Of a stretch of DNA of 64,000 nucleotides, positions 1 through 64,000 are shown one piece after another. The DNA lies in assembly GCA_000165345.1 (NCBI GenBank), contig CM000432.1:896001-960000 (forward strand). The letters run 5' to 3'. The notes beneath the pieces are model-generated. The model was not told where the DNA came from. It did not search any database and worked only from the letters and a program-made list of their open reading frames with translations. Numbering within the stretch: the first letter of the stretch is position 1; the number at the start of each line of letters is the position of its first letter. The position numbers were made by a program, and so were the translations under genes.

Positions 1-876
1 CTCTTTCTCAATTTTTTTTTCTATAATTAAATATAAATCTTTACTTTCTCCCCCGCTTTGATTTTCAATTGCACTGTGCATCGTACCCGCCAAACACCGG
101 TACTGAATATATTACATTTTCCACATGTAAAAAAAAAAACTTTTTTTTTCTACATAAAATGATTAACTAAGTAATTATTAAGAAGAATACCTTTTGTTTC
201 TCTTTTTTTTCATACTCAATATTTTATTTGAGCTTGTTTGCAATTGAAAGTATTTAAAGGTACCACTGCTATTTCCCCACAAAAGTGTGAATATAAATAT
301 TATTGAATAAGAACAAAAAATAAATTTTTGTTAATAAATATTATTATTATTCCTAGTATATATCAGGTTTCAAAACTTAGGTAGTAAAAATGAATATAAA
401 TGAGTTCTATTATTGTGATTAGTTTGATATATTATGATAATCATTTGATAAAAGAAAAATTTGTTGAATAGTAATAAAAATCATATATTTGAGTCCAATT
501 CATATAAAAAAAAAGAAAAGTTATTTAAACTAATTTGAAAGAAGTTATAAGAGTAGTAGAATTATTATTATTAATAATTGTTTCTTCTTTATTTCAAATT
601 CATTTCTGACATGACTAATATTTGAGATAAATTGTCTCGATTTTACCGCCCAAAGTTTATATTTTTTCTAAATGCTGTTTTATAGGTGGTTTGACAAAGA
701 AGGGATTGAATAAAAAAAAGTATTTATAATCAAGTGATAAATATTTTTAATAGTAATAGCAGTAGAGATATTAAAGTAAATAAACTAGTTTTAAATGCAA
801 AATTTATATTTCTAATTTAATAATATCTTACTTATAATGAAAAAGAAAAAAACCATTATTAAAACAATTAAAAATA

Positions 877-884
877 TGGCGCCA
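877..884. promoter_or_regulatory. E2F-like palindrome TGGCGCCA
   Basis: aaatatggcgccaatattgcatg lies 440 bp upstream of the 1323 gene. Followed by a GCATGC cluster at 1062-1085 (catgcatgcatgaatgcatgcag). Confidence 0.5.
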
Positions 885-1322
885 ATATTGCATGTTGTTA
901 CCATAAATTAATAAAAGAATAATGATTATATTAAAGTATTGATCTTACAAAAATAAAATAAGAATTAAATAATAAAACAGAAATACTTTTTTCCCCAAAA
1001 GAGATTATTTATATAAAATAATTAATTGATTTTTTTTCATCCCACATTTAAATATCTACAAACATGCATGCATGAATGCATGCAGTATCTTTTGCAGTAA
1101 AGTCTAAGTATAGGCCTATTTTGATAAGATAACTCACTTTTTAGAACTCAAATTAGAGAGAAAAATTCATTAAATAAATTATATGATTAGATAAGAGCAA
1201 AAGATGATAACAAAACATGAAATTGTTAATATCTGTTCTAGTCTGAAAATTATTCTTCTAAATAATCATTAATATCTACTTTAACAAATATTGATAAATA
1301 AGATAATTCTGCTGATTCCATC

Positions 1323-2090
1323 ATGATTACTAATATTAAAGGTAACAATGCAGAACTCTGTGATTTCTATAATGATCCAAAAAGAAGAGAAAGGGAAAAC
1401 GATTACATTAATAAAGAAACATTTCCAACCCTTGATCTTTCTATAGAAGGTATCCAAGAAAGTATATCTAAAGTTTGGGATGAATGCCAACAGGGACAAG
1501 AATTATTAGAAGAAATTGATCGTATTCTTACCATTTTATACTCAAAAATTTCAGCATTTTCATCTTCAAATAATGCTTGCTTTTCATTACAATCAGTTTC
1601 TGAGTTAGATTCTCTCGTTAAAGAATATGAGATTAAAAGATCTCTTATTTATGAAACTTTGAGTGGAAAAATCAATCTAAAGAGTGAGCTGGAACTATTA
1701 TATCTTGATTTTATAAAAAAACAATTCCAAGAAACTCATATTCCATTGGAAGGTGTTCAAGAGACTACCAACATAAATCAATCTTTTTTCTCCAATAATA
1801 TAACTCAAATGTCTTCAAATTCCTGTTCTGATTGGAGTATGATCAATGAAATAGACCAAAATGCTTATTCCAGTGGTTTAGATAGCTTTGAAGATGATGA
1901 TGATCAAGATAATGAATCTATGATACTCGATATGAGCATTTCAGGTAGCCATTCAACAAATTTCGAGTATATTCATCAAACCCAGGAAGATAGGCTTGAA
2001 CAAAATGGGCAAGAGATTCTTAATGTCTTAGAGATTGAACAAGAACGTAGCGATGATGGTTTTATTCCTTCTTTTATCTTCCACTTTTAA
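1323..2090 (+). CDS. hypothetical acidic protein (255 aa), no recognisable domain
   Basis: Uninterrupted ORF from a true ATG at 1323. D/E/S-rich C-terminal half. Upstream region carries E2F-like and GCATGC motifs (877-884, 1062-1085). Confidence 0.45.
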   Translation: MITNIKGNNAELCDFYNDPKRRERENDYINKETFPTLDLSIEGIQESISKVWDECQQGQELLEEIDRILTILYSKISAFSSSNNACFSLQSVSELDSLVKEYEIKRSLIYETLSGKINLKSELELLYLDFIKKQFQETHIPLEGVQETTNINQSFFSNNITQMSSNSCSDWSMINEIDQNAYSSGLDSFEDDDDQDNESMILDMSISGSHSTNFEYIHQTQEDRLEQNGQEILNVLEIEQERSDDGFIPSFIFHF

Positions 2091-2428
2091 TGGCAATCGC
2101 ATACCATTCCAAATCAAAATAAATTATCGGGAGAATGAGAATTCGACTTCTTGCCTTTTCTCTATTTACCCAAATGGTTTTTTTTCTTGTTGATATTGAA
2201 TAAGAGCCAATAACCAAACAAGCATTTTAATGATATTTTATAGTAAAGATAATAACATTTAAACTTATTTAATGATTTACCAAAATTTCCCAAAAGAAAA
2301 CGTTACTTCTTTAATAAAAAACACGATCAGTACTCTTTTTTGTTCTCCTCTTCCTCTTTTTGAGTTAATTTATTACATTACTCGTTACCTAATTATTAAA
2401 TGATCAATATATAAAAATATGTGTTATA

Positions 2429-5400
2429 CTAAATATCTCCTTTTCTGTATGTGGTATTCAATGTATTTACAGAAGGTGGTGATGGGATTGAAACTTCCTT
2501 TACTAGTGAAATATACTGTGATATTGCCAAATTATTTATCATACTCTGATCACAAGATCCTTGTTGCTGAGATGACTGATTTTGATCAACATTTAAGTTC
2601 ACCTTTAGTGCCTCAAATAAGCTATAAAAGAGGAAATTTCCATTTGTCACAATGTTCCACCTCATTGATGAAAGATATATATTCTTTGGTTTTGAGTTAT
2701 ATAAGCCACTTATTGGTATTGTAGATTTAAACAATAACTCCAGTAAAGCTGCTCTATCCTCATCAGTTTGAGTGTTATGTTTCAAATTAGATATCAAATA
2801 ATCATCAGATATTGATGGATGCTTATTTGATATACTCTTTGGTATTTGTTGCATTACATATCTTGAAACTATGCAAGTATCTATAAAAGGATGTGTTAAA
2901 AGCTGATTCACGTTAGGCCTATTTGATGGATCCCATTGCAGTGTCCATTTTAATAAATGCCTTAATGCATCAAACCACAATGATTCATTCTCGGTTTTCT
3001 CTGAAAATGTGATTCCCATTTCTCTTGGAAATGAAATCTTGCTCTGGTCATTCTGTAAAAACATCAATATTTCATGAGGAGCTATATTCGACTTTCCAGA
3101 TGATCCACCTTTCTTGCCTCCAGCAGTTGTACTAGATGAACCTTTACTTGTATTTGATATTGGTTGTTGGAATAAATGCCTTTTGTAAGTTATTCTATAC
3201 AATATGGCACCTAAAGACCAAATATCTGCAGTTCTAGACATGACTTGATGTGGCATCCTTAACTTTGAAGCAACTGCAGCAGCAGCAAATTTACTTTCTG
3301 GTATTGTTACTGGACGAACAGTCTCTGGAGCCATAAATGGTAAAGATCCAACGGCCTTGTCTCTAAATATATGCGTTGTATCATCAGCAATAGGTCTAGA
3401 AATACCAAAATCTATAATCTTGACAGTTTTATTATGCAATTTGGACTTTTCTATACTTGTACTATTACTAGTACTATTTGAAGACGATGAAGAAGAATTA
3501 TCACCTAAAAGCTCTGAAGGAGCAACAGATGAACCACTATTTGGGTGATAAACATTCTCAATATCAAGATTTACCAAACTATCTCTCGTGTTAGGCATTC
3601 CATTTCCTTTCTTTTCCACAAAAACAAAGTTTGCTGGCTTTATATCTCCATGAACTATTCTTAAATCATGTACATTCTTTAGTGCAAGTACCATTTCTGT
3701 CCAAATAGATCTTAACACACTTATACTGGGTAATGGAGTGCTTCCTTGCAAGATCCCATTTAAGTCCTTGACCCCCAATTCCATAATTATGTCAATCGCA
3801 CCACAACTGAGTGCAATTTCCGAATCTATAAGTTGTATTACATGAGGACAACCTCTAAGCTTCTTTAGCAGATTCACTTCCTCTGTAAACATTAATAGCA
3901 ACTGCTGCTCTTCGTTATCATCGTCCTCATCCTCGTCATCTTCTTCTTCATAGACCCCATTGTCATTATTGTTAACAATACTCTTGCGAATACTTTTCCT
4001 GGATCTACCTCCACTTGGAGGACATAAATCTTTCTCCGAGTTCTTCTCTTCTTGTTCCTTGTGAGCATTACTGTGATCATGATTTTTTGTAAATACTCGA
4101 ACGCATTTAAGGGCATATAGTTCTCCCGTTTTTGACTCTTTTACTTTGTAAACCTGAGAAGATCCACCTTTTTGTATGGATGATATAATTTCATAATACT
4201 TTCCATTCACTTCCAACTTATATCCTGGGTATTTCACAGCAGGCTCTAATGAATATTTACAAACAAATGGATTTAGGCTCAAATCATTTTTTTCTGCACC
4301 ATTAGTCATATAAACTTCATTGTCTGTATCCATTCTGACAGCTGAATTATTAACGTTAGTGCAATTACCACCATTAATATTAGTATTATTAGTATTAATG
4401 TTACTGCTAGTATTACTATTTATTATATTTTTCCCACTTTCTTCAATGTTAAAACCGATCCTTCTTCCATACTCCCTTTGTCTGTTTACTTGCTGGTTAA
4501 TATTATTACTATCAATATTCATATGATCACGCATTGAATTTGTGTTATCATTTAACTTTATATGAGGTTCATCAACCCTTTGCCTTCTAATGGGTATTGG
4601 CGTTTTTGGATCGCAATTCATTGAACCATATATATTATCATTCGAGCCAGTAACATTCAACTGAGAGTTCCCAACATTAGAAGACGAATATCCACCATAT
4701 TGAGTAGAATCGTTGATCTTATTTACAGCTGGTGTAGCCGCCATTGTTGAGGATGTTGTAGAACTTAAAGAAAATACATGTGCCCTCCCTCCTAACCTCT
4801 TCGATGGAACATATCTTATTGCAGCACGGTGAGATTCAACCGGTTTAGCTGAAGTACTACTACTGGACGATGAATCCTCAATAGTTGATGTTGTTTCTAC
4901 TCCAGAGGAAGAGTTTCCACTATTTTGATGATTATGATTATGACCTATATTTTGATTCTGAGTCAATGTTACAATTTGTTCCAAATTTATGTCTCTAGGT
5001 GACTTAATAGACCCTCCTGATTTACTTTTTTGCATAATAGATGTAAATTGTGTAGTAACAGCCGTTAATAAAGCTTCAGGTTCAGATTTATAGAATCTTC
5101 CTTGCTCAATCCTTTTCATTCCTTCCTTAGCTGCATTATATATTAAACTACCATTCGAAAAAGTCTCACTTTGTTTTCTGGAGTTGTTAAGAAAGTCCAA
5201 AACTGCCCACAAACCCCATATTCTTGAATCTTTCTGACCTACTGGTTGTAAGGAAATCTCATTTAATAAATCTGTACCTATTTCTAGCTCTCCAAGATCT
5301 GGATCTGAGTTCTCACTCTCATTCTCCGACAGAGAACTCCAACAACTTACAATGGTTGCTTCCAAATACAACTCTACATGCTCTTCTGTCCACTTTATCG

Positions 5401-5668
5401 GTAGTTTTGCATTAGCTGCCTCTACTGCATTACGATAAACATAAGATAAGCTCAATGAAATAGTTGAAGGTACCTCGCTTGGCCTGCATAAACCCCAATT
5501 TGGAGGTCCTGATGACAAATTAAATGGAAATGAACTTCTTACTAATCTGTACAACTTTCCATCACAGGCATCATGATGTAAAAATCCCAATATACTTGTT
5601 ATATCTCCCTTTGATAATTCAGAGAGTCGACGCAAGTCTCTCTCAATAACACTCGTCCAATCCATCAT
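2429..5668 (-). CDS. MPS1: Ser/Thr protein kinase, MPS1/TTK-like, with a long N-terminal extension and S/N-rich low-complexity inserts
   Basis: 1079-aa ORF. Gly-loop IQKGGSSQVYKV, Lys in YALKCV, catalytic loop IVHGDIKPANFVFV (MPS1 has HSDLKPANF), DFG as IIDFGIS. Activation segment DDTTHIFRDKAVGSLPFMAPE and DIWSLGAILY resemble the MPS1 T-T-x-x-x-D-x-x-VGT-x-x-YMPPE pattern. ATG checked at 5668 (rc atgatggattgg). Confidence 0.8.
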   Translation of the reverse strand: MMDWTSVIERDLRRLSELSKGDITSILGFLHHDACDGKLYRLVRSSFPFNLSSGPPNWGLCRPSEVPSTISLSLSYVYRNAVEAANAKLPIKWTEEHVELYLEATIVSCWSSLSENESENSDPDLGELEIGTDLLNEISLQPVGQKDSRIWGLWAVLDFLNNSRKQSETFSNGSLIYNAAKEGMKRIEQGRFYKSEPEALLTAVTTQFTSIMQKSKSGGSIKSPRDINLEQIVTLTQNQNIGHNHNHQNSGNSSSGVETTSTIEDSSSSSSTSAKPVESHRAAIRYVPSKRLGGRAHVFSLSSTTSSTMAATPAVNKINDSTQYGGYSSSNVGNSQLNVTGSNDNIYGSMNCDPKTPIPIRRQRVDEPHIKLNDNTNSMRDHMNIDSNNINQQVNRQREYGRRIGFNIEESGKNIINSNTSSNINTNNTNINGGNCTNVNNSAVRMDTDNEVYMTNGAEKNDLSLNPFVCKYSLEPAVKYPGYKLEVNGKYYEIISSIQKGGSSQVYKVKESKTGELYALKCVRVFTKNHDHSNAHKEQEEKNSEKDLCPPSGGRSRKSIRKSIVNNNDNGVYEEEDDEDEDDDNEEQQLLLMFTEEVNLLKKLRGCPHVIQLIDSEIALSCGAIDIIMELGVKDLNGILQGSTPLPSISVLRSIWTEMVLALKNVHDLRIVHGDIKPANFVFVEKKGNGMPNTRDSLVNLDIENVYHPNSGSSVAPSELLGDNSSSSSSNSTSNSTSIEKSKLHNKTVKIIDFGISRPIADDTTHIFRDKAVGSLPFMAPETVRPVTIPESKFAAAAVASKLRMPHQVMSRTADIWSLGAILYRITYKRHLFQQPISNTSKGSSSTTAGGKKGGSSGKSNIAPHEILMFLQNDQSKISFPREMGITFSEKTENESLWFDALRHLLKWTLQWDPSNRPNVNQLLTHPFIDTCIVSRYVMQQIPKSISNKHPSISDDYLISNLKHNTQTDEDRAALLELLFKSTIPISGLYNSKPKNIYLSSMRWNIVTNGNFLFYSLFEALKVNLNVDQNQSSQQQGSCDQSMINNLAISQYISLVKEVSIPSPPSVNTLNTTYRKGDI

Positions 5669-6734
5669 TCACCTATTATTAAATCCATTAATTTACCAAA
5701 ATTTGCTACCTTAATAATTTATCCAAAAGCAATTAAAAGAATGGATAGGTAATAAAGATAGAATGATAAAAATGTTATACCTATAATTATGGCCTTTGTT
5801 TATTTATTATTTCGCTATGTTTATCTTTGCCACCCCACAAATTCCTTTCTTTTCTTACTTTAGCTGGGAACCTTAGTATTAATAGTTGCTAGTATCACTT
5901 CACTCGGAAATTTAATGAGAAAATGTCTTAATCTTTTATTAGAGTTGCATGAATTATCCTTTTTTATTTACTTTGCTTTTCTTATCCTATTCTTGTTATT
6001 CTTTTTTTTTTTTGATAAAGTTCTTACATTCCCACATTTAATAGAGTTCGCGCCTTTTTACCGCATATTACTTACGTATTTATGATTTAAATATGATATT
6101 ATGGTAAAATAAATATAAATTTAAGTTCCTATTCTTTTTCCTTCTTTCTCGAATATTTATCTTTATATTTAGAATATAGATGGGATATTATAACTAGTTA
6201 TTGTTATTGTAATTTTAAGCAACACTCTGAATTTCTATTCAAAGTTGTAGAAATTAATTTGTTTTCTTGATAGATTCTCAGAATTTCGACTCATTATTGG
6301 CATCTTTCTAATGATATTTTTAAATAAATTCCATTTTTATTCGTATATTCAAAGATAGAAAATATTCTAAAATAGAACAGAAATTGTAATTTTTTATTTT
6401 TTTTTGTTTTTAGAAAATTTAATTCTTGGTTTGAAATTAACTAGATTATTGCTATCTGCTTCCACGTAATTAAATGCATGCATGTGAGCAAATTTTTAAA
6501 AAAATATTCATGTGGAAGGCCGGTATTGAATGAGTGAGTGGCGTAATTACATGCAATTATTGCAAATGAATGCAAAAAAAAATGTGCATGCTGTTTATAT
6601 ATTTTTAATATATAAAAAAAAAAAACAAAATGGAAATAAAGTTGAATAACATTTCTAATTTACAAATATATCAATAATGACTAATTATATTTAAATTTGA
6701 AACAAAGCTAAAGATCATACTCTGAATTTGGAAA

Positions 6735-9700
6735 TTATAATAAAAATGACTGACAAAGCCAATTCAAAGAATCAATATCATATGGAATATCATCCTCAAG
6801 AATTGCATGTTCACCTTGGTAATGACTTGGATTGAGAGCAATACTTAGAGATGCATTAAAAGCTTGAACAGAAATAACTGAATTATTCGAATAAATTGTT
6901 GGACTGATTTCTTTAACAATTGAATTATATCTTTCTCTAAGCTGTAAATATGAAATATCTCCCAATGGAGGAAGAATTGAAGGGCTATTTTCCGCATCAT
7001 CAGAAGTGATTGTAGAAGGAGTATTTTCGCCATTATTTGAATTTATCGCATTTATTTTAAACTTTAGTTTGGTAAAATTATCCTCAACTCTAAACTCAAA
7101 TTCAATACTATCTTGAATTTCAAACATTTTTTGTGGTATCATATGTAATACTGGCTTCCAAAATGTTGTTTTATGATAACAAATCTTTTTATTAAGATCA
7201 TTTTGAATACTTTCCATTGGTATGGTATTTTCAGTTAACTCATTTATTGCAGAATTTACAGAATTTGATGAAGAAGTTGTTGTTGGAGTATTTTCTTCCA
7301 AATAATTAAAAGAGTTGATCCTTTCAGTATTATCAACAAATAATGGGCTTGTTGTAAGCACATTTCCATCATCAATCCAAAGATCAAAGAAAACTACAAC
7401 CGAATTAACTCTTCCTTGCTTAATTATTTTCGAGTTTATCTCCTTCTTCCAATCAGAAAGCTTTAAAAATTCTTCAGAATTCAAATCTAATGTTAAAATA
7501 TGGAAAATTTTGCTCATTTCAGATATGTTATACTTATTATTATTTTTAATAGGAATCCATTGTGAGTTTCCTTCGAATCTATAAGTATCCCAAAAACTTA
7601 TATCAATATTATGTTCATCACATAAATTTGGACCAATTCTCGCAACAAATCCATAAAATGAAATTCTATTTGGTACTGGAATATTTGGAACCTTATTATT
7701 ATTATATTTTCTTACTAATCCATTACTAAATGCAGTTCCCCAAAGTGGAATTATTCCTTCGCTTAGACCATCATGGTCAAAATTCAATCCAGTAAATAAT
7801 CTAACCTTTTCCTCAACAAAGTAATATTGAATATTACTTGTATTTGGACCAATATTTGCAGTTTTTGGTAATATTTGCCTTACATCACAATTAAAAAACG
7901 TTAATCTTTCAGATAGCTTTTTATTTAAGATATGCTTTGCTGAAGAGTTATTCGAAATCCATTGATAATACTTCATCTTTTCTTGGTATTCTTTTTCTTT
8001 ATTCAGATTCTCCAAACCACGACAATCTTCTGAAACTTCACTCATTGGTTTCCAGTATTTTGATTGGTTTGCTTCCAAATTATCATTTAAAGACATATCA
8101 TGATTATATAGTTTTTTTATTTCATTTTCAACAACATCAGAAAGTAAAATATGGAGATTATCTTTAATTATTTTCATATATAAATCTTGAACATTTGGAA
8201 GATTTTCAATACAAGTAAAATGGAAATCAGATTTTTTCCAATTACTATATAAGTTATTTTGTGTTGATTTATTCATTTTAGAGCTTATAAAAAGTAATAT
8301 CATTGGTAATATAGCTCCAGGAGATGTTGAAGTTATTAATCCTTCAAATATTTTACCAGCAGTATTATGTATTATTGAGGATTTGTAATTATTGATTAAA
8401 GCATTGGATAACATTTCTATGGATTTTGTATCCCATAAGTATTCTATAACACTTCTTGGTAATGAAGTTGAGAATTTATTTGGTAATTTGTATTTAATCA
8501 ACTGTTCCTTTTTCAATAGACTTAGAGATTCAGCATTGGGATTAATTACTATTCGAGTTTCTTCAATTTGGAAATCAAACTTAATTTTTACTGCATTATT
8601 CAGATTATCATTTGTAATATTACCTCCAATCCAATTAATTGCTGGAGGAATAATTGACTCCATTCCAATTTGATTAATATCACGAGAAGAATCTATTAAT
8701 AAAATCTCTTCATCATTAAGTTCTTTAATGGCCTTAAAACTGAGTAATATTGAGTTTATTTGAGTATTTGGTTCAAGTAAATAATCTATTGTTCCATTAT
8801 AAGTTTGCTTATCTGCATCATTTTCATCTTTACATTCAATTCTTGAAATGGTAAAATTTTCACTGGAAATTGAATTTAAAGTAAAGTAATTCATTTTATT
8901 CTTATTTAGCATTTCCTCTAATGGTAAATAACCTAATAAAATTGGTTTTGAAATATATTTGATATGTGAATATGCATTATTCACTTTAAATGCTTCCCAA
9001 TAAGGAGACCAAAGGCCTTCATTAAGTCTGCTCATATTAATTTCAGAAATACTTTGATTCTCTAAATTTAATGATGGAATATTTATATCAGAAAATTGAA
9101 TATAAACTTTAATTAAGCTTGGAGTAACAGAAATATTCATTTTTTGTTCATTTCCAACAATATTACTTCTATTAATATTTATTGGTATACTTTTTAAGTT
9201 TGGAATTAAACCATAACCTAGAATTCCTGGCTCGAAAATGCTTGGATCAATTATTATGGAATTTGGATTAAATATATTCCAAAATTCAGACTTCAAATGT
9301 TGAACATTTCCATGAATTATTTTCAAGGATTTATTTTCATTGGATTCTGAACTTAATTCATCAGAAGAGATTTTTTGTGATGATTCAAAATCTTTCAAGA
9401 ATTCTGAATGATACAAGTTAAAGTTTGCGAATTTGACATTATTAGATAATGAAATGTTTGAATATAAACGATGAATTATTGATGAACTGGACTTTGCTTG
9501 GGTTATTGCAATAATATTACTACTCATTCCGAACTTTCTATAATAATTTACTGGTAAAATAAAAGATCCAGTACCAATAAAAACAACATTTTCTGCATTC
9601 AATTTATTCAAAAGATTAATCCAATTGTCTGCATATAAATAATATTGATCAACAAAATTCTCAATAATTCTCTTAAACCATTGTATTTCTGAAGAAATCT

Positions 9701-10664
9701 GAAGTAATCTAGAAATTCCTTTAATATTATCACTTTCGGAATCTTTTGGATCAGATTTAATAAATTTCATGGATGGTTCAAAAATTAATTTGTCACCATA
9801 TTTAGATTTAGCCCTTTTCTTCTTATTTTGGTTTTCTGTATTGCTGTCTAATGGAATTGTTCCTCCCAATGAAAGCTTTAAATTCTCAATTTCTTCTTGG
9901 GAAAGGTCAGGAGAAAGCTCTAATTGAAGATTTTCATGATTTCCAATTGAAGAAGCAAATTCTTCATTTCCAGATAACATGCTACTAAAGTTTGAAGGCA
10001 AATTGATGATATTCTGAGAATTGGGTAGTTCTTCTTGAGAGTTATTTTTTGCATTTTCTGCAAGTTCCTCAAGCTCTAACTCCCTTAAAGCCTCCTCAAA
10101 TCTGGAGTAATCTACTGTAACTCGTTTTAATGCATTGTTGTGGTCAGCCTTCTTTTCGCAAATCTTTATCAGGTTTTCTATTTCTTTAATTGAATTTTCA
10201 TTATTACTCTCATTTTCTCGTTTTAGGGCTGCTTTAAACACAATTACAGCTTTATCAAATATATTAAGATAATATAATGCTTTTCCAGCTCTGTACCATC
10301 CTTTGGACCAGTTTGGATTTAATAAAATACATTCCTTTGCATCTTGAAAAGCTTTACTATAGTTATCTTCTTGCCCTAGTTTTAAGTAGCATTGACTTCT
10401 ATTTGATAATAACTTGGAAAGTTCTATTTTATCTTCATCCTTCAGGTCTATCTTATATCCAGAAATTGCTTGCGTAAATGAATTTATTGCATCAATATAT
10501 TTACCCTTACCAAACTCTATCTTTCCTTGTTCTGTAAATTTACCTAGAGAATATTTTACTATTCCAGGATCTATTCCTTTAAGTGTGGATTGTATTCCTG
10601 ATAAGTTGCCATTCCCAAGCTCGCTCATTAATTTGCAGACCGTGTCCTCAATATTAGGGTTCAT
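6735..10664 (-). CDS. large TPR-repeat protein (1309 aa) with a possible class-I SAM methyltransferase (PRMT-like) fold, PRMT9-like architecture
   Basis: N-terminal TPR-like repeats (AINSFTQAISGYK...GWYRAGKALYYLNIFDKAVIVFKAALK). Downstream segment VVFIGTGSFILPVNYY...NNVKFANFNLYHSE resembles PRMT motif I (VLDIGTGTGLLS) and post-I. ATG checked at 10664. Confidence 0.6.
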   Translation of the reverse strand: MNPNIEDTVCKLMSELGNGNLSGIQSTLKGIDPGIVKYSLGKFTEQGKIEFGKGKYIDAINSFTQAISGYKIDLKDEDKIELSKLLSNRSQCYLKLGQEDNYSKAFQDAKECILLNPNWSKGWYRAGKALYYLNIFDKAVIVFKAALKRENESNNENSIKEIENLIKICEKKADHNNALKRVTVDYSRFEEALRELELEELAENAKNNSQEELPNSQNIINLPSNFSSMLSGNEEFASSIGNHENLQLELSPDLSQEEIENLKLSLGGTIPLDSNTENQNKKKRAKSKYGDKLIFEPSMKFIKSDPKDSESDNIKGISRLLQISSEIQWFKRIIENFVDQYYLYADNWINLLNKLNAENVVFIGTGSFILPVNYYRKFGMSSNIIAITQAKSSSSIIHRLYSNISLSNNVKFANFNLYHSEFLKDFESSQKISSDELSSESNENKSLKIIHGNVQHLKSEFWNIFNPNSIIIDPSIFEPGILGYGLIPNLKSIPININRSNIVGNEQKMNISVTPSLIKVYIQFSDINIPSLNLENQSISEINMSRLNEGLWSPYWEAFKVNNAYSHIKYISKPILLGYLPLEEMLNKNKMNYFTLNSISSENFTISRIECKDENDADKQTYNGTIDYLLEPNTQINSILLSFKAIKELNDEEILLIDSSRDINQIGMESIIPPAINWIGGNITNDNLNNAVKIKFDFQIEETRIVINPNAESLSLLKKEQLIKYKLPNKFSTSLPRSVIEYLWDTKSIEMLSNALINNYKSSIIHNTAGKIFEGLITSTSPGAILPMILLFISSKMNKSTQNNLYSNWKKSDFHFTCIENLPNVQDLYMKIIKDNLHILLSDVVENEIKKLYNHDMSLNDNLEANQSKYWKPMSEVSEDCRGLENLNKEKEYQEKMKYYQWISNNSSAKHILNKKLSERLTFFNCDVRQILPKTANIGPNTSNIQYYFVEEKVRLFTGLNFDHDGLSEGIIPLWGTAFSNGLVRKYNNNKVPNIPVPNRISFYGFVARIGPNLCDEHNIDISFWDTYRFEGNSQWIPIKNNNKYNISEMSKIFHILTLDLNSEEFLKLSDWKKEINSKIIKQGRVNSVVVFFDLWIDDGNVLTTSPLFVDNTERINSFNYLEENTPTTTSSSNSVNSAINELTENTIPMESIQNDLNKKICYHKTTFWKPVLHMIPQKMFEIQDSIEFEFRVEDNFTKLKFKINAINSNNGENTPSTITSDDAENSPSILPPLGDISYLQLRERYNSIVKEISPTIYSNNSVISVQAFNASLSIALNPSHYQGEHAILEDDIPYDIDSLNWLCQSFLL

Positions 10665-11804
10665 TTTCTTATTCTCTTTTTTTTCCCCCTATATTTTCAA
10701 GTAGAATAAAAAAAAAAAGCAAAAACCTAATTTAATTAAAGTTTTTATCAAATTTAAAAAGAACAAAAAAACCTTAATTTTTTTTTCTATAAAAGTAATT
10801 GACATTGCATTTATATTGCAGTTGTGCATAACAATAAGTTACCGGCATTTATAACTAAGTTTCGTGTTATTTTCTATTAATTCCTCTTGTGGGGGCAAAA
10901 AATAAGGAGACTCCTAAACTATTCTATTATTTAAATTAGTACTAAAATTAATAGTTTTACTATTTTTATTTATTAGAAGACGTGAAGTATTATTATTAAT
11001 AAAAAATAATTTATTTAAAATTGACACACATCAGGCGGGCTCTGCCCAACAAATTAATTTAAGAAAATGCAGCTTTAATGTTAGAGCATTTAAATACTTA
11101 TAATTATTTCATAAGAAGACGTCAATTTGAATTGTTGTTTAGCAATATTAATCCTTTATAATTCTCTCTTTATTTTTATTAACTCTGAAGACAACTATTA
11201 ATGGTTTTTTTGTTAAAACCAAATAATTATTATCCTAAATTATATTATCCTCGCATTTTGCTTTATATTACGTAATTACATGTAATAATTACAATTATTT
11301 GCATGCATATTTGTTTTCTGTTAGAGTTTTGTAATGTGGCAATGAAATTATTAAATTACATACCGGTGTTCAAGTTGGAAAATTATGTGTCACAATAACA
11401 TTTATTTACAAAAACTATTAATATTATTTTATTCTTAAATAAAAACATTATGAAATATTTATTTATTATTGATCATTATTTCTTTTCAATTTTTGAAAAA
11501 ACATTGTAATATCTTGATAAATTCTTTCTCTAAATAAATATAATTTGTGTAAAATTAGAAACAATAAAAATCAATAGGTAGAATAATAGCTGTAAGATAA
11601 TAGGAGAAATGAAATAAGGTAATTGTAAGGAAAAAAAAAGTTGAAAAGTTTATATTCTAGATTTATTAGAATAATAATATTAATAGTAGTTTGCGAAATA
11701 TAGGTGAATTCTATGTATTGACAAGAAGGAATTCGCGAAAAGAAAACTTGAAATTCAAGAAATTCCTCCATATAAAAACTCCCATCACTTTGGTGGAGAT
11801 AAAT

Positions 11805-12222
11805 TTAATGTTCTTCAGCTTTGTGGATAGGATTAATGAGTGGAAACATTTGAGAAAGGTAAACGCAAAACCACATAATCCATAGGCAGAAAGTCATCAT
11901 TACTACCACAACAAGTGAAATCCTGAGAAGGCAAAAAAGTTATTAGTAGGTAATTTGCAGTTCTAGCCATCGTTTCAATGCAAAATTGATCTGTTTTGTA
12001 TTACTTTTTGTAAACAAAATCAGCAAATGACCAGAAGAAAATGCATCCTTTGACTAACAAAAGATACATATCCAATAATTAAACTTACTTAGCAGTATCA
12101 GATCTGGAAAGATTCTTACTTCCCTTAATACCAAAATATACTGTTGAAGAAACCGCAGCAATGAAACCCAGTACTCCAAAAATTATTGAACCAAAAATCG
12201 CATTATCATAAGGAGGAGCCAT
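11805..12222 (-). CDS. VMA9: V-type ATPase V0 subunit e (ATP6V0E/Vma9 homolog), 83 aa, two exons: 12089..12222 and 11805..11922, intron 11923..12088
   Basis: Not in the ORF track. Exon 1 encodes MAPPYDNAIFGSIIFGVLGFIAAVSSTVYFGIKGSKNLSRSDTA. The donor GTAAGT overlaps an in-frame TAA. A polypyrimidine acceptor (cttttttgccttctcag) lies 166 nt downstream. Exon 2 continues in frame with KISLVVVVMMTFCLWIMWFCVYLSQMFPLINPIHKAEEH*. The two-helix product aligns with subunit e (human [31 protein letters not shown], yeast MMFLMWAITFLCQLHPLVAP). A G-box GGGCGGGAAAG (12360-12370) sits about 140 bp upstream. Confidence 0.7.
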
Positions 12223-12827
12223 AATTTCTCAAATACTTAATAGTAACTCCAGAATCTCTTATTCTTTATTTTATAAAGCTATTTTCAAGCCTTTAATTTT
12301 ATTTTTTATATTTATTATTTTTTTGTATCTTTATATTAATTTTTTAAATTATTGGCTTTGGGCGGGAAAGTATTTCCATTTAATTACTATGTGACAAATA
12401 ATTACCCATATTATTAAGAGGGAAAGAAGGTAAGCTAAATGTTAATAGAGAAATTGGGAAAATAAAATAAAGTAATATTGGTTAGTGTTAAAAAATAAAA
12501 ATAATATCTATGAAAAAACAAATGTAATGTATAAGAACTAACGTTGTATAGTGGAATTTGATAAAGTTTGATATTTTTCCATTATATGTTGAGTAATGTC
12601 TTGAATAGTATTTTAGATGTAGAAGATTCAATTTCTAAGAAGAAGAAAATAAACTTTTCAATTTATTGTATAGCTAATTATATATTAATCTATTAGTTTA
12701 CAATATATATTCACATTTAATATTAGAAAATTTATTTTGGGATATTATATAATATATAGCGAAATTCAAAATATTTTGATAATTTTTAAAAAAAGACTAT
12801 TTCGAGGTTTATTGGTGTGTGTAAGGT

Positions 12828-13955
12828 ATGGCAACTATTAATAATGCAGTATTTTTGTCAGATGATGAAGAAGATGAATCCTTTCATGGATCTGATGCCT
12901 CTTCTATAATAGAAGGTGAGAGGTAAGTCTTTAATAAATTAGATGGATTTTTTTTTTAAATATATTTAATTTCTACCACTTTAATATTTATGAACATAAA
13001 AGTTCTGAAGAAGAGGTTTCTAGTTCAACAAATAGAAAATCGAAAAAATCATCTTTAAAAGATGTAATTAATGATCGAAAAGTAGAAAAGATATACAAAG
13101 AGTTATTGGAAGAATCTAAAAAGGAATTTCAAGAAAGAGTATCTACTGTAAGTAAAGACCATTTTATGTTGGAATTTCAAAAGAAGTGTTTTGATCCATT
13201 AAGAAAGAAAAATTCGAATTTACATGAATTAAGACATTATGTAGATCTTGGTGTAAGTTTACAATTCCTCAAAACTAATGGAGAAATTGTTTGGAAAGAA
13301 TTATCAGAGAATTCTCAGCATAACAAAATTAATATAAGTTATGAAGCAAAGAGATTATCACAATTCTTACTTACTTAATCTCCATTTGATAATCGATTTT
13401 CTATTCACTAATTTCTTAATCACCTTTTCTTATAAATAGATTTCCAAAGTATTTGAGAATCCAATAAACTTTGATATTTCAAAATTCAAAATTTCGAGCC
13501 GAAATCTGAGCAAAGAATCAGAGAAAGAAACACGTAGGATGATTGAGGAAGCTCTAGGAAGTTTAGAGGAAAAAGGAGTGCGATATATTGATAAGAAAGT
13601 TAAATATGCAGGTGAAACGTACACTATTAAAGAAAAAGTCGACCCGGAGACATTTTCAAGGAAAAAAGCACGAACATCTTCCACAGGAATGCAAGCTCTT
13701 GATGAAATTGTTGCTAATCTTAATAAGGAAATTAACATTAACTCAATACAAAAATCACACTCTGATTGGACTGAATTTAGACAGATGGCGGGCCTCGAAT
13801 CTCAGCTTGAGCGCCAAAGAAAACATGGCTATATTTCAAAGACGGCATTTCTGCAAAAAGCAGATTGGAAATTACATGAAAAAGAACTTGAGATTAAGAG
13901 AAGAAGCGGTGGTAATAACAATATTAGCAGTAGTAGCAATGCAAGCGGTAACTAA
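12828..13955 (+). CDS. SWC5: BCNT-C domain protein (CFDP1/Swc5 homolog), about 287 aa, three exons: 12828..12922, 13003..13252, 13440..13955
   Basis: Acidic N-terminus (MATINNAVFLSDDEEDESFHGSDASS) typical of Swc5/CFDP1. C-terminal KSHSDWTEFRQMAGLESQLERQRKHGYISKTAFLQKADWKLHEKELEIKRR matches the BCNT-C domain. Two GTAAGT...AG introns (12923..13002 and 13253..13439) join three ORF pieces in frame. The ORF track shows them as separate 90-aa and 138-aa ORFs. The second intron is less certain than the first. Confidence 0.65.
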
Positions 13956-14345
13956 AAGATAAAGGTGTTGATTTAAACTTCTCTTTCCCCTCTTTTCCAC
14001 TCCCACAGAACTGATCTCTTTTAAATTCAGTAATTAATCTGAAAAATATGAGAATTGTACTTATTAATGCTATAGAGTAGCAACAACTAATATATTATTC
14101 TAAACAAGTTATATTTTCTTAACTAGCTTTATAATTGGAAAAAAAAATGTGGATGTGCGCGCCTTTTATATTTGCATGCAAATTTTTTCATTTAATACTT
14201 ATTTTCATGTTAATTTGATAATGATTTCAAAATATTGATTTTAATTAGGCGGGAATACTTATAAATAAATTATATATAGATTATTATTGTTAAAATGGAA
14301 TAAACATATAATGATAAATTCGGATATATCTTAGAATGATGATAT

Positions 14346-14357
14346 GGGGGGGGGGGG
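14346..14357. repeat. G12 homopolymer directly abutting the HemK2 stop codon
   Basis: Twelve consecutive G in a roughly 30% GC context. Reads as C12 immediately 3' of TAA on the coding strand. Confidence 0.9.
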
Positions 14358-15122
14358 TTATTTTGGAGTTAACTTGAGAATGTACAGATGTTCTAGCTGA
14401 ACTTTTCGATCAATAATGAACTGAACATTCCAACCAGAATATCTTGGTTCTTTCAAAATTTGCTCAAGTGTGAACTTAGGACAGTTATTTTCTTCTAAAA
14501 GTAAATAACATACTCCTTTTGGAGCTAAAACATCTACCAAAGATGGAAAACTATTAAATTGATCTTCAATTCGAATAATTTCTTCTTCTTGAAATTGGTG
14601 GCTTGTTTCTGATAAAATCAGTCTATTGTCACCGAATAGAAAATAACTCACGAAAAATAGACCATTGACCCCACCAGACCATGCTGAATCAATACCACAA
14701 TTCAAAATTGACTGATTAAGCTCTTTATTTGAACTCGGTACATAAGGAGGGTTGAAAATAATTATTTCAAATAGCCCTCGATTCCTATTCAGACAAGTAA
14801 AAAGACTCATTTTTATTAATTCTATTGGACTGTTTATTTTATTGTTGGAAATCACTTTTTCCGACATTTCCAATGCTTTTGTATTTACATCTACCAAATA
14901 TGAAATAGGCAAAGAAAATTCTGCATCCGATTCTTTAATTATTTTCAATAAACATGCCGTCAAATATCCGCTTCCGCATCCTATTTCACAAATGAGTCTT
15001 GGTTTTGCTTTCAAAATCTCATTCTTTTCTAAAATTAATGCATCCTCCATCAAAAAAGAATCTTCTGAGGGTTCATAAACATTTTCCCAATCACTCTTCT
15101 TTGTGAATGATAGGTCTATCAT
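14358..15122 (-). CDS. MTQ2: eRF1 glutamine N5-methyltransferase (HemK2/N6AMT1/Mtq2 family)
   Basis: 254 aa. VYEPSEDSFLMEDAL matches N6AMT1 VYEPAEDTFLLLDAL. SAM motif EIGCGSGYLTACL. Substrate motif IIIFNPPYVP (NPPY). Confidence 0.85.
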   Translation of the reverse strand: MIDLSFTKKSDWENVYEPSEDSFLMEDALILEKNEILKAKPRLICEIGCGSGYLTACLLKIIKESDAEFSLPISYLVDVNTKALEMSEKVISNNKINSPIELIKMSLFTCLNRNRGLFEIIIFNPPYVPSSNKELNQSILNCGIDSAWSGGVNGLFFVSYFLFGDNRLILSETSHQFQEEEIIRIEDQFNSFPSLVDVLAPKGVCYLLLEENNCPKFTLEQILKEPRYSGWNVQFIIDRKVQLEHLYILKLTPK

Positions 15123-16168
15123 TTCTAAAATTTTTAAATATTATCTCAACTTTTAATCAATTGTTGTACTTGTAACTTAATATATACTTTAAATAATTAC
15201 TTAATCTCTGAATTACTACTTTTTCCATGTAATTTCTGCCTACTCAGCTCTTTGTTATTATTCTACAAATTTGTACTATATTCTTATTTGCATTCTTAAT
15301 TTAAATGACAAATAATCACACTTTGCCAAATTGCCGCCGGCGCCATCAGATTTTTATGCATAACAACCTAGTACCTGCGAGACTAAATGAAATATATATA
15401 CATATATTAATCTATTTAAAAAAATGTTTTAAGAAAATAAGAAGAAATTCATTTTCAAAATAATTAACAAATATTACAAATCTAATTTTGTTAAAAATCC
15501 TGACAATCTTTTCTCCTAATCTTTCGTGATCTCAACTTCTTTGGAAAAAAAAAGCAAAAAGAAACGTTTTTTTAACAGACAAGTTATTAATAACATAACA
15601 AACTTGTCTATACACTTTGATTCATTATCTATAATTAATACCTTCTTATTTCTACTATTAACTAATTATTCACACTACATCTTCCAAAAATTCCCGTCCT
15701 AATCTTATTTACCCCCCCGTTGTTTATTCCGGACTCCGGAGACAAGACGTAGGAGGCTATTGAATTTAATTAATGCCTTTAATAAATATAGTAGAAATAA
15801 GGTGGCGGTATTAATAAAGAAAATGAATAGTTAATAAATAGCAATATTATAGGTATAACGAATATAGAATATGAATCAATTAACAAATAAGTCATAATTG
15901 GATTTTAAGGGGAGTTTAAGGGAAATTAATTAATTAATATATATATTTATTTGTGTATATGTATAAATATTTAAGTACATTTTTATAGTTAAACCGACAC
16001 TGAACAAGTAAATAATAGATTATTGGAACAACTCTAATTATCTATTATTTGACAGGAATTGTCAGTAAAGATTCATTCAAATTAAGTTTTCTATTTGTTC
16101 TTATGTACTCGAGGCACTCAATAATTTATGAGAGTTTGATAAAAAAAATGTTCACTTTGCAAATTTAA

Positions 16169-18109
16169 ATGAGATTGAGAAACTGGTGTATCCTTTCAAT
16201 CTTCATACTTCTGATTAAATCGTTAGATAATATATGTTTTGCTTCTAATGGAGAATTTAATTCGTTAACTATAGCTTCATATACGCAGCAAAATCAACAA
16301 AGAATAGCAACATTAGCAACTTATAAAAAGAAGATCAATGATTCCAATAAAAGGATATTTAAGCTAAAAAAAATCATTTGTAGAATATTACAAGTACAAC
16401 AGGAAAATAATCAAACGGGATTTAATTCAAACTCTAAAGCTACAAGAATTTCAGATAGACATCAAGATGCCATTGTTACTACTAGTGGAAGTAATAATAA
16501 AAGTAGTACTTCCGATAATGATGAACTTGAAAAGAAACTTTCTGAAGTTGTTGTATCTTTATTAGACGAACAGGCTAAATTCGCAAACTTGATATTGAAA
16601 AGAATAATAATATTTTGGAATCCAAGTTTAAACTTTGGAGTTGATATCTCATCTAAAGGAGCATTAGAACGAGGATTTCTTGATATGCTTGGTTTAGGAG
16701 ACAAGCAAATTTGGAGTGGATCTAATTATGGTGGTAAACTTATAAGAGCTACAGACTCTGAGAATAGAATACAAGAGTCTCTATCAAAATTGATTAGTCT
16801 TACTGAATTATATAGATATCTAATGGTACATAACTATCTTCATATTATTGGTTCCATTTATAGACATACAAAAAATTTTGAAAGAACTGTCAGATCAAGA
16901 CTTAGGTTATTTAAAAAAATGAGAGATAGGCTGGTAAGCACAAGAGATTCTTTAGCTTTGATATTAAATACAGATTTACCAGATGACGTTAATTTACCAC
17001 ACCCTATTTCTCCTCCTTGTTATCTTAATATGGGAGAGAATTGTAATGAAGAAATGTATAATCAAATCTTGAATGAAATAGCTTTTTTCAAAACAGTTCA
17101 AGATGAGAATAGAGAGCTTTCAACTAGAATTCGTGATGGATCATGTGGAAACCATGAAGTTACAGGATGTACATTCTGTGAAATCAAGAAAGCAAGGATA
17201 TCTTTGATTGAATGGGCATTTAATGATATTCAATCAGATTTAACTAGACTAGAAAGGGATTTGAAGCTTTGCCAGGAAACAATTAAACGGAATAATGGAA
17301 ATGATTTATCCATTTCCAAATTTAATAGAGGCGGAGGAGGTTTTGAACCAAACTTGGATTATAACATTTCTGATTCTTCAGAAACTATGCTCGGATATGG
17401 ATCTAGCGAGCTAAGCAATGATCAAAATGAAACCAATTCATATGGTAATTTTTCAAGTGAATTTGGAAATAATGCAAGGCCAACAGGAAACATGAATAGA
17501 AGATCACGAACTTGCTCAAGCACGGAGATTAAAAGATATAAAAGAAGATCCTTTCATCATAAAACGTCAAAAAAGACTTCGAAGCGTAGATATCTTAAAT
17601 CAAGGAGGACAAAGACAATTAGGAAATCTAAAGATTGCGATGCTGATCCTTTTTTAGCGGATAACAATAATGATGGTGTATCAAATGTAAGTAGTTCCCA
17701 CAAAAATCAAATTCATTCCACAGATTCTAAAAATAGTAGCTCACCTTCAGGTTTTAAGAGTGATTATAATAACAGAAGAAGATCTATATCAGGAGGAGGC
17801 AAACAAACAACCGAAAATAATGATCTGGGTATATCTTCCCCCTTTCTTAGTACCTCTGAAACTAGTAGTCATTCTTCAGATTGCGAATATGAGTCAGAAA
17901 CAGACGCATCCTCACCTTTTAATGGTGAAACAAATTCTATTACGAATACACCCGAGATTCATAGCTCTGTAAGTCCGAAAAGTACCGTATCACCGGAAAC
18001 CAAAAGGGGCTACTCTTCAGCTCCAAATGATTCCATCCAATCGCTTAAAACTGAAGTTCCACAATCTCTCTCCAACACACAAAACAATAAAAGAAAAAAT
18101 AGGAGGTAA
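16169..18109 (+). CDS. hypothetical secreted protein (646 aa) with signal peptide, coiled-coil middle and basic Ser/Arg/Lys-rich C-terminal tail
   Basis: N-terminus MRLRNWCILSIFILLIKSLDNICFASNG is a signal peptide. Tail has RRSRTCSS, KRYKRRSFHHKTSKKTSKRRYLKSRRTK. True ATG at 16169. Confidence 0.6.
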   Translation: MRLRNWCILSIFILLIKSLDNICFASNGEFNSLTIASYTQQNQQRIATLATYKKKINDSNKRIFKLKKIICRILQVQQENNQTGFNSNSKATRISDRHQDAIVTTSGSNNKSSTSDNDELEKKLSEVVVSLLDEQAKFANLILKRIIIFWNPSLNFGVDISSKGALERGFLDMLGLGDKQIWSGSNYGGKLIRATDSENRIQESLSKLISLTELYRYLMVHNYLHIIGSIYRHTKNFERTVRSRLRLFKKMRDRLVSTRDSLALILNTDLPDDVNLPHPISPPCYLNMGENCNEEMYNQILNEIAFFKTVQDENRELSTRIRDGSCGNHEVTGCTFCEIKKARISLIEWAFNDIQSDLTRLERDLKLCQETIKRNNGNDLSISKFNRGGGGFEPNLDYNISDSSETMLGYGSSELSNDQNETNSYGNFSSEFGNNARPTGNMNRRSRTCSSTEIKRYKRRSFHHKTSKKTSKRRYLKSRRTKTIRKSKDCDADPFLADNNNDGVSNVSSSHKNQIHSTDSKNSSSPSGFKSDYNNRRRSISGGGKQTTENNDLGISSPFLSTSETSSHSSDCEYESETDASSPFNGETNSITNTPEIHSSVSPKSTVSPETKRGYSSAPNDSIQSLKTEVPQSLSNTQNNKRKNRR

Positions 18110-18121
18110 AGACCGACTGCA

Positions 18122-18148
18122 ACGGCGCCGGCGCCGGCCAAGCCCCGC
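18122..18148. promoter_or_regulatory. GC-rich element CGGCGCCGGCGCCGGCC...GCCCCGCC (doubled E2F-like core plus G-box-like) in a 3'-3' intergenic region
   Basis: A 27-bp stretch that is mostly G/C, 13 bp after the stop of the 16169 gene. No nearby 5' end of an annotated gene. Confidence 0.4.
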
Positions 18149-18361
18149 CAACTCTCTATGCATTTTGTTTAGCAGAATTTTATGAGTGAGAAATCCGAAA
18201 GAAAATTGTAATGTATGGAAAAGAAATAACTTTATAAACATCTTGTTATTTGATAGCCCACATTTATTGTAAGGAATTATGATTATTCATGCTATTGGAG
18301 CTAATTGTTAGACTTTGAGAGTTAATACACGATGGTTGTGCAGAGCTACTTTGCAGATGTG

Positions 18362-18390
18362 TATATATATATATATATATATATGTATAT
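18362..18390. repeat. (TA)n microsatellite
   Basis: gtatatatatatatatatatatatgtatat. Confidence 0.85.
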
Positions 18391-18951
18391 TTTACTTCTC
18401 ACTAGAGGATGTTATTTTTTGGTAAATATTGCGAAATATTGAAGATATTAAGATAATGCATAAGAAGAGATAAGAGAGGGATGCATTTTCTTTTTATTTT
18501 CTAATTTGAGAGAAAAAGTTACTTAAATTTATTTTAGAGCTATAGTGTAAGATGTTTTGTAGTATATACTTATGGCATCTTCATTTTATGTTTATGGTTA
18601 CACATGCTGGTATTAGTGGCGGATTAATTTGAAGTTTTCTTAGATTTTTTTTTCTTCCGAATTCAAATAATCACGAGCTCTAATTCTTTTGCTAAATTCC
18701 AGCTAAGTTAGAAAGATGTTTCAGAGGCGTATATAGGGAGAAAAAAGTACTGAATGTGGGGAGTTCATACTGGGGGTAACAAAAAGTTTGGAATGTTTTA
18801 TAATATGGGTCTTTCCCGAATTATATATATTTAGTAATTCACTATCTTTTTACTTAAATCTACAAGGTGGGTTCAGGCTTTGAGGGAGGTATGAATTTGG
18901 ATACTGCATAGAAGAAGTAATATTTTTTGTTTTAATTTTCTTCCCGATCTT

Positions 18952-19378
18952 TCACTCTTGCTTATCAGCTTCACGCTTTTTCTTTTTTTCCTCTCTATTT
19001 TCAGAAGGGAGCCAGTTAACTTTGTTTCTGCAATACATTGGCCAGGAAGGAACACAAACCTGAAATTAAGAATTAAAAATGCAAAATTATTAATTCCCGC
19101 GACTTACTAGAAGAGTGATAGCCAGACCTAATAAAGTTGTCAGTACCGTATAATAGAACTTTTGGTGGTAAAATCCAATAATAAACGACATAATCCCTGT
19201 TAATATAACCAGTCGTTCTTGAATCTTATATGCTAGATCTTGTCCGGAAAAATCCTAATTTTTCAGTAAATGTAAGTGTTTTTAAGTTAAAGTGATCAAT
19301 AATTATTTCTTTTTCTTTTAAACTTACGTGAATATTTTCCTCTAAACAATTTTTGATGTGTAGTATTGTTCCTAACAT
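18952..19378 (-). CDS. SPCS1: signal peptidase complex subunit 1 (SPCS1/Spc12 homolog), 101 aa, three exons: 19328..19378, 19108..19254, 18952..19059
   Basis: Spliced product MLGTILHIKNCLEENIH|DFSGQDLAYKIQERLVILTGIMSFIIGFYHQKFYYTVLTTLLGLAITLL|VCVPSWPMYCRNKVNWLPSENREEKKKKREADKQE*. It aligns along its length with human SPCS1 ([28 protein letters not shown]...[22 protein letters not shown]). Both introns are GTAAGT...AG (19255..19327, 73 bp; 19060..19107, 48 bp) and phase-consistent. Only the last exon appears in the ORF track (18873..19055). Confidence 0.75.
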
Positions 19379-20441
19379 TGTATTTCTTTTAATCTTTTAC
19401 TTTTCTTCAGTTTGTAATATTTGCAGATTTTCAAGAAATAGGTGATATATCTTGAATATATATAAATATATATTTTGTAGTTAGAATAAGTTAAGTTTGA
19501 GTGTACTGTGTGTGGGAAACTGTTTATTTAATTTCTATATTTGAAATTCTTAAGAAGAAAAAAAACTTTAATTTGCTCCTGTAAAAGTTGGTATTATTAT
19601 TTGTTATTTTAGACTCAAAAGAATTTTTCCTATTCGGTACCTTGAGCGTGTAAATTGTATTCTTAAATCTTGTGTTTATTGAAATGAGTGAAGTAATTAA
19701 AAAAAATACTCTCTAATTTTTAATTAATGAGGTATTTTTAATTCTCGCACAGTTTGATTTTTTTTCATTTAGGTTTTTTATTTTTTTTTTACATATTAGG
19801 GTACCTAGTTTAATCTGCCCCCTTAAAACTTGTATACCGGCGAAATTATAATTTAAAAAAAAATGCCGGTATTAAAAATTATAATTGGAAGAGAAAGCCC
19901 GCCCAAATGCCAATTAGGGACAAATAATAAAATTAATTAGAGACGGAAAGTAATAAATGAAATAAAATAATTAGTAAACGGTATTGACATTAATTGAGAT
20001 GCCGGTTGAATGAAGGAAAATTGAGAAAAATTGAAAAAACTTTATTTTCTCTTTTTTTTTTCTATATATATATAAGAAGAAAAACAACAAAGAAAACGCA
20101 GAATAAAGTAGAGCCCTATAAGTGGGAGGTTCTGTGAGAAGTTTGTTGGGTGGAAAAGATCAAGAAAATAAAGAATAAGGTACTACTATTTGAGAGGTTA
20201 GAATAAAGGTTATTGGATAATAATATCTGATTCTTTGGGTTTCAAAGTAATAACTGATTAACTGGATAATACTAGTAAGATTCAGTAGAGCTTATAAAAG
20301 AATCAAAGTTTGATAAGTATAATAATATAAGAGATCATATTATAGGATACCTAAAGATTAATTATTTGATATCCCATTTAAGATTGAATACAATTATTTA
20401 TAGAATAGGAAGATTTGTGTACATATTAGGAAAAAGTAATC

Positions 20442-23400
20442 ATGCAGGGTAAATTTTGGGCAGAAGGCTCAGAGTCTTCTTCAATGGACTCCTCCAATAG
20501 TGAAAGTGAGAGCTCGTCAGACTCCGAGATGGAGATGCAGGCAGCTCGTCGTCGTCAAAGAGAGATGAATAATTCTAGATGGGCAATTGATTCCGACTCT
20601 GATAGCAGTGAAGACGACCGTAGAGTTGTACGAGGAGCTAAAGAGAAATTTCATGATGAATTGAGGATGATTATTAGAAGGGTTAATAACCATGTGAAGG
20701 TGTCTGATTTCAGCTCTCTAAGTGATGAATACGATAAATTATTAAAGTGTATGCAAAAATCTCAAAATGCTATTAAGAATTATGGAATTCCAAAGTTTTT
20801 CATTTCAGTTTTAGTTGAACTGGAAGCATTTCTTGATGAGAAATTTAGAGACAAGGAGGCTATTAAGAAACTTTCAAAGGCAAAGGCTACAAGTTTCAAT
20901 ACTTTAAGGGCTAAATTTAGGAAGTCAGTAGAAGAATATCGTGATCAAATGGATGATTGCAAGAATAATCCTCTTGCCTATCAGGATGATAATTTAAGTG
21001 ACGATGATTCAGATTCTAACTCGTATTCAGATTCAGATTCTGATTCTGATTCAGATTCTGATTCATCTAGCTCATCATCAGGTTCAGACTCAAGATCAGT
21101 ATCAGGATCTGACTCAGATGGTAATGGTAGCGGCTCAGACGAATCGTCATCAGACTCTGATTCATCATCATCTTCTTCTTCTTCAGAATGGTCATCTTAT
21201 GAAGATGAATATGAAGATCGTCACGCATCTGCATTAGCTAAATGGGGAACCAGAACAAAGAGTGTGAAAAAGAAGGAAAGTGGAAAGAAAGCTAATCGTC
21301 AAAAACAAGTTAAGAAAGACTTGCAAGATACTACAGTAAGTGGAGGAGCTAATAATAATATTCCTTCAGGAGATCTTTTGTCATTTGAAGGTGAAGTAAC
21401 TGTAGATATGATTGTGGAAAAAGTTGGTGAAATTGTTGCAGCTAGAGGAAAGAAAGGAACTGATAGACAAGAGCAGATTCGTCTGTTGAAAAAGGCTGCA
21501 GAAATCTCCAGACCACTTTCACTCCAGGCCTATGCAGATGTTCTTACCCACTTAATATCAGCTCAATTTGACACAATTACTGGAGCTTTCCATTGTATAA
21601 CATCTGGAATATGGTCAGAAATATGTGATAACATTAACATTTTACTGGATCTAGTCCTACTCAATAACAAAGACAAGAGAGTGTACATTTCAGGCTTCCA
21701 AAGCTTTATTTCATCCAAAGATAAAAAGAAAAAGGCTTCAGGTGACAGTTCTGGCGCCGGCGCCAATTCTGGAATGGATGCACATGGAAATAGCTTGGAT
21801 GGTGAAAATGCTAATACTGATGAAAACTCTTCTTTAGGTGATATTGTAGATCTAAAGGAGCAAGACAAAAGTACTGTTACTTTCCTTGTTTCATTTATTG
21901 AGAGACTTGATGGAGAGTCTCTCAAGGCACTTCAACTTACTGACGTGCACTCAAGTGAATACAAAGATAGACTTGTTCAGTCACTCCATCTTTTGGCGCT
22001 CTTATGGAGATGCTATAAGATCTGTGAAGAAAGAGGCTATTATGATCTTGTTTCCAGTCTCTCAGTACACTTAATCAATCAACTTCATTTTAAAAATGAT
22101 TCCCTTGCTATAAAAGTTTGGGAATTTGTCAGACAAATACTTGAAAAAACAGTCAATTCATCCCTCAGTTCTGAGGAATTGAGCGCCAACTCTGACTCAT
22201 CCAATACTGATTGTGCAGGAAAAATCCCTGATATACCGGTACCTAAGAAATTTAAACCAAGTGAGCTTATTACGGAATTGGTGGGGAATGTTTACAAATA
22301 TGGGGATTCTAAGGACAAACTGAGGGTTTTGATTCAGCATGTTTATAATATGGCACTTCATGATAATTATAATGAGGCAGTGACTTTATTCCAATCTATA
22401 GGAGTATATGACATGGCATTAGGATCTGATGTAAATATTCAGATCCTCTATAACAGGTCTTTAGTTCAGCTTGGTCTTTCTGCATTTAGACTTGGACAGA
22501 TTTCTGAAGCCCAGCAACTTCTAAGTGAAATTTGTATGCCAAATAGAAATAGAGAGTTGCTTGCTCAGGGTATGAGTAATATGAAATCACAAGAAAGAAC
22601 ACCAGAACAAGAGCGGGCTGAGAAGAGAAGACTTTTACCATATCATATGCATCTTTCACTTGAAGTTATTGATTGTATTTATCTTATTTGCTCTATGCTA
22701 CTGGAAGTACCTTATTTGGCTTATCACAAATCTTTAATTATGCAAAATGAAGCATCAAATAGCCATATTAAGTTAAGACCTATTTCTAAACAGTTTAGGA
22801 GATTATTAGAACAATATGAGCGCCAAGCTATTACTGGTCCTCCTGAGAGTCTTAGGGATACAATCATTGCTGCTACAAGATCTCTTCAACTTGGTAAATG
22901 GAGAGAATGCAGAGACTACGTATTTTCTCTATCTATTTGGGACTATAATCAAGAAGATTTACAACAAACACAAGAAAGATTGGAATTAAATATCAAACAA
23001 GAAGCACTCAGAACATATTTATTTACTTATGGACACCTTTACAGCTCATACTCGGTTAATAATCTAATTGAGATGTTCCAACTTCCTAGAGAAAAGATTC
23101 ATTCACTTCTTTCTAAGATGATGCTCAAGAATGAATTACAAGCCTTATGGGATCAAACCGGAGAGTTTGTTTTATTAAATCATAAGCAAGCAAGTAAGAT
23201 TCAAAATGATTCTTTAATTGTTGCTGATAAGCTCTTACAATTTGTTGATTGTAACGAATCTATGATTTCTTCTAAAGGCAATGCAAGTGGAGGTAAAAAT
23301 CCTAATGTTATTAATAATAGAAACTCTGCAGGAGTAGGAAATCCCAATAATCAAGGAGGAATTGGCCCAGGCTCTGTACAAGGAGGCGGACCAAATAATA

Positions 23401-23564
23401 CAAGCAACACTAATTCATCCGGTACTGGTAACCAATCATTCAATTCTAATTACTATTCAAGAAAAACTAATTCTGGACAGTATAATAAGCACAAAAATAC
23501 TTCATCTTCATCATCGTCAGTACCTTCTTCATCATCTATGAATCTTAGACCAATCCGTGTATGA
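20442..23564 (+). CDS. EIF3C: eukaryotic translation initiation factor 3 subunit C (eIF3c/NIP1), 1040 aa
   Basis: RVVRGAKEKFHDEL, ARGKKGTDRQEQIRLL, QILYNRSLVQLGLSAFRLGQ and PYHMHLSLEVIDCIYLICSMLLEVPYLA match conserved eIF3c blocks. Acidic SD-repeat N-terminal region and PCI-domain C-terminus. Confidence 0.9.
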   Translation: MQGKFWAEGSESSSMDSSNSESESSSDSEMEMQAARRRQREMNNSRWAIDSDSDSSEDDRRVVRGAKEKFHDELRMIIRRVNNHVKVSDFSSLSDEYDKLLKCMQKSQNAIKNYGIPKFFISVLVELEAFLDEKFRDKEAIKKLSKAKATSFNTLRAKFRKSVEEYRDQMDDCKNNPLAYQDDNLSDDDSDSNSYSDSDSDSDSDSDSSSSSSGSDSRSVSGSDSDGNGSGSDESSSDSDSSSSSSSSEWSSYEDEYEDRHASALAKWGTRTKSVKKKESGKKANRQKQVKKDLQDTTVSGGANNNIPSGDLLSFEGEVTVDMIVEKVGEIVAARGKKGTDRQEQIRLLKKAAEISRPLSLQAYADVLTHLISAQFDTITGAFHCITSGIWSEICDNINILLDLVLLNNKDKRVYISGFQSFISSKDKKKKASGDSSGAGANSGMDAHGNSLDGENANTDENSSLGDIVDLKEQDKSTVTFLVSFIERLDGESLKALQLTDVHSSEYKDRLVQSLHLLALLWRCYKICEERGYYDLVSSLSVHLINQLHFKNDSLAIKVWEFVRQILEKTVNSSLSSEELSANSDSSNTDCAGKIPDIPVPKKFKPSELITELVGNVYKYGDSKDKLRVLIQHVYNMALHDNYNEAVTLFQSIGVYDMALGSDVNIQILYNRSLVQLGLSAFRLGQISEAQQLLSEICMPNRNRELLAQGMSNMKSQERTPEQERAEKRRLLPYHMHLSLEVIDCIYLICSMLLEVPYLAYHKSLIMQNEASNSHIKLRPISKQFRRLLEQYERQAITGPPESLRDTIIAATRSLQLGKWRECRDYVFSLSIWDYNQEDLQQTQERLELNIKQEALRTYLFTYGHLYSSYSVNNLIEMFQLPREKIHSLLSKMMLKNELQALWDQTGEFVLLNHKQASKIQNDSLIVADKLLQFVDCNESMISSKGNASGGKNPNVINNRNSAGVGNPNNQGGIGPGSVQGGGPNNTSNTNSSGTGNQSFNSNYYSRKTNSGQYNKHKNTSSSSSSVPSSSSMNLRPIRV
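21010..21075 (+). repeat. in-frame (GATTCW)n Ser-Asp dipeptide repeat inside eIF3c
   Basis: tcagattcagattctgattctgattcagattctgattca encodes DSDSDSDSDSDS within a longer S/D-rich tract. Confidence 0.8.
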
Positions 23565-23760
23565 AGATTTGTATACAAAACTCAAACAGGACGTGAAACA
23601 CTATAAACTAACTGGATAAGCTCCACAATTCAAAAAAGAGGTAACTTGCAAGTACAATAGAGTGCTTAATTCCTCTTATATTTATTCATTGGAACTTAAA
23701 ATAAATCATAAATATTAACTAGAAACTAATTTGAATGATTAACATTCTCTACTGAAGTTA

Positions 23761-24129
23761 CTATGAATGCTTCCACATTATACTTAATGTATCTATATAG
23801 TTGATATTCTGTAATTCACATTTTATACATTCTTTTAAGTATTCTTTACTATTTTCAAGTTTTTGAGTTATTTTTTCCAACTTTATTTTATCCTGGAATT
23901 CTTTAATTCTCTCTAAATCGCTTTCATCTCTAACTGAACTCTCTAGAATATATTCGTAAAACTCTTTCTGATCTTTACATAGAGTCTCTATCTTATTATA
24001 TAGTTTGTCATACTCATTCATAATATTAAACTCTTTATTGCTACTATTTTCCAATATACTATTTCTTGTGATTTCAATTGCAGCCAAAACTCCCATTTCT
24101 AAATTCTTAATCCATTCACAAACCTCCAT
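23761..24129 (-). CDS. hypothetical coiled-coil protein (122 aa). N-terminus may be extended by an upstream exon
   Basis: ORF MEVCEWIKNLEMGVLAAIEI... The reading frame stays open about 90 nt upstream of the ATG without another ATG, so the start is uncertain. Confidence 0.4.
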   Translation of the reverse strand: MEVCEWIKNLEMGVLAAIEITRNSILENSSNKEFNIMNEYDKLYNKIETLCKDQKEFYEYILESSVRDESDLERIKEFQDKIKLEKITQKLENSKEYLKECIKCELQNINYIDTLSIMWKHS

Positions 24130-24395
24130 ATTTTTGTATATTTCACGAGCTCTACCCAGTTTAATGGTAATTTTAAGTAATTTTTCAGGATAATAATTCC
24201 ATACCTTTTATGATCTTATTGTTTTCCTACCTTTTTTCTTCTAGAAAATAAAATATCTCTTGGGTTTTCATCCAAGATATAAACTAGTAGCTATTGAAAA
24301 AAGAGAAACCTTATCCAAGTAATTGATTATAAACTGATTATTTTCTTTTTGATCTAATCACCAATTACTTTTAATATTTATATTACTACTATTAA

Positions 24396-24423
24396 TTGCA
24401 TGTTGGCGCCATTGGCGGGAAAA
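24396..24423. promoter_or_regulatory. composite promoter element TTGCATG-TTGGCGCCATT-GGCGGGAAAA in a divergent promoter
   Basis: GCATG, the E2F-like palindrome TGGCGCCA (24404-24411) and G-box GGCGGGAAAA (24414-24423) lie back to back between divergent genes 23761..24129 (-) and 24935..25936 (+). Confidence 0.6.
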
Positions 24424-24934
24424 TTAGTATTTATTATTTATACATAAGGTAAAGAAATTGAAGTGGGAAAATATTAAGTCAAAGTAAAATTATTTTTAAT
24501 AATTCATCAACTCCAATCAACAAGTAATAAGATTTTTTTAAAAAAGAGACAATAATTTCAACATTTCCAATCAGGAAGTTTGTGAGTGTTAACGCGTATA
24601 ACTAGCCATTTATAGTCGTTATTAACTTTTAAAAAAGATATTAAGTAATAAAGCAAAAGTGAAAACTAGTTTGTTTAGAAAAGAAAGATAAACTTGCACT
24701 AATAAGCTAATGTGAGTGTGAGGGAGTAATTTAGCTTGCTTAGAATCGATTATAAACTCCAAAAATCTTATATTTGGATGAGTATTTAAAAAGCAGGAAA
24801 GTAAATAATAATAATTGAAAAAAAAAGTACATACGTGTAAAAGGATGTATGAACTTGCATGGGTATATAAAAGAACTAAAATAATAATTTAATTATTGGA
24901 ATACAGAAATTGAAATTAATCTAAAGTGGAAATA

Positions 24935-25936
24935 ATGCTTGATATTAACTATAAGAATGTATTAAGTATTGGAGATCAACTATTTCCTGAGTTAGAACTG
25001 AGACCATTTCTAATAAATTTGCCCTTAAACAAGAATGAGAATACTAGGGATGGTATAAAGAAGAAGATTTATAGAAGTTTTTCTTACAAAATTGAAGAAT
25101 ACAGAAAAGAGCTGAATATTTTTATGAATGAGGATAATGTCTTTAACTTAATATTTGATAATATTGAGAGTTTGGATGAAAATATTTTAAGAGGATTTTC
25201 TCAAATAATTGATTTAAATGACAAAGATAGCAATACAGTTGAAGATGTTATAGGACTTTTAAATGATCCAAATATTTGCGGGTTTATATTTATTATAGCA
25301 AAACCAATTCATATTGAGGAACCAGGAAAAACATTAAACTTTAAACCAATTCTGGGAGCAGTGATTGAACTTGTAGATGACAATGAAAGAGCAATCAGAA
25401 TGATGTTTTGTAAGAGAAGATTCCCTTACAGTATATCTGAAATGTTAATTCGGCTTTCAATTGGTAGAGTTTTTATACATGCACTTAAATGGAATTATGA
25501 TGATGGAAGTAAGAAAAGAAAGAGTAGCAATAAACTAGTTTCCATTTTGGACGAACATATTCAATTTTTTCCTATTCCAGCTTATAATATACTGATCAAA
25601 GAAATGAATATGTCACCTCATTGGGAATTATCTACAAAGAAAATTGCACATTCTGATAGCTTTAAAGCAAAATGTCCTTGCTACAAGTTCTCTAAATTGG
25701 AAGAATCCAGAAAATTCTGGGGAATTTCTGAATCACGTTACATATCTACTATTAAATCAAATCCTCAAATTTTCGGGTCTTTAATTAATTTGAGTGACTT
25801 TTCAAATTGTGACCTTTTTAAACATGTACAAAATAATTTAAAACATAACGAAATCATTTCCAATGAATCTTCTTCATCCATTTCAAATATTGATTCACCC
25901 TCCTCATCTATAAGTAAAAAAAGAAGAGTTACCTAG
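24935..25936 (+). CDS. hypothetical protein (about 333 aa)
   Basis: ORF-track start at 24926 is a GTG. First ATG is at 24935 (MLDINYKNVLSIGDQ...). No recognised domain. Confidence 0.5.
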   Translation: MLDINYKNVLSIGDQLFPELELRPFLINLPLNKNENTRDGIKKKIYRSFSYKIEEYRKELNIFMNEDNVFNLIFDNIESLDENILRGFSQIIDLNDKDSNTVEDVIGLLNDPNICGFIFIIAKPIHIEEPGKTLNFKPILGAVIELVDDNERAIRMMFCKRRFPYSISEMLIRLSIGRVFIHALKWNYDDGSKKRKSSNKLVSILDEHIQFFPIPAYNILIKEMNMSPHWELSTKKIAHSDSFKAKCPCYKFSKLEESRKFWGISESRYISTIKSNPQIFGSLINLSDFSNCDLFKHVQNNLKHNEIISNESSSSISNIDSPSSSISKKRRVT

Positions 25937-26316
25937 TTTTTTTTTTTGTCTTCACCTCTAAATGCCTCTATTCAACATGCATTTTCTAGGCGGGAATATT
26001 TGACCGCCCTGGCTATTGGCTATTAATATAAATATAGATGAATTAGAGTATTAAAGTTGGAATAGAGCAGAGTTTTGAGTTTTTTGCTAAATTTGTATTA
26101 TTAAATAATACTTGAATGTAAGGTTTACTTGGTTTGTAATTTTGTTTTTATCAACTGGAGCATAGAATTGGAGTGAAGTCCTTATTATAGTATATTAAAG
26201 AGTATAATTAATCGAAGAGCTTTTAGTGTCGATTAATTTCGAAAAAGAAGTAGGAAAAAAGGTGTAAAAACTAGAGAATTATCCAAATTTTTAGCAAAAG
26301 TGTCTATAACACCATT

Positions 26317-27426
26317 ATGTTGAGTATTAGAAGCAAAAGTCGAAAGTCAATAAAAGGAAAGGAACTTTATAGTGTTAGAAGTATTGGAATTAAGAAACAA
26401 AATGGTATAGAGGTTACTAATCGATCCGGTAATAGTCATACAAATAACTATGGAAATAGCAAAATCATTGGTGATAAAGTTAAGAATACTATAATTAAAG
26501 CTTATAATCAATCAACTAAAAATTCTGGTCCATTAGAAATTGAAGATAGTGGAAACAATATAGTTTCAACCAGACTTCAAGGAAGTTTATTTAGAAAGAT
26601 AAATGAATTTCTTTATACTAGTGATAGTGAAAAAGCATTTAATGAGTATATTAAGGATGGTAATATGTTTGAGAACTACCATAAAGGTTATGAAATCCAA
26701 AAGAGATCTTGGCCTATTGACCCTTTGGATAATATAATTAATTATATTTCAAAAAATAAACATCTTAAAGTTATTGGAGATTTTGGATGTGGAACAGCCA
26801 AAATAGGTCAAACTTTTGGCCATATTAAAGGATATAAAGTTTATTCTTTTGATTTGAACTGTTCCAAAGAAATTTCTGAAAAATATAATATTACTATTTG
26901 TAATATGAAAAATATACCTTTAAATCATAAAGTCTTAGATTTAGCAGTATTTTGTCTAAGCCTTATGGGTACTGACTGGCCTTTATTTATTAAAGAAGCA
27001 TGTAGAACTCTGAAAGATAATGGAATTTTAGTTATCGCAGAAGTATCATCCAGAATTGAAGATTCAAAATCTTTTATATCAAATCTACAAAATCAACTCA
27101 ATCTTGAACTGGTTCAAGATCCTACCAATCTTACTAACTATTTTACTTTATTTATTTTTAGAAAGAAACAGTCAAATTCTAATCAACCTAAAAATTTGCC
27201 CACTTATATACAAAACATATCTTTCAATAATTTCTCAAGAAAAAATAGATATTGTTTTTCAAGCCTCAAATATAAATATGGGCTTAAGCTTTATTGGATT
27301 CGTAAAGTCTCCAAAACCCTCAAGTTTCTTAAACTTACCAATCAATCACTTCCTGATTCTCATCGTGAAAAAATATTTTACATTGATCACAAATTACTTA
27401 AACCTTGCATGTATAAGAAGAGATAA
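26317..27426 (+). CDS. RRP8: ribosomal RNA-processing protein 8 (Rrp8/nucleomethylin-type SAM methyltransferase)
   Basis: VIGDFGCGTAKIG...YKVYSFDL...LDLAVFCLSLMGTDWPLFIKEACRTLKDNGILVIAEVSSRIED matches the Rrp8 signature (ADFGCGD...SFDL...DVAVFCLSLMGTN...EA.RVLK.GG.L.IAEV.SRF). The G-box GGCGGGAA (25989-25996) lies upstream. Confidence 0.8.
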   Translation: MLSIRSKSRKSIKGKELYSVRSIGIKKQNGIEVTNRSGNSHTNNYGNSKIIGDKVKNTIIKAYNQSTKNSGPLEIEDSGNNIVSTRLQGSLFRKINEFLYTSDSEKAFNEYIKDGNMFENYHKGYEIQKRSWPIDPLDNIINYISKNKHLKVIGDFGCGTAKIGQTFGHIKGYKVYSFDLNCSKEISEKYNITICNMKNIPLNHKVLDLAVFCLSLMGTDWPLFIKEACRTLKDNGILVIAEVSSRIEDSKSFISNLQNQLNLELVQDPTNLTNYFTLFIFRKKQSNSNQPKNLPTYIQNISFNNFSRKNRYCFSSLKYKYGLKLYWIRKVSKTLKFLKLTNQSLPDSHREKIFYIDHKLLKPCMYKKR

Positions 27427-27492
27427 CTTAATTTATATTTTCATTTTTACTTTTCCTTGTATATCCCTTCTTATCTAAATATTTTAGCACCG

Positions 27493-27517
27493 TTGGGCGC
27501 CAAATTTGTGGCGCCCA
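27493..27517. promoter_or_regulatory. two adjacent E2F-like sites (GGGCGCCA and TGGCGCCC) upstream of the TFIIE-alpha gene
   Basis: cgTTGGGCGCCAAAtttgTGGCGCCCaggggg, about 400 bp upstream of the ATG at 27912. Confidence 0.6.
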
Positions 27518-27911
27518 GGGGGTATCGAATGTTTAAGATCGCAAAAAAATTAACAAAGCAATTTTTTTTTAAATTGTTATTTTCAAAATAAAGGGGCAGA
27601 AAGAGGAAGGAGAAAGGCGAGGCCATAATACAGGTGAACATTTATAGGTATATCCACTCTACTGGTAGAAATTATTTTTGGTTAACTAATCATATAAATT
27701 ACATTTTTTATAATATATATTAAGGTATTAAATTTATTAGAAGAATAAGTAAAAGTTTAACTAACGACCCTTTTTTGTGAATTCTATTAATGTTGCAATA
27801 ATAATATTAATTGATTTTAACTTTATTGACTTACTTTATACTAATAGCTTCTTATAGCATACTATACATATAAATATATATAAATATATTAAAAGACACT
27901 TTTATTTGTAT

Positions 27912-29426
27912 ATGAATAAGCAAGACTCACATCCAAGCAGAAATAACTACGATACCCAAAAATTCCCCTATAACCCAGAAAATTTTAAAACTTTTGTGCA
28001 GATCCTTCTAAGACTATTTCATGATTCTCCAGCAATTATTGTTGGAGATTGTTTAATCAGAGAGCAAAAATCATTCACAGATAGAGATCTTGCTACTAAA
28101 TTAAACTTATCTGATAGGCAGGTTAGAGAGGCTTTAAGACAATTAGAAGAAGACTTGATTGTTGTTAAGGATCAGAAATCGAACGATGGATCTCAAAGCA
28201 ATAGCTCAAGCTCTGATCAGTTTTCAAATAAAAATAACGGTACTTTAAACTTCTCTACTGATCTTGAAAGTAAATATTCTTCAAACCAAGGAGGATCTGG
28301 ATCAAATTCCGCATATTTTATCAATAATAGTACCGGACTACCCTCTAATAGGATTGGCCCATCTTCTTTCAGGATCAATCCATATTTACCTGCTGTTGTT
28401 GAATGGCAATATAACACAATTATTCGTGAAATTGACCAAGAAATTAAAGATGCTGTGAACCTTGATGAATTAATGTGCAATAGATGCAATGCAAAGTATT
28501 CTTCACTTGAGGCTCTATCACTAGATTTAAATCCTGATGATGGGTTATTCTTATGTAGGTTTTGCAACGAAAAACTTAAATCTGTTGATTCTGCTTCTTT
28601 TAGAAATGCTGCTAAAGATAAAGCTGAAAGAGTCAGATCACAACTTCAAATTCTGTCAAACTCTTTAGAACTTGTAAAAAATATGCATATTCCTGTATTT
28701 CCTCCATATCAAAGCAAGAATGACATCAATTTTAATAAAACAAAACTCCCTAATAGTTTAGAGAATGATGGCAATATTGATAGCAAAATCTCAGATGATC
28801 AAATTACTAAAACCTCTTTATCTAATGAAACCTCAACTCCTATTTCAATAGATAATAATTCTTCCCCTATTAGTAACCAAAGTAATTTCAATATAAACAT
28901 TAATCACCCATCATCTGGTATAAGGAACTCAAACTCAACTTCATCAATTTCATCATCTTCTTCTCCCCAAGTACTTCCTCAAAATACAATTTCCAAAGTC
29001 AAGTTTGGAATAAAGCTTTCTGCCAAGTCAACAAGCTCTATTATCGGAACTTCTAATAGCCATTATTCCAAGCTTTCTGGTAATAATAATGCTATTAAAC
29101 AAGAGAATTCCAGTATTATTTCTTCTTCTAACCTTTCTAATAACTTTACAAATAGTAGTAATATTAAAATTACTAGTATTATTACTGATAATATTAAAAG
29201 TATTGACCAGGAATCTAATCGCCATACACCTACTACAGCTAGCTCCTCTTCAAAGTCTCCTGCTAAAATTGAAGAACCAACTTTTTCTGTCTCTGCTATT
29301 AAGGATAAAGTCTTTAAGATTACTGAAATTGATGATGATATTATTAATCAAATGACTGATACTGAATACTTAAAGTACGATGAACTACTTCAACAGTATC
29401 AAACTCTTGGATTGATTAATACATAA
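27912..29426 (+). CDS. TFA1: general transcription factor TFIIE alpha subunit (winged helix plus zinc ribbon) with long S/N-rich C-terminal tail
   Basis: FVQILLRLFHDSPAIIVGDCLIREQKSFTDRDLATKLNLSDRQVREALRQLEEDLIV is a TFIIE-alpha winged helix. Zinc ribbon CNRCNAKYSSLEALSLDLNPDDGLFLCRFCNEKL is C-x2-C...C-x2-C. ORF-track start 27906 is a TTG. First ATG is at 27912. Confidence 0.7.
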   Translation: MNKQDSHPSRNNYDTQKFPYNPENFKTFVQILLRLFHDSPAIIVGDCLIREQKSFTDRDLATKLNLSDRQVREALRQLEEDLIVVKDQKSNDGSQSNSSSSDQFSNKNNGTLNFSTDLESKYSSNQGGSGSNSAYFINNSTGLPSNRIGPSSFRINPYLPAVVEWQYNTIIREIDQEIKDAVNLDELMCNRCNAKYSSLEALSLDLNPDDGLFLCRFCNEKLKSVDSASFRNAAKDKAERVRSQLQILSNSLELVKNMHIPVFPPYQSKNDINFNKTKLPNSLENDGNIDSKISDDQITKTSLSNETSTPISIDNNSSPISNQSNFNININHPSSGIRNSNSTSSISSSSSPQVLPQNTISKVKFGIKLSAKSTSSIIGTSNSHYSKLSGNNNAIKQENSSIISSSNLSNNFTNSSNIKITSIITDNIKSIDQESNRHTPTTASSSSKSPAKIEEPTFSVSAIKDKVFKITEIDDDIINQMTDTEYLKYDELLQQYQTLGLINT

Positions 29427-29508
29427 TCGTATTTATGATGTTATATTTAGTTATCATTCCCATCTAAAATACAATTTATTCGTTATTTTTGTTAATTTTA
29501 TTACCTTA

Positions 29509-32196
29509 TTATATATTTGTATTGTTGACTATATTAACATTTGATGTTAAATCTTTAGAATTTCCTGTGTAATTACTCCATTCTGTATTTAAATTTGTAT
29601 TATTTTGTATTAAAGAAGGAAATATTGGCATCATAAATGGATTTATGGATGGAATAAATGGTGAATAGGCTTGATATGGTAATTGTGTAGAAGAATATAC
29701 TCTTGCATGATTTTCCATGCTTAATTGATTATATCCTTGATCATTTTGCATATTAGAACTATTATTCATTCCAATACCATAAAATGGAGGATTACAACTA
29801 CCAAATAAAGGAGGTATACAGAAATTCAAAGGTAGAATATTTCCAAAAATAGGAGCATTATTTGAAGCAATACTTCTTGAATTTAAATTTGTATTAAACA
29901 TTTGTATCAAATTGGATCCATGAAATATGTTTGGAATACCATAAATGAAATTAGAAGATGCTAAATCTTCGGTACCATTTTCAATATGACTACTATCATT
30001 GATATTTTTGACCTCAAAACTTAAAGTATTAATAGTGTTATCATTTTCGTTATTTGTTTGTATTCCTTTTTTTTTATTTTCTTCCTGAGTTGATAAGTAA
30101 AAACTATAAGCTTGTTTATACTGTGATTCTCTTTCCATATTTGTGGAATTTAATGAAACCCTGAAAATTTGAGAAAGCTTCTGACCCTGTTTAAAATAAG
30201 TTACTTTCCATCCTCTTGGCTTCTTCCACCACTCAATCTTACTTTTTTGTAAATCTAACTTTTCGTGATCCAACCTTTGAATCTTACTAGCATTTTCAGA
30301 ATCATTATTAGATTTTCTCTTTTTTATCATCTTTTTTTCTAATACTTGATTTTGATTTTCATCAGTATAAAAGTATTTTCTATTATAATTAAGATTTTCA
30401 TTATTATTAAAATCTCCATTATCTTTGTTTTTATCATAATAAACTTTGTTATTTCTTAACATATCGCATAAAATCTCCTTACTTTGTCCCCCCTTAATAC
30501 CATATTTGATATCTAACAAAGTATAAATACCGTTTGACATTTGCATGCAATATTGCCCGCCTTTAGAAGTTTCAATTTGATCTTGATTAAACTCGAGATT
30601 ATCTTTAAGGTTTGAGTTAGATTCCAGTAATTTTGAAGATGAAATACCAGAACACTCACAATTTTCAAGAGTCTGAACTTTACCTTGTAATCTTGTGGCA
30701 ATCCTCCTTTTTTCGTTATAATTGGGGTAAACAGATCTATATCCATTGTCTTGAATATCAGTATGTAGCAAATTCATACAAGACTTTTTGTGGTTAATCA
30801 TTGTATTAAGGCAGACTTTTGAATTAGAATTTAAAACATTCTTAGAATTAAATTGAAAGAATCCATTTCCATAGTTTGTACAGGCAATAGGAGAATGTCC
30901 GGCAAGACCTCCTTCTGATAAGTAATTTAAATCATCATTTATTCTGGATGCATTTTCTATAATTTTATTCCATTGATTCAAATTGAATTCATTCTTTTGA
31001 GTTCCAATTTCTTCTACTCCAGCCATATTGATAATTTGAATGATATCATTTACTGCATAAAGGTGCTGTAATTCTCTTCTCGTTGTTTTATTTAATACTT
31101 CCTTGACAGTTTTCACGCCAAGAATGGAATCAAATATACCCCTAAGCAAAAAATTATAGTCATTGCTCCCAGCCTGATTAACCCCAAGTATCTGGGTAGC
31201 TTGACTAAATAACAAATCATATTCATCAATTGTGAACTTTTTGTTGCTTGTATATTCTAATACCAAGTTTCTTAGTTGTTTTCTACAGCTTGAATGTAAT
31301 TTTTCCCACTCAAAATGCTCACTATTATATTCTTCAAGTTGATTAAAGAAGTCAGAGTCAATGGATGAGAATAATAACATTATCTTTTGAATTAAATCGA
31401 CTGTTTTATGCTCGTGAGAGCTTTGAATTGAACAAAACTTCAAGGAAGGATCACTAAATTTATAGTATTCCGTCTCTTGAACTACCTTTGAGTTTTTATT
31501 TAAATTCTTATTAGAACAATCAGCAGTTTTTCTTTTAGAATAAGTAGATTTACTACTTTCTATAGATCCAATTTCCAAAAGAGTAGAATAAAATCCCTCA
31601 GGTAAACAGTTGATTGTTGCTCCATGTATTTTTTCTAGAAATTGAATTGCTCTTTTTGCAGCTCCTTCTTTACCAAATTTCTTACAACTCCATTGCTTAC
31701 AAGACCATTCATTATTATTTAACCATTCTACAATTACTTTACGTTTTTCCTTGTCTTCTTTAATGACTGAATTAAACTTGTTCATTTTTAAATTGATTGA
31801 ATTTTTATCATTTTCATGAGCTTGTATTTCATTTAAATGTGAATTTGACTCAACATTGGACTTTTTATGCTCTTCAAATTCTCTGATAGGAAAAGCTGGG
31901 TTACAACAATCAATCACTTGATCGCTACTACTAGCTGTTGTTGTTAAATAGTAATTTTTAGAATTTACTTGGTCCATATTATGCGGAGAAAATCCTTGAA
32001 TCTGGTCAAAATTTTGTATTATATTTTCACTATTATTCTTTAACTTATGATAAACCAGTTTACTATGAAATTCATCTTCAATTTCTGATTTAACTCCAGC
32101 TTGTTTGGAATTTTCTACGGTATCACAATATTCTGAAACTATTATAAGTTGTTCTTTTGATACTAATTCATCGTCAATTTTTGACTCACCAATCAT
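29509..32196 (-). CDS. ApiAP2-family transcription factor with two AP2-like domains (895 aa)
   Basis: KIEWWKKPRGWKVTYFKQGQKLSQIFRVS...YKQAYSFY and VIVEWLNNNEWSCKQWSCKKFGKEGAAKRAIQFL follow the apicomplexan AP2 pattern (V-x-W...W-x-A-x-W...K-x-FS...A-x-x-A). Rest is N/S-rich low complexity. A 1.4-kb motif-dense upstream region lies at 32197..33577. Confidence 0.6.
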   Translation of the reverse strand: MIGESKIDDELVSKEQLIIVSEYCDTVENSKQAGVKSEIEDEFHSKLVYHKLKNNSENIIQNFDQIQGFSPHNMDQVNSKNYYLTTTASSSDQVIDCCNPAFPIREFEEHKKSNVESNSHLNEIQAHENDKNSINLKMNKFNSVIKEDKEKRKVIVEWLNNNEWSCKQWSCKKFGKEGAAKRAIQFLEKIHGATINCLPEGFYSTLLEIGSIESSKSTYSKRKTADCSNKNLNKNSKVVQETEYYKFSDPSLKFCSIQSSHEHKTVDLIQKIMLLFSSIDSDFFNQLEEYNSEHFEWEKLHSSCRKQLRNLVLEYTSNKKFTIDEYDLLFSQATQILGVNQAGSNDYNFLLRGIFDSILGVKTVKEVLNKTTRRELQHLYAVNDIIQIINMAGVEEIGTQKNEFNLNQWNKIIENASRINDDLNYLSEGGLAGHSPIACTNYGNGFFQFNSKNVLNSNSKVCLNTMINHKKSCMNLLHTDIQDNGYRSVYPNYNEKRRIATRLQGKVQTLENCECSGISSSKLLESNSNLKDNLEFNQDQIETSKGGQYCMQMSNGIYTLLDIKYGIKGGQSKEILCDMLRNNKVYYDKNKDNGDFNNNENLNYNRKYFYTDENQNQVLEKKMIKKRKSNNDSENASKIQRLDHEKLDLQKSKIEWWKKPRGWKVTYFKQGQKLSQIFRVSLNSTNMERESQYKQAYSFYLSTQEENKKKGIQTNNENDNTINTLSFEVKNINDSSHIENGTEDLASSNFIYGIPNIFHGSNLIQMFNTNLNSRSIASNNAPIFGNILPLNFCIPPLFGSCNPPFYGIGMNNSSNMQNDQGYNQLSMENHARVYSSTQLPYQAYSPFIPSINPFMMPIFPSLIQNNTNLNTEWSNYTGNSKDLTSNVNIVNNTNI

Positions 32197-32879
32197 TTTC
32201 TTCTAATTTTATTTATTAATAATTTGAAGGACCAATTTCGGTATGATTTTTTATTCACCAAAACTTTAAATAGTTAATTATTACTATGTTTATAATTAAT
32301 TATGGTAATAATCTTAGAAAACTCAAAAATCTCGTCAATTTTAATTTCATAATAATTTAGATTAAATATATATTGATATATATTTATTTAAAAACTTAAT
32401 ATTTGAACCCAAAAATCTTGGATTTGTTGATAAAAAAAAATTATTTAGTTAACTCAAATTGTTCTGCTAATATTTGATAAAGAAAATCTGTTTAAAAGAA
32501 AAATGATTTATTATATTATACACTTTAATTCCTTTGCTCTCTTTTTATTTAAACTCAAGCTCTCTTATTCTTAGCCAACTTACGATAAACCTTCCATAGA
32601 AAAAAAAATGTAAATTTCTGTTCCAATATATAATATCTTGATTAATTTAATTTCTCTATTATATATATTTATATGATTTTTTTTTTCCTCAAATTATCCA
32701 CAATTATCTACAGTCTCCTTTACCTTTACCACTGGAAATTGAATCCCTAGTTAGAAGAATTTACTAACTTTTTTTTATTTATTACTTTCTCCTCTTTACT
32801 TCCTCCTTCACCAAATTAAAATTTAAACTTTAATGTTTTTCTTCACCCTTTAAAAGTCTTTTTTCCTATTCTAACTATT

Positions 32880-33070
32880 GCCACCGGTATACTGACCACA
32901 TGCAAAACTTTGTTTTTTTCATGCACTGAGCGCCAACTCTTCCCGCCCAATTGCATGCAAAAATTTGTAGTAAGTGGCAAATTTATGCATGCAAGGTGAA
33001 GAATAATCTACTGCTTGGCGCCAACGTAAATCTCAAAAAAAAAATTAGCATCTAAAATATGAAGGGAGGC
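32880..33070. promoter_or_regulatory. dense cis-motif cluster upstream of the AP2 gene: ACCGGTA, GCATGCA x3, E2F-like GAGCGCCAAC and TTGGCGCCAA, G-box CCCGCCC
   Basis: ccaCCGGTAtactg...catgcactGAGCGCCAActcttCCCGCCCaatTGCATGCAaaa...ttaTGCATGCAagg...gcTTGGCGCCAAcg. A further GCATGCA pair at 33440-33465. Confidence 0.55.
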
Positions 33071-33577
33071 GGTGGGTCTTGAGAAATAGAAAAAAGGTCA
33101 AGGAGCGATAATACTTGGTTATTTTTACTCAAGAAAAAATAAGTGGGGAATATAAATAAAAACTTATGAAGATATTAATTATACAACTAGGGTAGTAAGA
33201 CTATTCAAATACTAACAAAGTTTTAATCTCTTCTCCGCTCAATATAGAGAATATCTACGTAAAATCAATTCACCAATTTGTAGTTGAGTCTGGGCTTATT
33301 AATTACTATATACCATTTTATTTAATATAATTCGTTTACTAAAAAAAAATAGTTTTTTCCAAAAAATTTTTTTTCAAATATATTCATAGGTGCTTTGTTT
33401 ACATTACGTGTCAAAAAATATTTGCATTCGGCTTCATTGCATGCAAAATTGCATGTAAAGCACAATTGTGTTATTCTCCATTTTAGGTGAAATAAAAATT
33501 AAAAATATGATTTCAGGAAACTCTAGGAATTCTTGTTAAATAAGCTATTTAAATTATATTAATTAATTAATTAATGC

Positions 33578-36500
33578 TTAGTAATAATCAAAGTGTAGAA
33601 AAGCATCATGCCTTTTTGCTGATAAAATAGCAACTTCTCTTCTAAGAAATAAGTGGAAAAGTTTGTTATGATAATATGTGTGAAGAATTGAGTTGATTGA
33701 GGAAGAAATACTCTTGGTAATCAAGTTTGTGAGTAGAATAATTATTAATATTAAAGAAATCAATGCCAAAAGCGATATAACAAATGTAAATAAAGTAAAG
33801 AATAGCTGGGATCGAAAAATTAATTGTATCTGCCCTTTTACAATAAAGAAGTGAAGAGCAAAGAAAACCAAGAAGAAGAAATAAGCTGATTTAAAGTATT
33901 TATTGTAAAGGGTGAGCTGAAGAAAGCCATTGTTTCTTGAAATAACATAATTCCAAATTGTTATAAAGAATGTAAGCTCTCTTAATATCAAAGTCTCATT
34001 TATATTTGTAAGCTTACGCTTTTTTCTACGTTTTAAGAGATTATTAATTATATATAAAAAAATACGAAACCTTTGTATAATTAATACCCATAAAAATCCA
34101 AGAGGATTGAGAAATGACCATACAAGAAGAGCAAAATGTGAAGCCAATATTACTTCAAAGAATACTGTAATTATTGTTGATTCTGAAAATCTAATCCATT
34201 TTTCCGGGTATCGAAGAAAGTTAAAGTATAGATTCTTCTTATCAATGTAAGAAAGCGTGTAAAAGGAGAGAGTAATCAACATACAAATTAACCATTGAAT
34301 TATATACCAAATTCTACAATCATTTGGTCTTATGAACTCGGCTTGACAAATTGCAAGAATGTGGCGTTCAATTCTAGAATTCTGCAAATGAAAACTCTGA
34401 ATTTGGCTTGGAAAATTACTCAAAATTGGAGAATATTCCCCTGGGCTTACATTATTCTGGTAACTTATAGGGCTATTATTTGAGTTGGTTATCTGTGAGA
34501 CTGAATTGTTACTATTGTTCTTATTGCTTATTCCCATACTTGCACATAAATTACTGTTCGATGCAATCCCTCCATTATTTACATTAAAAAGAAAGTGCTC
34601 ATCTGAGAGAGTCATACAAGAATTCATTGCCTCAAATGGATTTTGAGAAAACATTGTATTACTATTTGGAGAGTTACTGCTTGAAACAAGATCTATGTCG
34701 TAAATCATATTAAGATTATTACTTTGAGCAATGTTCTGGGATTGAAGCAATCCAGAATGTTTAGTACACATCCAAATTGAGTAATATTCATAAAAAACAT
34801 CCTTCAAAGTCCAATACTTATGAGATGGAAGTTTTTTGTACCAGAACTTTTCATTTATTAATTCAATAATATTTTGGCTAGGTTCAATTTCGTTAAATTG
34901 GTTCATCGGGCTATTGGATTGTAAAGGAGAGTTGTTCATATGAGAATGAATTAACCTGGAAGCTGGAGTTAATAGAGAGTCTGAATATTTATCCAAAATA
35001 TGTACGATCTTTTCATTATACATTGGTGAAACATTTGATGAATCCTGATTGGCATTTAATGATGACGAAAAGCTTATCATATTCTCAGAATTTGTTTCAT
35101 TAAGTTCCAACCCTTCGCCTTGAAATTCATTATCTGGACTTAATAAGCTTAAAAGATCAACACTTGATGGAACAAAAAGATGGAACAATCGATCTCTCTC
35201 GCGAATTGAAATGGTTGCAAGAGATAAAGAAGCGTTTGAAATTGCTGATAGTAAAGAAAGGTAAACTGAAACAATCATTAAATCAATACTCTTGCATAAA
35301 ATAATCCAATACATTGATATGAATAAAATAACTAGACGAATTAATCCAAAAAAAATAAAAGTATTGGTTTTTCTCTGAATCTCTGTGTCTTTGCAATTAA
35401 AGAGCCTTCTGATTCTAAAGAAAATATCTTCAAAAGCATCATAACCAACAAGAGTACATTTCAGTCCAAAAATTAATGCTCTTAAATATGATTTTGATTT
35501 TATTGGAAGGTTATTAGCAAGTAAGAATGTTGGAGAAATCTGTTTTCTTGTACTCAGAAATGATGAAAGCCCTATCATAAAAAGAACATATTTTGACAAG
35601 ATCCAGTTTAATATGAACTTAAAAGGAGCCAATATAAACAATTCTTTTCTCTTCATTATTGAGTTTCGATTTTGGACATTGCTTTGTTCAGCATCACTTA
35701 TATCATTATGTCTGAAGAAATTGCGATTATTACTATTCACTCTTTCGCTTTTACAGCTATTACTGGTATTAATAGTACTATGGACATTTGAATTATCATT
35801 GGCATGAAAGTTCTGGCACTTCTTTCTTTTTAATGAATTTTTGTTTTCTTCTAATAAAGAATTAAGAGAAGATGACGATTTATCACCCTTGGAAGAATTA
35901 TATAAGGGGTTAGTGGTTTTATATTGTTGATAACCAATTAAAGAACCATCAACTGAATCATCAAAAGATTTAATAGAATTATCAGTGTTAGCTCTATCCA
36001 TATTGTTTCTTATATATCTTTTCTTATAAGATGAAGGAGTATCACTTACAATTAATACTGTTAATAAAATCATAATAGCACTTGCAAGAGTTATTATAAT
36101 AATAGCAACAATCTTATTATCAATTGACTGGCTTGATTTAAAAGAAGGATGGCTTATTATAGCTTCTGAAATAACGCTCCTTTTCACGACAAAGTTGTAG
36201 AATGGCTTGGTATCTTCGCTGATTTGATGTTTTCTAAGTACAAACTTTAAAATAGATGGAGAAAAACCTAAATTTTGAAGAACAAATAAAGATAGAGGTT
36301 GAGGTAATTTTGCAGATCTTGGCATTCTTGATCTTAAAAGGAAATCCATAGTTTTACTAAGATGATTTTCCATAACAATTCCATTAGAAAGAAGATCCAT
36401 ACTATCCCAGGTTGAAAACAAAAGCAAATCTACAAATCTTGGAGTACTAACATCACATGTATAATTCAACAAGGACTTTGTGGAAAATTCAAGAGGAGAG

Positions 36501-38788
36501 ATATTATTGATTCGTGTTTCATACGTATGACTTGGAAAAGGAAGGGGAAATGATTCATCGTAAATGCTCCTCTTGAATTGATCGTTGGGATACTTATTAT
36601 TAAGATCAGAAATACGATGTTTCACTGTCGTTTGGGATTTCGGAGTATGTTTTCGGGATTCCATTTTAAGCTTCGAATTAAACAGCTTCTTATTAGAATA
36701 AGACAACTTTGGTAAAAAAACTGAAATCACATATTGTAAAAGTTTAACAGCAATAGCCTCTTCAGACTGCTTACAGTAGTCGAGCTCAACTAAAATATCA
36801 TTAAAAGCTTTCGGTCTATTCTTTAAAAGAGTGAAAAGAGCAAGATCTACACCTTTTTGATAGATAGAATTGGAGTCAGTTGGCTGATGTTGTTTCAGAG
36901 CCAGTTTGAGAGCACCGTGATATGCTTTAGTACAGAGATGTTTGTATTTGGAAAGGCTATTGGTTGTAGTTTGCTCAATACATTGGTTGAACAAATTTGT
37001 GAAAAATATCGTCAATAAATTATTTCCACGAAGAATGCTAATACTAAGGGAATTGGATTCCTCTAAAGAATTTGTCTCACCAATAACTAATAGAGGATAA
37101 AGGAATGGATTCAGTATTTTGTTTCTGGAAAGTTCTTCCAGATTTTCAGTTTTTAATTTGACATCTCTTTTAAAGACCATAGAAATAATCTTTGAAGTTA
37201 ATAGTAAGACAGACTGTTCAAGCTGGTCTTTTTCATTATTGCCTTGGCTAACCAAATTACTATTAATTAAAGTGAAAATATTTGCTTTAATCATTTCACT
37301 GAATCTCTTCATTATTTCACTCTTCTTGATCAAAATCATCATTTGAGTAACACTTTGGAAATTGGAATTAGGTTTATACATTGGAACACCAAACATAACC
37401 TTTGTGAGAGTTTCAATACTTCGATCAGAGTACAGTGCTTGAATCAGAAAAGATCTATTTGAATGTGGATCAACCATAAATAGAAGAACGAATATATTCA
37501 TCAAAACAATATTTGGAGTATTTTTTGACATTAAAGAAGTTCCTTTGAACATTAAATCCATGAACCTTCTTCTAAAAGAAAATCCATATGGTTGTTCTTC
37601 GCTATATAGGCGAGAAATTAAAAGTTCAATTGGCATAATTTGATTATTCCCAGTTTTATGGGGATTACATATATGCCCTTCTGGTAATTTTCTTGCTTGG
37701 ATATAGAATTCTAATAATCTGAAGATTAATTTGGGATAATGCAGTTTACATGCCCACCAGAGAATAGTTAGACCATTTTGATCAGTGGAAGAGCATATTA
37801 CTACATTTTCAAGTGAAATTTCAATCTCGAGTAATTCTAAGAGTATTTGTTCTCTGATGTAGTACTTAATTCCCAATAAAAGTCTTCTAGCAGCAGAATG
37901 ATGGTATTCTGGAATATTCTTTCTAATATCAAACTCTTCAAGCGAATATCTTTTTGAACTAATCAATATTGGAAGAATATCAATTCTATTTTCAAGAACT
38001 GCCAAAGTGACAGGATCAAAGCCAGCATAATTTCTAATCCAAGGAAAAGCTCCAAAAGATAATAGAGCGCTAACAGCTTCTTTGAAATTCACCATTAATG
38101 CATGTATGAGTGGAGTGTTTCCTAGAATATCTCTAAAATTGGGATTTGCTCCTTTTTCAAGCAAGTAATTTACCAATCCTATATCAAGTTGGCTGATTGC
38201 ATAAAACAAGGGAGTTCTTCCATCGGAATCAGTACAATCTAGGTGAGCTTTTCCTTTTTCTATTAATAATCGAACAACTTCTTTGTGTTGATTCTTGCAA
38301 GCTAGAAGAAGTGGGGTGAATCCATATTCACTATAAAGGTCAACAGAAGCTCCTAAAGAAAGAAGGTGGGATACAAAAAAATAGCCAATTTCTCCAGAAA
38401 TTTTGCATGCTGCAGTCAAGGCGGTTTCTGAGTGTTTACTTTTTCCAAATTTATAACCAATTCTTGAAAGAAAGCTGGAAATATTGATAAATCTTCCAAT
38501 ATCTCGTGCAATTATTGATTCTAAGAGTTGTACTGGGGCAGATAAACGATCACCGGAATATCTTGTGAGTATAGATTTGGAATTTTCCATACTTTCCTCA
38601 AATTTTGACCAACTACTCATTGAATAGTATTCCGATTCCGTGATTTTACTACTTTCAGAAATTTTATATCCATATTTTCTTTTCGTTTTTGGACTAACTA
38701 TTTTTCCAGTAAATATTATTAAAATGATAATTAAAGTAAATCCAATGATTCTTGAGAATTTGGAATAAATTCGAATATGATGATTCAT
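33578..38788 (-). CDS. giant ankyrin-repeat polytopic membrane protein A (1736 aa)
   Basis: N-terminal signal/anchor, ankyrin repeats (GFTPLLLACKNQHKEVVRLLIEKGKAHLDCTDSDGRTPLFYAISQLDIGLVNYLLEKGANPNFRDILGNTPLIHAL), 12 or more hydrophobic helices in the C-terminal 900 aa. Paralogous to the adjacent downstream gene. Confidence 0.75.
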   Translation of the reverse strand: MNHHIRIYSKFSRIIGFTLIIILIIFTGKIVSPKTKRKYGYKISESSKITESEYYSMSSWSKFEESMENSKSILTRYSGDRLSAPVQLLESIIARDIGRFINISSFLSRIGYKFGKSKHSETALTAACKISGEIGYFFVSHLLSLGASVDLYSEYGFTPLLLACKNQHKEVVRLLIEKGKAHLDCTDSDGRTPLFYAISQLDIGLVNYLLEKGANPNFRDILGNTPLIHALMVNFKEAVSALLSFGAFPWIRNYAGFDPVTLAVLENRIDILPILISSKRYSLEEFDIRKNIPEYHHSAARRLLLGIKYYIREQILLELLEIEISLENVVICSSTDQNGLTILWWACKLHYPKLIFRLLEFYIQARKLPEGHICNPHKTGNNQIMPIELLISRLYSEEQPYGFSFRRRFMDLMFKGTSLMSKNTPNIVLMNIFVLLFMVDPHSNRSFLIQALYSDRSIETLTKVMFGVPMYKPNSNFQSVTQMMILIKKSEIMKRFSEMIKANIFTLINSNLVSQGNNEKDQLEQSVLLLTSKIISMVFKRDVKLKTENLEELSRNKILNPFLYPLLVIGETNSLEESNSLSISILRGNNLLTIFFTNLFNQCIEQTTTNSLSKYKHLCTKAYHGALKLALKQHQPTDSNSIYQKGVDLALFTLLKNRPKAFNDILVELDYCKQSEEAIAVKLLQYVISVFLPKLSYSNKKLFNSKLKMESRKHTPKSQTTVKHRISDLNNKYPNDQFKRSIYDESFPLPFPSHTYETRINNISPLEFSTKSLLNYTCDVSTPRFVDLLLFSTWDSMDLLSNGIVMENHLSKTMDFLLRSRMPRSAKLPQPLSLFVLQNLGFSPSILKFVLRKHQISEDTKPFYNFVVKRSVISEAIISHPSFKSSQSIDNKIVAIIIITLASAIMILLTVLIVSDTPSSYKKRYIRNNMDRANTDNSIKSFDDSVDGSLIGYQQYKTTNPLYNSSKGDKSSSSLNSLLEENKNSLKRKKCQNFHANDNSNVHSTINTSNSCKSERVNSNNRNFFRHNDISDAEQSNVQNRNSIMKRKELFILAPFKFILNWILSKYVLFMIGLSSFLSTRKQISPTFLLANNLPIKSKSYLRALIFGLKCTLVGYDAFEDIFFRIRRLFNCKDTEIQRKTNTFIFFGLIRLVILFISMYWIILCKSIDLMIVSVYLSLLSAISNASLSLATISIRERDRLFHLFVPSSVDLLSLLSPDNEFQGEGLELNETNSENMISFSSSLNANQDSSNVSPMYNEKIVHILDKYSDSLLTPASRLIHSHMNNSPLQSNSPMNQFNEIEPSQNIIELINEKFWYKKLPSHKYWTLKDVFYEYYSIWMCTKHSGLLQSQNIAQSNNLNMIYDIDLVSSSNSPNSNTMFSQNPFEAMNSCMTLSDEHFLFNVNNGGIASNSNLCASMGISNKNNSNNSVSQITNSNNSPISYQNNVSPGEYSPILSNFPSQIQSFHLQNSRIERHILAICQAEFIRPNDCRIWYIIQWLICMLITLSFYTLSYIDKKNLYFNFLRYPEKWIRFSESTIITVFFEVILASHFALLVWSFLNPLGFLWVLIIQRFRIFLYIINNLLKRRKKRKLTNINETLILRELTFFITIWNYVISRNNGFLQLTLYNKYFKSAYFFFLVFFALHFFIVKGQIQLIFRSQLFFTLFTFVISLLALISLILIIILLTNLITKSISSSINSILHTYYHNKLFHLFLRREVAILSAKRHDAFLHFDYY

Positions 38789-39373
38789 TATTGCAAGTGA
38801 GAGAAGAAGAGCAATATTGAAAAGAAAGGAATTTGAATATGAATTTAAATGGCTTGGGTATCAGTTAAATATTAATAAAGTTAGTATTCCAATTAAAATA
38901 TAACCCAAATACATTTGTATTTTAATTAAAATATTAAATATAATCTAATTAATTAATTCAAATATAAATATTTACATCATGCATGCACCAGAAATACTTG
39001 AAGATTCATCATAAGACTTACAAAAAAGTCAAATCTTTTAAATATATGAATTAGCTTTGCTTTATATTAATCAATAATGGGCAGTTATGAATGTTCAACA
39101 ATGATTTTGGAATTGATCATTCAATTAAGAAATTTCTTCATTTACTTTTTCCAAAGCATAAATATCAAATATGGTGGCAAATTGAATGATAATTTATCCA
39201 GTATTATGAAAATGAACTTTTGAGAAGCAACTCTTTATTGTAAATAAGACAAAATATATTTTTATAAATGAACAAAAATAACTTCCAATAGTAAATTAAT
39301 TATCGTCCAAGCAAGAAGTTAATTTTGTGATTACTATATATAAATGTAATTATATAGTAAACTCTATTTATAT

Positions 39374-39411
39374 AAATAAATAAATAAATATATATATATA
39401 TATATATATAT
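39374..39411. repeat. (ATAA)n followed by (TA)n microsatellite
   Basis: aataaataaataaatatatatatatatatatatata lies in the intergenic region between the two ankyrin-TM genes. Confidence 0.85.
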
Positions 39412-39716
39412 TCGTATTTGTGTATAAATATAAATATATATTTATAAATGTAAATGTATATAAATATGTATGTATATACACATTGATATTTATTTATTTA
39501 TTTAGAAATTGACGTATTATTTAATGATTGAATATAAGAAAAATGTGGGTACTACTCAATTGAAATGCGCGCCAAAAATTATAGTTAAACACACAAAATT
39601 GGGACGGAAATGCATGCAAAATCGAAAAAATAAAGGTACCGAAAAAAATAATAATAAATTTAAAAATTAATGATTTAAAAGTTTTAGTAAATTAATGATT
39701 GAAGTAAAACGTATAA

Positions 39717-42700
39717 TTAACTAAAGTTAACATTGATTAACAATACAAACATTAAAATTGACCCAAAAAGCAAAGGTAACTTTACTGGAGTATTCAGAAT
39801 ATAAAAGGGGGAAGTGAGGAATGGTAAAAGTCTCATTGTAGTTTCAACTGAATTCAGAAGATTTGAACATATTGGAAGAATATCATAAACGTCTGGTACC
39901 CATTGCCAAAATTCAATAGTTAATATATGTATTTCAACCATAATATGCATTATATATAATAATGAAGCAGAAAGTAGTAGTGTTGAAATTGGAACAACAT
40001 TCCATAGTCTTATGGTTTTTATTGGCAGAGAATTAATTTCAACATAGCAGTAAACCAATACAAAAGAGATAGTTACAATTGCCAAAACATCTCTGAAAAG
40101 GTCAATAGGCTTCCAAAAATATTTGCATATTCTATGGGAAGTTCTTCTTGAATCAGCCCAAATAAAGAAAGGATATATTTGTGCTTCAAGGACTTGGTAG
40201 TATGAAGTTTCAGAATTACTTTCAATATTGCATAGATTAGCCTTGGAATAATTAATTTCGAAATGTTCAAAGTCTTGGTACTGAATTTCTGTGGAATAAT
40301 GATTTAATTTAAGGAAATTACTGAGCCTAATTTCTGGGCTCTTACTATTAATGGAATTCACAGGGGTTGTAGAGTTAGAAGGTTGAAGTAAATTTAAAGT
40401 ATTTTGAGGTGGATTTAATGAAAAACTATCAGTTACTTGAGTTGTCTTATTATTCCCAGTTTGAATATTCGCATTTGAGATTTCCAAAGGTCCACCATAT
40501 GCAATTTCTCCTACACTTTGCAATCTAATATTGGGATTACTCTGAGTTTTAAGTGAGTTATTTGAAGAATTCTTGGTTAAATACGCACTTGGTGAATTAT
40601 TTCCATTTGAACTTAATATAGAGTTCTTATCATCAATTATAAAAGACTTATTTGTAGATTTTTTATCTCTTGATTGTTTTTTTTCTCCTGAAAATAATGG
40701 AGTACCAATTGAATTGGCTCTGCTCACTTCCTTTGATGAGTAAGATTGAGAAATTAAAATTTTGCTATTTTTAGCATTTGGAAGTAAAATACTTAAAGGA
40801 GTTGAGAGAGCAGAATTAAAGATACTTGAGAGTGAATGGAAATGATATAAAGCAAGAATTACTGATATGATTGGGGAAGAAATCATTGAAAGTAATTGCC
40901 AATAGTATATAAATGCTGTAAAATGGAGAAATGAAACTGTTAATGGGTAAAATCTTGTAAATTGGAAAAGATGAGGATATTGGAATTGATAAAGCTTTCT
41001 ACATGAGTTTATATTACCAAATATAAATGTTAAATCTGCAGAGCTATATTTCCAGTCTCTAGAAATTGAAAATTCTGGACTACTATAACAATTAAAAGGT
41101 AACTTCATGGTAATTAGAAATGAAAATATGAGACAAATAACTTGAACAATAAATAATAAACGGTAACATTTGAAAGTTTTTTCAACATTATTATAACATA
41201 ATTTTGAAATTTCCAAAAATCCAATTTCTGGAATCTCTGTATAAGTATTTTCTGGAGAAAGATTATTCCTGGAAACTAGAAGCTTTTTAATTTGCTTTGA
41301 AGATATATCTTTCATATCAGTTGTTTGAGAAAGCGTGGCATTTCTAAGATTACTATGAAGATAAATTGCTCTCTTTGCTGTTTTAATTACTTGAGCATTT
41401 GTTTGTTCATAAAGAATCATAATTTCTGGTAATAATAAACTATTATTACATTTAAAACAAGAATTCAATTGGTCATACATATTCTCATCAATTCTAAATC
41501 CATGAAAAGTATAAATGATGATTGCTATACAAGTTAGTAATACAAAGCATACGATTTCTTCGTAAATTTGAGAAATTACAATCCATATAAAGAATGTAAG
41601 AATTGAAATTAGCTTTATAAAATTAAAGGCTTTTGAGAATTTGATAATAAGTGAAATAAGTGAATATTGGAATGACTCATAGAGATTTTCGTGATTACTT
41701 CTATACTTTCTCACTGGGAATTCTGAAACTTTATTAATTAAAAAACAAGCTTTAATGGAATTTAAAAGTCCTAACTTAATATTATTTTTTGAAGGAAATG
41801 GGATATTTAGCATAAAAACCAAGCCAAAATCCATTGTAAAATTACATCCCAAATCAGACAATACAGTTTCTTGGTTTATTTGACTTGAATATTTTATCAG
41901 CTTATTCTTAGCTGGATTACAAATCGAATAAAAACTTAAATTTGAATTGCAGTATATGGAAAAAAGTGTCAAAGCTGTAACGAAGCAAAGGATTACAAAT
42001 ACTATATCAGATTTTGTTAGCTTATTTTCCCAAGGAAGATTGGATATTTCTCTTAATTTCTCTATTAAACTCAGCTTGATTGGACAACCTTCATTAGTTT
42101 TACTTGTTCCGAAACTTTCAATAAACTCCATTTGGCCTTTCTCATTCTCAACATTATACATATTATCGTAATTATTATTGGAATTCCAAAAATGATAATT
42201 TTCGCTCTCCGAATTACCAAAATCTTCTTTAAACCCAAAAATATTCTTTTTATCATCAATTCCTACTGAAGAACCCAAATTATCCTCATCTATAGTATCT
42301 TTTTTATTTGAAGAAAAATTCATCTCCCAGTACCCACTCTTTGAATAATAATGTCTAACATTACCACTTTGAGTACCATAATATAAACAATAACTTGGAA
42401 GTCCACCAAATAGTTCAAGAATACTTGAAGGTTTATAATCTATTAAAGCAAGTAAATTTAAGCTCTCCATCAACTGTTCAGCAGAAAATAATTTTACGAA
42501 TCTTGAGGACAAAAGTGCATGCAATACCGGTAATGTGTCTCTCTGACCTTTATATTTATATAAAATTGTGGCGGCCCTTTGCAGAGGGGAATATGCATGC
42601 TCATCAAATGGCGGGAAATCACTCGGAAGAGCATCCAATAAGGCTAGAACATGAATTGCATCTGATGGAGATTTATAACTAACTCTGGTAAGGATTTCTC

Positions 42701-45700
42701 CGATAGTATCGGGTCTGAGCTTAACAATCGAATAAATTGCATCGGTACTAGCTTCACCAAATGGATATAAGAAATGGCTAGGGATAATACTAGGGTGAGC
42801 ATAAGAAGAAGTTGGTAATGAAGAAGGAGAAGAACCGGAATTGAATCCTGAAGGATTTGAGTTTGGTTGTAAGTTTGAGGAGGAAGAAGATGGGTTACAT
42901 TGTTGTTGGTTTGGATGAGAAGTTGAATATCTAAAAAATTGTGGATTTTCATGCAAATATGATCTTCCTTCAAATGGTTCATTAAAAAGATCTCTTGAGA
43001 CTCCTGGATTTGAGAAATACCTAGCAGATTCATCAGCATATTGATCATAAATATCTGGGCTACTTTTCGTTTTGAAGTTTGACGTTTTATACAAACGAGA
43101 ATTTGAGGATTTGTCATTTAATTCTTGGTAAATTGTGTCATGGAAGTTCATCATGTTATTGAAGCTATGATTTTCAATATGACTATTGCTATTTCTCTTG
43201 CAGTATTTGCAATTATTTCTACAGTTTCTCGTATACTTTAAGGAGTCTCTGTATGCTTTGTAGTCTCTATTCTTTGAGTTAAAGGGATCATTACAAATGG
43301 AATTTTCCATCAAATTTCTATTTTTAGAGAAAAGTTCCGTATTCAGAGCCAAAGAATTATTTGAATTGTATTTGAAGGAGCTGTGAGAATTATCAGAATC
43401 AAGTCCAACAGCGTACTCTAATAGTTTTCTAATATTCTCAATGGATTTATGTGAAGGACCTCTTCCAATAACAATTTTTGCAATGCTTTCAGGACTGTCG
43501 TCAACTTTAACATAATTAATGGAGAAGATTGACCTTAATCTTGGAGGAAGGATAGTTAAAGGAAGATCTTCAGGAGGAATAGTGTTAGAAGGAGTTCTAT
43601 TTTGAGACTCTTCATTCTGAAGGAGAAAATTTATATTTGTCCTCCATTTATTATCAAAGAAATTCTTCGTTCCAGTACCACTATTTGCAAAGAATTCTTT
43701 TGGTTCTCTAAGAATTTTCTTTTCAGTTCGATTTGATAAATCTCTTATTAGTTTCTTCTTCTTAAGCTTGAGAGAAAGAACAATATCATCATTTAAATCA
43801 TTTCCAAATAAATTACCATCTTGATGTTCAAAGTGGGAAAATTGGTTCTCATTAAGCTGTAACATGGATGTAATATCAACATTCTTCACATTCTTTAAAA
43901 TATGGACCGAATTCATCACTCTTCTTCTCCATATTGAAGTGCTTCCCATTGTTTCTTCGGAGTATTTCACTGCTATTTCCAGAAGATAGTAAATAATTCT
44001 TGTGGATAACTTCCTACTGACTGCATAATATATTGGATCAGTCATACTGGATCTATTTGACCAGATATTAATGAAAGAGTATGAAATATTAAACTTTTCT
44101 TTCAAGGTATGAATAATACTCTTTAATGCTCTTAAAGGCTGCTTTGATTTTGCCAAAATCTGTAAAATAAGAGGAGAATTGGTTTTTGGATCTTTAAATT
44201 GAAGCATATCAATAATTAGCTTCTTTGGTATTCTCTGAGCCTTTTTGATGATTAAATTTAATGGATAAATACCATATCTATCATCTCTATGGGGATTACA
44301 ATTCTGATAACCTAACCATCTATTACGTATTGCTCTACTATAAAAGTCAAGAATTATTTGTATTTGCTTAATATTACCATAATAAGCAGACCACCAGAAA
44401 GCTCCTCTTCCTTCTTCATCAGTTACTTGACAAATCATTGCTACCTTCTTTTTGCTTTCCATTTTGAGTAATCTATTCAAAATTGAATCTGAGATTCGGA
44501 TTTTAACAATATCAAGAACGTGTCTCGCCTCTTTTTCATAATCCTTCAGTTGTTTGAAGAAGTGATCACGGTTAAATTGTTTTTTAAAAGTCTTTCCTAT
44601 AAGTTTAAGATCAGATTTATCTTGGAAAGTTACATATTCTAATATAATGGATCTAATATCATTATCAGAGGTATTAATATCATAATTAGCATGATTTACA
44701 ATCCTTTCAATCATTTTACCGTCATTTTCACGAATTGCAAGATCCATTACATCTAGACCAGAGATAGGTGAAATTCTTAATGGATCTCCTCCATTGTCCA
44801 TGATCAAGCTTAGCATTGCTCCATTATGGTTTTCTAAAGCTATCATTAAAGGATTTAAACCAGTTCTTGGATCCCATGTATTAACACAAGCTCCATTTGA
44901 GATTAAGATCTCAGCCATTTCAAGATCATTATTTTCAACAGCATAGAATAGAGAGGTATGATTATAGTTATCAACCATATTTACAAGTTTTTTTTGATCA
45001 CATTCTAAATTATGAGTCAAAAGTTCTGGAAAATGAGAATCTGATTGTGTAGATTGACTCTTGGGTAGTTGAGTATATGTGGAAGAACCATCATTTTGAA
45101 GTTGATTCAAAAAATCAAGATCTAGGTCTTTTTTCTTATTAGAGCAATTAGAATATATGGTTGATCTTGAAGAATTAAAATAGCTTAAGGAAGATGAGGG
45201 AGAAGAAGGTAAAGTTGTGGAATTTGAGAATTTGGGAAAAGATAAAGTGGAATGATTAAGATCAGAAGATGAAATATTGGTAATATTAAAGCCAGAGGAT
45301 GAATAGGAATATGTATCAAAATCTTCCGGAGTATTTGGATCATTTTTGGATGTATCATTAACATTTGAAATTTCAGCAAGAATGAATTTGACAATTGAAT
45401 GGTTGGATTTACTTACAGCTAGAGTAAATAATTGAGGAAACTTTTCAAAAATGTGAATATCGAGACCATATTCAATAAGTTTCTTAAGTATATGCAAAGA
45501 TCCACTCCTTTTACGTCTTATAAGATTATATAGAATATGGTATCCTCCTTCAGTATCTAAGACTTTGCTTTTAATATTATTAAGTTTCTTGCAATAGATA
45601 AGATTTCTTTTTTTATATTCAGTATTATAAGTGGTAATATTAAGCATAAGAGGTTCAATAATATCCAAAATAGCTCTTGAGCTCATATCAGTTTCAAGAA

Positions 45701-46280
45701 AATCTGCAATTAGATATAATGGATGAATGTAATATGTAAGTTTTTCTTCTAACGGTACTTTTTGTACTGGCCTTTTGTAATAAATTGGAATAATTGCATT
45801 TTTTCGAATTCTAGCATTAAATGAAAAAAGCATAGATCCATCATGGTTAATAGCAGAATAGAGCTTGTTATCTGAGATATCCTCATGGTCGTTTTCAAAA
45901 TATACTAAACTCTCAAAGAAATCTTCAGTATCGTCAAGTTTTCCTGTTAACAACAGATTCTTTGTAACCTCAGGAAGTTCAACAAGTTCATTAATAAATT
46001 CAGGAAACATCATTTCCTCTCCACCAAGAATTTTATTATCCTTATATAGCTTATCTTCAGATAACTGTTCTAATCCTGCTCTTTTATAGTAGTAATTATC
46101 ATGAACATTGTTGCAATTAGCAATAGGTCCTCTAATTTCAGATCTTTCGACAAATTGAATACTTTTTAAAGCCTCCAAAAAACTCAGAATTAGGAAACAA
46201 ATTAGAATAGTAAAATTAATTCTCTTGGATTCATTATTTCTTAAGAAGACATTTTTTGTCTTATTTTGTGTGTTTTTCAT
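39717..46280 (-). CDS. giant ankyrin-repeat polytopic membrane protein B (2187 aa), tandem paralog of 33578..38788
   Basis: Same architecture: signal, ankyrin block (NHTSLFYAVENNDLEMAEILISNGACVNTWDPRTGLNPLMIALENHNGAMLSLIMDNGGDP), C-terminal multi-TM region. Shared block VAMICQVTDEEGRGAFWWSAYYGN...FYSRAIRN...CNPHRDDRYGIYPLNLII aligns with VICSSTDQNGLTILWWACKLHYPK...FYIQARKL...CNPHKTGNNQIMPIELLI in gene A. Confidence 0.75.
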   Translation of the reverse strand: MKNTQNKTKNVFLRNNESKRINFTILICFLILSFLEALKSIQFVERSEIRGPIANCNNVHDNYYYKRAGLEQLSEDKLYKDNKILGGEEMMFPEFINELVELPEVTKNLLLTGKLDDTEDFFESLVYFENDHEDISDNKLYSAINHDGSMLFSFNARIRKNAIIPIYYKRPVQKVPLEEKLTYYIHPLYLIADFLETDMSSRAILDIIEPLMLNITTYNTEYKKRNLIYCKKLNNIKSKVLDTEGGYHILYNLIRRKRSGSLHILKKLIEYGLDIHIFEKFPQLFTLAVSKSNHSIVKFILAEISNVNDTSKNDPNTPEDFDTYSYSSSGFNITNISSSDLNHSTLSFPKFSNSTTLPSSPSSSLSYFNSSRSTIYSNCSNKKKDLDLDFLNQLQNDGSSTYTQLPKSQSTQSDSHFPELLTHNLECDQKKLVNMVDNYNHTSLFYAVENNDLEMAEILISNGACVNTWDPRTGLNPLMIALENHNGAMLSLIMDNGGDPLRISPISGLDVMDLAIRENDGKMIERIVNHANYDINTSDNDIRSIILEYVTFQDKSDLKLIGKTFKKQFNRDHFFKQLKDYEKEARHVLDIVKIRISDSILNRLLKMESKKKVAMICQVTDEEGRGAFWWSAYYGNIKQIQIILDFYSRAIRNRWLGYQNCNPHRDDRYGIYPLNLIIKKAQRIPKKLIIDMLQFKDPKTNSPLILQILAKSKQPLRALKSIIHTLKEKFNISYSFINIWSNRSSMTDPIYYAVSRKLSTRIIYYLLEIAVKYSEETMGSTSIWRRRVMNSVHILKNVKNVDITSMLQLNENQFSHFEHQDGNLFGNDLNDDIVLSLKLKKKKLIRDLSNRTEKKILREPKEFFANSGTGTKNFFDNKWRTNINFLLQNEESQNRTPSNTIPPEDLPLTILPPRLRSIFSINYVKVDDSPESIAKIVIGRGPSHKSIENIRKLLEYAVGLDSDNSHSSFKYNSNNSLALNTELFSKNRNLMENSICNDPFNSKNRDYKAYRDSLKYTRNCRNNCKYCKRNSNSHIENHSFNNMMNFHDTIYQELNDKSSNSRLYKTSNFKTKSSPDIYDQYADESARYFSNPGVSRDLFNEPFEGRSYLHENPQFFRYSTSHPNQQQCNPSSSSSNLQPNSNPSGFNSGSSPSSLPTSSYAHPSIIPSHFLYPFGEASTDAIYSIVKLRPDTIGEILTRVSYKSPSDAIHVLALLDALPSDFPPFDEHAYSPLQRAATILYKYKGQRDTLPVLHALLSSRFVKLFSAEQLMESLNLLALIDYKPSSILELFGGLPSYCLYYGTQSGNVRHYYSKSGYWEMNFSSNKKDTIDEDNLGSSVGIDDKKNIFGFKEDFGNSESENYHFWNSNNNYDNMYNVENEKGQMEFIESFGTSKTNEGCPIKLSLIEKLREISNLPWENKLTKSDIVFVILCFVTALTLFSIYCNSNLSFYSICNPAKNKLIKYSSQINQETVLSDLGCNFTMDFGLVFMLNIPFPSKNNIKLGLLNSIKACFLINKVSEFPVRKYRSNHENLYESFQYSLISLIIKFSKAFNFIKLISILTFFIWIVISQIYEEIVCFVLLTCIAIIIYTFHGFRIDENMYDQLNSCFKCNNSLLLPEIMILYEQTNAQVIKTAKRAIYLHSNLRNATLSQTTDMKDISSKQIKKLLVSRNNLSPENTYTEIPEIGFLEISKLCYNNVEKTFKCYRLLFIVQVICLIFSFLITMKLPFNCYSSPEFSISRDWKYSSADLTFIFGNINSCRKLYQFQYPHLFQFTRFYPLTVSFLHFTAFIYYWQLLSMISSPIISVILALYHFHSLSSIFNSALSTPLSILLPNAKNSKILISQSYSSKEVSRANSIGTPLFSGEKKQSRDKKSTNKSFIIDDKNSILSSNGNNSPSAYLTKNSSNNSLKTQSNPNIRLQSVGEIAYGGPLEISNANIQTGNNKTTQVTDSFSLNPPQNTLNLLQPSNSTTPVNSINSKSPEIRLSNFLKLNHYSTEIQYQDFEHFEINYSKANLCNIESNSETSYYQVLEAQIYPFFIWADSRRTSHRICKYFWKPIDLFRDVLAIVTISFVLVYCYVEINSLPIKTIRLWNVVPISTLLLSASLLYIMHIMVEIHILTIEFWQWVPDVYDILPICSNLLNSVETTMRLLPFLTSPFYILNTPVKLPLLFGSILMFVLLINVNFS

Positions 46281-46476
46281 TTTTTGGTCAGTTTTCTGTT
46301 TATCATTGAAACAAATTAATTTGAAGAAATGAAAAAGCCACTATAATCTATAGCAATTAAAGAATTTCTTGAATAGTAACATAAAAATATCTTTTCTTTA
46401 TTCTCACCTTTTCTTTTACTAGTTCTTTTTTTTCTGCCTTATCTTGAAATTTGTACATAATATTTTAAAAATTCAG

Positions 46477-46553
46477 GGTACCGTTTGGCGGGAACATGTC
46501 TCATAATGTGGGCAAAAAAAAATAGTCATGCATGCAATAATGACGTGTCAGGA
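46477..46553. promoter_or_regulatory. promoter motif cluster upstream of ankyrin-TM gene B: GGTACCG, G-box TTTGGCGGGAAC, TCATGCATGCAAT
   Basis: gGGTACCGtttGGCGGGAAcatg...agTCATGCATGCAataatgacgtg, about 200 to 270 bp upstream of the ATG at 46280. A second GGCGGGCTCT (46730-46739) repeats the element GGCGGGCTCT seen at 11034. Confidence 0.55.
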
Positions 46554-46784
46554 AGGAATAATAATTTAAAAAGAAAGGAAAGACATTTCCTTAAGATATT
46601 AAAATATAAAAGAAATATTTTAAATAAAAAATAAGAAAGGTAACAAATAAGTGATAGAACTTAAAGATTATAGAATAACTCTAAATAATTATAGATGAGT
46701 TTTCCAGCTCTTTGTTTTCCCAGAAAGTGGCGGGCTCTTGGGAATAGAAACGTGTAACATGCAAAGCGTAAAAAAAACAAAAGT

Positions 46785-48458
46785 TTAACCGTCCCTAGAG
46801 TCACCAAAAGACTCCATATTTGGATTTTGCTCAATATTGTTCTGAACAGGATCTTTTTTCTTAGATACAGAGCTAAGAACATCGTCTATTCTGAGGAGCA
46901 TAAGAGTGGCTTCTACAGCAGTCTTATAGACTTGTTGCTTGACAGCAAGTGTATCCCAGATGCCGAGTTCCGTAACATTTGTAATAGCGCCAGTACATCC
47001 ATTAATTCCATGAACAGGTTTCTGCCCCCTGGTTGCAGATGAAGGTAGATAATGAGATTTTAATAAAGTCAAAGTCTTCATTACATTAGCTCCACAATTT
47101 TGAGCTAGAGTCTTTGGTATAATTTCCAGAGCTTGGGCGAAAGCTTTGTAGGCCCATACTTGGGTATCATCAATAGAAAATGACTTTTCATTCAAGTAAC
47201 AAGAAATGGCCATTTCTGTACCACCTCCGCCAGGAAGTAGAGCTGGATCAAGAAGGATATTTCTTGCAACAGCAAGAGCGTCATGGAGATTTCTCTCGAG
47301 CTCATTTAAGACGTCCTTGGATCCTCCTCGTAAAAGAATGGAGCATGCCTTTGGAGTTTTTGATTCGGTCAGGAAGCAAAAGTATTCATCTCCAATCTTC
47401 TTGACCTCGAATCTTCCGCAGCAAGTACCTACATCATTTGGTGTAAGCTCTTCTGTTCTGCTAGCAATAGTAGCTCCAGTGACTCTAGCGATTCTATTAT
47501 TATCGCTCTTCCTGACCCTTCTAATTACAGAAATTCCTGCCTTAACAAGGAAGTGTTGAGCAAGATCAGAAACACCTTTTTCTGTGAATACAACATTGCA
47601 ACCAGTTGCAATAATATCCTTACACATAGCTTCAACTTCTTCCTCCTCCTGTCTTAATAGAGCCTCCCAGTCTGCCTCCTTAGTGATTTCTACATTTGTC
47701 TGACTTTCGCCTTTCTTGTATTCAAGAGTACAGTCCAATAACAAAACCTTTGGATTAATGATCAATCTCTTCATTCGCGGGTGGACTACATCCTTGTTAA
47801 CAACTACACCATCTAAAACATAGCTATCCTCAATCTCACCTCCTGGAATCTTTTCAATTCTTACATATCTCTTAATATCAATTTCTTTTGGTGAACCTGA
47901 ATTAGCAATTGAGACAGTCTCAGCTGCTTTTAATGCCATAGAACTAATTAAACTACCCCATCTTCCAGAAAATTTAGTTTTTAAACAGGAGTCAACTACA
48001 CTAACCAAAGATTCTTTGTTATTTACATCCAATTTAACGCTCATTTCCTCCATGAACTTTATAGAGTCATCTAGTGCTCTTAAATAACCCTTTGCTATAA
48101 TTGTTGGATGTATGTTTTTCTGTAAGAGTGGCTCTGCACAAGCCAAGAACTCTCCTGCTAGAACTACAACACTTGTTGTTCCATCTCCTACTTCTTCATC
48201 TATAGTTCTTGAGAGTTCAATTATAGACTTTGCTCCTGGATGAGCAACATCAACCTCTCTCAAAATACTGTTTCCATCATTTGTAAGAACTATTCCACCC
48301 AAAGGATCTAAAAGCATTTTTAACATTGCTTTTGGGCCCAAAGTTGTTCTAACAACATCTGCAACAGTTTTTCCAGCTTGAATATTTCTTAACTGGGCTT
48401 TTCTTCCTTGATCTCTTTGAGAAGGTTGTTGTACAACCAAAACTTGATTTGGCATCAT
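46785..48458 (-). CDS. CCT3: T-complex protein 1 subunit gamma (CCT3)
   Basis: 557 aa. [43 protein letters not shown]...[17 protein letters not shown]...[16 protein letters not shown]...[14 protein letters not shown]...[16 protein letters not shown]...[19 protein letters not shown] matches CCT-gamma blocks. Confidence 0.92.
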
Positions 48459-48917
48459 CTTTAATTAATTCAAGTTAATATCCTTCTCTTAATAAGATTT
48501 CTTCCCCACTTAGCGATACTAAGGACTAGCTGATCGACTTTCCTTCAAATTGAGAATTAAATGATGAGTATTAATTAATTTTTTTTTGATAAAAGAGTTT
48601 TAATTAATATTTCACCATATAAAACCTTATTTTAGTGCTTAAACTTATTAGCTTCTTTTCCCCACCTTTTTCCCTCTATTATTTTATTTATTTTCTACTT
48701 ACTCAAACTGTCTATTTAGACTTTTTAATCCTATTAAATAGACGAATTGCTTTATTATTCTTTAAAATTAGACTATATATGTAATTTACTAGCTATGCTA
48801 ATTTTATTATTTATTTAATAGACAATCTGTTCTAGTTATATTATTTTAATTTATTAACTTATTCACATAAATAGCATATATAATAAATAAATTTAATATA
48901 TATGATATATATAAATT

Positions 48918-48925
48918 TGGCGCCA
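48918..48925. promoter_or_regulatory. E2F-like TGGCGCCA in the shared CCT3/CCT7 divergent promoter
   Basis: aaatTTGGCGCCAAgtg lies between divergent genes. GGCGGG at 49206 and its complement CCCGCC at 49145 are in the same 1.3-kb region. Confidence 0.55.
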
Positions 48926-49774
48926 AGTGTGCTTTATTCATGATCACTAAATAATCAAGAATAATTGATTTAATTTAAAAATAAATATCAAAAAGTTTAT
49001 CCTAGTAAATTAGATATTGGAATCAATAATTGGATTCCATATTGTTTACTGTTATATTTTCTTAATTGTCTGTATTAATTTACTCATCTTTCTCTCACCT
49101 CCTTTTTTATCGGTACCCATTATTAAAAAATTATTTTTTGTTGCCCGCCTAAATGTTTTATTAATTAATTTATATTTTGTATTAATTTCAAGTAATTATA
49201 AGTTTTGGCGGGTAATTGATTAAATAATTAAATATAAATTATCAACAATTGTTAAATTAAATTTTAATTAAGAATTAATAAATAAATTTCGAGACGTAAA
49301 ATGTAATAAATATAAATAAAGTTTGACCCCACGGGAATAAGAATTAAATAAAGGTAGAAAAAAAAGTGAATAAAAGGCTTTGGGGGGAAAATAGAAAGTA
49401 AGTCCAAGCTAAATAGTAAATTGCCGATTTTGGAATATACGGGAAGCACTACAACCAAAAACCAGAATTTAAGAGGAGATTTTTCAGAATTAGACCTTTA
49501 CAGGGAAGATTTGAATTTATTTAGCCTTGTAGGAAAAGCTATTTCTGATTATTTTTTTTCTTAATAACAGAAAAACATATATTAATATTGGTAAATTAAT
49601 TAGTATATATAAGCATATATATTTATATAGATTTAATATTTGAGTTACTGCATAACTAAGTAAAAGCTAGTTTGGGTCATAATATTGGAAGAAATATAAA
49701 TATATAGACTTTAATATAGAATCATATTATAATAGATAATTGGTAATAAGAAAAAAAAAAGTAGTATTGAAGAA

Positions 49775-51448
49775 ATGTTGAGAGCTCCAATAATTCTTTT
49801 GAAAGAAGGATCAGATACATCCCAAGGTAAAGGTCAAATCTTGAGTAATATCACAGCATGCCAAGCAATTGTTGATATTGTCAAGACGACTTTGGGTCCA
49901 TATGGCATGGATAAACTTATTCATAGCGGTAACTCTCCAGATGATGTAACAATTACCAATGATGGAGCAACAGTCTTGAATTTACTTGGAATTGTGCATC
50001 CTGCAGCAAAACTATTAGTAGAGATAGCAAAGGCACAAGATGATGAGGTTGGAGATGGTACTACAAGTGTAGTAATTTTAGCAGGCGAATTCTTAAAAGA
50101 AGCAAAGGGCTTTATTGAAGATGGAATGTCTCCACAAGTAATAATATCAGGTTTTAGAAAAGCAAGCCAAATAGCAATAGACAAGGTAAATAGTATGAAG
50201 ATCAGCCTTTCCGAGGAGACTCCAGAAAAGAGACGAAGTATGTTAATAAAATGTGCTGAGACAACTTTGAACTCAAAGTTATTAGCTCATTATAAGACTC
50301 ATTTTGCAGAAGTTGTAGTCGATGCTGTTTCATACTTGGATAATGAAATGGATAAAGACCTCATTGGGATTAAGAAGATTAATGGAGGGTCAGTTATGGA
50401 TAGTTTTCTAGTAAAGGGAGTAGCATTTAAGAAGACATTTTCATACGCAGGTTTTGAACAACAGCCAAAACATTTTGTGAATCCTAGAATCCTCTTATTA
50501 AATCTTGAATTGGAACTTAAGGCAGAGAAGGATAATGCTGAAGTTAGAATCTCTGACCCCACTGCCTACCAAAGTATTGTAGATGCAGAGTGGAAGATTA
50601 TCTTTGAGAAATTGGATCTCATTGCCAATTCAGGAGTAAATGTGGTTTTAAGCAGACTTGCAATTGGAGATTTGGCTACTCAGTACTTTGCTGATAGAAA
50701 TATCTTTTGTGCTGGAAGAGTTGAGGAGCAGGACCTTAAGAGAACCTCTTTGGCAACAGGAGCCATTGTGCAAACAACAGTTTATGGCTTAAACAAAGAT
50801 AGTGGAGTATTTGGTACTTGTTCTGAATTCGAAGAGGTTCAAATTGGAGCTGAGAGATATAATATCTTCAGAGACTGTGCAAAGACAAAGTCATCCACAA
50901 TGATCTTGCGTGGTGGTGCTCAGCAATTTATTGATGAAGCTGAGAGATCCTTGAATGATGCAATTATGATTGTAAGAAGAGCAATGAAATCATCATATAT
51001 TGTTCCTGGAGGAGGAGCTATTGAAATGGCTGTTTCTAAGACTATTAGAGATCACGCTAGAACAATTCTTGGTAAGGAGCAATTAGTCATGAATTCTTAT
51101 GCAAGAGCTCTAGAAGCAATTCCTAGATCCTTAGCAACAAACTCTGGGTTTGACTCCATTGATATCTTAAACAGACTTAGACAAAAGCACTCACAAAACA
51201 CCGAAGATTGTAGTAATTATGGTGTAGATTGCAGCAACGGAGGGATTTGCGATACTTTTAACTCATTCATTTGGGAGCCAGCTGTGAATAAGCTTAGTGC
51301 TTATTCAAGCGCAACAGAAGCTGCATGCTCTATTCTTTCTATTGATGAGACTGTTAAAAACAAGTCCAGTGAGGAGGATAGAATGCAGGGTCCTCTACCT
51401 GGAATGGGTGGTATCCCTCCAGGTATGATGGGCGGAGCAAGGAGATAA
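49775..51448 (+). CDS. CCT7: T-complex protein 1 subunit eta (CCT7)
   Basis: 557 aa. [44 protein letters not shown]...[54 protein letters not shown] closely matches CCT-eta. Gly/Met-rich C-terminal tail ([15 protein letters not shown]) is typical of CCT subunits. Confidence 0.92.
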
Positions 51449-52119
51449 ATAAAGTGTTGGTAGAGATTGGGTATTGGAAACCCCATCCTCTCATACGGTT
51501 TCTACAAATATTATTGTTACTGTCTTTTATCCTTCATTTATCTCTAACTGATACTAGTTACTATCAATCAAATCAAATTACATTTATTATTTTATTATTA
51601 ATATTACTAGAACCCCTTCCCATTATAATTAATTCTATTATTATTTTATAAATATCTTGTCCACATTATTAGCTTTTTATTCTTGCATGCAAATGCCGGT
51701 ATGTAGTAGGTAGTGAAATTGACAAGGCGGTAAAATTTTGTTGTTAAACATAATTAATACGTGTAAATTAATAATACCGGTATAAAGATAGTGCGCATGC
51801 ATACAGAAAAACAATAATTGGAGCCAAATTATATACTGACTGGCAGCCCCACGAAGATAACATGAAAAAAAAAACTAAAATTAATTTACCTGACATAAAT
51901 TATTAAAGCATAAAATCTTAAATTAATAAGTAATTAGAATAAAATCGAGTGAAATTAATTGTTTGTCATTATCTGTTAATAAAGTTTATTGACATTTTTT
52001 ATGTATTAATATTTCGAAAAAAACAATTCAAGTAAATAATTAAGTTAGCTATAAATAAATCATTATTCACGAATTAATGAATGTGGAATTAATTTCTTGA
52101 AAAAGGAAAGAAAAAGAAA

Positions 52120-55100
52120 ATGAATAGAAGAATTTTTAAAGAAACAAAGTTATTTTGGATTTTAATTCCAATTATAATATGTATAATATCACTTTCAACG
52201 AATATTTTTGATATTAATTCAATTGAAAAGAATAACAAAATATTTAAACTATGGAATGGAATATTAGAGAATGGAGATAAATTTTTAACAATAAGAAAGC
52301 TGGTAGGATTATCAAGAAATAAAGAATATAATCATAAGAAATATCCAATATTACGCCCAAAATATAATATTAGAGAAAAAAACAAGGTAAAAAATTGGAA
52401 TGACTTAGGGGTAGTATTGCAAAGTAAATGGCCACAAGTACCGTTAGAAGCTTCATTGATAGAATTTCTATCAGAGTTTTACCTAGGAATAGGAAGTACA
52501 TTTGAAGACTTAGTGAGAGATTTAATTAATATAAATAACCACGAAGATGGAAATAAAATTATTACAGCAAGGTTAGCAAGTGAATTGGTTGATAATAATC
52601 TAGGGATCAAATTAATGGAGACTATGGTAATTAATAAATACTATTCTCCTAGAATTGAGTCAATTCGAACATTAGAAAGAAATCAAAGAAGTGTTTTTGG
52701 AATAATATGCAAAAAGGCTAGTTGGTTTATTGTTATATATCAAGAAGAGACTGTTGATACATTTTGTAATTCCAATGATCTTTATAATAGTGTAATAAAA
52801 GGGAGATCTAAAGGATTTGAGAATGTAGAAAAATATGATTTAAGCTTCTCAAAATTTGATTTAGCAAAAGAACATATAATTGAAAATACTTATATCAATA
52901 TAGAAGAAAACAATAAAGTGAAAAAAATTGATATTTACGCATATGTCGATTTTTCAGAAGATAATTCTATAGAAATTTTGAATAACTTATTGAATATTTG
53001 GGATATATTAAAAGATCAAGGTCATGTAAGAATAAAAATTAGACATTGTGATAATGCTGATCTGAATGGTGAGATTGAATATTTATCTGGATTTGGAGTT
53101 TCAGTGAATAAACTATCAGAAAAATCGAATTCAGTAAATAATTCAAGTTCAGCTAAAAATGATATTTTTCAAAATGAGTTTAAATTCTCCCAACATAATC
53201 ATGATGAATTGGAATATTCTCACAAGGATGAAGAGTATAAAAACTTGACCGCAATGTGCGATAAAGCTGTGAATATGGAAAATGTATTAAATTCTGATGG
53301 GGATTTATCTATTGAATGTATGAAAGATATTGGAGCATTTCTAGTATCATTATCCAAAAGATTTGAGGACCAATTAGGTGCAATGGTACATTATTTAGAG
53401 AATTTTGGGACTTATCAAGTAGCATTGTGTAATGGATTAAGAGAAAACACTACTTTATCGGGCTATAATCAATTGCATGATCGTGTTTCAGAAGGATCCA
53501 CATTCTTTACTCTTAATGGAAGATTATTTTCCCCAACCGAAACAAATTTTTTTAATTTGGTTACTTTATTAAAGAGTTTAATTTTCTCAAAAATCAGATT
53601 AATGAAAAATAAGATCGATGATGAAGTTGTTATTATAGATTCTTTATCAATAACCGGAGTAAATGAGAAGGAAGAACTAAATCTATTTATGGAAAGTATT
53701 AATGGCCAATTGAATGATTCAAGAATTAATAACAAGTATAATAATGTAATAAAAGATAAGGGGTTAAAAAACCTAATAGAGAGAGGAGAAGTTCTTGATT
53801 TTGGCTCAATACTTGAATTTGAGAAGGATTTAGAAGAAGATCCAACTTTAATGGACGATACAGATTGGCTTGGGAAAAGAGAATATGTATTATCAAGCTC
53901 ATCTCCATGGCTGAAGAATTCTCCAAGAACTGATTGGAGAGTATCAAATATTCTTCCTTTGAAATCACGTCATTTTTACAAGGATATTACTAATATTGGT
54001 GATTCTCAATGGGGTGTGACTCCTAGTATTTTTGAAAAGGTATGGTTTCATAGAAACATTACTGAAAATAATGAAGATCAAGAGGATATTATTAATGATC
54101 TTGAAGAAAATAACTCCACTGAAGCGAAGATTTTACAAGAAATTGAATATTCACCATGGATAATGTACAGGATATATTTTTCAAATCAGGTTAAAAATTC
54201 GAGATTAATTCAAGATTATCCAATATATGATATTATGAAGGAACCAGAAAATACACTGGGTCAGTATTTATATCCATTAGAGAGTTTGCCAGAATTATTT
54301 GAAAAATATCCTGAAAATGTAGGGATTTATCCAGTCAAGGCTACAATTCTCGAAATAATAATAATGTGTGATCCATTTGATATAGAATGTATTACAGTGA
54401 CCATTGAAATGATTAATAAGAAGTGGCCAATAAAGTTAAACTTGTTATTAATAGACCCAGAATGGGTTAATTCCAGAAAGCCGGATTATTCTAGACCATT
54501 TTCATACAAAAATGTGACTTCAGAAGATGATTTTGAAGCTAAGTTTAGAGATATTTATGAAACTCAGAGAGAAATAGAAATTAATAAGGAAGGAAATCAA
54601 ACATACTGTAATAAAAATTATGGAGAGGAAAATGTTCAGAATTGCCCAAAGTGGATGAATAAGAAAAGAGGATTAAATTCTAGGAGGATATTGGATTACT
54701 ATGAGAAATTTGACAATAATTCAAAAGGAGAATATGCCTTGAAATTGGCAATTTCAGAAGTTTTTGGATTCTTGGTTTCTTCTTCTACAATTCAAGGAAT
54801 GTTTCTTGCAAGAGGTTTTATTGAAATGGTTGCAAAGAATTTACCATTAATATTAGAAGAAGAATTTACTTTAAGTCAGTTTCAAGAGTTTTTGAGTAAA
54901 TTCTTTGCTCATTTTAGTATCAATGCAGAATTAACCAAAGTTTGGGAGATTATTTATTCCAATAATCCAAATGATATATCTTACGTGAATAAGGTGGTAT
55001 CGTATTGTAGACTTAAAGGATTCACAACTCCTGGAGCTTTAGTTAATGGTTACTTTGTGGAAATTACTGATTTAATATTGGAAGAAGTAATCTATGGAAT

Positions 55101-58100
55101 AGCTAAAAAAGAACAGAGAATTATTTTGGAAGGTGTTAAACAAGGTCAAATCACCAGTAGTGATGATATTTATCATTATATATTTAATAATACATTAACT
55201 GGAATTAATTCAGTACCTATTGTTTTTCCACCATTCACAAAGTCGATGAAGTTTGAGAATTGGCCATTTATTGGAATACAAAATGAATGGAAACATATTG
55301 AAAAAGAAATCAATTATAAGCTTCATGAAAAATATGATATTGATAATTTGAAAGAAAATAGTAAGAAAAATGAAAATAATTCAATTTCTTACAAAGAAGA
55401 TAAAAGTGAATATCAAATCACCATTTTGGAAGAAAATGATAATGAGGAAAGGATTTTATTTGATTTTGAAGAATTATCAAGTTTGGAATATTCAACATTA
55501 TGGGATATTAATCCTGAATTAAAGCAAAATATGGAAAGTATTGAAAATAAGAGTCAATCAACTCCATGGATTACATTTATTGTATTAGTAAGATCATCGA
55601 GAACAGGATTATTAGGACTTTTAACTTTGATTGATTATTGGATTTCTACATTATCTTATCAAGCATCTATGCATCTGAATCAGTATAATGAATTATTATA
55701 TAATAGAAGATTCAGATTAATGTTTATTCCACCAAATGAAGTTCAACATAATTCAGATTTCTCACTGATTTTAGAAAAATGTATTGATGATATCTTATAT
55801 TTGAAAAAATATAACAAGGAAGGAAGAAAGATTTCATCTTTTGTTCCAATTTTGGAAAAGTTAAGGTTTATTAAATGGTTTGTCAAAGTAATCTTAGAGA
55901 ATATGGATGATTATATGGATTCTAGTCATTCTAAAATTAAAAGTGAGTTATTTGGAGAAAGAATTATTGAGATTTATGAGTCCCTTTCTTTTAGCTTTTT
56001 TGGAAAGTCTGGAAATGGGAGATTTAACGAAGAGAATTTAGAAGATATTTATTTAATTGAGTCTCAGAATAGAGTCAAAAACAAGTTGGTAAGTAAATTC
56101 TCATCTAGAAAAGAAAAAGAGGTAATATCTTTTCCATATTCTTCAGTGGGAAATGCTAAGTTAAAGGGTTTTCCAAAGTATACAAATTATAATTTAAATA
56201 AAGAAAAGTCTGATCCAAATTATGGAAGAGGAAGTTTCCAAGATACTGAATTATCAAATAAGGATTGTTTTGAAACTTTCACAATGGGAATTGTTATAAA
56301 TGGTGTCTATTTAAGAATTTGTCCAAATACATATCCTGTTTATTTGAGAAATGATATTAAAGTAAATTATTGGTCTTCTCCAATTCATTCTGTACATTTT
56401 AAACTATTGGAAACTGCAGTAACGAATAGAATGAGGCATTTGGTTTTATTTGGAGAGTTTAAGAGGACAGGAAAAAAGGAAGATCTTCTTTATAGAAGAA
56501 AATGGTCAAATATGGATCCAAACCAATTTTTTATGTTATTTAGTGAGCATTTACATGTTTCAAATTTATTCAAATCTGAATCTTTAATACAATTGGACGA
56601 CATTTTTGCTTCTTCAAGTTCACTTATTAAGCTTCATTTACCGACTGTTAATACAGGGAAAAGTTCAAATTTTAAAAATAATGCTTTGATTGGATTAGTG
56701 GCTGTAGTGAATCCCATTACACCTTATAGTACCAATATATTGAGATTATTTGATATTTTACATCAATTATTGGAAGCCGATGTAAAGCTGGTGTATAATC
56801 CTGTGATAAGTTATCAGAATATTAATGAGATTAATTTGATTGATACGTGGAGAAGGTATGTTTTTAATTATCCAAAGCTCAAATCATATAGGAAAGATAC
56901 TCCATATCAAGTAGTGACAAGCTTAAAGGAGCTAATGTATTCCAAAGGAGATCCAAGTGAATTTAAGATAGGTAAAGATGATTTATACTATTATAATTCT
57001 CAATTCATTGCAAAGTTCGATATACAAACAGAAAAGAGACTCAATATTAATATAGAAAAAAGTAATGATTGGAGTATAAGTTACTTAAAAACTATTTTTC
57101 GTCAATCAACAATTAGTAAAGAAAATGATTATTTTATTGTACCTGGTAATATTTCCAATGCAAAAGGAGAGTTATTGGTTTATGAACTTAAAGGTAAAGA
57201 GTTTGAAGCAACATTAATAGATAAATTGTCATCAGAAGTTGGGAATCTCAAGAATAATATAAAAGAAATTCAATTAATATTGCCATCAAGTAATTTCAAA
57301 TTTGAAATTGAATCTAAAAAAGTGTCACCAATACAAAAGATTTATTCAATAACTGATTTTAATAGTTTCTTTGGTTATCTTGGGATTGGAACTAATGATT
57401 TGGTACTAACTTTTGGTAGTGATATTAATAATAATACTACTAAGAAAGAAAATTTATCTATGAGTTTTCCAATTCAAGTATTTAATCAGAGATTATTTGA
57501 AACCAATCAATTTGTTGTACACCTTTCAAAATTATCAAAGATAAATAAAGAAAAAGTAAATTATGTAGAATTTAAAGAAAATTCAAGAAGATTATTTAGA
57601 GAGTTACATATTTTCTGTTTATCAACTCATATATTGAAAAAAGATGTTGAAGGAGATATAATAGATAAATTAATTGATCTAATTGATAAAGGATTTACAG
57701 GAAAAGCTGGAAATTACTATAATAAATTTATTATTTATTTTGATAGTAAAGATATTAGTCAAACAATAAGAGATTATTTCAACTACAAGTTATTTTGGAA
57801 ATATTATATAAATATAGAATATTTGGAAATTACAAGACCAAAATGGATACCTAGATTATCAAGTCAAAATAATAATTCAATGATGGATATTTTATTAACA
57901 TTAGAACATTGGATACCAACAAGAGTTAATAAATTGTTATTATTGGATCCATTTTTGTTGAATAGTAATACTTTTGATTTGGATGATTATTTTGGTCTAG
58001 TAAGTACAAATAAGACAATAAGTAATAATAAGATAAAAATAGGAGATTCAGCAATGACATTTATTAAAAAAAATGATAAAAGTGGATCAATAAGTACAAA

Positions 58101-58326
58101 AATGGGATTAATTTTGGTGAATAATTACAAGAAAATTGGGAGTTATTTAAAAAGAGCTTATTTTGAAATGTATTATGATTTTGAAGTTAGTAAGAAATTA
58201 AGACAAAATGAAGAAAATAATCAAAGTATGATGGATTTATTTATTTCTTATTTGAGAAGTAATAAAGAACTCAAGATTGAAGATGATACATATGAAAAAG
58301 ATCAAAACAAAATCCCAATTACTTAA
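52120..58326 (+). CDS. UDP-glucose:glycoprotein glucosyltransferase (UGGT)-like ER lumenal protein, 2068 aa, with apparently degenerate catalytic DxD
   Basis: Signal peptide MNRRIFKETKLFWILIPIIICIISLST. N-terminal LEASLIEFLSEF resembles UGGT LLEASEFLAEDS and MVINKYYSPRIESIR resembles UGGT LSLRSYSATIQAFQ. C-terminal GT24-like region has LHIFCLSTHILKKD (UGGT INIFSVASGHLYER), KFIIYFDSKD, YLEITRPKWIPRL (UGGT YKWPRWL), ILLTLEHWIPTRVNKLLLLDPFLL (UGGT ILFLDVLFPLVVDKFLFVDADQIV) and TFDLDDYFGLV (UGGT DFNLDGAPYGY). The catalytic DAD is replaced by D-P-F. Confidence 0.55.
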   Translation: MNRRIFKETKLFWILIPIIICIISLSTNIFDINSIEKNNKIFKLWNGILENGDKFLTIRKLVGLSRNKEYNHKKYPILRPKYNIREKNKVKNWNDLGVVLQSKWPQVPLEASLIEFLSEFYLGIGSTFEDLVRDLININNHEDGNKIITARLASELVDNNLGIKLMETMVINKYYSPRIESIRTLERNQRSVFGIICKKASWFIVIYQEETVDTFCNSNDLYNSVIKGRSKGFENVEKYDLSFSKFDLAKEHIIENTYINIEENNKVKKIDIYAYVDFSEDNSIEILNNLLNIWDILKDQGHVRIKIRHCDNADLNGEIEYLSGFGVSVNKLSEKSNSVNNSSSAKNDIFQNEFKFSQHNHDELEYSHKDEEYKNLTAMCDKAVNMENVLNSDGDLSIECMKDIGAFLVSLSKRFEDQLGAMVHYLENFGTYQVALCNGLRENTTLSGYNQLHDRVSEGSTFFTLNGRLFSPTETNFFNLVTLLKSLIFSKIRLMKNKIDDEVVIIDSLSITGVNEKEELNLFMESINGQLNDSRINNKYNNVIKDKGLKNLIERGEVLDFGSILEFEKDLEEDPTLMDDTDWLGKREYVLSSSSPWLKNSPRTDWRVSNILPLKSRHFYKDITNIGDSQWGVTPSIFEKVWFHRNITENNEDQEDIINDLEENNSTEAKILQEIEYSPWIMYRIYFSNQVKNSRLIQDYPIYDIMKEPENTLGQYLYPLESLPELFEKYPENVGIYPVKATILEIIIMCDPFDIECITVTIEMINKKWPIKLNLLLIDPEWVNSRKPDYSRPFSYKNVTSEDDFEAKFRDIYETQREIEINKEGNQTYCNKNYGEENVQNCPKWMNKKRGLNSRRILDYYEKFDNNSKGEYALKLAISEVFGFLVSSSTIQGMFLARGFIEMVAKNLPLILEEEFTLSQFQEFLSKFFAHFSINAELTKVWEIIYSNNPNDISYVNKVVSYCRLKGFTTPGALVNGYFVEITDLILEEVIYGIAKKEQRIILEGVKQGQITSSDDIYHYIFNNTLTGINSVPIVFPPFTKSMKFENWPFIGIQNEWKHIEKEINYKLHEKYDIDNLKENSKKNENNSISYKEDKSEYQITILEENDNEERILFDFEELSSLEYSTLWDINPELKQNMESIENKSQSTPWITFIVLVRSSRTGLLGLLTLIDYWISTLSYQASMHLNQYNELLYNRRFRLMFIPPNEVQHNSDFSLILEKCIDDILYLKKYNKEGRKISSFVPILEKLRFIKWFVKVILENMDDYMDSSHSKIKSELFGERIIEIYESLSFSFFGKSGNGRFNEENLEDIYLIESQNRVKNKLVSKFSSRKEKEVISFPYSSVGNAKLKGFPKYTNYNLNKEKSDPNYGRGSFQDTELSNKDCFETFTMGIVINGVYLRICPNTYPVYLRNDIKVNYWSSPIHSVHFKLLETAVTNRMRHLVLFGEFKRTGKKEDLLYRRKWSNMDPNQFFMLFSEHLHVSNLFKSESLIQLDDIFASSSSLIKLHLPTVNTGKSSNFKNNALIGLVAVVNPITPYSTNILRLFDILHQLLEADVKLVYNPVISYQNINEINLIDTWRRYVFNYPKLKSYRKDTPYQVVTSLKELMYSKGDPSEFKIGKDDLYYYNSQFIAKFDIQTEKRLNINIEKSNDWSISYLKTIFRQSTISKENDYFIVPGNISNAKGELLVYELKGKEFEATLIDKLSSEVGNLKNNIKEIQLILPSSNFKFEIESKKVSPIQKIYSITDFNSFFGYLGIGTNDLVLTFGSDINNNTTKKENLSMSFPIQVFNQRLFETNQFVVHLSKLSKINKEKVNYVEFKENSRRLFRELHIFCLSTHILKKDVEGDIIDKLIDLIDKGFTGKAGNYYNKFIIYFDSKDISQTIRDYFNYKLFWKYYINIEYLEITRPKWIPRLSSQNNNSMMDILLTLEHWIPTRVNKLLLLDPFLLNSNTFDLDDYFGLVSTNKTISNNKIKIGDSAMTFIKKNDKSGSISTKMGLILVNNYKKIGSYLKRAYFEMYYDFEVSKKLRQNEENNQSMMDLFISYLRSNKELKIEDDTYEKDQNKIPIT

Positions 58327-58374
58327 TAATACTTACTTATTATGATTTGAATTTTATTTTCCTAAGATACAATT

Positions 58375-59583
58375 TTAGCTAAGCTTACCATGAATAAGAT
58401 TCTTGTTTTCAACGAAAACAGGACCTGCAGAAGTCATCATTGTAGATTCTTTAAATCTACAAAGTAAATCACTACTAACATTATAATTTGGTTGAACAGC
58501 AGCAAATGGATCTTTTCCTGTTTTTGTATTTAAAACAACATCAGGTTCTCCTTTAAAGTCATTATAGAAAATAAGTTCTCCAACTTTAGCATCTTTTGGA
58601 ACAGAAACAGGCTCACAATATTCTTTGGATGATTGATTTTGACTATTATTATTATTATTATCTCCAGAAGGAGCACTACTGGCACATAAAAGCATTCCAT
58701 TAGATGTAATACCTCTCATTGCTCTTGGTTTTAAGTTTGAAACAATGACAACAAGTTTATTAATTTTCTGAGTTAGATCATAAACTCCAACAAGTCCTGA
58801 TAAAATAGTACGTGGCTCATCTTCTCCAACATCAATTTTTTCAAGATAAAGTTTATCAGCAGTGGGATGTTTCTCAACAGAAAGAATTCTACCAACTCTA
58901 AGAGCAATTCTAGTTGGATCGTCAAGTGGTCTTTCTTCTTGTTTATTATTATTACTATTATTTCCATGTTCGCCAGTATTCTTTTTTTCTTTCTTTACAA
59001 GTTTCTTCTTAAAGAATGGTAAATCTAAATAATTAATACCTTCAGGACAAGATTGTCTTATTAGAGTAACAATTTGTATTTGTTCAAAGAATGTTGAAAG
59101 ATTTGGATATTCTGGAATATAGTCTTGATTTTGATCTTTGAGAGATTCAAAATAAGAGTACAATGATATATAAATAACAAGATCTACAATGGTTAAACTT
59201 CTTCCTAGAAAGAAACTTTTACCTTTAATCATTTCATTAAATTCAGACATTTCAGTTCCTTTAGAGAAGTTAAAGTTAATTTTGATAAGTTTCTCAATGA
59301 TTTCTTTGGATTCATTAATTAAACTAGAATCTTTTCCTAAAAGATTTTTACCAAAAGATCCAAGATAAATTAATATATCAACAATACTTTCTAATTGATC
59401 ATTGCAATTCTCTTTATCTTTAATTAAAACAACTTGGTTAATATTTTTTTCATTTGTTGAATTTTCATCAATTATTGACTCTTCAATTTTTAGCTCAGTA
59501 TTTTGTTTAAGTAAATAGTTTACAAGTAAAGATACAACTTTTCCTATATTACTAGTTTTTGAGTACTTTACTAGAATCACCAT
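58375..59583 (-). CDS. tRNA-binding aminoacyl-tRNA-synthetase cofactor, Arc1p/AIMP1/tRip-like (GST-like N-terminus plus EMAPII/Myf tRNA-binding domain)
   Basis: RILSVEKHPTADKLYLEKIDVGEDEPRTILSGLVGVYDLTQKINKLVVIVSNLKPRAMRGITSNGMLLCAS matches the OB-fold tRNA-binding domain of Arc1p/p43/Trbp111. N-terminal half has GST-C-like helices. N-rich insert present. Confidence 0.75.
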   Translation of the reverse strand: MVILVKYSKTSNIGKVVSLLVNYLLKQNTELKIEESIIDENSTNEKNINQVVLIKDKENCNDQLESIVDILIYLGSFGKNLLGKDSSLINESKEIIEKLIKINFNFSKGTEMSEFNEMIKGKSFFLGRSLTIVDLVIYISLYSYFESLKDQNQDYIPEYPNLSTFFEQIQIVTLIRQSCPEGINYLDLPFFKKKLVKKEKKNTGEHGNNSNNNKQEERPLDDPTRIALRVGRILSVEKHPTADKLYLEKIDVGEDEPRTILSGLVGVYDLTQKINKLVVIVSNLKPRAMRGITSNGMLLCASSAPSGDNNNNNSQNQSSKEYCEPVSVPKDAKVGELIFYNDFKGEPDVVLNTKTGKDPFAAVQPNYNVSSDLLCRFKESTMMTSAGPVFVENKNLIHGKLS

Positions 59584-59596
59584 TATTTTTTTTTCT

Positions 59597-59613
59597 CTCT
59601 CTCTCTCTTATAA
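59597..59613. repeat. (CT)8 / GAGA-type dinucleotide tract in the 5' leader of the tRip-like gene
   Basis: tttctctctctctctctcttata lies 14 bp upstream of the ATG on the minus strand. An E2F-like TGGCGCCA is at 59695-59702 and ACCGGT motifs at 59747 and 59773. Confidence 0.6.
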
Positions 59614-60182
59614 ATGTAAAATTTAGTCTTTAAATTCGATTAGAATTTCTTTATTTAAGTAATTATTTTATAATTTATAAAAAAATTTGTGTTTTGGCGC
59701 CACATTTTTTTTAATCAAAAAAAAAGTACCGATAATTTTTTCTATACCGGTTACACGTAATTAAGTTATAAACCGGTATTTTTTTTTTTTTTTTTAATTT
59801 AAACAAAAATAAAAATTTGAAATTATGATATAATTGAACAATTATTAAATAAATCAATATATTCTGAAGATTAGCACTAATAAAATATTTTGAATTTAAC
59901 ATTTAAATAGTAAATGAAAGTACAAATTCAATAAACTTAGAACCCAAAGGAATATACAAAAACTCCGCCCCACACTATCATCTTTTGGATCTATTAACAA
60001 TATTAAACATAAATTGAATTAATTATTTTTGTGTGTATTGATAAAGAGATATTTTTTCTTTGTTATTATTATTATTTAATACATAAACAAAAAAAAAAAA
60101 AAGAAAAAGAAAGTGCATAAAAAAGAATTCAGAGTTGAAATTAAATATAATATAACAAACATTAACATTTTACTAATAAATT

Positions 60183-60893
60183 ATGTCTTCATTTATTCCA
60201 GGTATAAGAAAAGAACATTTGGAGGAAAGTTTGGAAGATTCAGTTGAAAATTCAATAGAAGATGACTTATTGAGTGAATATTTTCAAGAATTGTCATCTT
60301 TGATTGAAGAATTAAAACAAGGAAAAGAAATATTTCAACAAAATAAGGCAAAATATACAGAACAAGAAAAAGCAAAGTATCAAGCATTAATACTTTCATC
60401 TCAAAAATTACTGGAAATTATTTACTTTGAAATTCATTTTAGTGAATCAAATACAAGAAATTATCAAGATTTTCAGAATTATATCAAATATAAAGAGAAT
60501 CTTTCAAAATTATATCAAGATTTCTCCAAATTTGTAGTTTTTGTTGAATCTGATAATAAAAATGAAGAAATCTTAATTTCAAATTCATCATCAAAAGAAG
60601 ATACTAATTTTGATTCATCCTTAAACAATAATGATTTATTATTAGAAAAAAATAAAGAATATATCTTTGAAGAAAATATCAAAGAAAAAACTTCAAAAGA
60701 TTATTATTTACTTCAAAGTAAAAGATTATTAGAAGAAACAAATCAATATAGTCAACAAATACTTTTAAATCTAAATACACAAAAAGAACAATTAATAAGT
60801 ACCGATAATAAAATGGGTAATATATCAAAAAGTTTACAAGATTCATCATTATTAATAGACAAAATGACAAGATGGTGGCATCAACTTATCTAA
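60183..60893 (+). CDS. coiled-coil protein with C-terminal Q-SNARE-like heptad motif (Vti1/GOSR-like), no C-terminal TM anchor detected
   Basis: C-terminus LLEETNQYSQQILLNLNTQKEQLISTDNKMGNISKSLQDSSLLIDKMTRWW has SNARE heptad spacing with a central Q. Compare Vti1 LLDNTERLE...IGQEMLENLSHDREKIQ...LGKSSRILTGMLRRI. ORF stops at WHQLI* with no hydrophobic tail. Confidence 0.35.
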   Translation: MSSFIPGIRKEHLEESLEDSVENSIEDDLLSEYFQELSSLIEELKQGKEIFQQNKAKYTEQEKAKYQALILSSQKLLEIIYFEIHFSESNTRNYQDFQNYIKYKENLSKLYQDFSKFVVFVESDNKNEEILISNSSSKEDTNFDSSLNNNDLLLEKNKEYIFEENIKEKTSKDYYLLQSKRLLEETNQYSQQILLNLNTQKEQLISTDNKMGNISKSLQDSSLLIDKMTRWWHQLI

Positions 60894-60899
60894 TTATTA

Positions 60900-62456
60900 T
60901 TAAATGTTAAAATAAGGATGAAATGAAGAAGGAAATTCATCCATATCCTCAAATCTACTGATTACTATATATCTCTTTAATAAATGAGAAGAAGAAAACT
61001 CTTGAAATTTTGAATTATTGAAAATATTATTTATCATACTACTTTTTTGTATTTCTTTCTCTATATTAATTTCATCTTGATCCTGATCTGCATCTTCATC
61101 TTTAAATCCATTATTACTTGTATTAAAATTTGTATTCAATTCTAAATTCTTATATTTTATATAAATTTTTTGTATTATATATTCCGATACCTTTAGATCA
61201 CGAGACATATTTAATAAGGTATCGATTTCATTAATATTCATTAAAATTTCTTTTGATCTGTTTCTAACAAATTCAAGAATATGAGTATTTAAATTAAATT
61301 TCTCAAATTTATAATCTTTGAAAATTATACATAATAAAGATAAAGCAATTTTATAAACTGTAATGTTAAAATTCTTGCTTGGATCATGAATTATTATATT
61401 ATCTAAAATTAGTATTGAATTTATTGCATATTCTGTATCAGCAATATCATAAGTAAATAATGTAAGAAACCATTGTATTGCAAAAAGTTCTGAAGTTATT
61501 TCTATTTCATTTTCTTTATTATTAAAAATATTATCATATATTTCTGGTAGATATTCTTTAATTAGTTCATTAAATACAAAACACATTTCTCTAAGTTTAA
61601 TTAAACCTTTATTATATATTTCTTGATATTCCCAATTTATTAATATTGACATTACTGATGAATAAACTTGTTCAACATTAAAATCTAAAGCATATAAAAA
61701 GATTCCAACCAAATAATTCATTCCTTGACAGTAACCAACATTAGGTAATGCATAAGAAATCTTGAAAAGTATTTCAATCATTTTATTTTGATTTTCATTT
61801 ATTTGAAATTCTTTTAATTTAGGAAAAGTTCTTGATATATCTCTTAATATTTCATCGTGATTATTTAACATTGTATCTAATTCACTTTCATATGATAATA
61901 CAAAATCATTTTTACTTTCTTTTTTTAATCTTATTTCTTCAATCTTCTTATTATCTTCAATACAAAGTTCATATTTATCTTCACCAATAAGTATACATTT
62001 CCATATCCATTTTCTTTGATTTTTATTGAATTTATTTAATTGTATTGGATATCTTTCTTGTAGAGTTTTAATAGAGTTAGCTTCAGCAAGCCATAATTTA
62101 CATACTAAAGAGGCTTCTTTTATATCATCTTCATCTAAGAATGTAAACAAACCAGAATTTAATACTGATCTACAATTTTTACTAAATATTTTATTAATTA
62201 TTTAAAATAAAATTATTATTATTATTTTTTTTCATTTTATTACTTACCTATTATTATGATTCACTAATAACTTTCTTATAAATCCATCTTTTAATTGATT
62301 GTTCATATTGTTATATCCATTATTTTTACCTTTTTCAATATTTACTAGATTAGTTTTTTCATTTGGTTCATTTTCTTTGATTTTCAATTCTAATTCTGCC
62401 AAACATAACTTGTCAACATTTTTAAAATTCTTGTCTTTTTTTCTTTTTCTAATCAT
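60900..62456 (-). CDS. F-box plus TBC-domain Rab GTPase-activating protein, two exons: 62248..62456 and 60900..62181, intron 62182..62247
   Basis: TBC signatures: arginine finger ILRDISRTFP and glutamine finger GYCQGMNYL. The ORF-track M at 62150 is a TTG. The frame stays open upstream to an AG acceptor (aaatatttag|t). A GTAAGT donor ends the upstream ORF 62244..62459 (MIRKRKKDKNFKNV...LLVNHNN) in compatible phase, and the junction codon is AGT. The joined sequence LFTFLDEDDIKEASLVCKLW fits the F-box consensus (L..IF.YLD..DL...VCK.W). Confidence 0.6.
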
Positions 62457-62571
62457 CACAATAAAATAATTTTTAAATATTTTAATATCTTAATAATATA
62501 TTTACGCGAATGCATGCATGCATGCATATATGTATTACTAATAAAACAGAGATATAGATAATTAATTACAA

Positions 62572-62649
<78 letters not shown>

Positions 62650-64000
62650 TACTTTTTCCTTTCTTATAATAAAAAAGAAAAAAAAGACTTCTATTCACTT
62701 ATTTACTTCTAAGGAAAAGAAAACAATGTAATTATGCATGTAATGTATAATACTACACAAATCCATTAATCCAGTTTATTAAAGACTTCCAATATACAAT
62801 TAATTATTCCAAATTCAAATTTTTTCTCTATTCAATTTTTTTTTTCAAATTCTTTTTTTTTACCCTTTTATTATATATTTAAAAAAAAAAAAAAAAATCC
62901 CACTCTTTACAAAATTTTCTTTTCATGATCCAACCCACCCGCCAAATCTATTTTACCGTTTCTCGGTACCAAAAATGGCGGGAAGCATGTTTCACACGTA
63001 ATATAGAAATTAATGTAAAACAACAAGATTAAAAATATGAACAATTTAAATCAATAAATAGATAAACATATATAAATATAGAGGAATATTCGGTTAGTAA
63101 TAATAATAATCTATACGGTTTTCTTTAGTTACTCAGAAATCTAAAAAAAAAAGAAAATCAAAATCAGAAATGATAAAATCTCGTTTTTTAACTATCTGGT
63201 TTTCTTTTTTTTTTTTCTTTTCTCCTACTTATCCACGGTCTTCTTATTTATCATTTAAATATACATTTAACAACTAGTAAATGCTATTCTATTATTTATT
63301 TATTATTATCATTGAATAAATTAATAAGAAGTTGAACCTTATGCATATATACATAACTCTCCATATTTAAAAAAAAAAAAATAAACCAGTTAGAAATGGT
63401 TGTTTAATTTTTTTTTGTGATAAATTTTTGAAATATTCATGGTACAAAGAATCTTAATAACAGGTATCATCAACCAATTATCTTCTATTGTATATTATTC
63501 TGTATTTGTACTATGCCAATTATAAAATAAGTGAAGAGAAAAAAGAATTATTATTATTATTATTATTTTGAAATTAAATTTTGTATCATCAATGTAAAAA
63601 AAAAAAAAAGAAAAGAAAATGAATAAATTATTCATATGTCACCATCTTTTGTTCTTTATTATATAGATTGAAAATTTACCAATTAACTCTTGTTTTACTT
63701 TTCCTCTGTAAAGAAATAAAACAGCATAATCTTTGCATGTATAACACATATACATTTGATAATTATATCAACAGTTAAAAAAAGGAAAAAAAGATGGTAT
63801 ATATTATATTTCAATTGTTCAAGTCATCTCAATAAAATATAAGAAATTGTGTAATTTTTAGCTTAAATTAGTAGACTAATTAACAAATAATAAATAGCTA
63901 AAATTACATAATTGCATACTCTCCACAATAAAGCTCATAAATATTTGTGATTTTTCTTCATTCTTATATCTTCTTGTTTTTGTTACAGATTCAGTAATTA

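Follow-up and report, generated by a model that had tools for sequence, protein, structure and literature searches.

A head-to-head pair of CCT gamma and CCT eta genes conserved across Cryptosporidium, with E2F-like and G-box motifs between them

The genes for two subunits of the chaperonin CCT, gamma and eta, stand head-to-head on opposite strands of the C. parvum DNA that we analysed, a stretch of 64,000 nucleotides (the window). Their start codons lie at 48458(-) and 49775(+), as the original prediction had it (Table 1). We assigned a subunit when the full-length HMM score exceeded both the curated equivalog cutoff and the score of every other CCT subunit model. By this rule cgd4_3850 is a CCT gamma (TIGR02344 on ORF 46785-48458(-): 835 bits, cutoff 553; next CCT model alpha, 383) and cgd4_3860 a CCT eta (TIGR02345 on ORF 49775-51448(+): 809 bits, cutoff 669; next CCT model alpha, 419). 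The top matches in PDB are all CCT gamma chains for the former (E 4e-202) and all CCT eta chains for the latter (E 4e-201), and the proteins are exactly identical to C. parvum QOY42050 and to QOY42049, respectively. TIGRFAM scores, PDB matches and protein identity thus confirm the predicted identities of the two subunits. The gene identifiers come from the supplement of PMC3542205 and were confirmed by mapping the primers of Mauzy, which fall at 48242-48263(-) for cgd4_3850 and at 50879-50900(+) for cgd4_3860. Since the gamma and eta proteins are only 29% identical, the pair does not result from a recent duplication.

Table 1. Genes and intergenic features of the CCT gamma-CCT eta locus (positions in the window).
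Feature	Position	Strand	Remarks
CCT gamma (CCT3), cgd4_3850	46785..48458	(-)	557 aa, intronless, uninterrupted ORF
Divergent intergenic region	48459..49774	.	1316 bp, 22% GC
Third G-box GCTAAGTGGGGAAGA	48500..48514	(-)	~50 bp upstream of gamma ATG; invariant in four intestinal species
Purine-rich 25-nt G-box block AGAGGGAAAAAGGTGGGGAAAAGAA	48653..48677	(-)	~200 bp upstream of gamma ATG
Conserved near-palindrome AACTGTCTAT(A)TAGACTTTT	48706..48725	.	Two invariant blocks in four species
Putative palindromic E2F/DP-type site TTGGCGCCAA	48917..48926	.	TGGCGCCA at 48918-48925
GGTACC hexamer	49112..49117	.	Kept in C. meleagridis and three gastric species
E2F-like box TTTAGGCGGGCAAC, towards gamma	49140..49153	(-)	CCCGCC on + strand, 49144-49149
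E2F-like box TTTTGGCGGG, towards eta	49203..49212	(+)	GGCGGG at 49207-49212
Conserved 12-mer TCGAGACGTAAA	49289..49300	.	Invariant in four species; matches no known motif class
G-box near eta, CGTGGGGTCA in gamma sense	49324..49333	(-)	Invariant in four intestinal species
CCT eta (CCT7), cgd4_3860	49775..51448	(+)	557 aa, intronless, uninterrupted ORF

Three E2F-like sites occupy the centre of the spacer. The palindromic one was found exactly where it had been predicted and, read as TTTGGCGCCAAG (48916-48927), agrees with the E2F/DP consensus TTTSGCGCSAAA at 11 of 12 positions. Its part TTGGCGCCA (48917-48925) does not vary between C. parvum, C. meleagridis, C. ubiquitum and C. canis, the place equivalent to 48917-48926 reads TTGGCGCG in C. 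bovis and C. ryanae, and C. serpentis and C. andersoni carry TGGCGC; the site is kept at the equivalent position in eight of the nine Cryptosporidium species compared. The other two are oppositely oriented GGCGGG boxes, one per gene, which had been predicted at 49145 and 49206 and are indeed present, each displaced by one position. The box facing gamma, TTTAGGCGGGC on the minus strand at 49143-49153, agrees with the core of motif 4 among the published C. parvum motifs (motif 3, DTTGSCGCCH; motif 4, TTTGGCGGGAAV; PMC3734150). It reads GGCGGGC in C. meleagridis, C. canis, C. bovis and C. ryanae and is absent in C. ubiquitum (AAGCGGG). The box facing eta is, in gamma sense, CCCGCC in C. meleagridis, C. 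ubiquitum, C. canis and C. ryanae, and CCCGC in the gastric species. Over the window, TGGCGCCA occurs 5 times and GGCGGG 18 times, against 0.05 and 0.84 expected from shuffles, i.e. enrichments of 20- to 100-fold. All five of the former and 16 of the latter fall outside ORFs of 150 aa or more; the non-coding share of the window is only 31%. By consensus, distribution and conservation, the spacer sites 48917-48926, 49140-49153 and 49203-49212 are putative E2F/DP sites. They are not specific to this pair, since the E2F core is found in 11 intergenic regions of the window, most of its intergenic regions carry TGGCGCCA and GGCGGG, and no upstream motifs are more abundant in C. parvum, where 163 of 200 expression clusters, covering 2,379 genes, have them over-represented (PMC3734150).

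Around the E2F-like sites lie G-boxes. This class (G.GGGG) has been described in C. parvum, including upstream of heat-shock genes, with motif 2 (DTGTGGGG) and motif 6 (KKGRGGGGRR) as its representatives (PMC3734150), and the boxes of the spacer fall into it by both sequence match and conservation. CGTGGGG near eta and GGTGGGG near gamma are found in all nine species compared, and each of the nine has two or more copies of SGTGGGG, against 0.00-0.11 expected. These two oriented boxes had been overlooked in the original prediction. The block at 48653-48677 is the longest invariant one in the four-species alignment, and the third G-box probably lies in the 5' UTR or core promoter of gamma. All of them (CGTGGGG, GGTGGGG, AGTGGGG) are in gamma-sense orientation. 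Other conserved blocks are harder to place. The near-palindrome reads GTCTATATAGAC in C. canis and C. ubiquitum, and ACGTCTC, from the region of the 12-mer, is also present in C. ryanae. The GGTACC hexamer had been predicted at 49100; it exists, 12 bp away. It adjoins the CCCGC box wherever it is kept, is missing in C. ubiquitum, C. canis, C. bovis and C. ryanae, and occurs 11 times in the window against 2.3 expected. The evidence that it is functional is weak. The three gastric species, 94% identical over the spacer, are too close for footprinting among themselves. Each footprinted motif class is far above shuffle expectation, and the order CGTGGGG, CCCGC(C), (GGCGGGC), TGGCGC, GGTGGGG recurs unchanged in species from each of the three clades compared. 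One might speculate that this genus-wide, collinear syntax of oriented G-box, three E2F-like sites and oriented G-box is a dedicated chaperonin regulatory module that drives both genes and has kept CCT3 and CCT7 side by side ever since Cryptosporidium arose. We find this unlikely. If it were true, the earlier link of G-boxes to C. parvum heat-shock genes would make the spacer a bidirectional promoter for chaperone genes, compact and conserved, and a test bed for the function of E2F/DP and G-boxes in the parasite.

The spacer is long, about 2.6 times the published mean intergenic distance of C. parvum, which is 504 bp (PMC7840661). Its 1316 bp are measured from ATG to ATG, not between transcription start sites. 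The usual definition of a bidirectional promoter asks for less than about 1 kb between the two transcription start sites. Such a length might conceal a third, unannotated transcript, either a lncRNA or a small gene, promoted by the central E2F sites. E2F is the top motif upstream of published C. parvum lncRNAs, 33 of which are intergenic, and the conserved blocks at 49289-49333 and 48706-48725 have no assigned role. But about 720 bp suffice as spacer in the gastric species, and six-frame peptides compared with six species gave no conserved coding ORF in the spacer, where the longest stop-to-stop frame is 77 aa. Similarity between species is equal over all frames and both strands and is gone beyond close relatives, which points to conservation of DNA and not of coding sequence. 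Neither Rfam, run at the gathering threshold over the whole window and in E-value mode on 48400-49830, nor a tRNA scan gave a credible match; the sole one was the bacterial DapZ (E=0.96). Neither cgd4_3850 nor cgd4_3860 appears in the supplementary tables of the lncRNA paper, which may use other identifiers. A hidden transcript is thus very improbable. A repeat search in the spacer returned AT-rich low-complexity matches only, and a scan for bacterial promoters and terminators, uninformative for a eukaryote, gave counts equal to shuffle expectation. We also considered, and set aside as speculation, an intron in the 5' UTR of eta (GTAAGT at 49399, then poly-T and a CAG ending at 49571), the signals of which are not conserved in C. 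canis.

The original prediction saw a single shared promoter in these 1.3 kb. With separate conserved blocks adjoining each gene, the region does not look like one compact promoter and resembles a central E2F cluster accompanied by elements near either ATG. Taken to its extreme, this would mean two fully independent promoters, with the E2F cluster serving gamma only, eta relying on its own proximal region, and nothing functionally shared. The E2F site lies at a near-constant distance from the gamma ATG (420-531 bp in eight species) and at a variable one from the eta ATG (186-850 bp), so that it could serve gamma only; the three GTGGGG boxes share the gamma sense, and the long spacer has room for two promoters. 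This reading nevertheless sits badly with the two opposed GGCGGG boxes, one towards each gene, and with the gastric species, where the whole E2F/G-box cluster lies 105-205 bp from the eta ATG. It also sits badly with the ATAC-seq peaks of C. parvum, in which E2F is the dominant motif: more than half of all peaks are bidirectional, and those bearing E2F are mostly annotated as such (bioRxiv 10.1101/2025.01.17.633476). We hold full independence to be doubtful.

Why are the two genes neighbours? It was proposed that the layout provides stoichiometric co-expression, i.e. that it was selected because one shared bidirectional promoter gives gamma and eta in fixed amounts. Conservation of the layout and of the E2F cluster between the genes speaks for this idea. 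Nine further Cryptosporidium species (ten in all) retain the pair together with its neighbours on either side, a UGGT-like gene and one for an ankyrin membrane protein; among these species are C. meleagridis, C. ubiquitum, C. canis, C. bovis, C. ryanae, C. serpentis, C. muris and C. andersoni. Since numerous independent assemblies and read sets of C. parvum show the layout as well, it is not an artefact of one isolate's assembly. An apparent rearrangement in C. felis, with gamma and eta on different contigs, was rejected: the gamma contig simply stops 510 bp before the start codon, at a break in the assembly. The remaining six CCT genes (cgd2_600, cgd2_900, cgd5_1880, cgd6_5080, cgd7_3180 and cgd7_4220) are spread over chromosomes 2, 5, 6 and 7. 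With eight CCT genes among the roughly 3,900 genes of the genome, we estimate that some 0.014 adjacent CCT pairs are expected by chance, so the adjacency of two of the eight is improbable and may bring some selective benefit. But the flanking genes are conserved as well, and conservation of the pair thus reflects general synteny. Six of the eight subunits are dispersed, so a shared promoter cannot serve the entire complex. Beyond the genus the arrangement, which had been suggested for comparison in other apicomplexans, does not hold: the two genes are not adjacent in Neospora or Cyclospora, and P. falciparum has them on different chromosomes, eta on 3 and gamma on 12 (PMC5423778).

Expression data weigh further against a shared promoter as the source of coordination. 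We computed correlations from the supplementary qRT-PCR data of Mauzy 2012, which cover 72 h of infection in seven time points. The gamma and eta mRNAs co-vary as expected of a bidirectional pair (r=0.965 over the seven time points, 0.927 at replicate level), whereas the flanking gene cgd4_3840 is uncorrelated (r=-0.11); the profiles are therefore not independent, which would have spoken against the proposal from the start. Both genes were on the same qPCR plate (plate 73), which inflates their correlation. Yet unlinked subunits correlate as well or better (gamma with delta, cgd5_1880, r=0.982; alpha with delta, r=0.972), gamma with alpha gives r=0.962, and even the unrelated gene cgd6_5070 matches gamma equally (r=0.965). 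Hence adjacency is not needed for co-expression. Tandem and divergent C. parvum genes are not correlated as a norm (Mauzy 2012), and among the published expression clusters listed, alpha falls with delta and theta with cgd7_4220. Stoichiometric expression finds no support either: the measured gamma/eta transcript ratio is 21- to 82-fold, although these values are uncorrected for primer efficiency and do not refute a 1:1 ratio. Considering also that the motifs are generic, selection of the layout for fixed amounts of gamma and eta seems to us unlikely.

We consider it fairly probable that this is an ordinary divergent pair, in which the E2F cluster fires both ways, each gene has proximal elements of its own and co-expression of CCT is achieved in trans. 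Gamma and eta would be paralogues of ancient origin, brought next to each other before the diversification of the genus and kept so within a larger syntenic block. The spacer would speak the generic promoter vocabulary of the genus: three central E2F/DP-type sites (TTGGCGCCAA and the two opposed GGCGGG boxes), with GTGGGG G-boxes and gene-proximal conserved blocks on either side of them. If factors bind there as the motifs suggest, the central cluster would mark one region of open chromatin shared by the two genes, as in more than half of the C. parvum ATAC-seq peaks, and transcription would start on both sides of it. Coordination of gamma with eta would then come from the control in trans of all eight CCT genes through common motifs, and not from adjacency.

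The gamma-eta layout is real and conserved in the genus, but it is largely ordinary. That bidirectional promoters are prevalent was already known, as were the genes and the motifs themselves, and our finding adds little beyond this. Still, if the E2F cluster drives both genes, the spacer is a defined and evolutionarily footprinted bidirectional promoter for Cryptosporidium. It could then provide a compact two-gene expression cassette for transgenesis, particularly in its gastric-species form of about 720 bp, and a concrete locus for testing the function of E2F/DP and G-boxes, which reviews describe as still unvalidated. The expression data on CCT, for their part, show subunits that are coordinated without being neighbours.

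The closest parallels are the E2F bidirectional promoters of C. parvum itself (bioRxiv 10.1101/2025.01.17.633476; PMC3734150), which share with our locus the organism, the TGGCGCCA, GGCGGG and G-box motifs and the position of the site between divergent genes. A second such E2F site lies in the window at 59695, between the genes at 58375-59583(-) and 60183-60893(+). Unlike the others, the gamma-eta pair encodes subunits of one complex, and its spacer is long, with three E2F-like sites and oriented G-boxes in an order kept genus-wide. In human, HSPD1 and HSPE1 (Hsp60 and Hsp10) are also head-to-head, and their short spacer with heat-shock elements was shown experimentally to be a bidirectional promoter. 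In both cases two partners of a chaperonin system are divergent, and the intergenic promoter is proposed to coordinate them. But the human genes encode a group I chaperonin and its co-chaperonin, whereas gamma and eta are paralogues, two of the eight subunits of a group II chaperonin, and the 1.3 kb between them carry E2F-like and G-box motifs. Divergent histone pairs (H2A-H2B, H3-H4) of yeasts and many protists, whose shared upstream elements are experimentally required, are similar in that subunits of one hetero-oligomer are transcribed divergently from a shared regulatory region. Among histones, however, every partner is paired, whereas in CCT only two of the eight subunits are, and the unlinked ones are equally co-expressed.

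The window derives from a Cryptosporidium parvum chromosome of ~1.1 Mb, and its two facing chaperonin genes can be named with precision. Both ORFs match Cpn60_TCP1 over their full length. The gamma ORF scores 835 bits against TIGR02344, the gamma model (cutoff 553), and the eta ORF 809 bits against TIGR02345, the eta model (cutoff 669), the remaining CCT subunit models reaching less than half these scores on either ORF; the subunit assignments predicted by these curated models are unambiguous. Among solved structures, the top matches are chains of CCT gamma and CCT eta from mammals and yeast (~E 1e-200). The proteins exactly match C. parvum entries QOY42050 and QOY42049, with the Iowa II entries XP_625960 and XP_625961 as near members of their clusters, and the gamma and eta ORFs contain the sites of the qRT-PCR primers published for cgd4_3850 and cgd4_3860, respectively, which fixes the gene identifiers. 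These ORFs and scores, together with two opposed start codons separated by 1316 bp of 22% GC (the spacer), confirm the head-to-head arrangement of the original prediction. The adjacency itself was already known, annotation having placed the genes side by side ever since the first genome release. Gamma and eta share only 29% protein identity and are thus ancient paralogues; this rules out a recent inverted duplication as the origin of the pair.

Coordinates of genes, motifs and other features (window positions)
Feature	Position	Strand	Remark
ORF beside the 12-G run	14358-15122	-	stop codon abuts the run
12-G run	14346-14357		reads C12 at 3' UTR start
Region without ORF of at least 80 aa	10665-13100		~2.4 kb, either strand; GGCGGG at 11034 and 12361
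cgd4_3830	33578-38788	-	ankyrin-repeat protein
cgd4_3840	39717-46280	-	ankyrin protein, nine transmembrane helices
CCT gamma (cgd4_3850)	46785-48458	-	557 aa, uninterrupted
GCTAAGTGGGGAAGA	48500-48514		invariant, ~50 bp upstream of gamma ATG
G-box block	48653-48677		purine-rich, 25 nt, invariant
AACTGTCTAT.TAGACTTTT	48706-48725		near-palindrome, invariant
TTGGCGCCA	48917-48925		E2F palindrome, invariant
TGGCGCCA	48918-48925		E2F
GGTACC	49112-49117
CCCGCC	49144-49149
GGCGGG	49207-49212
TCGAGACGTAAA	49289-49300		invariant
TGACCCCACG	49324-49333		G-box, invariant
CCT eta (cgd4_3860)	49775-51448	+	557 aa, uninterrupted
cgd4_3870	52120-58326		2068-aa ORF, large signal-peptide protein, UGGT-like in other species
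Convergent gap	58327-58374		48 bp
tRNA_bind-domain protein	58375-59583	-	second divergent pair
Spacer of second divergent pair	59584-60182		TGGCGCCA at 59695
V-SNARE	60183-60893	+	second divergent pair
Convergent gap	60894-60899		6 bp

The arrangement is neither an artefact nor peculiar to one isolate. The pair recurs in many independent C. parvum assemblies and, with the same two flanking genes, in eight further species: C. meleagridis (spacer 1302 bp), C. ubiquitum (1263 bp), C. canis (1211 bp), C. bovis (1107 bp), C. ryanae (1073 bp), C. serpentis (716 bp), C. muris (723 bp) and C. andersoni (725 bp). Its presence in both gastric and intestinal species places its origin before these two groups separated. 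Consecutive accession numbers belong to the two proteins of C. hominis; the C. felis contig ends 510 bp upstream of gamma. The extra length of intestinal spacers lies mainly on the eta side, gastric ones measuring ~720 bp. The pairing is not common to the other apicomplexans compared: gamma has no chaperonin neighbour in Neospora caninum or Cyclospora cayetanensis, and in Plasmodium falciparum the two genes are on different chromosomes, eta on 3 and gamma on 12 (PMC5423778, Table 1). Both flanking genes being kept as well, the pair has persisted no more firmly than synteny across the block in general. Chance adjacency of two among eight CCT genes is unlikely; by our own estimate ~0.014 adjacent pairs are expected (28 pairs x 2/3,900), a figure that is post hoc across the many multi-subunit complexes of the genome.

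Among the neighbours, cgd4_3870 matches no Pfam family at 1e-5. Orthologues in the corresponding position in C. serpentis, C. muris and C. andersoni match Glyco_transf_24 (UDP-glucose:glycoprotein glucosyltransferase), and the C. parvum gene may be a highly diverged UGGT. The large ankyrin-repeat genes cgd4_3830 and cgd4_3840, in tandem on the minus strand beside gamma, may be paralogues.

The spacer motifs are real, with some correction. TGGCGCCA lies exactly where predicted, the CCCGCC and GGCGGG boxes are each one base off (49144 and 49207), and GGTACC is present at 49112 rather than at the proposed 49100. At whole-window level none is a chance occurrence: relative to shuffles, TGGCGCCA is found 5 times (0.05 expected), GGCGGG 18 times (0.84) and GGTACC 11 times (2.3). 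All five TGGCGCCA and 16 of the 18 GGCGGG fall outside long ORFs, in a window just 31% non-coding. Oberstaller et al. (2013; PMC3734150) found E2F (5'-TGGCGCCA-3') to be the most over-represented upstream motif in C. parvum, in 163 of 200 expression clusters and 2,379 genes, and likewise classed GGCGGG (motif 4, TTTGGCGGGAAV) as E2F-like; E2F also dominates sporozoite ATAC-seq peaks (2025 preprint, 10.1101/2025.01.17.633476). Within the window, 11 different intergenic regions contain the E2F core [CG]GCGC[CG], and a second divergent pair with TGGCGCCA between its genes shows that E2F in a divergent spacer is commonplace. Hence, the motifs are genuine promoter vocabulary, but generic and not chaperonin-specific. 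At three places in the window GGTACC lies at most 35 bp from a GGCGGG/CCCGCC box (46477/46487, 49112/49144, 62965/62977), and it is 12 bp from a CCCGC box in C. serpentis, C. muris and C. andersoni; the two may form a composite motif (post hoc binomial estimate for the window, ~0.005).

Conservation within the spacer is sparse. In an alignment of C. parvum, C. meleagridis, C. ubiquitum and C. canis, invariant positions make up only 35% of the C. parvum spacer, the C. canis spacer having 41% GC, and invariant runs of at least nine bases are few. Across nine species one element order holds from eta to gamma: CGTGGGG, (ACGTCTC), CCCGC(C), (GGCGGGC), TGGCGC, GGTGGGG, parentheses marking elements missing in some species; every motif class far exceeds its shuffle expectation. 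The G-boxes, overlooked in the original prediction, are all in gamma sense and are arguably the more telling element for a chaperonin. In eight species the E2F site keeps a near-constant distance to the gamma ATG (420-531 bp), and lies 186-850 bp from the eta ATG. The constant distance to gamma and the uniform G-box orientation speak for two promoters that act entirely independently, the E2F cluster belonging to gamma alone, a reading that we nevertheless regard as improbable.

The spacer was searched for a third gene because its length is 2.6 times the mean intergenic distance published for C. parvum, 504 bp (PMC7840661). It has no Rfam or tRNA match, its longest open frame is 77 aa, and nothing is listed in the lncRNA catalogue under cgd4_3850 or cgd4_3860. 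Similarity across species is as strong in one frame or strand as in any other, which points to conservation at the DNA level. A hidden transcript is thus, in our judgement, very improbable. Upstream of eta, a consensus GTAAGT at 49399 is followed by a T-rich tract ending in CAG at 49571. One might speculate that these signals bound a putative 173-nt 5' UTR intron of eta; C. meleagridis retains them, C. ubiquitum has weaker versions and C. canis lacks them.

Does adjacency produce co-expression? In the data of Mauzy et al. (2012; PMC3305300; 3,302 genes, seven time points, four replicates), we computed correlations on log geometric means of the supplementary values. Gamma and eta do co-vary (r=0.965 over the seven time points), peaking at 6 h, dipping at 12 h, rising again at 24-36 h and falling by 72 h; both were on one qPCR plate, which inflates replicate-level correlation. 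The neighbour cgd4_3840, expressed late (36-72 h) in contrast to gamma, is uncorrelated (r=-0.11). Yet co-variation is not peculiar to the linked pair, which ranks third among 28 CCT pairs. Gamma correlates better with delta on chromosome 5 (r=0.982), as does alpha with delta (r=0.972), gamma-alpha reaches 0.962, and the unrelated cgd6_5070 equals eta (r=0.965 with gamma). The six other subunits lie on chromosomes 2, 5, 6 and 7; alpha and delta share cluster 5, and theta and cgd7_4220 cluster 65, of PMC3734150. The predicted co-expression thus stands as an observation, but does not need linkage. Nothing supports a 1:1 output: measured gamma/eta ratios are 21- to 82-fold, from qPCR lacking efficiency correction that cannot settle stoichiometry. 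That the arrangement was selected for stoichiometry seems to us rather improbable, unlinked subunits being equally well or better correlated.

We favour, as reasonably probable overall, a different reading. The central 300 bp (48917-49212), with one palindromic E2F site and two oppositely oriented GGCGGG boxes, would most likely form a single nucleosome-depleted region like those reported across the genome, to which each gene would add its own proximal conserved elements. Gamma/eta coordination would then be one case of eight-gene CCT coordination in trans, via shared factors, with no requirement for adjacency.

Elsewhere in the window, the 12-G run occurs in a genome of 29% GC. The 2.4-kb region without long ORFs has no Rfam match at the gathering threshold and may conceal a gene with introns, a small gene or a non-coding RNA. 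Two convergent gene pairs end so close together that their 3' ends and terminators must overlap, illustrating extreme genome compaction.

The motifs have been published, as has the abundance of bidirectional promoters; in a partial coverage of the literature we found no paper noting the gamma/eta pair or its conserved motif order. In practice, this well-footprinted locus would be of value mainly as a defined bidirectional promoter and as a place to test how E2F and G-box motifs function in Cryptosporidium. In idea, the pair is comparable to the human HSPD1/HSPE1 pair and to divergent histone pairs.

Follow-up and report, generated by a model that had tools for sequence, protein, structure and literature searches.

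A UGGT-derived protein of Cryptosporidium parvum with a degenerate catalytic site, probably a pseudo-glucosyltransferase

UGGT-like proteins and the C. parvum locus

UGGT (UDP-glucose:glycoprotein glucosyltransferase; CAZy family GT24), which adds glucose back to misfolded glycoproteins as a tag and is represented here by the Chaetomium thermophilum enzyme (5MZO/6FSN) and human UGGT1, is a protein of ~1450-1550 amino acids that carries a secretory-pathway entry signal, four TRXL domains (TRXL1-4), two β-sandwiches and a C-terminal GT-A domain. The two aspartates of its invariant D-x-D motif coordinate a catalytically important Ca2+ (PMC5610325, PMC7687155). The equivalent residues are D1294-A-D1296 in TdUGGT and D1316 in the human protein, and the D1316N variant of human UGGT1 is inactive, with substrate binding preserved (PMC10325711). 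In true UGGTs, GT24 is the most conserved part: among the 120 best matches from animals, fungi and plants, this domain was 69-100% identical to a human-derived bait. UGGT-like proteins lacking the canonical activity are also known. Saccharomyces cerevisiae Kre5p is a secretory protein without UGGT activity that persists in a different role (PMC7003075, PMC3184424) and is tied to the synthesis of β-1,6-glucan, a polymer not known in Cryptosporidium. Caenorhabditis UGGT-b is a paralogue without canonical UGGT activity (PMC7003075), in which every catalytic residue is conserved and the change is thought to lie in the recognition domain. Enzymes of the GT8 clan (the LARGE1 xylosyltransferase domain, XXYLT1, LgtC, and the Anaerococcus GT8 protein 3TZT) lack the N-terminal architecture of UGGT; the GT8 family (PF01501) is marked by a D-x-D and a metal-binding His near the C-terminus. 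Cryptosporidium has been placed by Banerjee 2007, as cited in PMC3184424, among the taxa without functional N-glycan-dependent quality control, and a 2022 study that reconstructed its glycosylation pathways genome-wide (PMC9713705) contains no mention of UGGT, calnexin or calreticulin.

The window analysed in this study is a stretch of 64,000 nucleotides (assembly GCA_000165345.1, contig CM000432.1, positions 896,001 to 960,000 of the forward strand), and all nucleotide coordinates below are those of the window. A single, uninterrupted ORF at 52120..58326 on the + strand encodes 2068 amino acids plus a stop codon (EAK87743.1 / CPATCC_001646). The C. parvum record is named "large protein with signal peptide", and all database entries of the protein are labelled either "hypothetical" or "signal-peptide protein". 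Orthologues of 2022-2078 amino acids are found in at least eight intestinal-clade Cryptosporidium species, and none was detected outside eight intestinal-clade species among 1.84e9 representatives. Synteny is conserved. The protein diverges fast, sharing 49% identity with the C. felis orthologue and 44% with that of C. ryanae. The dN/dS ratio is 0.16-0.17 for the ORF and 0.14-0.18 for every region taken separately, including the GT-A half up to the D-P-F motif (0.14-0.17). Purifying selection acts on the entire protein, which therefore has a function.

A sequence-only reading of this locus had described the product as a 2068-residue, signal-peptide-bearing protein of the ER. The ORF and its single N-terminal hydrophobic segment are indeed there: a signal peptide or signal anchor spans residues 1-29 (52120..52206, + strand), and its hydrophobic core, residues 11-29, forms the protein's single Kyte-Doolittle peak higher than 1.6. 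The segment is kept in five of six orthologues. The localisation to the ER, however, is an assumption, because a conserved K/HDEL-type retrieval motif is absent from the C-termini of the six orthologues compared, which end in KIPIT, KTSIT, IEDDL, DDEKR, GDEEQ and ASQDK.

UGGT ancestry and domain order

In our judgement, the gene is probably a divergent descendant of UGGT that has kept the UGGT architecture while its catalytic site has degenerated, the product being a pseudo-glucosyltransferase. When a six-species Cryptosporidium profile was aligned by HHalign with the UGGT P0137, the full-length alignment was colinear (residues 136-2031 versus 29-1364, P=4e-4) and reached a score of 45.0, compared with 21.1 ± 3.2 (maximum 27.4) for 40 shuffles, i.e. 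~7.5 SD above them. An exhaustive HMMER search of the 1.84e9 representatives returned the Cryptosporidium orthologues, the protein P0136 (E=5.4e-5), and nothing else. By Pfam, P0136 is of UGGT type, with 65.7 bits for Thioredoxin_13 and 26.8 bits for Thioredoxin_14, the latter under the 30-bit cut-off. BLASTP aligned it with the C. parvum protein in two colinear HSPs (E=4e-6 and 7e-6). The ORFs downstream of P0136 on its contig are unrelated, and the C-terminal half of this protein was not recovered there. A word-indexed protein search with a mixed alignment yielded one new protein, P0137, and returned neither C. ryanae nor P0136.

Pfam matches of the Cryptosporidium proteins were confined to UGGT families and occurred in the correct order, but all were below the curated cut-offs: Thioredoxin_12 (TRXL1) with 13.6 bits (cut-off 26.1), Thioredoxin_13 (TRXL2) with 19.3-23.2 bits in all six orthologues (cut-off 26), and Glyco_transf_24 in C. 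ryanae. Among PF18400-PF18403 and PF06427 nothing exceeded the gathering score, Thioredoxin_14, Thioredoxin_15 and UDP-g_GGTase gave no match, and scanning the whole C. parvum protein produced a sub-threshold Thioredoxin_13 match alone, with GT24 absent. No UGGT chain was retrieved by phmmer and hmmsearch from the PDB sequences with the protein, a 5-species profile or a 6-species C-terminal profile; the fungal UGGT chains in the PDB are out of reach of HMMER profiles. The refuting outcome of no match at all to GT24 or UGGT profiles did not occur: the protein family matches them, though below the Pfam cut-offs, and a fold search independently ranked UGGT catalytic domains first.

The domain order obtained from the colinear profile alignment is that of UGGT, and the two proteins have the blocks KW..PL.EAS.EFL, YSPRIE, LSG(F/Y)GV, VAVV(N/D)P...NP and P(K/R)W(I/L) in common. 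The TRXL1-like domain (~aa 100-330; 52417..53109, + strand) contains KWPQVPLEASLIEFLSEF, YYSPRIESIR and YLSGFGVSV. It matches Thioredoxin_12 with E=0.061 as an isolated segment, is covered at residues 167-194 by BLASTP versus P0136 (E=4e-6) and by the library-wide HMMER match, and holds high-confidence HHalign runs. The blocks LEASLIEFLSEF (109-120) and MVINKYYSPRIESIR (169-183), previously proposed to be UGGT-like, were both located, and HHalign and BLASTP place the similarity to UGGT above chance. The TRXL2-like domain (~aa 385-580; 53272..53859, +) combines the sub-threshold Thioredoxin_13 match with the second BLASTP segment (residues 386-495, E=7e-6), which lies over the part of P0136 that gives the Thioredoxin_13 score. 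TRXL1 and TRXL2, the sensor domains, are the best conserved parts relative to UGGT.

The TRXL3, TRXL4 and β-sandwich-2 assignments come from colinear projection and are accordingly putative. The TRXL3-like region (~aa 604-1043; 53929..55248, +), projected onto the Pfam domains of P0137, is ~190 residues longer than in UGGT and has 83 columns at confidence ≥5 and no Pfam match of its own. The TRXL4-like region (~aa 1091-1497; 55390..56610, +), with large insertions and 32 such columns, is the weakest-supported part of the map. The β-sandwich-1-like region (~aa 1498-1695; 56611..57204, +) has the longest high-confidence HHalign run and includes the block LVAVVNPIT...LVYNP (aa 1521-1562, nt 56680-56805). 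A Cryptosporidium-only HMM matched P0137 residues 917-962 there with 13.3 bits (E=4e-7 for a single comparison). In the β-sandwich-2-like region (~aa 1696-1824; 57205..57591, +), which has zero high-confidence columns, FFGYLGIG faces LGYFQLKA of UGGT.

The C-terminal GT-A domain and its catalytic site

The remainder of the protein (aa 1825-2068; 57592..58323, +) appears to be a degenerate GT-A domain derived from GT24. It had been read as matching GT24 block by block through IFCLSTHIL (1831-1839), KFIIYF (1869-1874), YLEITRPKWIPRL (1901-1913) and FDLDDY (1952-1957), with LLLDPFLL (1940-1947) at the metal-binding D-A-D. Support for this register comes from the C. ryanae orthologue and from structure, but not from the C. 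parvum sequence alone, and FDLDDY is not conserved among orthologues. The isolated C. ryanae domain matched Pfam GT24 with 16.3 bits (cut-off 25.7, E=0.0067), the sole match among 24,736 families, and a local GT24 HMM with E=3e-6, whereas the C. parvum domain gave no match to Glyco_transf_24 (PF18404) even at E≤10. HHalign of the C-terminal 289 residues versus a 99-sequence GT24 alignment reproduces the register of the sequence-only reading; its score of 19.0 was equalled by 39 of 200 column shuffles, and it was therefore set aside as stand-alone evidence.

In an unbiased fold search, UGGT catalytic domains ranked first in two programs and GT8 structures fell below them in both; PF01501 (GT8) matched no segment of the protein. 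The domain thus has the predicted GT-A fold of GT24/GT8, closest to that of the UGGT catalytic domain, and IFCLSTHIL, KFIIYF, INIEYLEI and KLLLL-D coincide with its predicted strands β1 to β4. An AF2 run on the 968-residue C-terminal half with 5 sequences gave an unusable model (pLDDT 33); the alignment was not seeded with real GT24 sequences, since seeding would be circular.

Where UGGT has the Ca2+-binding D-x-D, the C. parvum protein reads D1943-P1944-F1945 (57946..57954, +; codons gat-cca-ttt), directly after strand β4 (KLLLL, 1938-1942). Wherever the alignment of an orthologue extends to the motif, the GT24 HMM places this triplet on D-A-D. The HMM, the codons and the strand position agree with the earlier alignment of LLLDPFLL to the D-A-D site. 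Across six species the motif is D-P-F/V/Y: its first two residues do not vary, and the third is one of F, V and Y. A genuine D-x-D in register elsewhere was not found: the only one in the last 300 residues, D1953-L-D1955 (57976..57984, +), occurs in C. parvum, C. meleagridis and chipmunk genotype I, while C. ubiquitum has DLN, C. felis EFE and C. ryanae DAY at this site. With three of six species carrying it, we rejected it as a replacement catalytic motif. LRQNEENN, considered as a relic of LDQDLPNN, was likewise discarded, as the orthologues do not conserve it.

The loss extends far beyond the D-x-D. Among 80 positions near-invariant in GT24 (≥97% identical across 99 animal, fungal, plant and protist domains), 7-9 are retained and 71-73 are lost. 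No alignment was obtained past D1943 for the counterparts of YHISALYVVDL, NLDQDLPN, WLWCETWC and IDLCNNP, the domain contains no DQD-like motif, and it is ~40-60 residues short past the D-x-D position. In other words, ~90% of the near-invariant residues have been replaced, and GT24 has lost its C-terminal third. The most conserved part of true UGGTs is the least recognisable part of the C. parvum protein. Because D-x-D has become D-P-(F/V/Y), these residues have been replaced and the half holding the glucose and acceptor motifs is truncated, the protein is very probably unable to transfer glucose from UDP-Glc to N-glycans. The proposal that the sensor scaffold was kept while the transferase chemistry was lost or altered is therefore supported, with a loss much wider than the single motif on which it was based.

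Possible roles of the protein

From these comparisons, a mode of action may be suggested. The protein would enter the secretory pathway through its N-terminal signal peptide or anchor and would retain the UGGT order of TRXL1, TRXL2, TRXL3, TRXL4, two β-sandwiches and GT-A, with insertions adding ~570 residues. The nucleotide-binding half of the C-terminal domain would still fold as a GT24/GT8-like GT-A, and the truncated remainder would leave a pseudo-glucosyltransferase whose function is most likely non-enzymatic. Its UGGT-type scaffold might bind non-native glycoproteins as a holdase, a chaperone or a quality-control adaptor, and the GT-A remnant might be kept as a structural plug on the β-sandwich or as a glycan- or nucleotide-binding module. 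According to PMC9713705, Glc1Man5GlcNAc2 is dominant among C. parvum N-glycans with the terminal glucose mostly kept, and a glucosidase II orthologue in Cryptosporidium is doubtful. Under such conditions no cycle of de- and re-glucosylation would be needed, and decay could have reached the catalytic site with the sensor preserved. Kre5p, as described in the literature, would provide a conceptual precedent for such a "dead UGGT" and would represent an independent fungal event. UGGT-b is the reverse case, since in C. parvum it is the sensor that is recognisable and catalysis that appears to be gone.

Tentatively, and with considerable doubt, it may further be proposed that intestinal-clade Cryptosporidium keeps a UGGT-derived, glucosylation-independent folding sensor as a new ER quality-control factor, that its GT-A domain reads the (Glc)Man5 arm in a lectin-like manner instead of writing it, and that its presence tracks the species with a glucose-capped Man5 long arm. 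Intestinal species possess ALG6, ALG8, ALG5 and ALG11, which C. muris and C. andersoni, both gastric, lack (PMC9713705).

It is unlikely, though worth considering, that the UGGT-derived scaffold no longer serves ER quality control and has become a structural or binding protein at another site, for example in secretory organelles, at the parasitophorous vacuole interface or in the oocyst wall. The differing C-termini without a conserved K/HDEL-type end, the ~570 lineage-specific inserted residues and the rapid divergence would fit such a change, as would the cell-wall-related role gained by Kre5p (PMC7003075). The missing KDEL is nevertheless weak evidence, because UGGT partners can be retained without a signal of their own, as Sep15 is held in the ER through UGGT (PMC7687155). 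That the TRXL1 and TRXL2 sensor domains are the parts best conserved relative to UGGT also speaks against such a change.

It seems quite improbable that the protein is still a working glycosyltransferase whose active site is non-canonical and possibly metal-independent, perhaps with another donor or acceptor. Some GT-A enzymes do work without a canonical D-x-D, the nucleotide-binding half is retained and constrained, and D1943, the first aspartate of the motif, is invariant. Against this stand the 71-73 lost positions, the missing counterparts of the NLDQDLPN and WLWCETWC region in a shortened domain, and the hydrophobic and variable third residue of the motif; moreover, a mutation of this motif abolishes the activity of human UGGT1 (PMC10325711). 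That an unrelated, AT-rich and low-complexity Cryptosporidium protein merely mimics UGGT motifs by chance is largely refuted and scarcely credible. The whole-protein Pfam and PDB searches that did not find UGGT, and the C-terminal HHalign score no better than shuffles, would be expected of such mimicry, but it is difficult to reconcile with the full-length colinear alignment, with a UGGT-type protein as the sole match outside Cryptosporidium, with three UGGT-specific Pfam families as the top or sole weak matches, and with the outcome of the fold search.

A catalytically degenerate descendant of UGGT would change the description of Cryptosporidium from "gene loss" of UGGT to "loss of chemistry, sensor retained", and would be the second independent natural UGGT pseudoenzyme after yeast Kre5p. 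It would offer a natural experiment on the role of the TRXL/β-sandwich scaffold without glucosylation, and a testable way into the question of how folding is monitored in a minimal-glycan parasite, whose heavily secreted glycoproteins include vaccine candidates. That the protein is confined, as it appears to be, to the intestinal species with the glucosylated long arm is a specific and checkable hypothesis. If the lectin-like reader were true, N-glycan-dependent quality control in Cryptosporidium would be rewired, not simply "lost".

The gene product and its descent from UGGT

The window belongs to Cryptosporidium parvum. Its UGGT-like gene (window positions 52120..58326, forward strand) lies on a chromosome of about 1.1 Mb, and the 2068-aa product is identical to EAK87743.1 / CPATCC_001646, a protein whose database names go no further than "hypothetical protein", "signal peptide-containing protein" or "large protein with signal peptide". 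All the strings quoted in an earlier, sequence-only reading were located at the expected positions of this product. Kyte-Doolittle analysis revealed a single hydrophobic segment, at the N-terminus (residues 11-29), and no second peak above 1.6 along the whole length. The same reading had called the product an ER protein; the N-terminal hydrophobic segment is indeed present, but the localisation was assumed, and no ER-retrieval signal is conserved among the orthologues. The gene model of the C. felis orthologue (P0004) begins MVKIRRFLGLSAS... and lacks the hydrophobic segment that is found in the other five orthologues; its start codon was probably mis-called. The highest GC skew of the window (+0.23 to +0.27, 52001..58000) spans the whole ORF, indicating a strong G-over-C bias of the coding strand.

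A Pfam scan of the whole protein returned one sub-threshold match, to Thioredoxin_13, the family of the UGGT TRXL2 domain (residues 395-486, 19.3 bits at a cut-off of 26 bits), and no match to GT24. The weak Thioredoxin_13 match was repeated in all orthologues. Once the protein was scanned in segments, TRXL2 scored up to 23.2 bits, and the N-terminal segment matched Thioredoxin_12 (TRXL1) with E=0.061. Neither phmmer nor profile searches against all PDB sequences found a UGGT, and a word-indexed search of 5.8 billion proteins yielded only four clusters of orthologues (C. meleagridis/parvum/hominis/tyzzeri, chipmunk genotype I, C. ubiquitum and C. felis), all of them lacking a Pfam annotation.

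More distant comparisons establish that the 2068-aa protein is UGGT-derived. With a Cryptosporidium-only profile (residues 85-1280), HMMER was run exhaustively over 1.84 billion representatives and recovered three proteins: the C. felis and C. ryanae (P0135) orthologues and P0136, a 657-aa metagenomic fragment (E=5.4e-5). Judged by its domain matches, P0136 is a UGGT-type protein, with Thioredoxin_13 over the cut-off (65.7 bits) and Thioredoxin_14 under it (26.8 bits, cut-off 30 bits). BLASTP of the C. parvum protein against P0136 gave two colinear matches, at residues 167-194 within TRXL1 (E=4e-6) and at residues 386-495 within TRXL2 (E=7e-6). When the six-species Cryptosporidium profile was compared by HHalign with P0137, a full-length UGGT of 1450 aa in which all six UGGT-specific Pfam domains are present, the alignment was colinear (136-2031 versus 29-1364, P=4e-4) and scored 45.0, whereas 40 shuffles of P0137 gave 21.1 ± 3.2, with a maximum of 27.4, and its reversed sequence gave 25.3. 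In addition, the block LVAVVNPIT...LVYNP (1525-1570) matched P0137 at 917-962 with E=4e-7 in a single HMMER comparison.

Projection of the Pfam boundaries of P0137 through the HHalign alignment places TRXL1 at about 100-330 aa, TRXL2 at 385-580, beta-sandwich 1 at 1498-1695 and the GT domain at 1825-2068, while TRXL3 (about 604-1043), TRXL4 (1091-1497) and beta-sandwich 2 (1696-1824) are located by colinearity only. Approximately 570 extra residues fall chiefly within the TRXL3 and TRXL4 regions.

The P0136 ORF occurs on two metagenome contigs (L001, 433..2406; L002, 716..2689), in GC-rich sequence from a eukaryotic metagenome, and its TRXL1 motif NSYYSPRIEALRSVERRDRR is the closest non-Cryptosporidium match in the 1.84e9 representatives. 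It terminates in YHYHYYQIYY beside AT-rich low-complexity DNA, and therefore probably reads into an intron; the ORFs downstream, encoding one membrane protein and one LRR protein, are unrelated.

The C-terminal domain and its catalytic site

For the C-terminal domain, 120 real GT24 domains were retrieved with a bait validated beforehand on solved UGGT catalytic domains. HHalign of the C. parvum-clade alignment against 99 of these reproduced exactly the register of the sequence-only reading; since 39 of 200 column shuffles scored as high, this does not count as evidence. The isolated C-terminal domain of C. ryanae, an orthologue more divergent than the C. parvum clade, had one match among 24,736 Pfam families, namely Glyco_transf_24 (E=0.0067, 16.3 bits); the match covers positions 32-106 of the profile and stops at the DxD. 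The C. ryanae domain also matched a local GT24 HMM (12.4 bits, E=3e-6, single comparison), to which the other orthologues, wherever aligned, fell in the same register. On sequence, a GT24 origin of the domain is marginal.

The predicted structure, in turn, identifies the domain as GT24-derived. AF2 gave no usable model of the 968-aa C-terminal half (pLDDT 33); for residues 1800-2068, with six Cryptosporidium sequences as the only input and without templates, it produced a model with a pTM of 0.64 and 121 residues at pLDDT 70-90. The top Foldseek hit of this model among 350,542 PDB chains was the Chaetomium UGGT catalytic domain (7zkc_A, E=4.9e-7), and the first 25 were nearly all UGGT entries, followed by LARGE1 and a GT8 protein. 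The predicted strands (beta1 ELHIFC, beta2 KFIIYF, beta3 INIEY and beta4 KLLLL) match the blocks picked out in the sequence-only reading, the helix SMMDILLTLEHW is predicted between beta3 and beta4, and D-P-F comes immediately after beta4. The GT24 match claimed in that reading does not reach significance with the C. parvum sequence by itself; the support comes from C. ryanae, from colinearity and from structure.

The catalytic signature of this domain is lost. The proposal that D-P-F replaces the catalytic D-A-D was borne out: in the GT24 HMM, D1943 is in register with the first Asp, P1944 with Ala and F1945 with the second Asp (gat-cca-ttt, 57946-57954). The Asp and the Pro do not vary among six species; the third position holds F, V (in C. 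felis) or Y (in C. ryanae) and is acidic in none of the six. There is no conserved alternative, as D1953-L-D1955, the sole further DxD within the last 300 residues, is present in three of the six species. The reading had, however, understated the extent of the change, the degeneration being far wider than the DxD: out of 80 positions at least 97% identical in 99 GT24 domains of animals, fungi, plants and protists, 2-9 are retained in the Cryptosporidium proteins, or 7-9 where the alignment reaches the motif. YHISALYVVDL, NLDQDLPN, WLWCETWC and IDLCNNP have no aligned counterpart downstream of D1943, and the domain past the DxD position is too short to hold them. In rat UGGT, mutagenesis by Tessier et al. 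in 2000 reportedly showed a requirement for the second Asp as well as for Gln and Asn in DQDLPN. Both Asp of the invariant DxD coordinate a catalytically important Ca2+ in UGGT (PMC5610325, PMC7687155), and the D1316N variant of human UGGT1 is inactive with substrate binding kept (PMC10325711).

Purifying selection and gene neighbourhood

The UGGT-like gene is not a dying gene and is under purifying selection. When C. parvum is compared with C. meleagridis or with chipmunk genotype I, dN/dS by the Nei-Gojobori method comes to 0.16-0.17 for the whole gene and 0.14-0.18 by region. The GT-A half as far as D-P-F has 0.14-0.17; the tail past D-P-F has 0.46 in one of the two pairs and 0.17 in the other pair.

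The order of two CCT genes, the UGGT-like gene, a GST_C/tRNA_bind gene, a V-SNARE and a RabGAP is conserved. The CCT/TCP-1 chaperonin subunit genes (46785..48458, reverse; 49775..51448, forward) lie head-to-head directly upstream, an arrangement also seen in C. meleagridis and chipmunk genotype I. Both encode exactly 557 aa with an identity of only 29%, and are therefore different subunits, not a recent duplicate. On the other side, the UGGT-like gene meets tail to tail, with stop codons only about 50 bp apart, the gene of a 402-aa protein (58375..59583, reverse). In the orthologues of this protein Pfam recognises tRNA_bind and, weakly, GST_C_3, resembling the Arc1p/AIMP1 type of aminoacyl-tRNA synthetase cofactor. 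A 2187-aa ORF (39717..46280, reverse) has ankyrin repeats in its C. meleagridis and chipmunk genotype I orthologues. At the window end (60001..64000) the G+C content falls to about 0.20-0.21, versus 0.25-0.35 elsewhere.

A UGGT-derived protein and its N-glycan context

Our results show that the 2068-aa protein has UGGT ancestry and a GT-A fold; the UGGT relationship noticed in the sequence-only reading was confirmed as an observation and supported as an interpretation, with three corrections. UGGT/GT24 is the closest family and is homologous to the Cryptosporidium protein, yet the latter fails the defining catalytic features and every curated profile cut-off, and for this reason it is not classed among the UGGT enzymes. 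In concept, its nearest counterpart is Kre5p of yeast, which resembles UGGT but is inactive and has acquired a new function (PMC7003075, PMC3184424), whereas Caenorhabditis UGGT-b, with its catalytic residues intact, represents the opposite case. In reviews citing Banerjee 2007, Cryptosporidium is listed among taxa without functional N-glycan-dependent quality control, and a full-text literature search found no paper describing a Cryptosporidium UGGT homologue. The data support a pseudoenzyme derived from UGGT, in a lineage that has been regarded as lacking it.

Such a UGGT-like protein would be unable to reglucosylate N-glycans and may have a non-enzymatic role; the most plausible one would be that of a sensor, holdase or adaptor acting on non-native secretory glycoproteins, with the GT-A remnant serving as a putative structural or ligand-binding module. 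The precursor made by intestinal Cryptosporidium species is a Glc-capped Man5, and Glc1Man5GlcNAc2 is the most abundant glycan of oocyst glycoproteins; malectin is present, the glucosidase II orthologue has no signal peptide and is considered doubtful, and no further ER or Golgi processing enzymes were found in Cryptosporidium (PMC9713705). C. muris and C. andersoni, both gastric species, lack ALG6, ALG8, ALG5 and ALG11 (PMC9713705), and HMMER found no orthologue of theirs in the 1.84 billion representatives, a library whose coverage of those proteomes is unconfirmed. This is suggestive of a correlation between the UGGT-like protein and the glucosylated arm (ALG6/ALG8/ALG5/ALG11), absent from gastric species. 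If glucose is rarely removed from N-glycans, reglucosylation would be redundant; this would account for selection having been relaxed on the chemistry and not on the scaffold.
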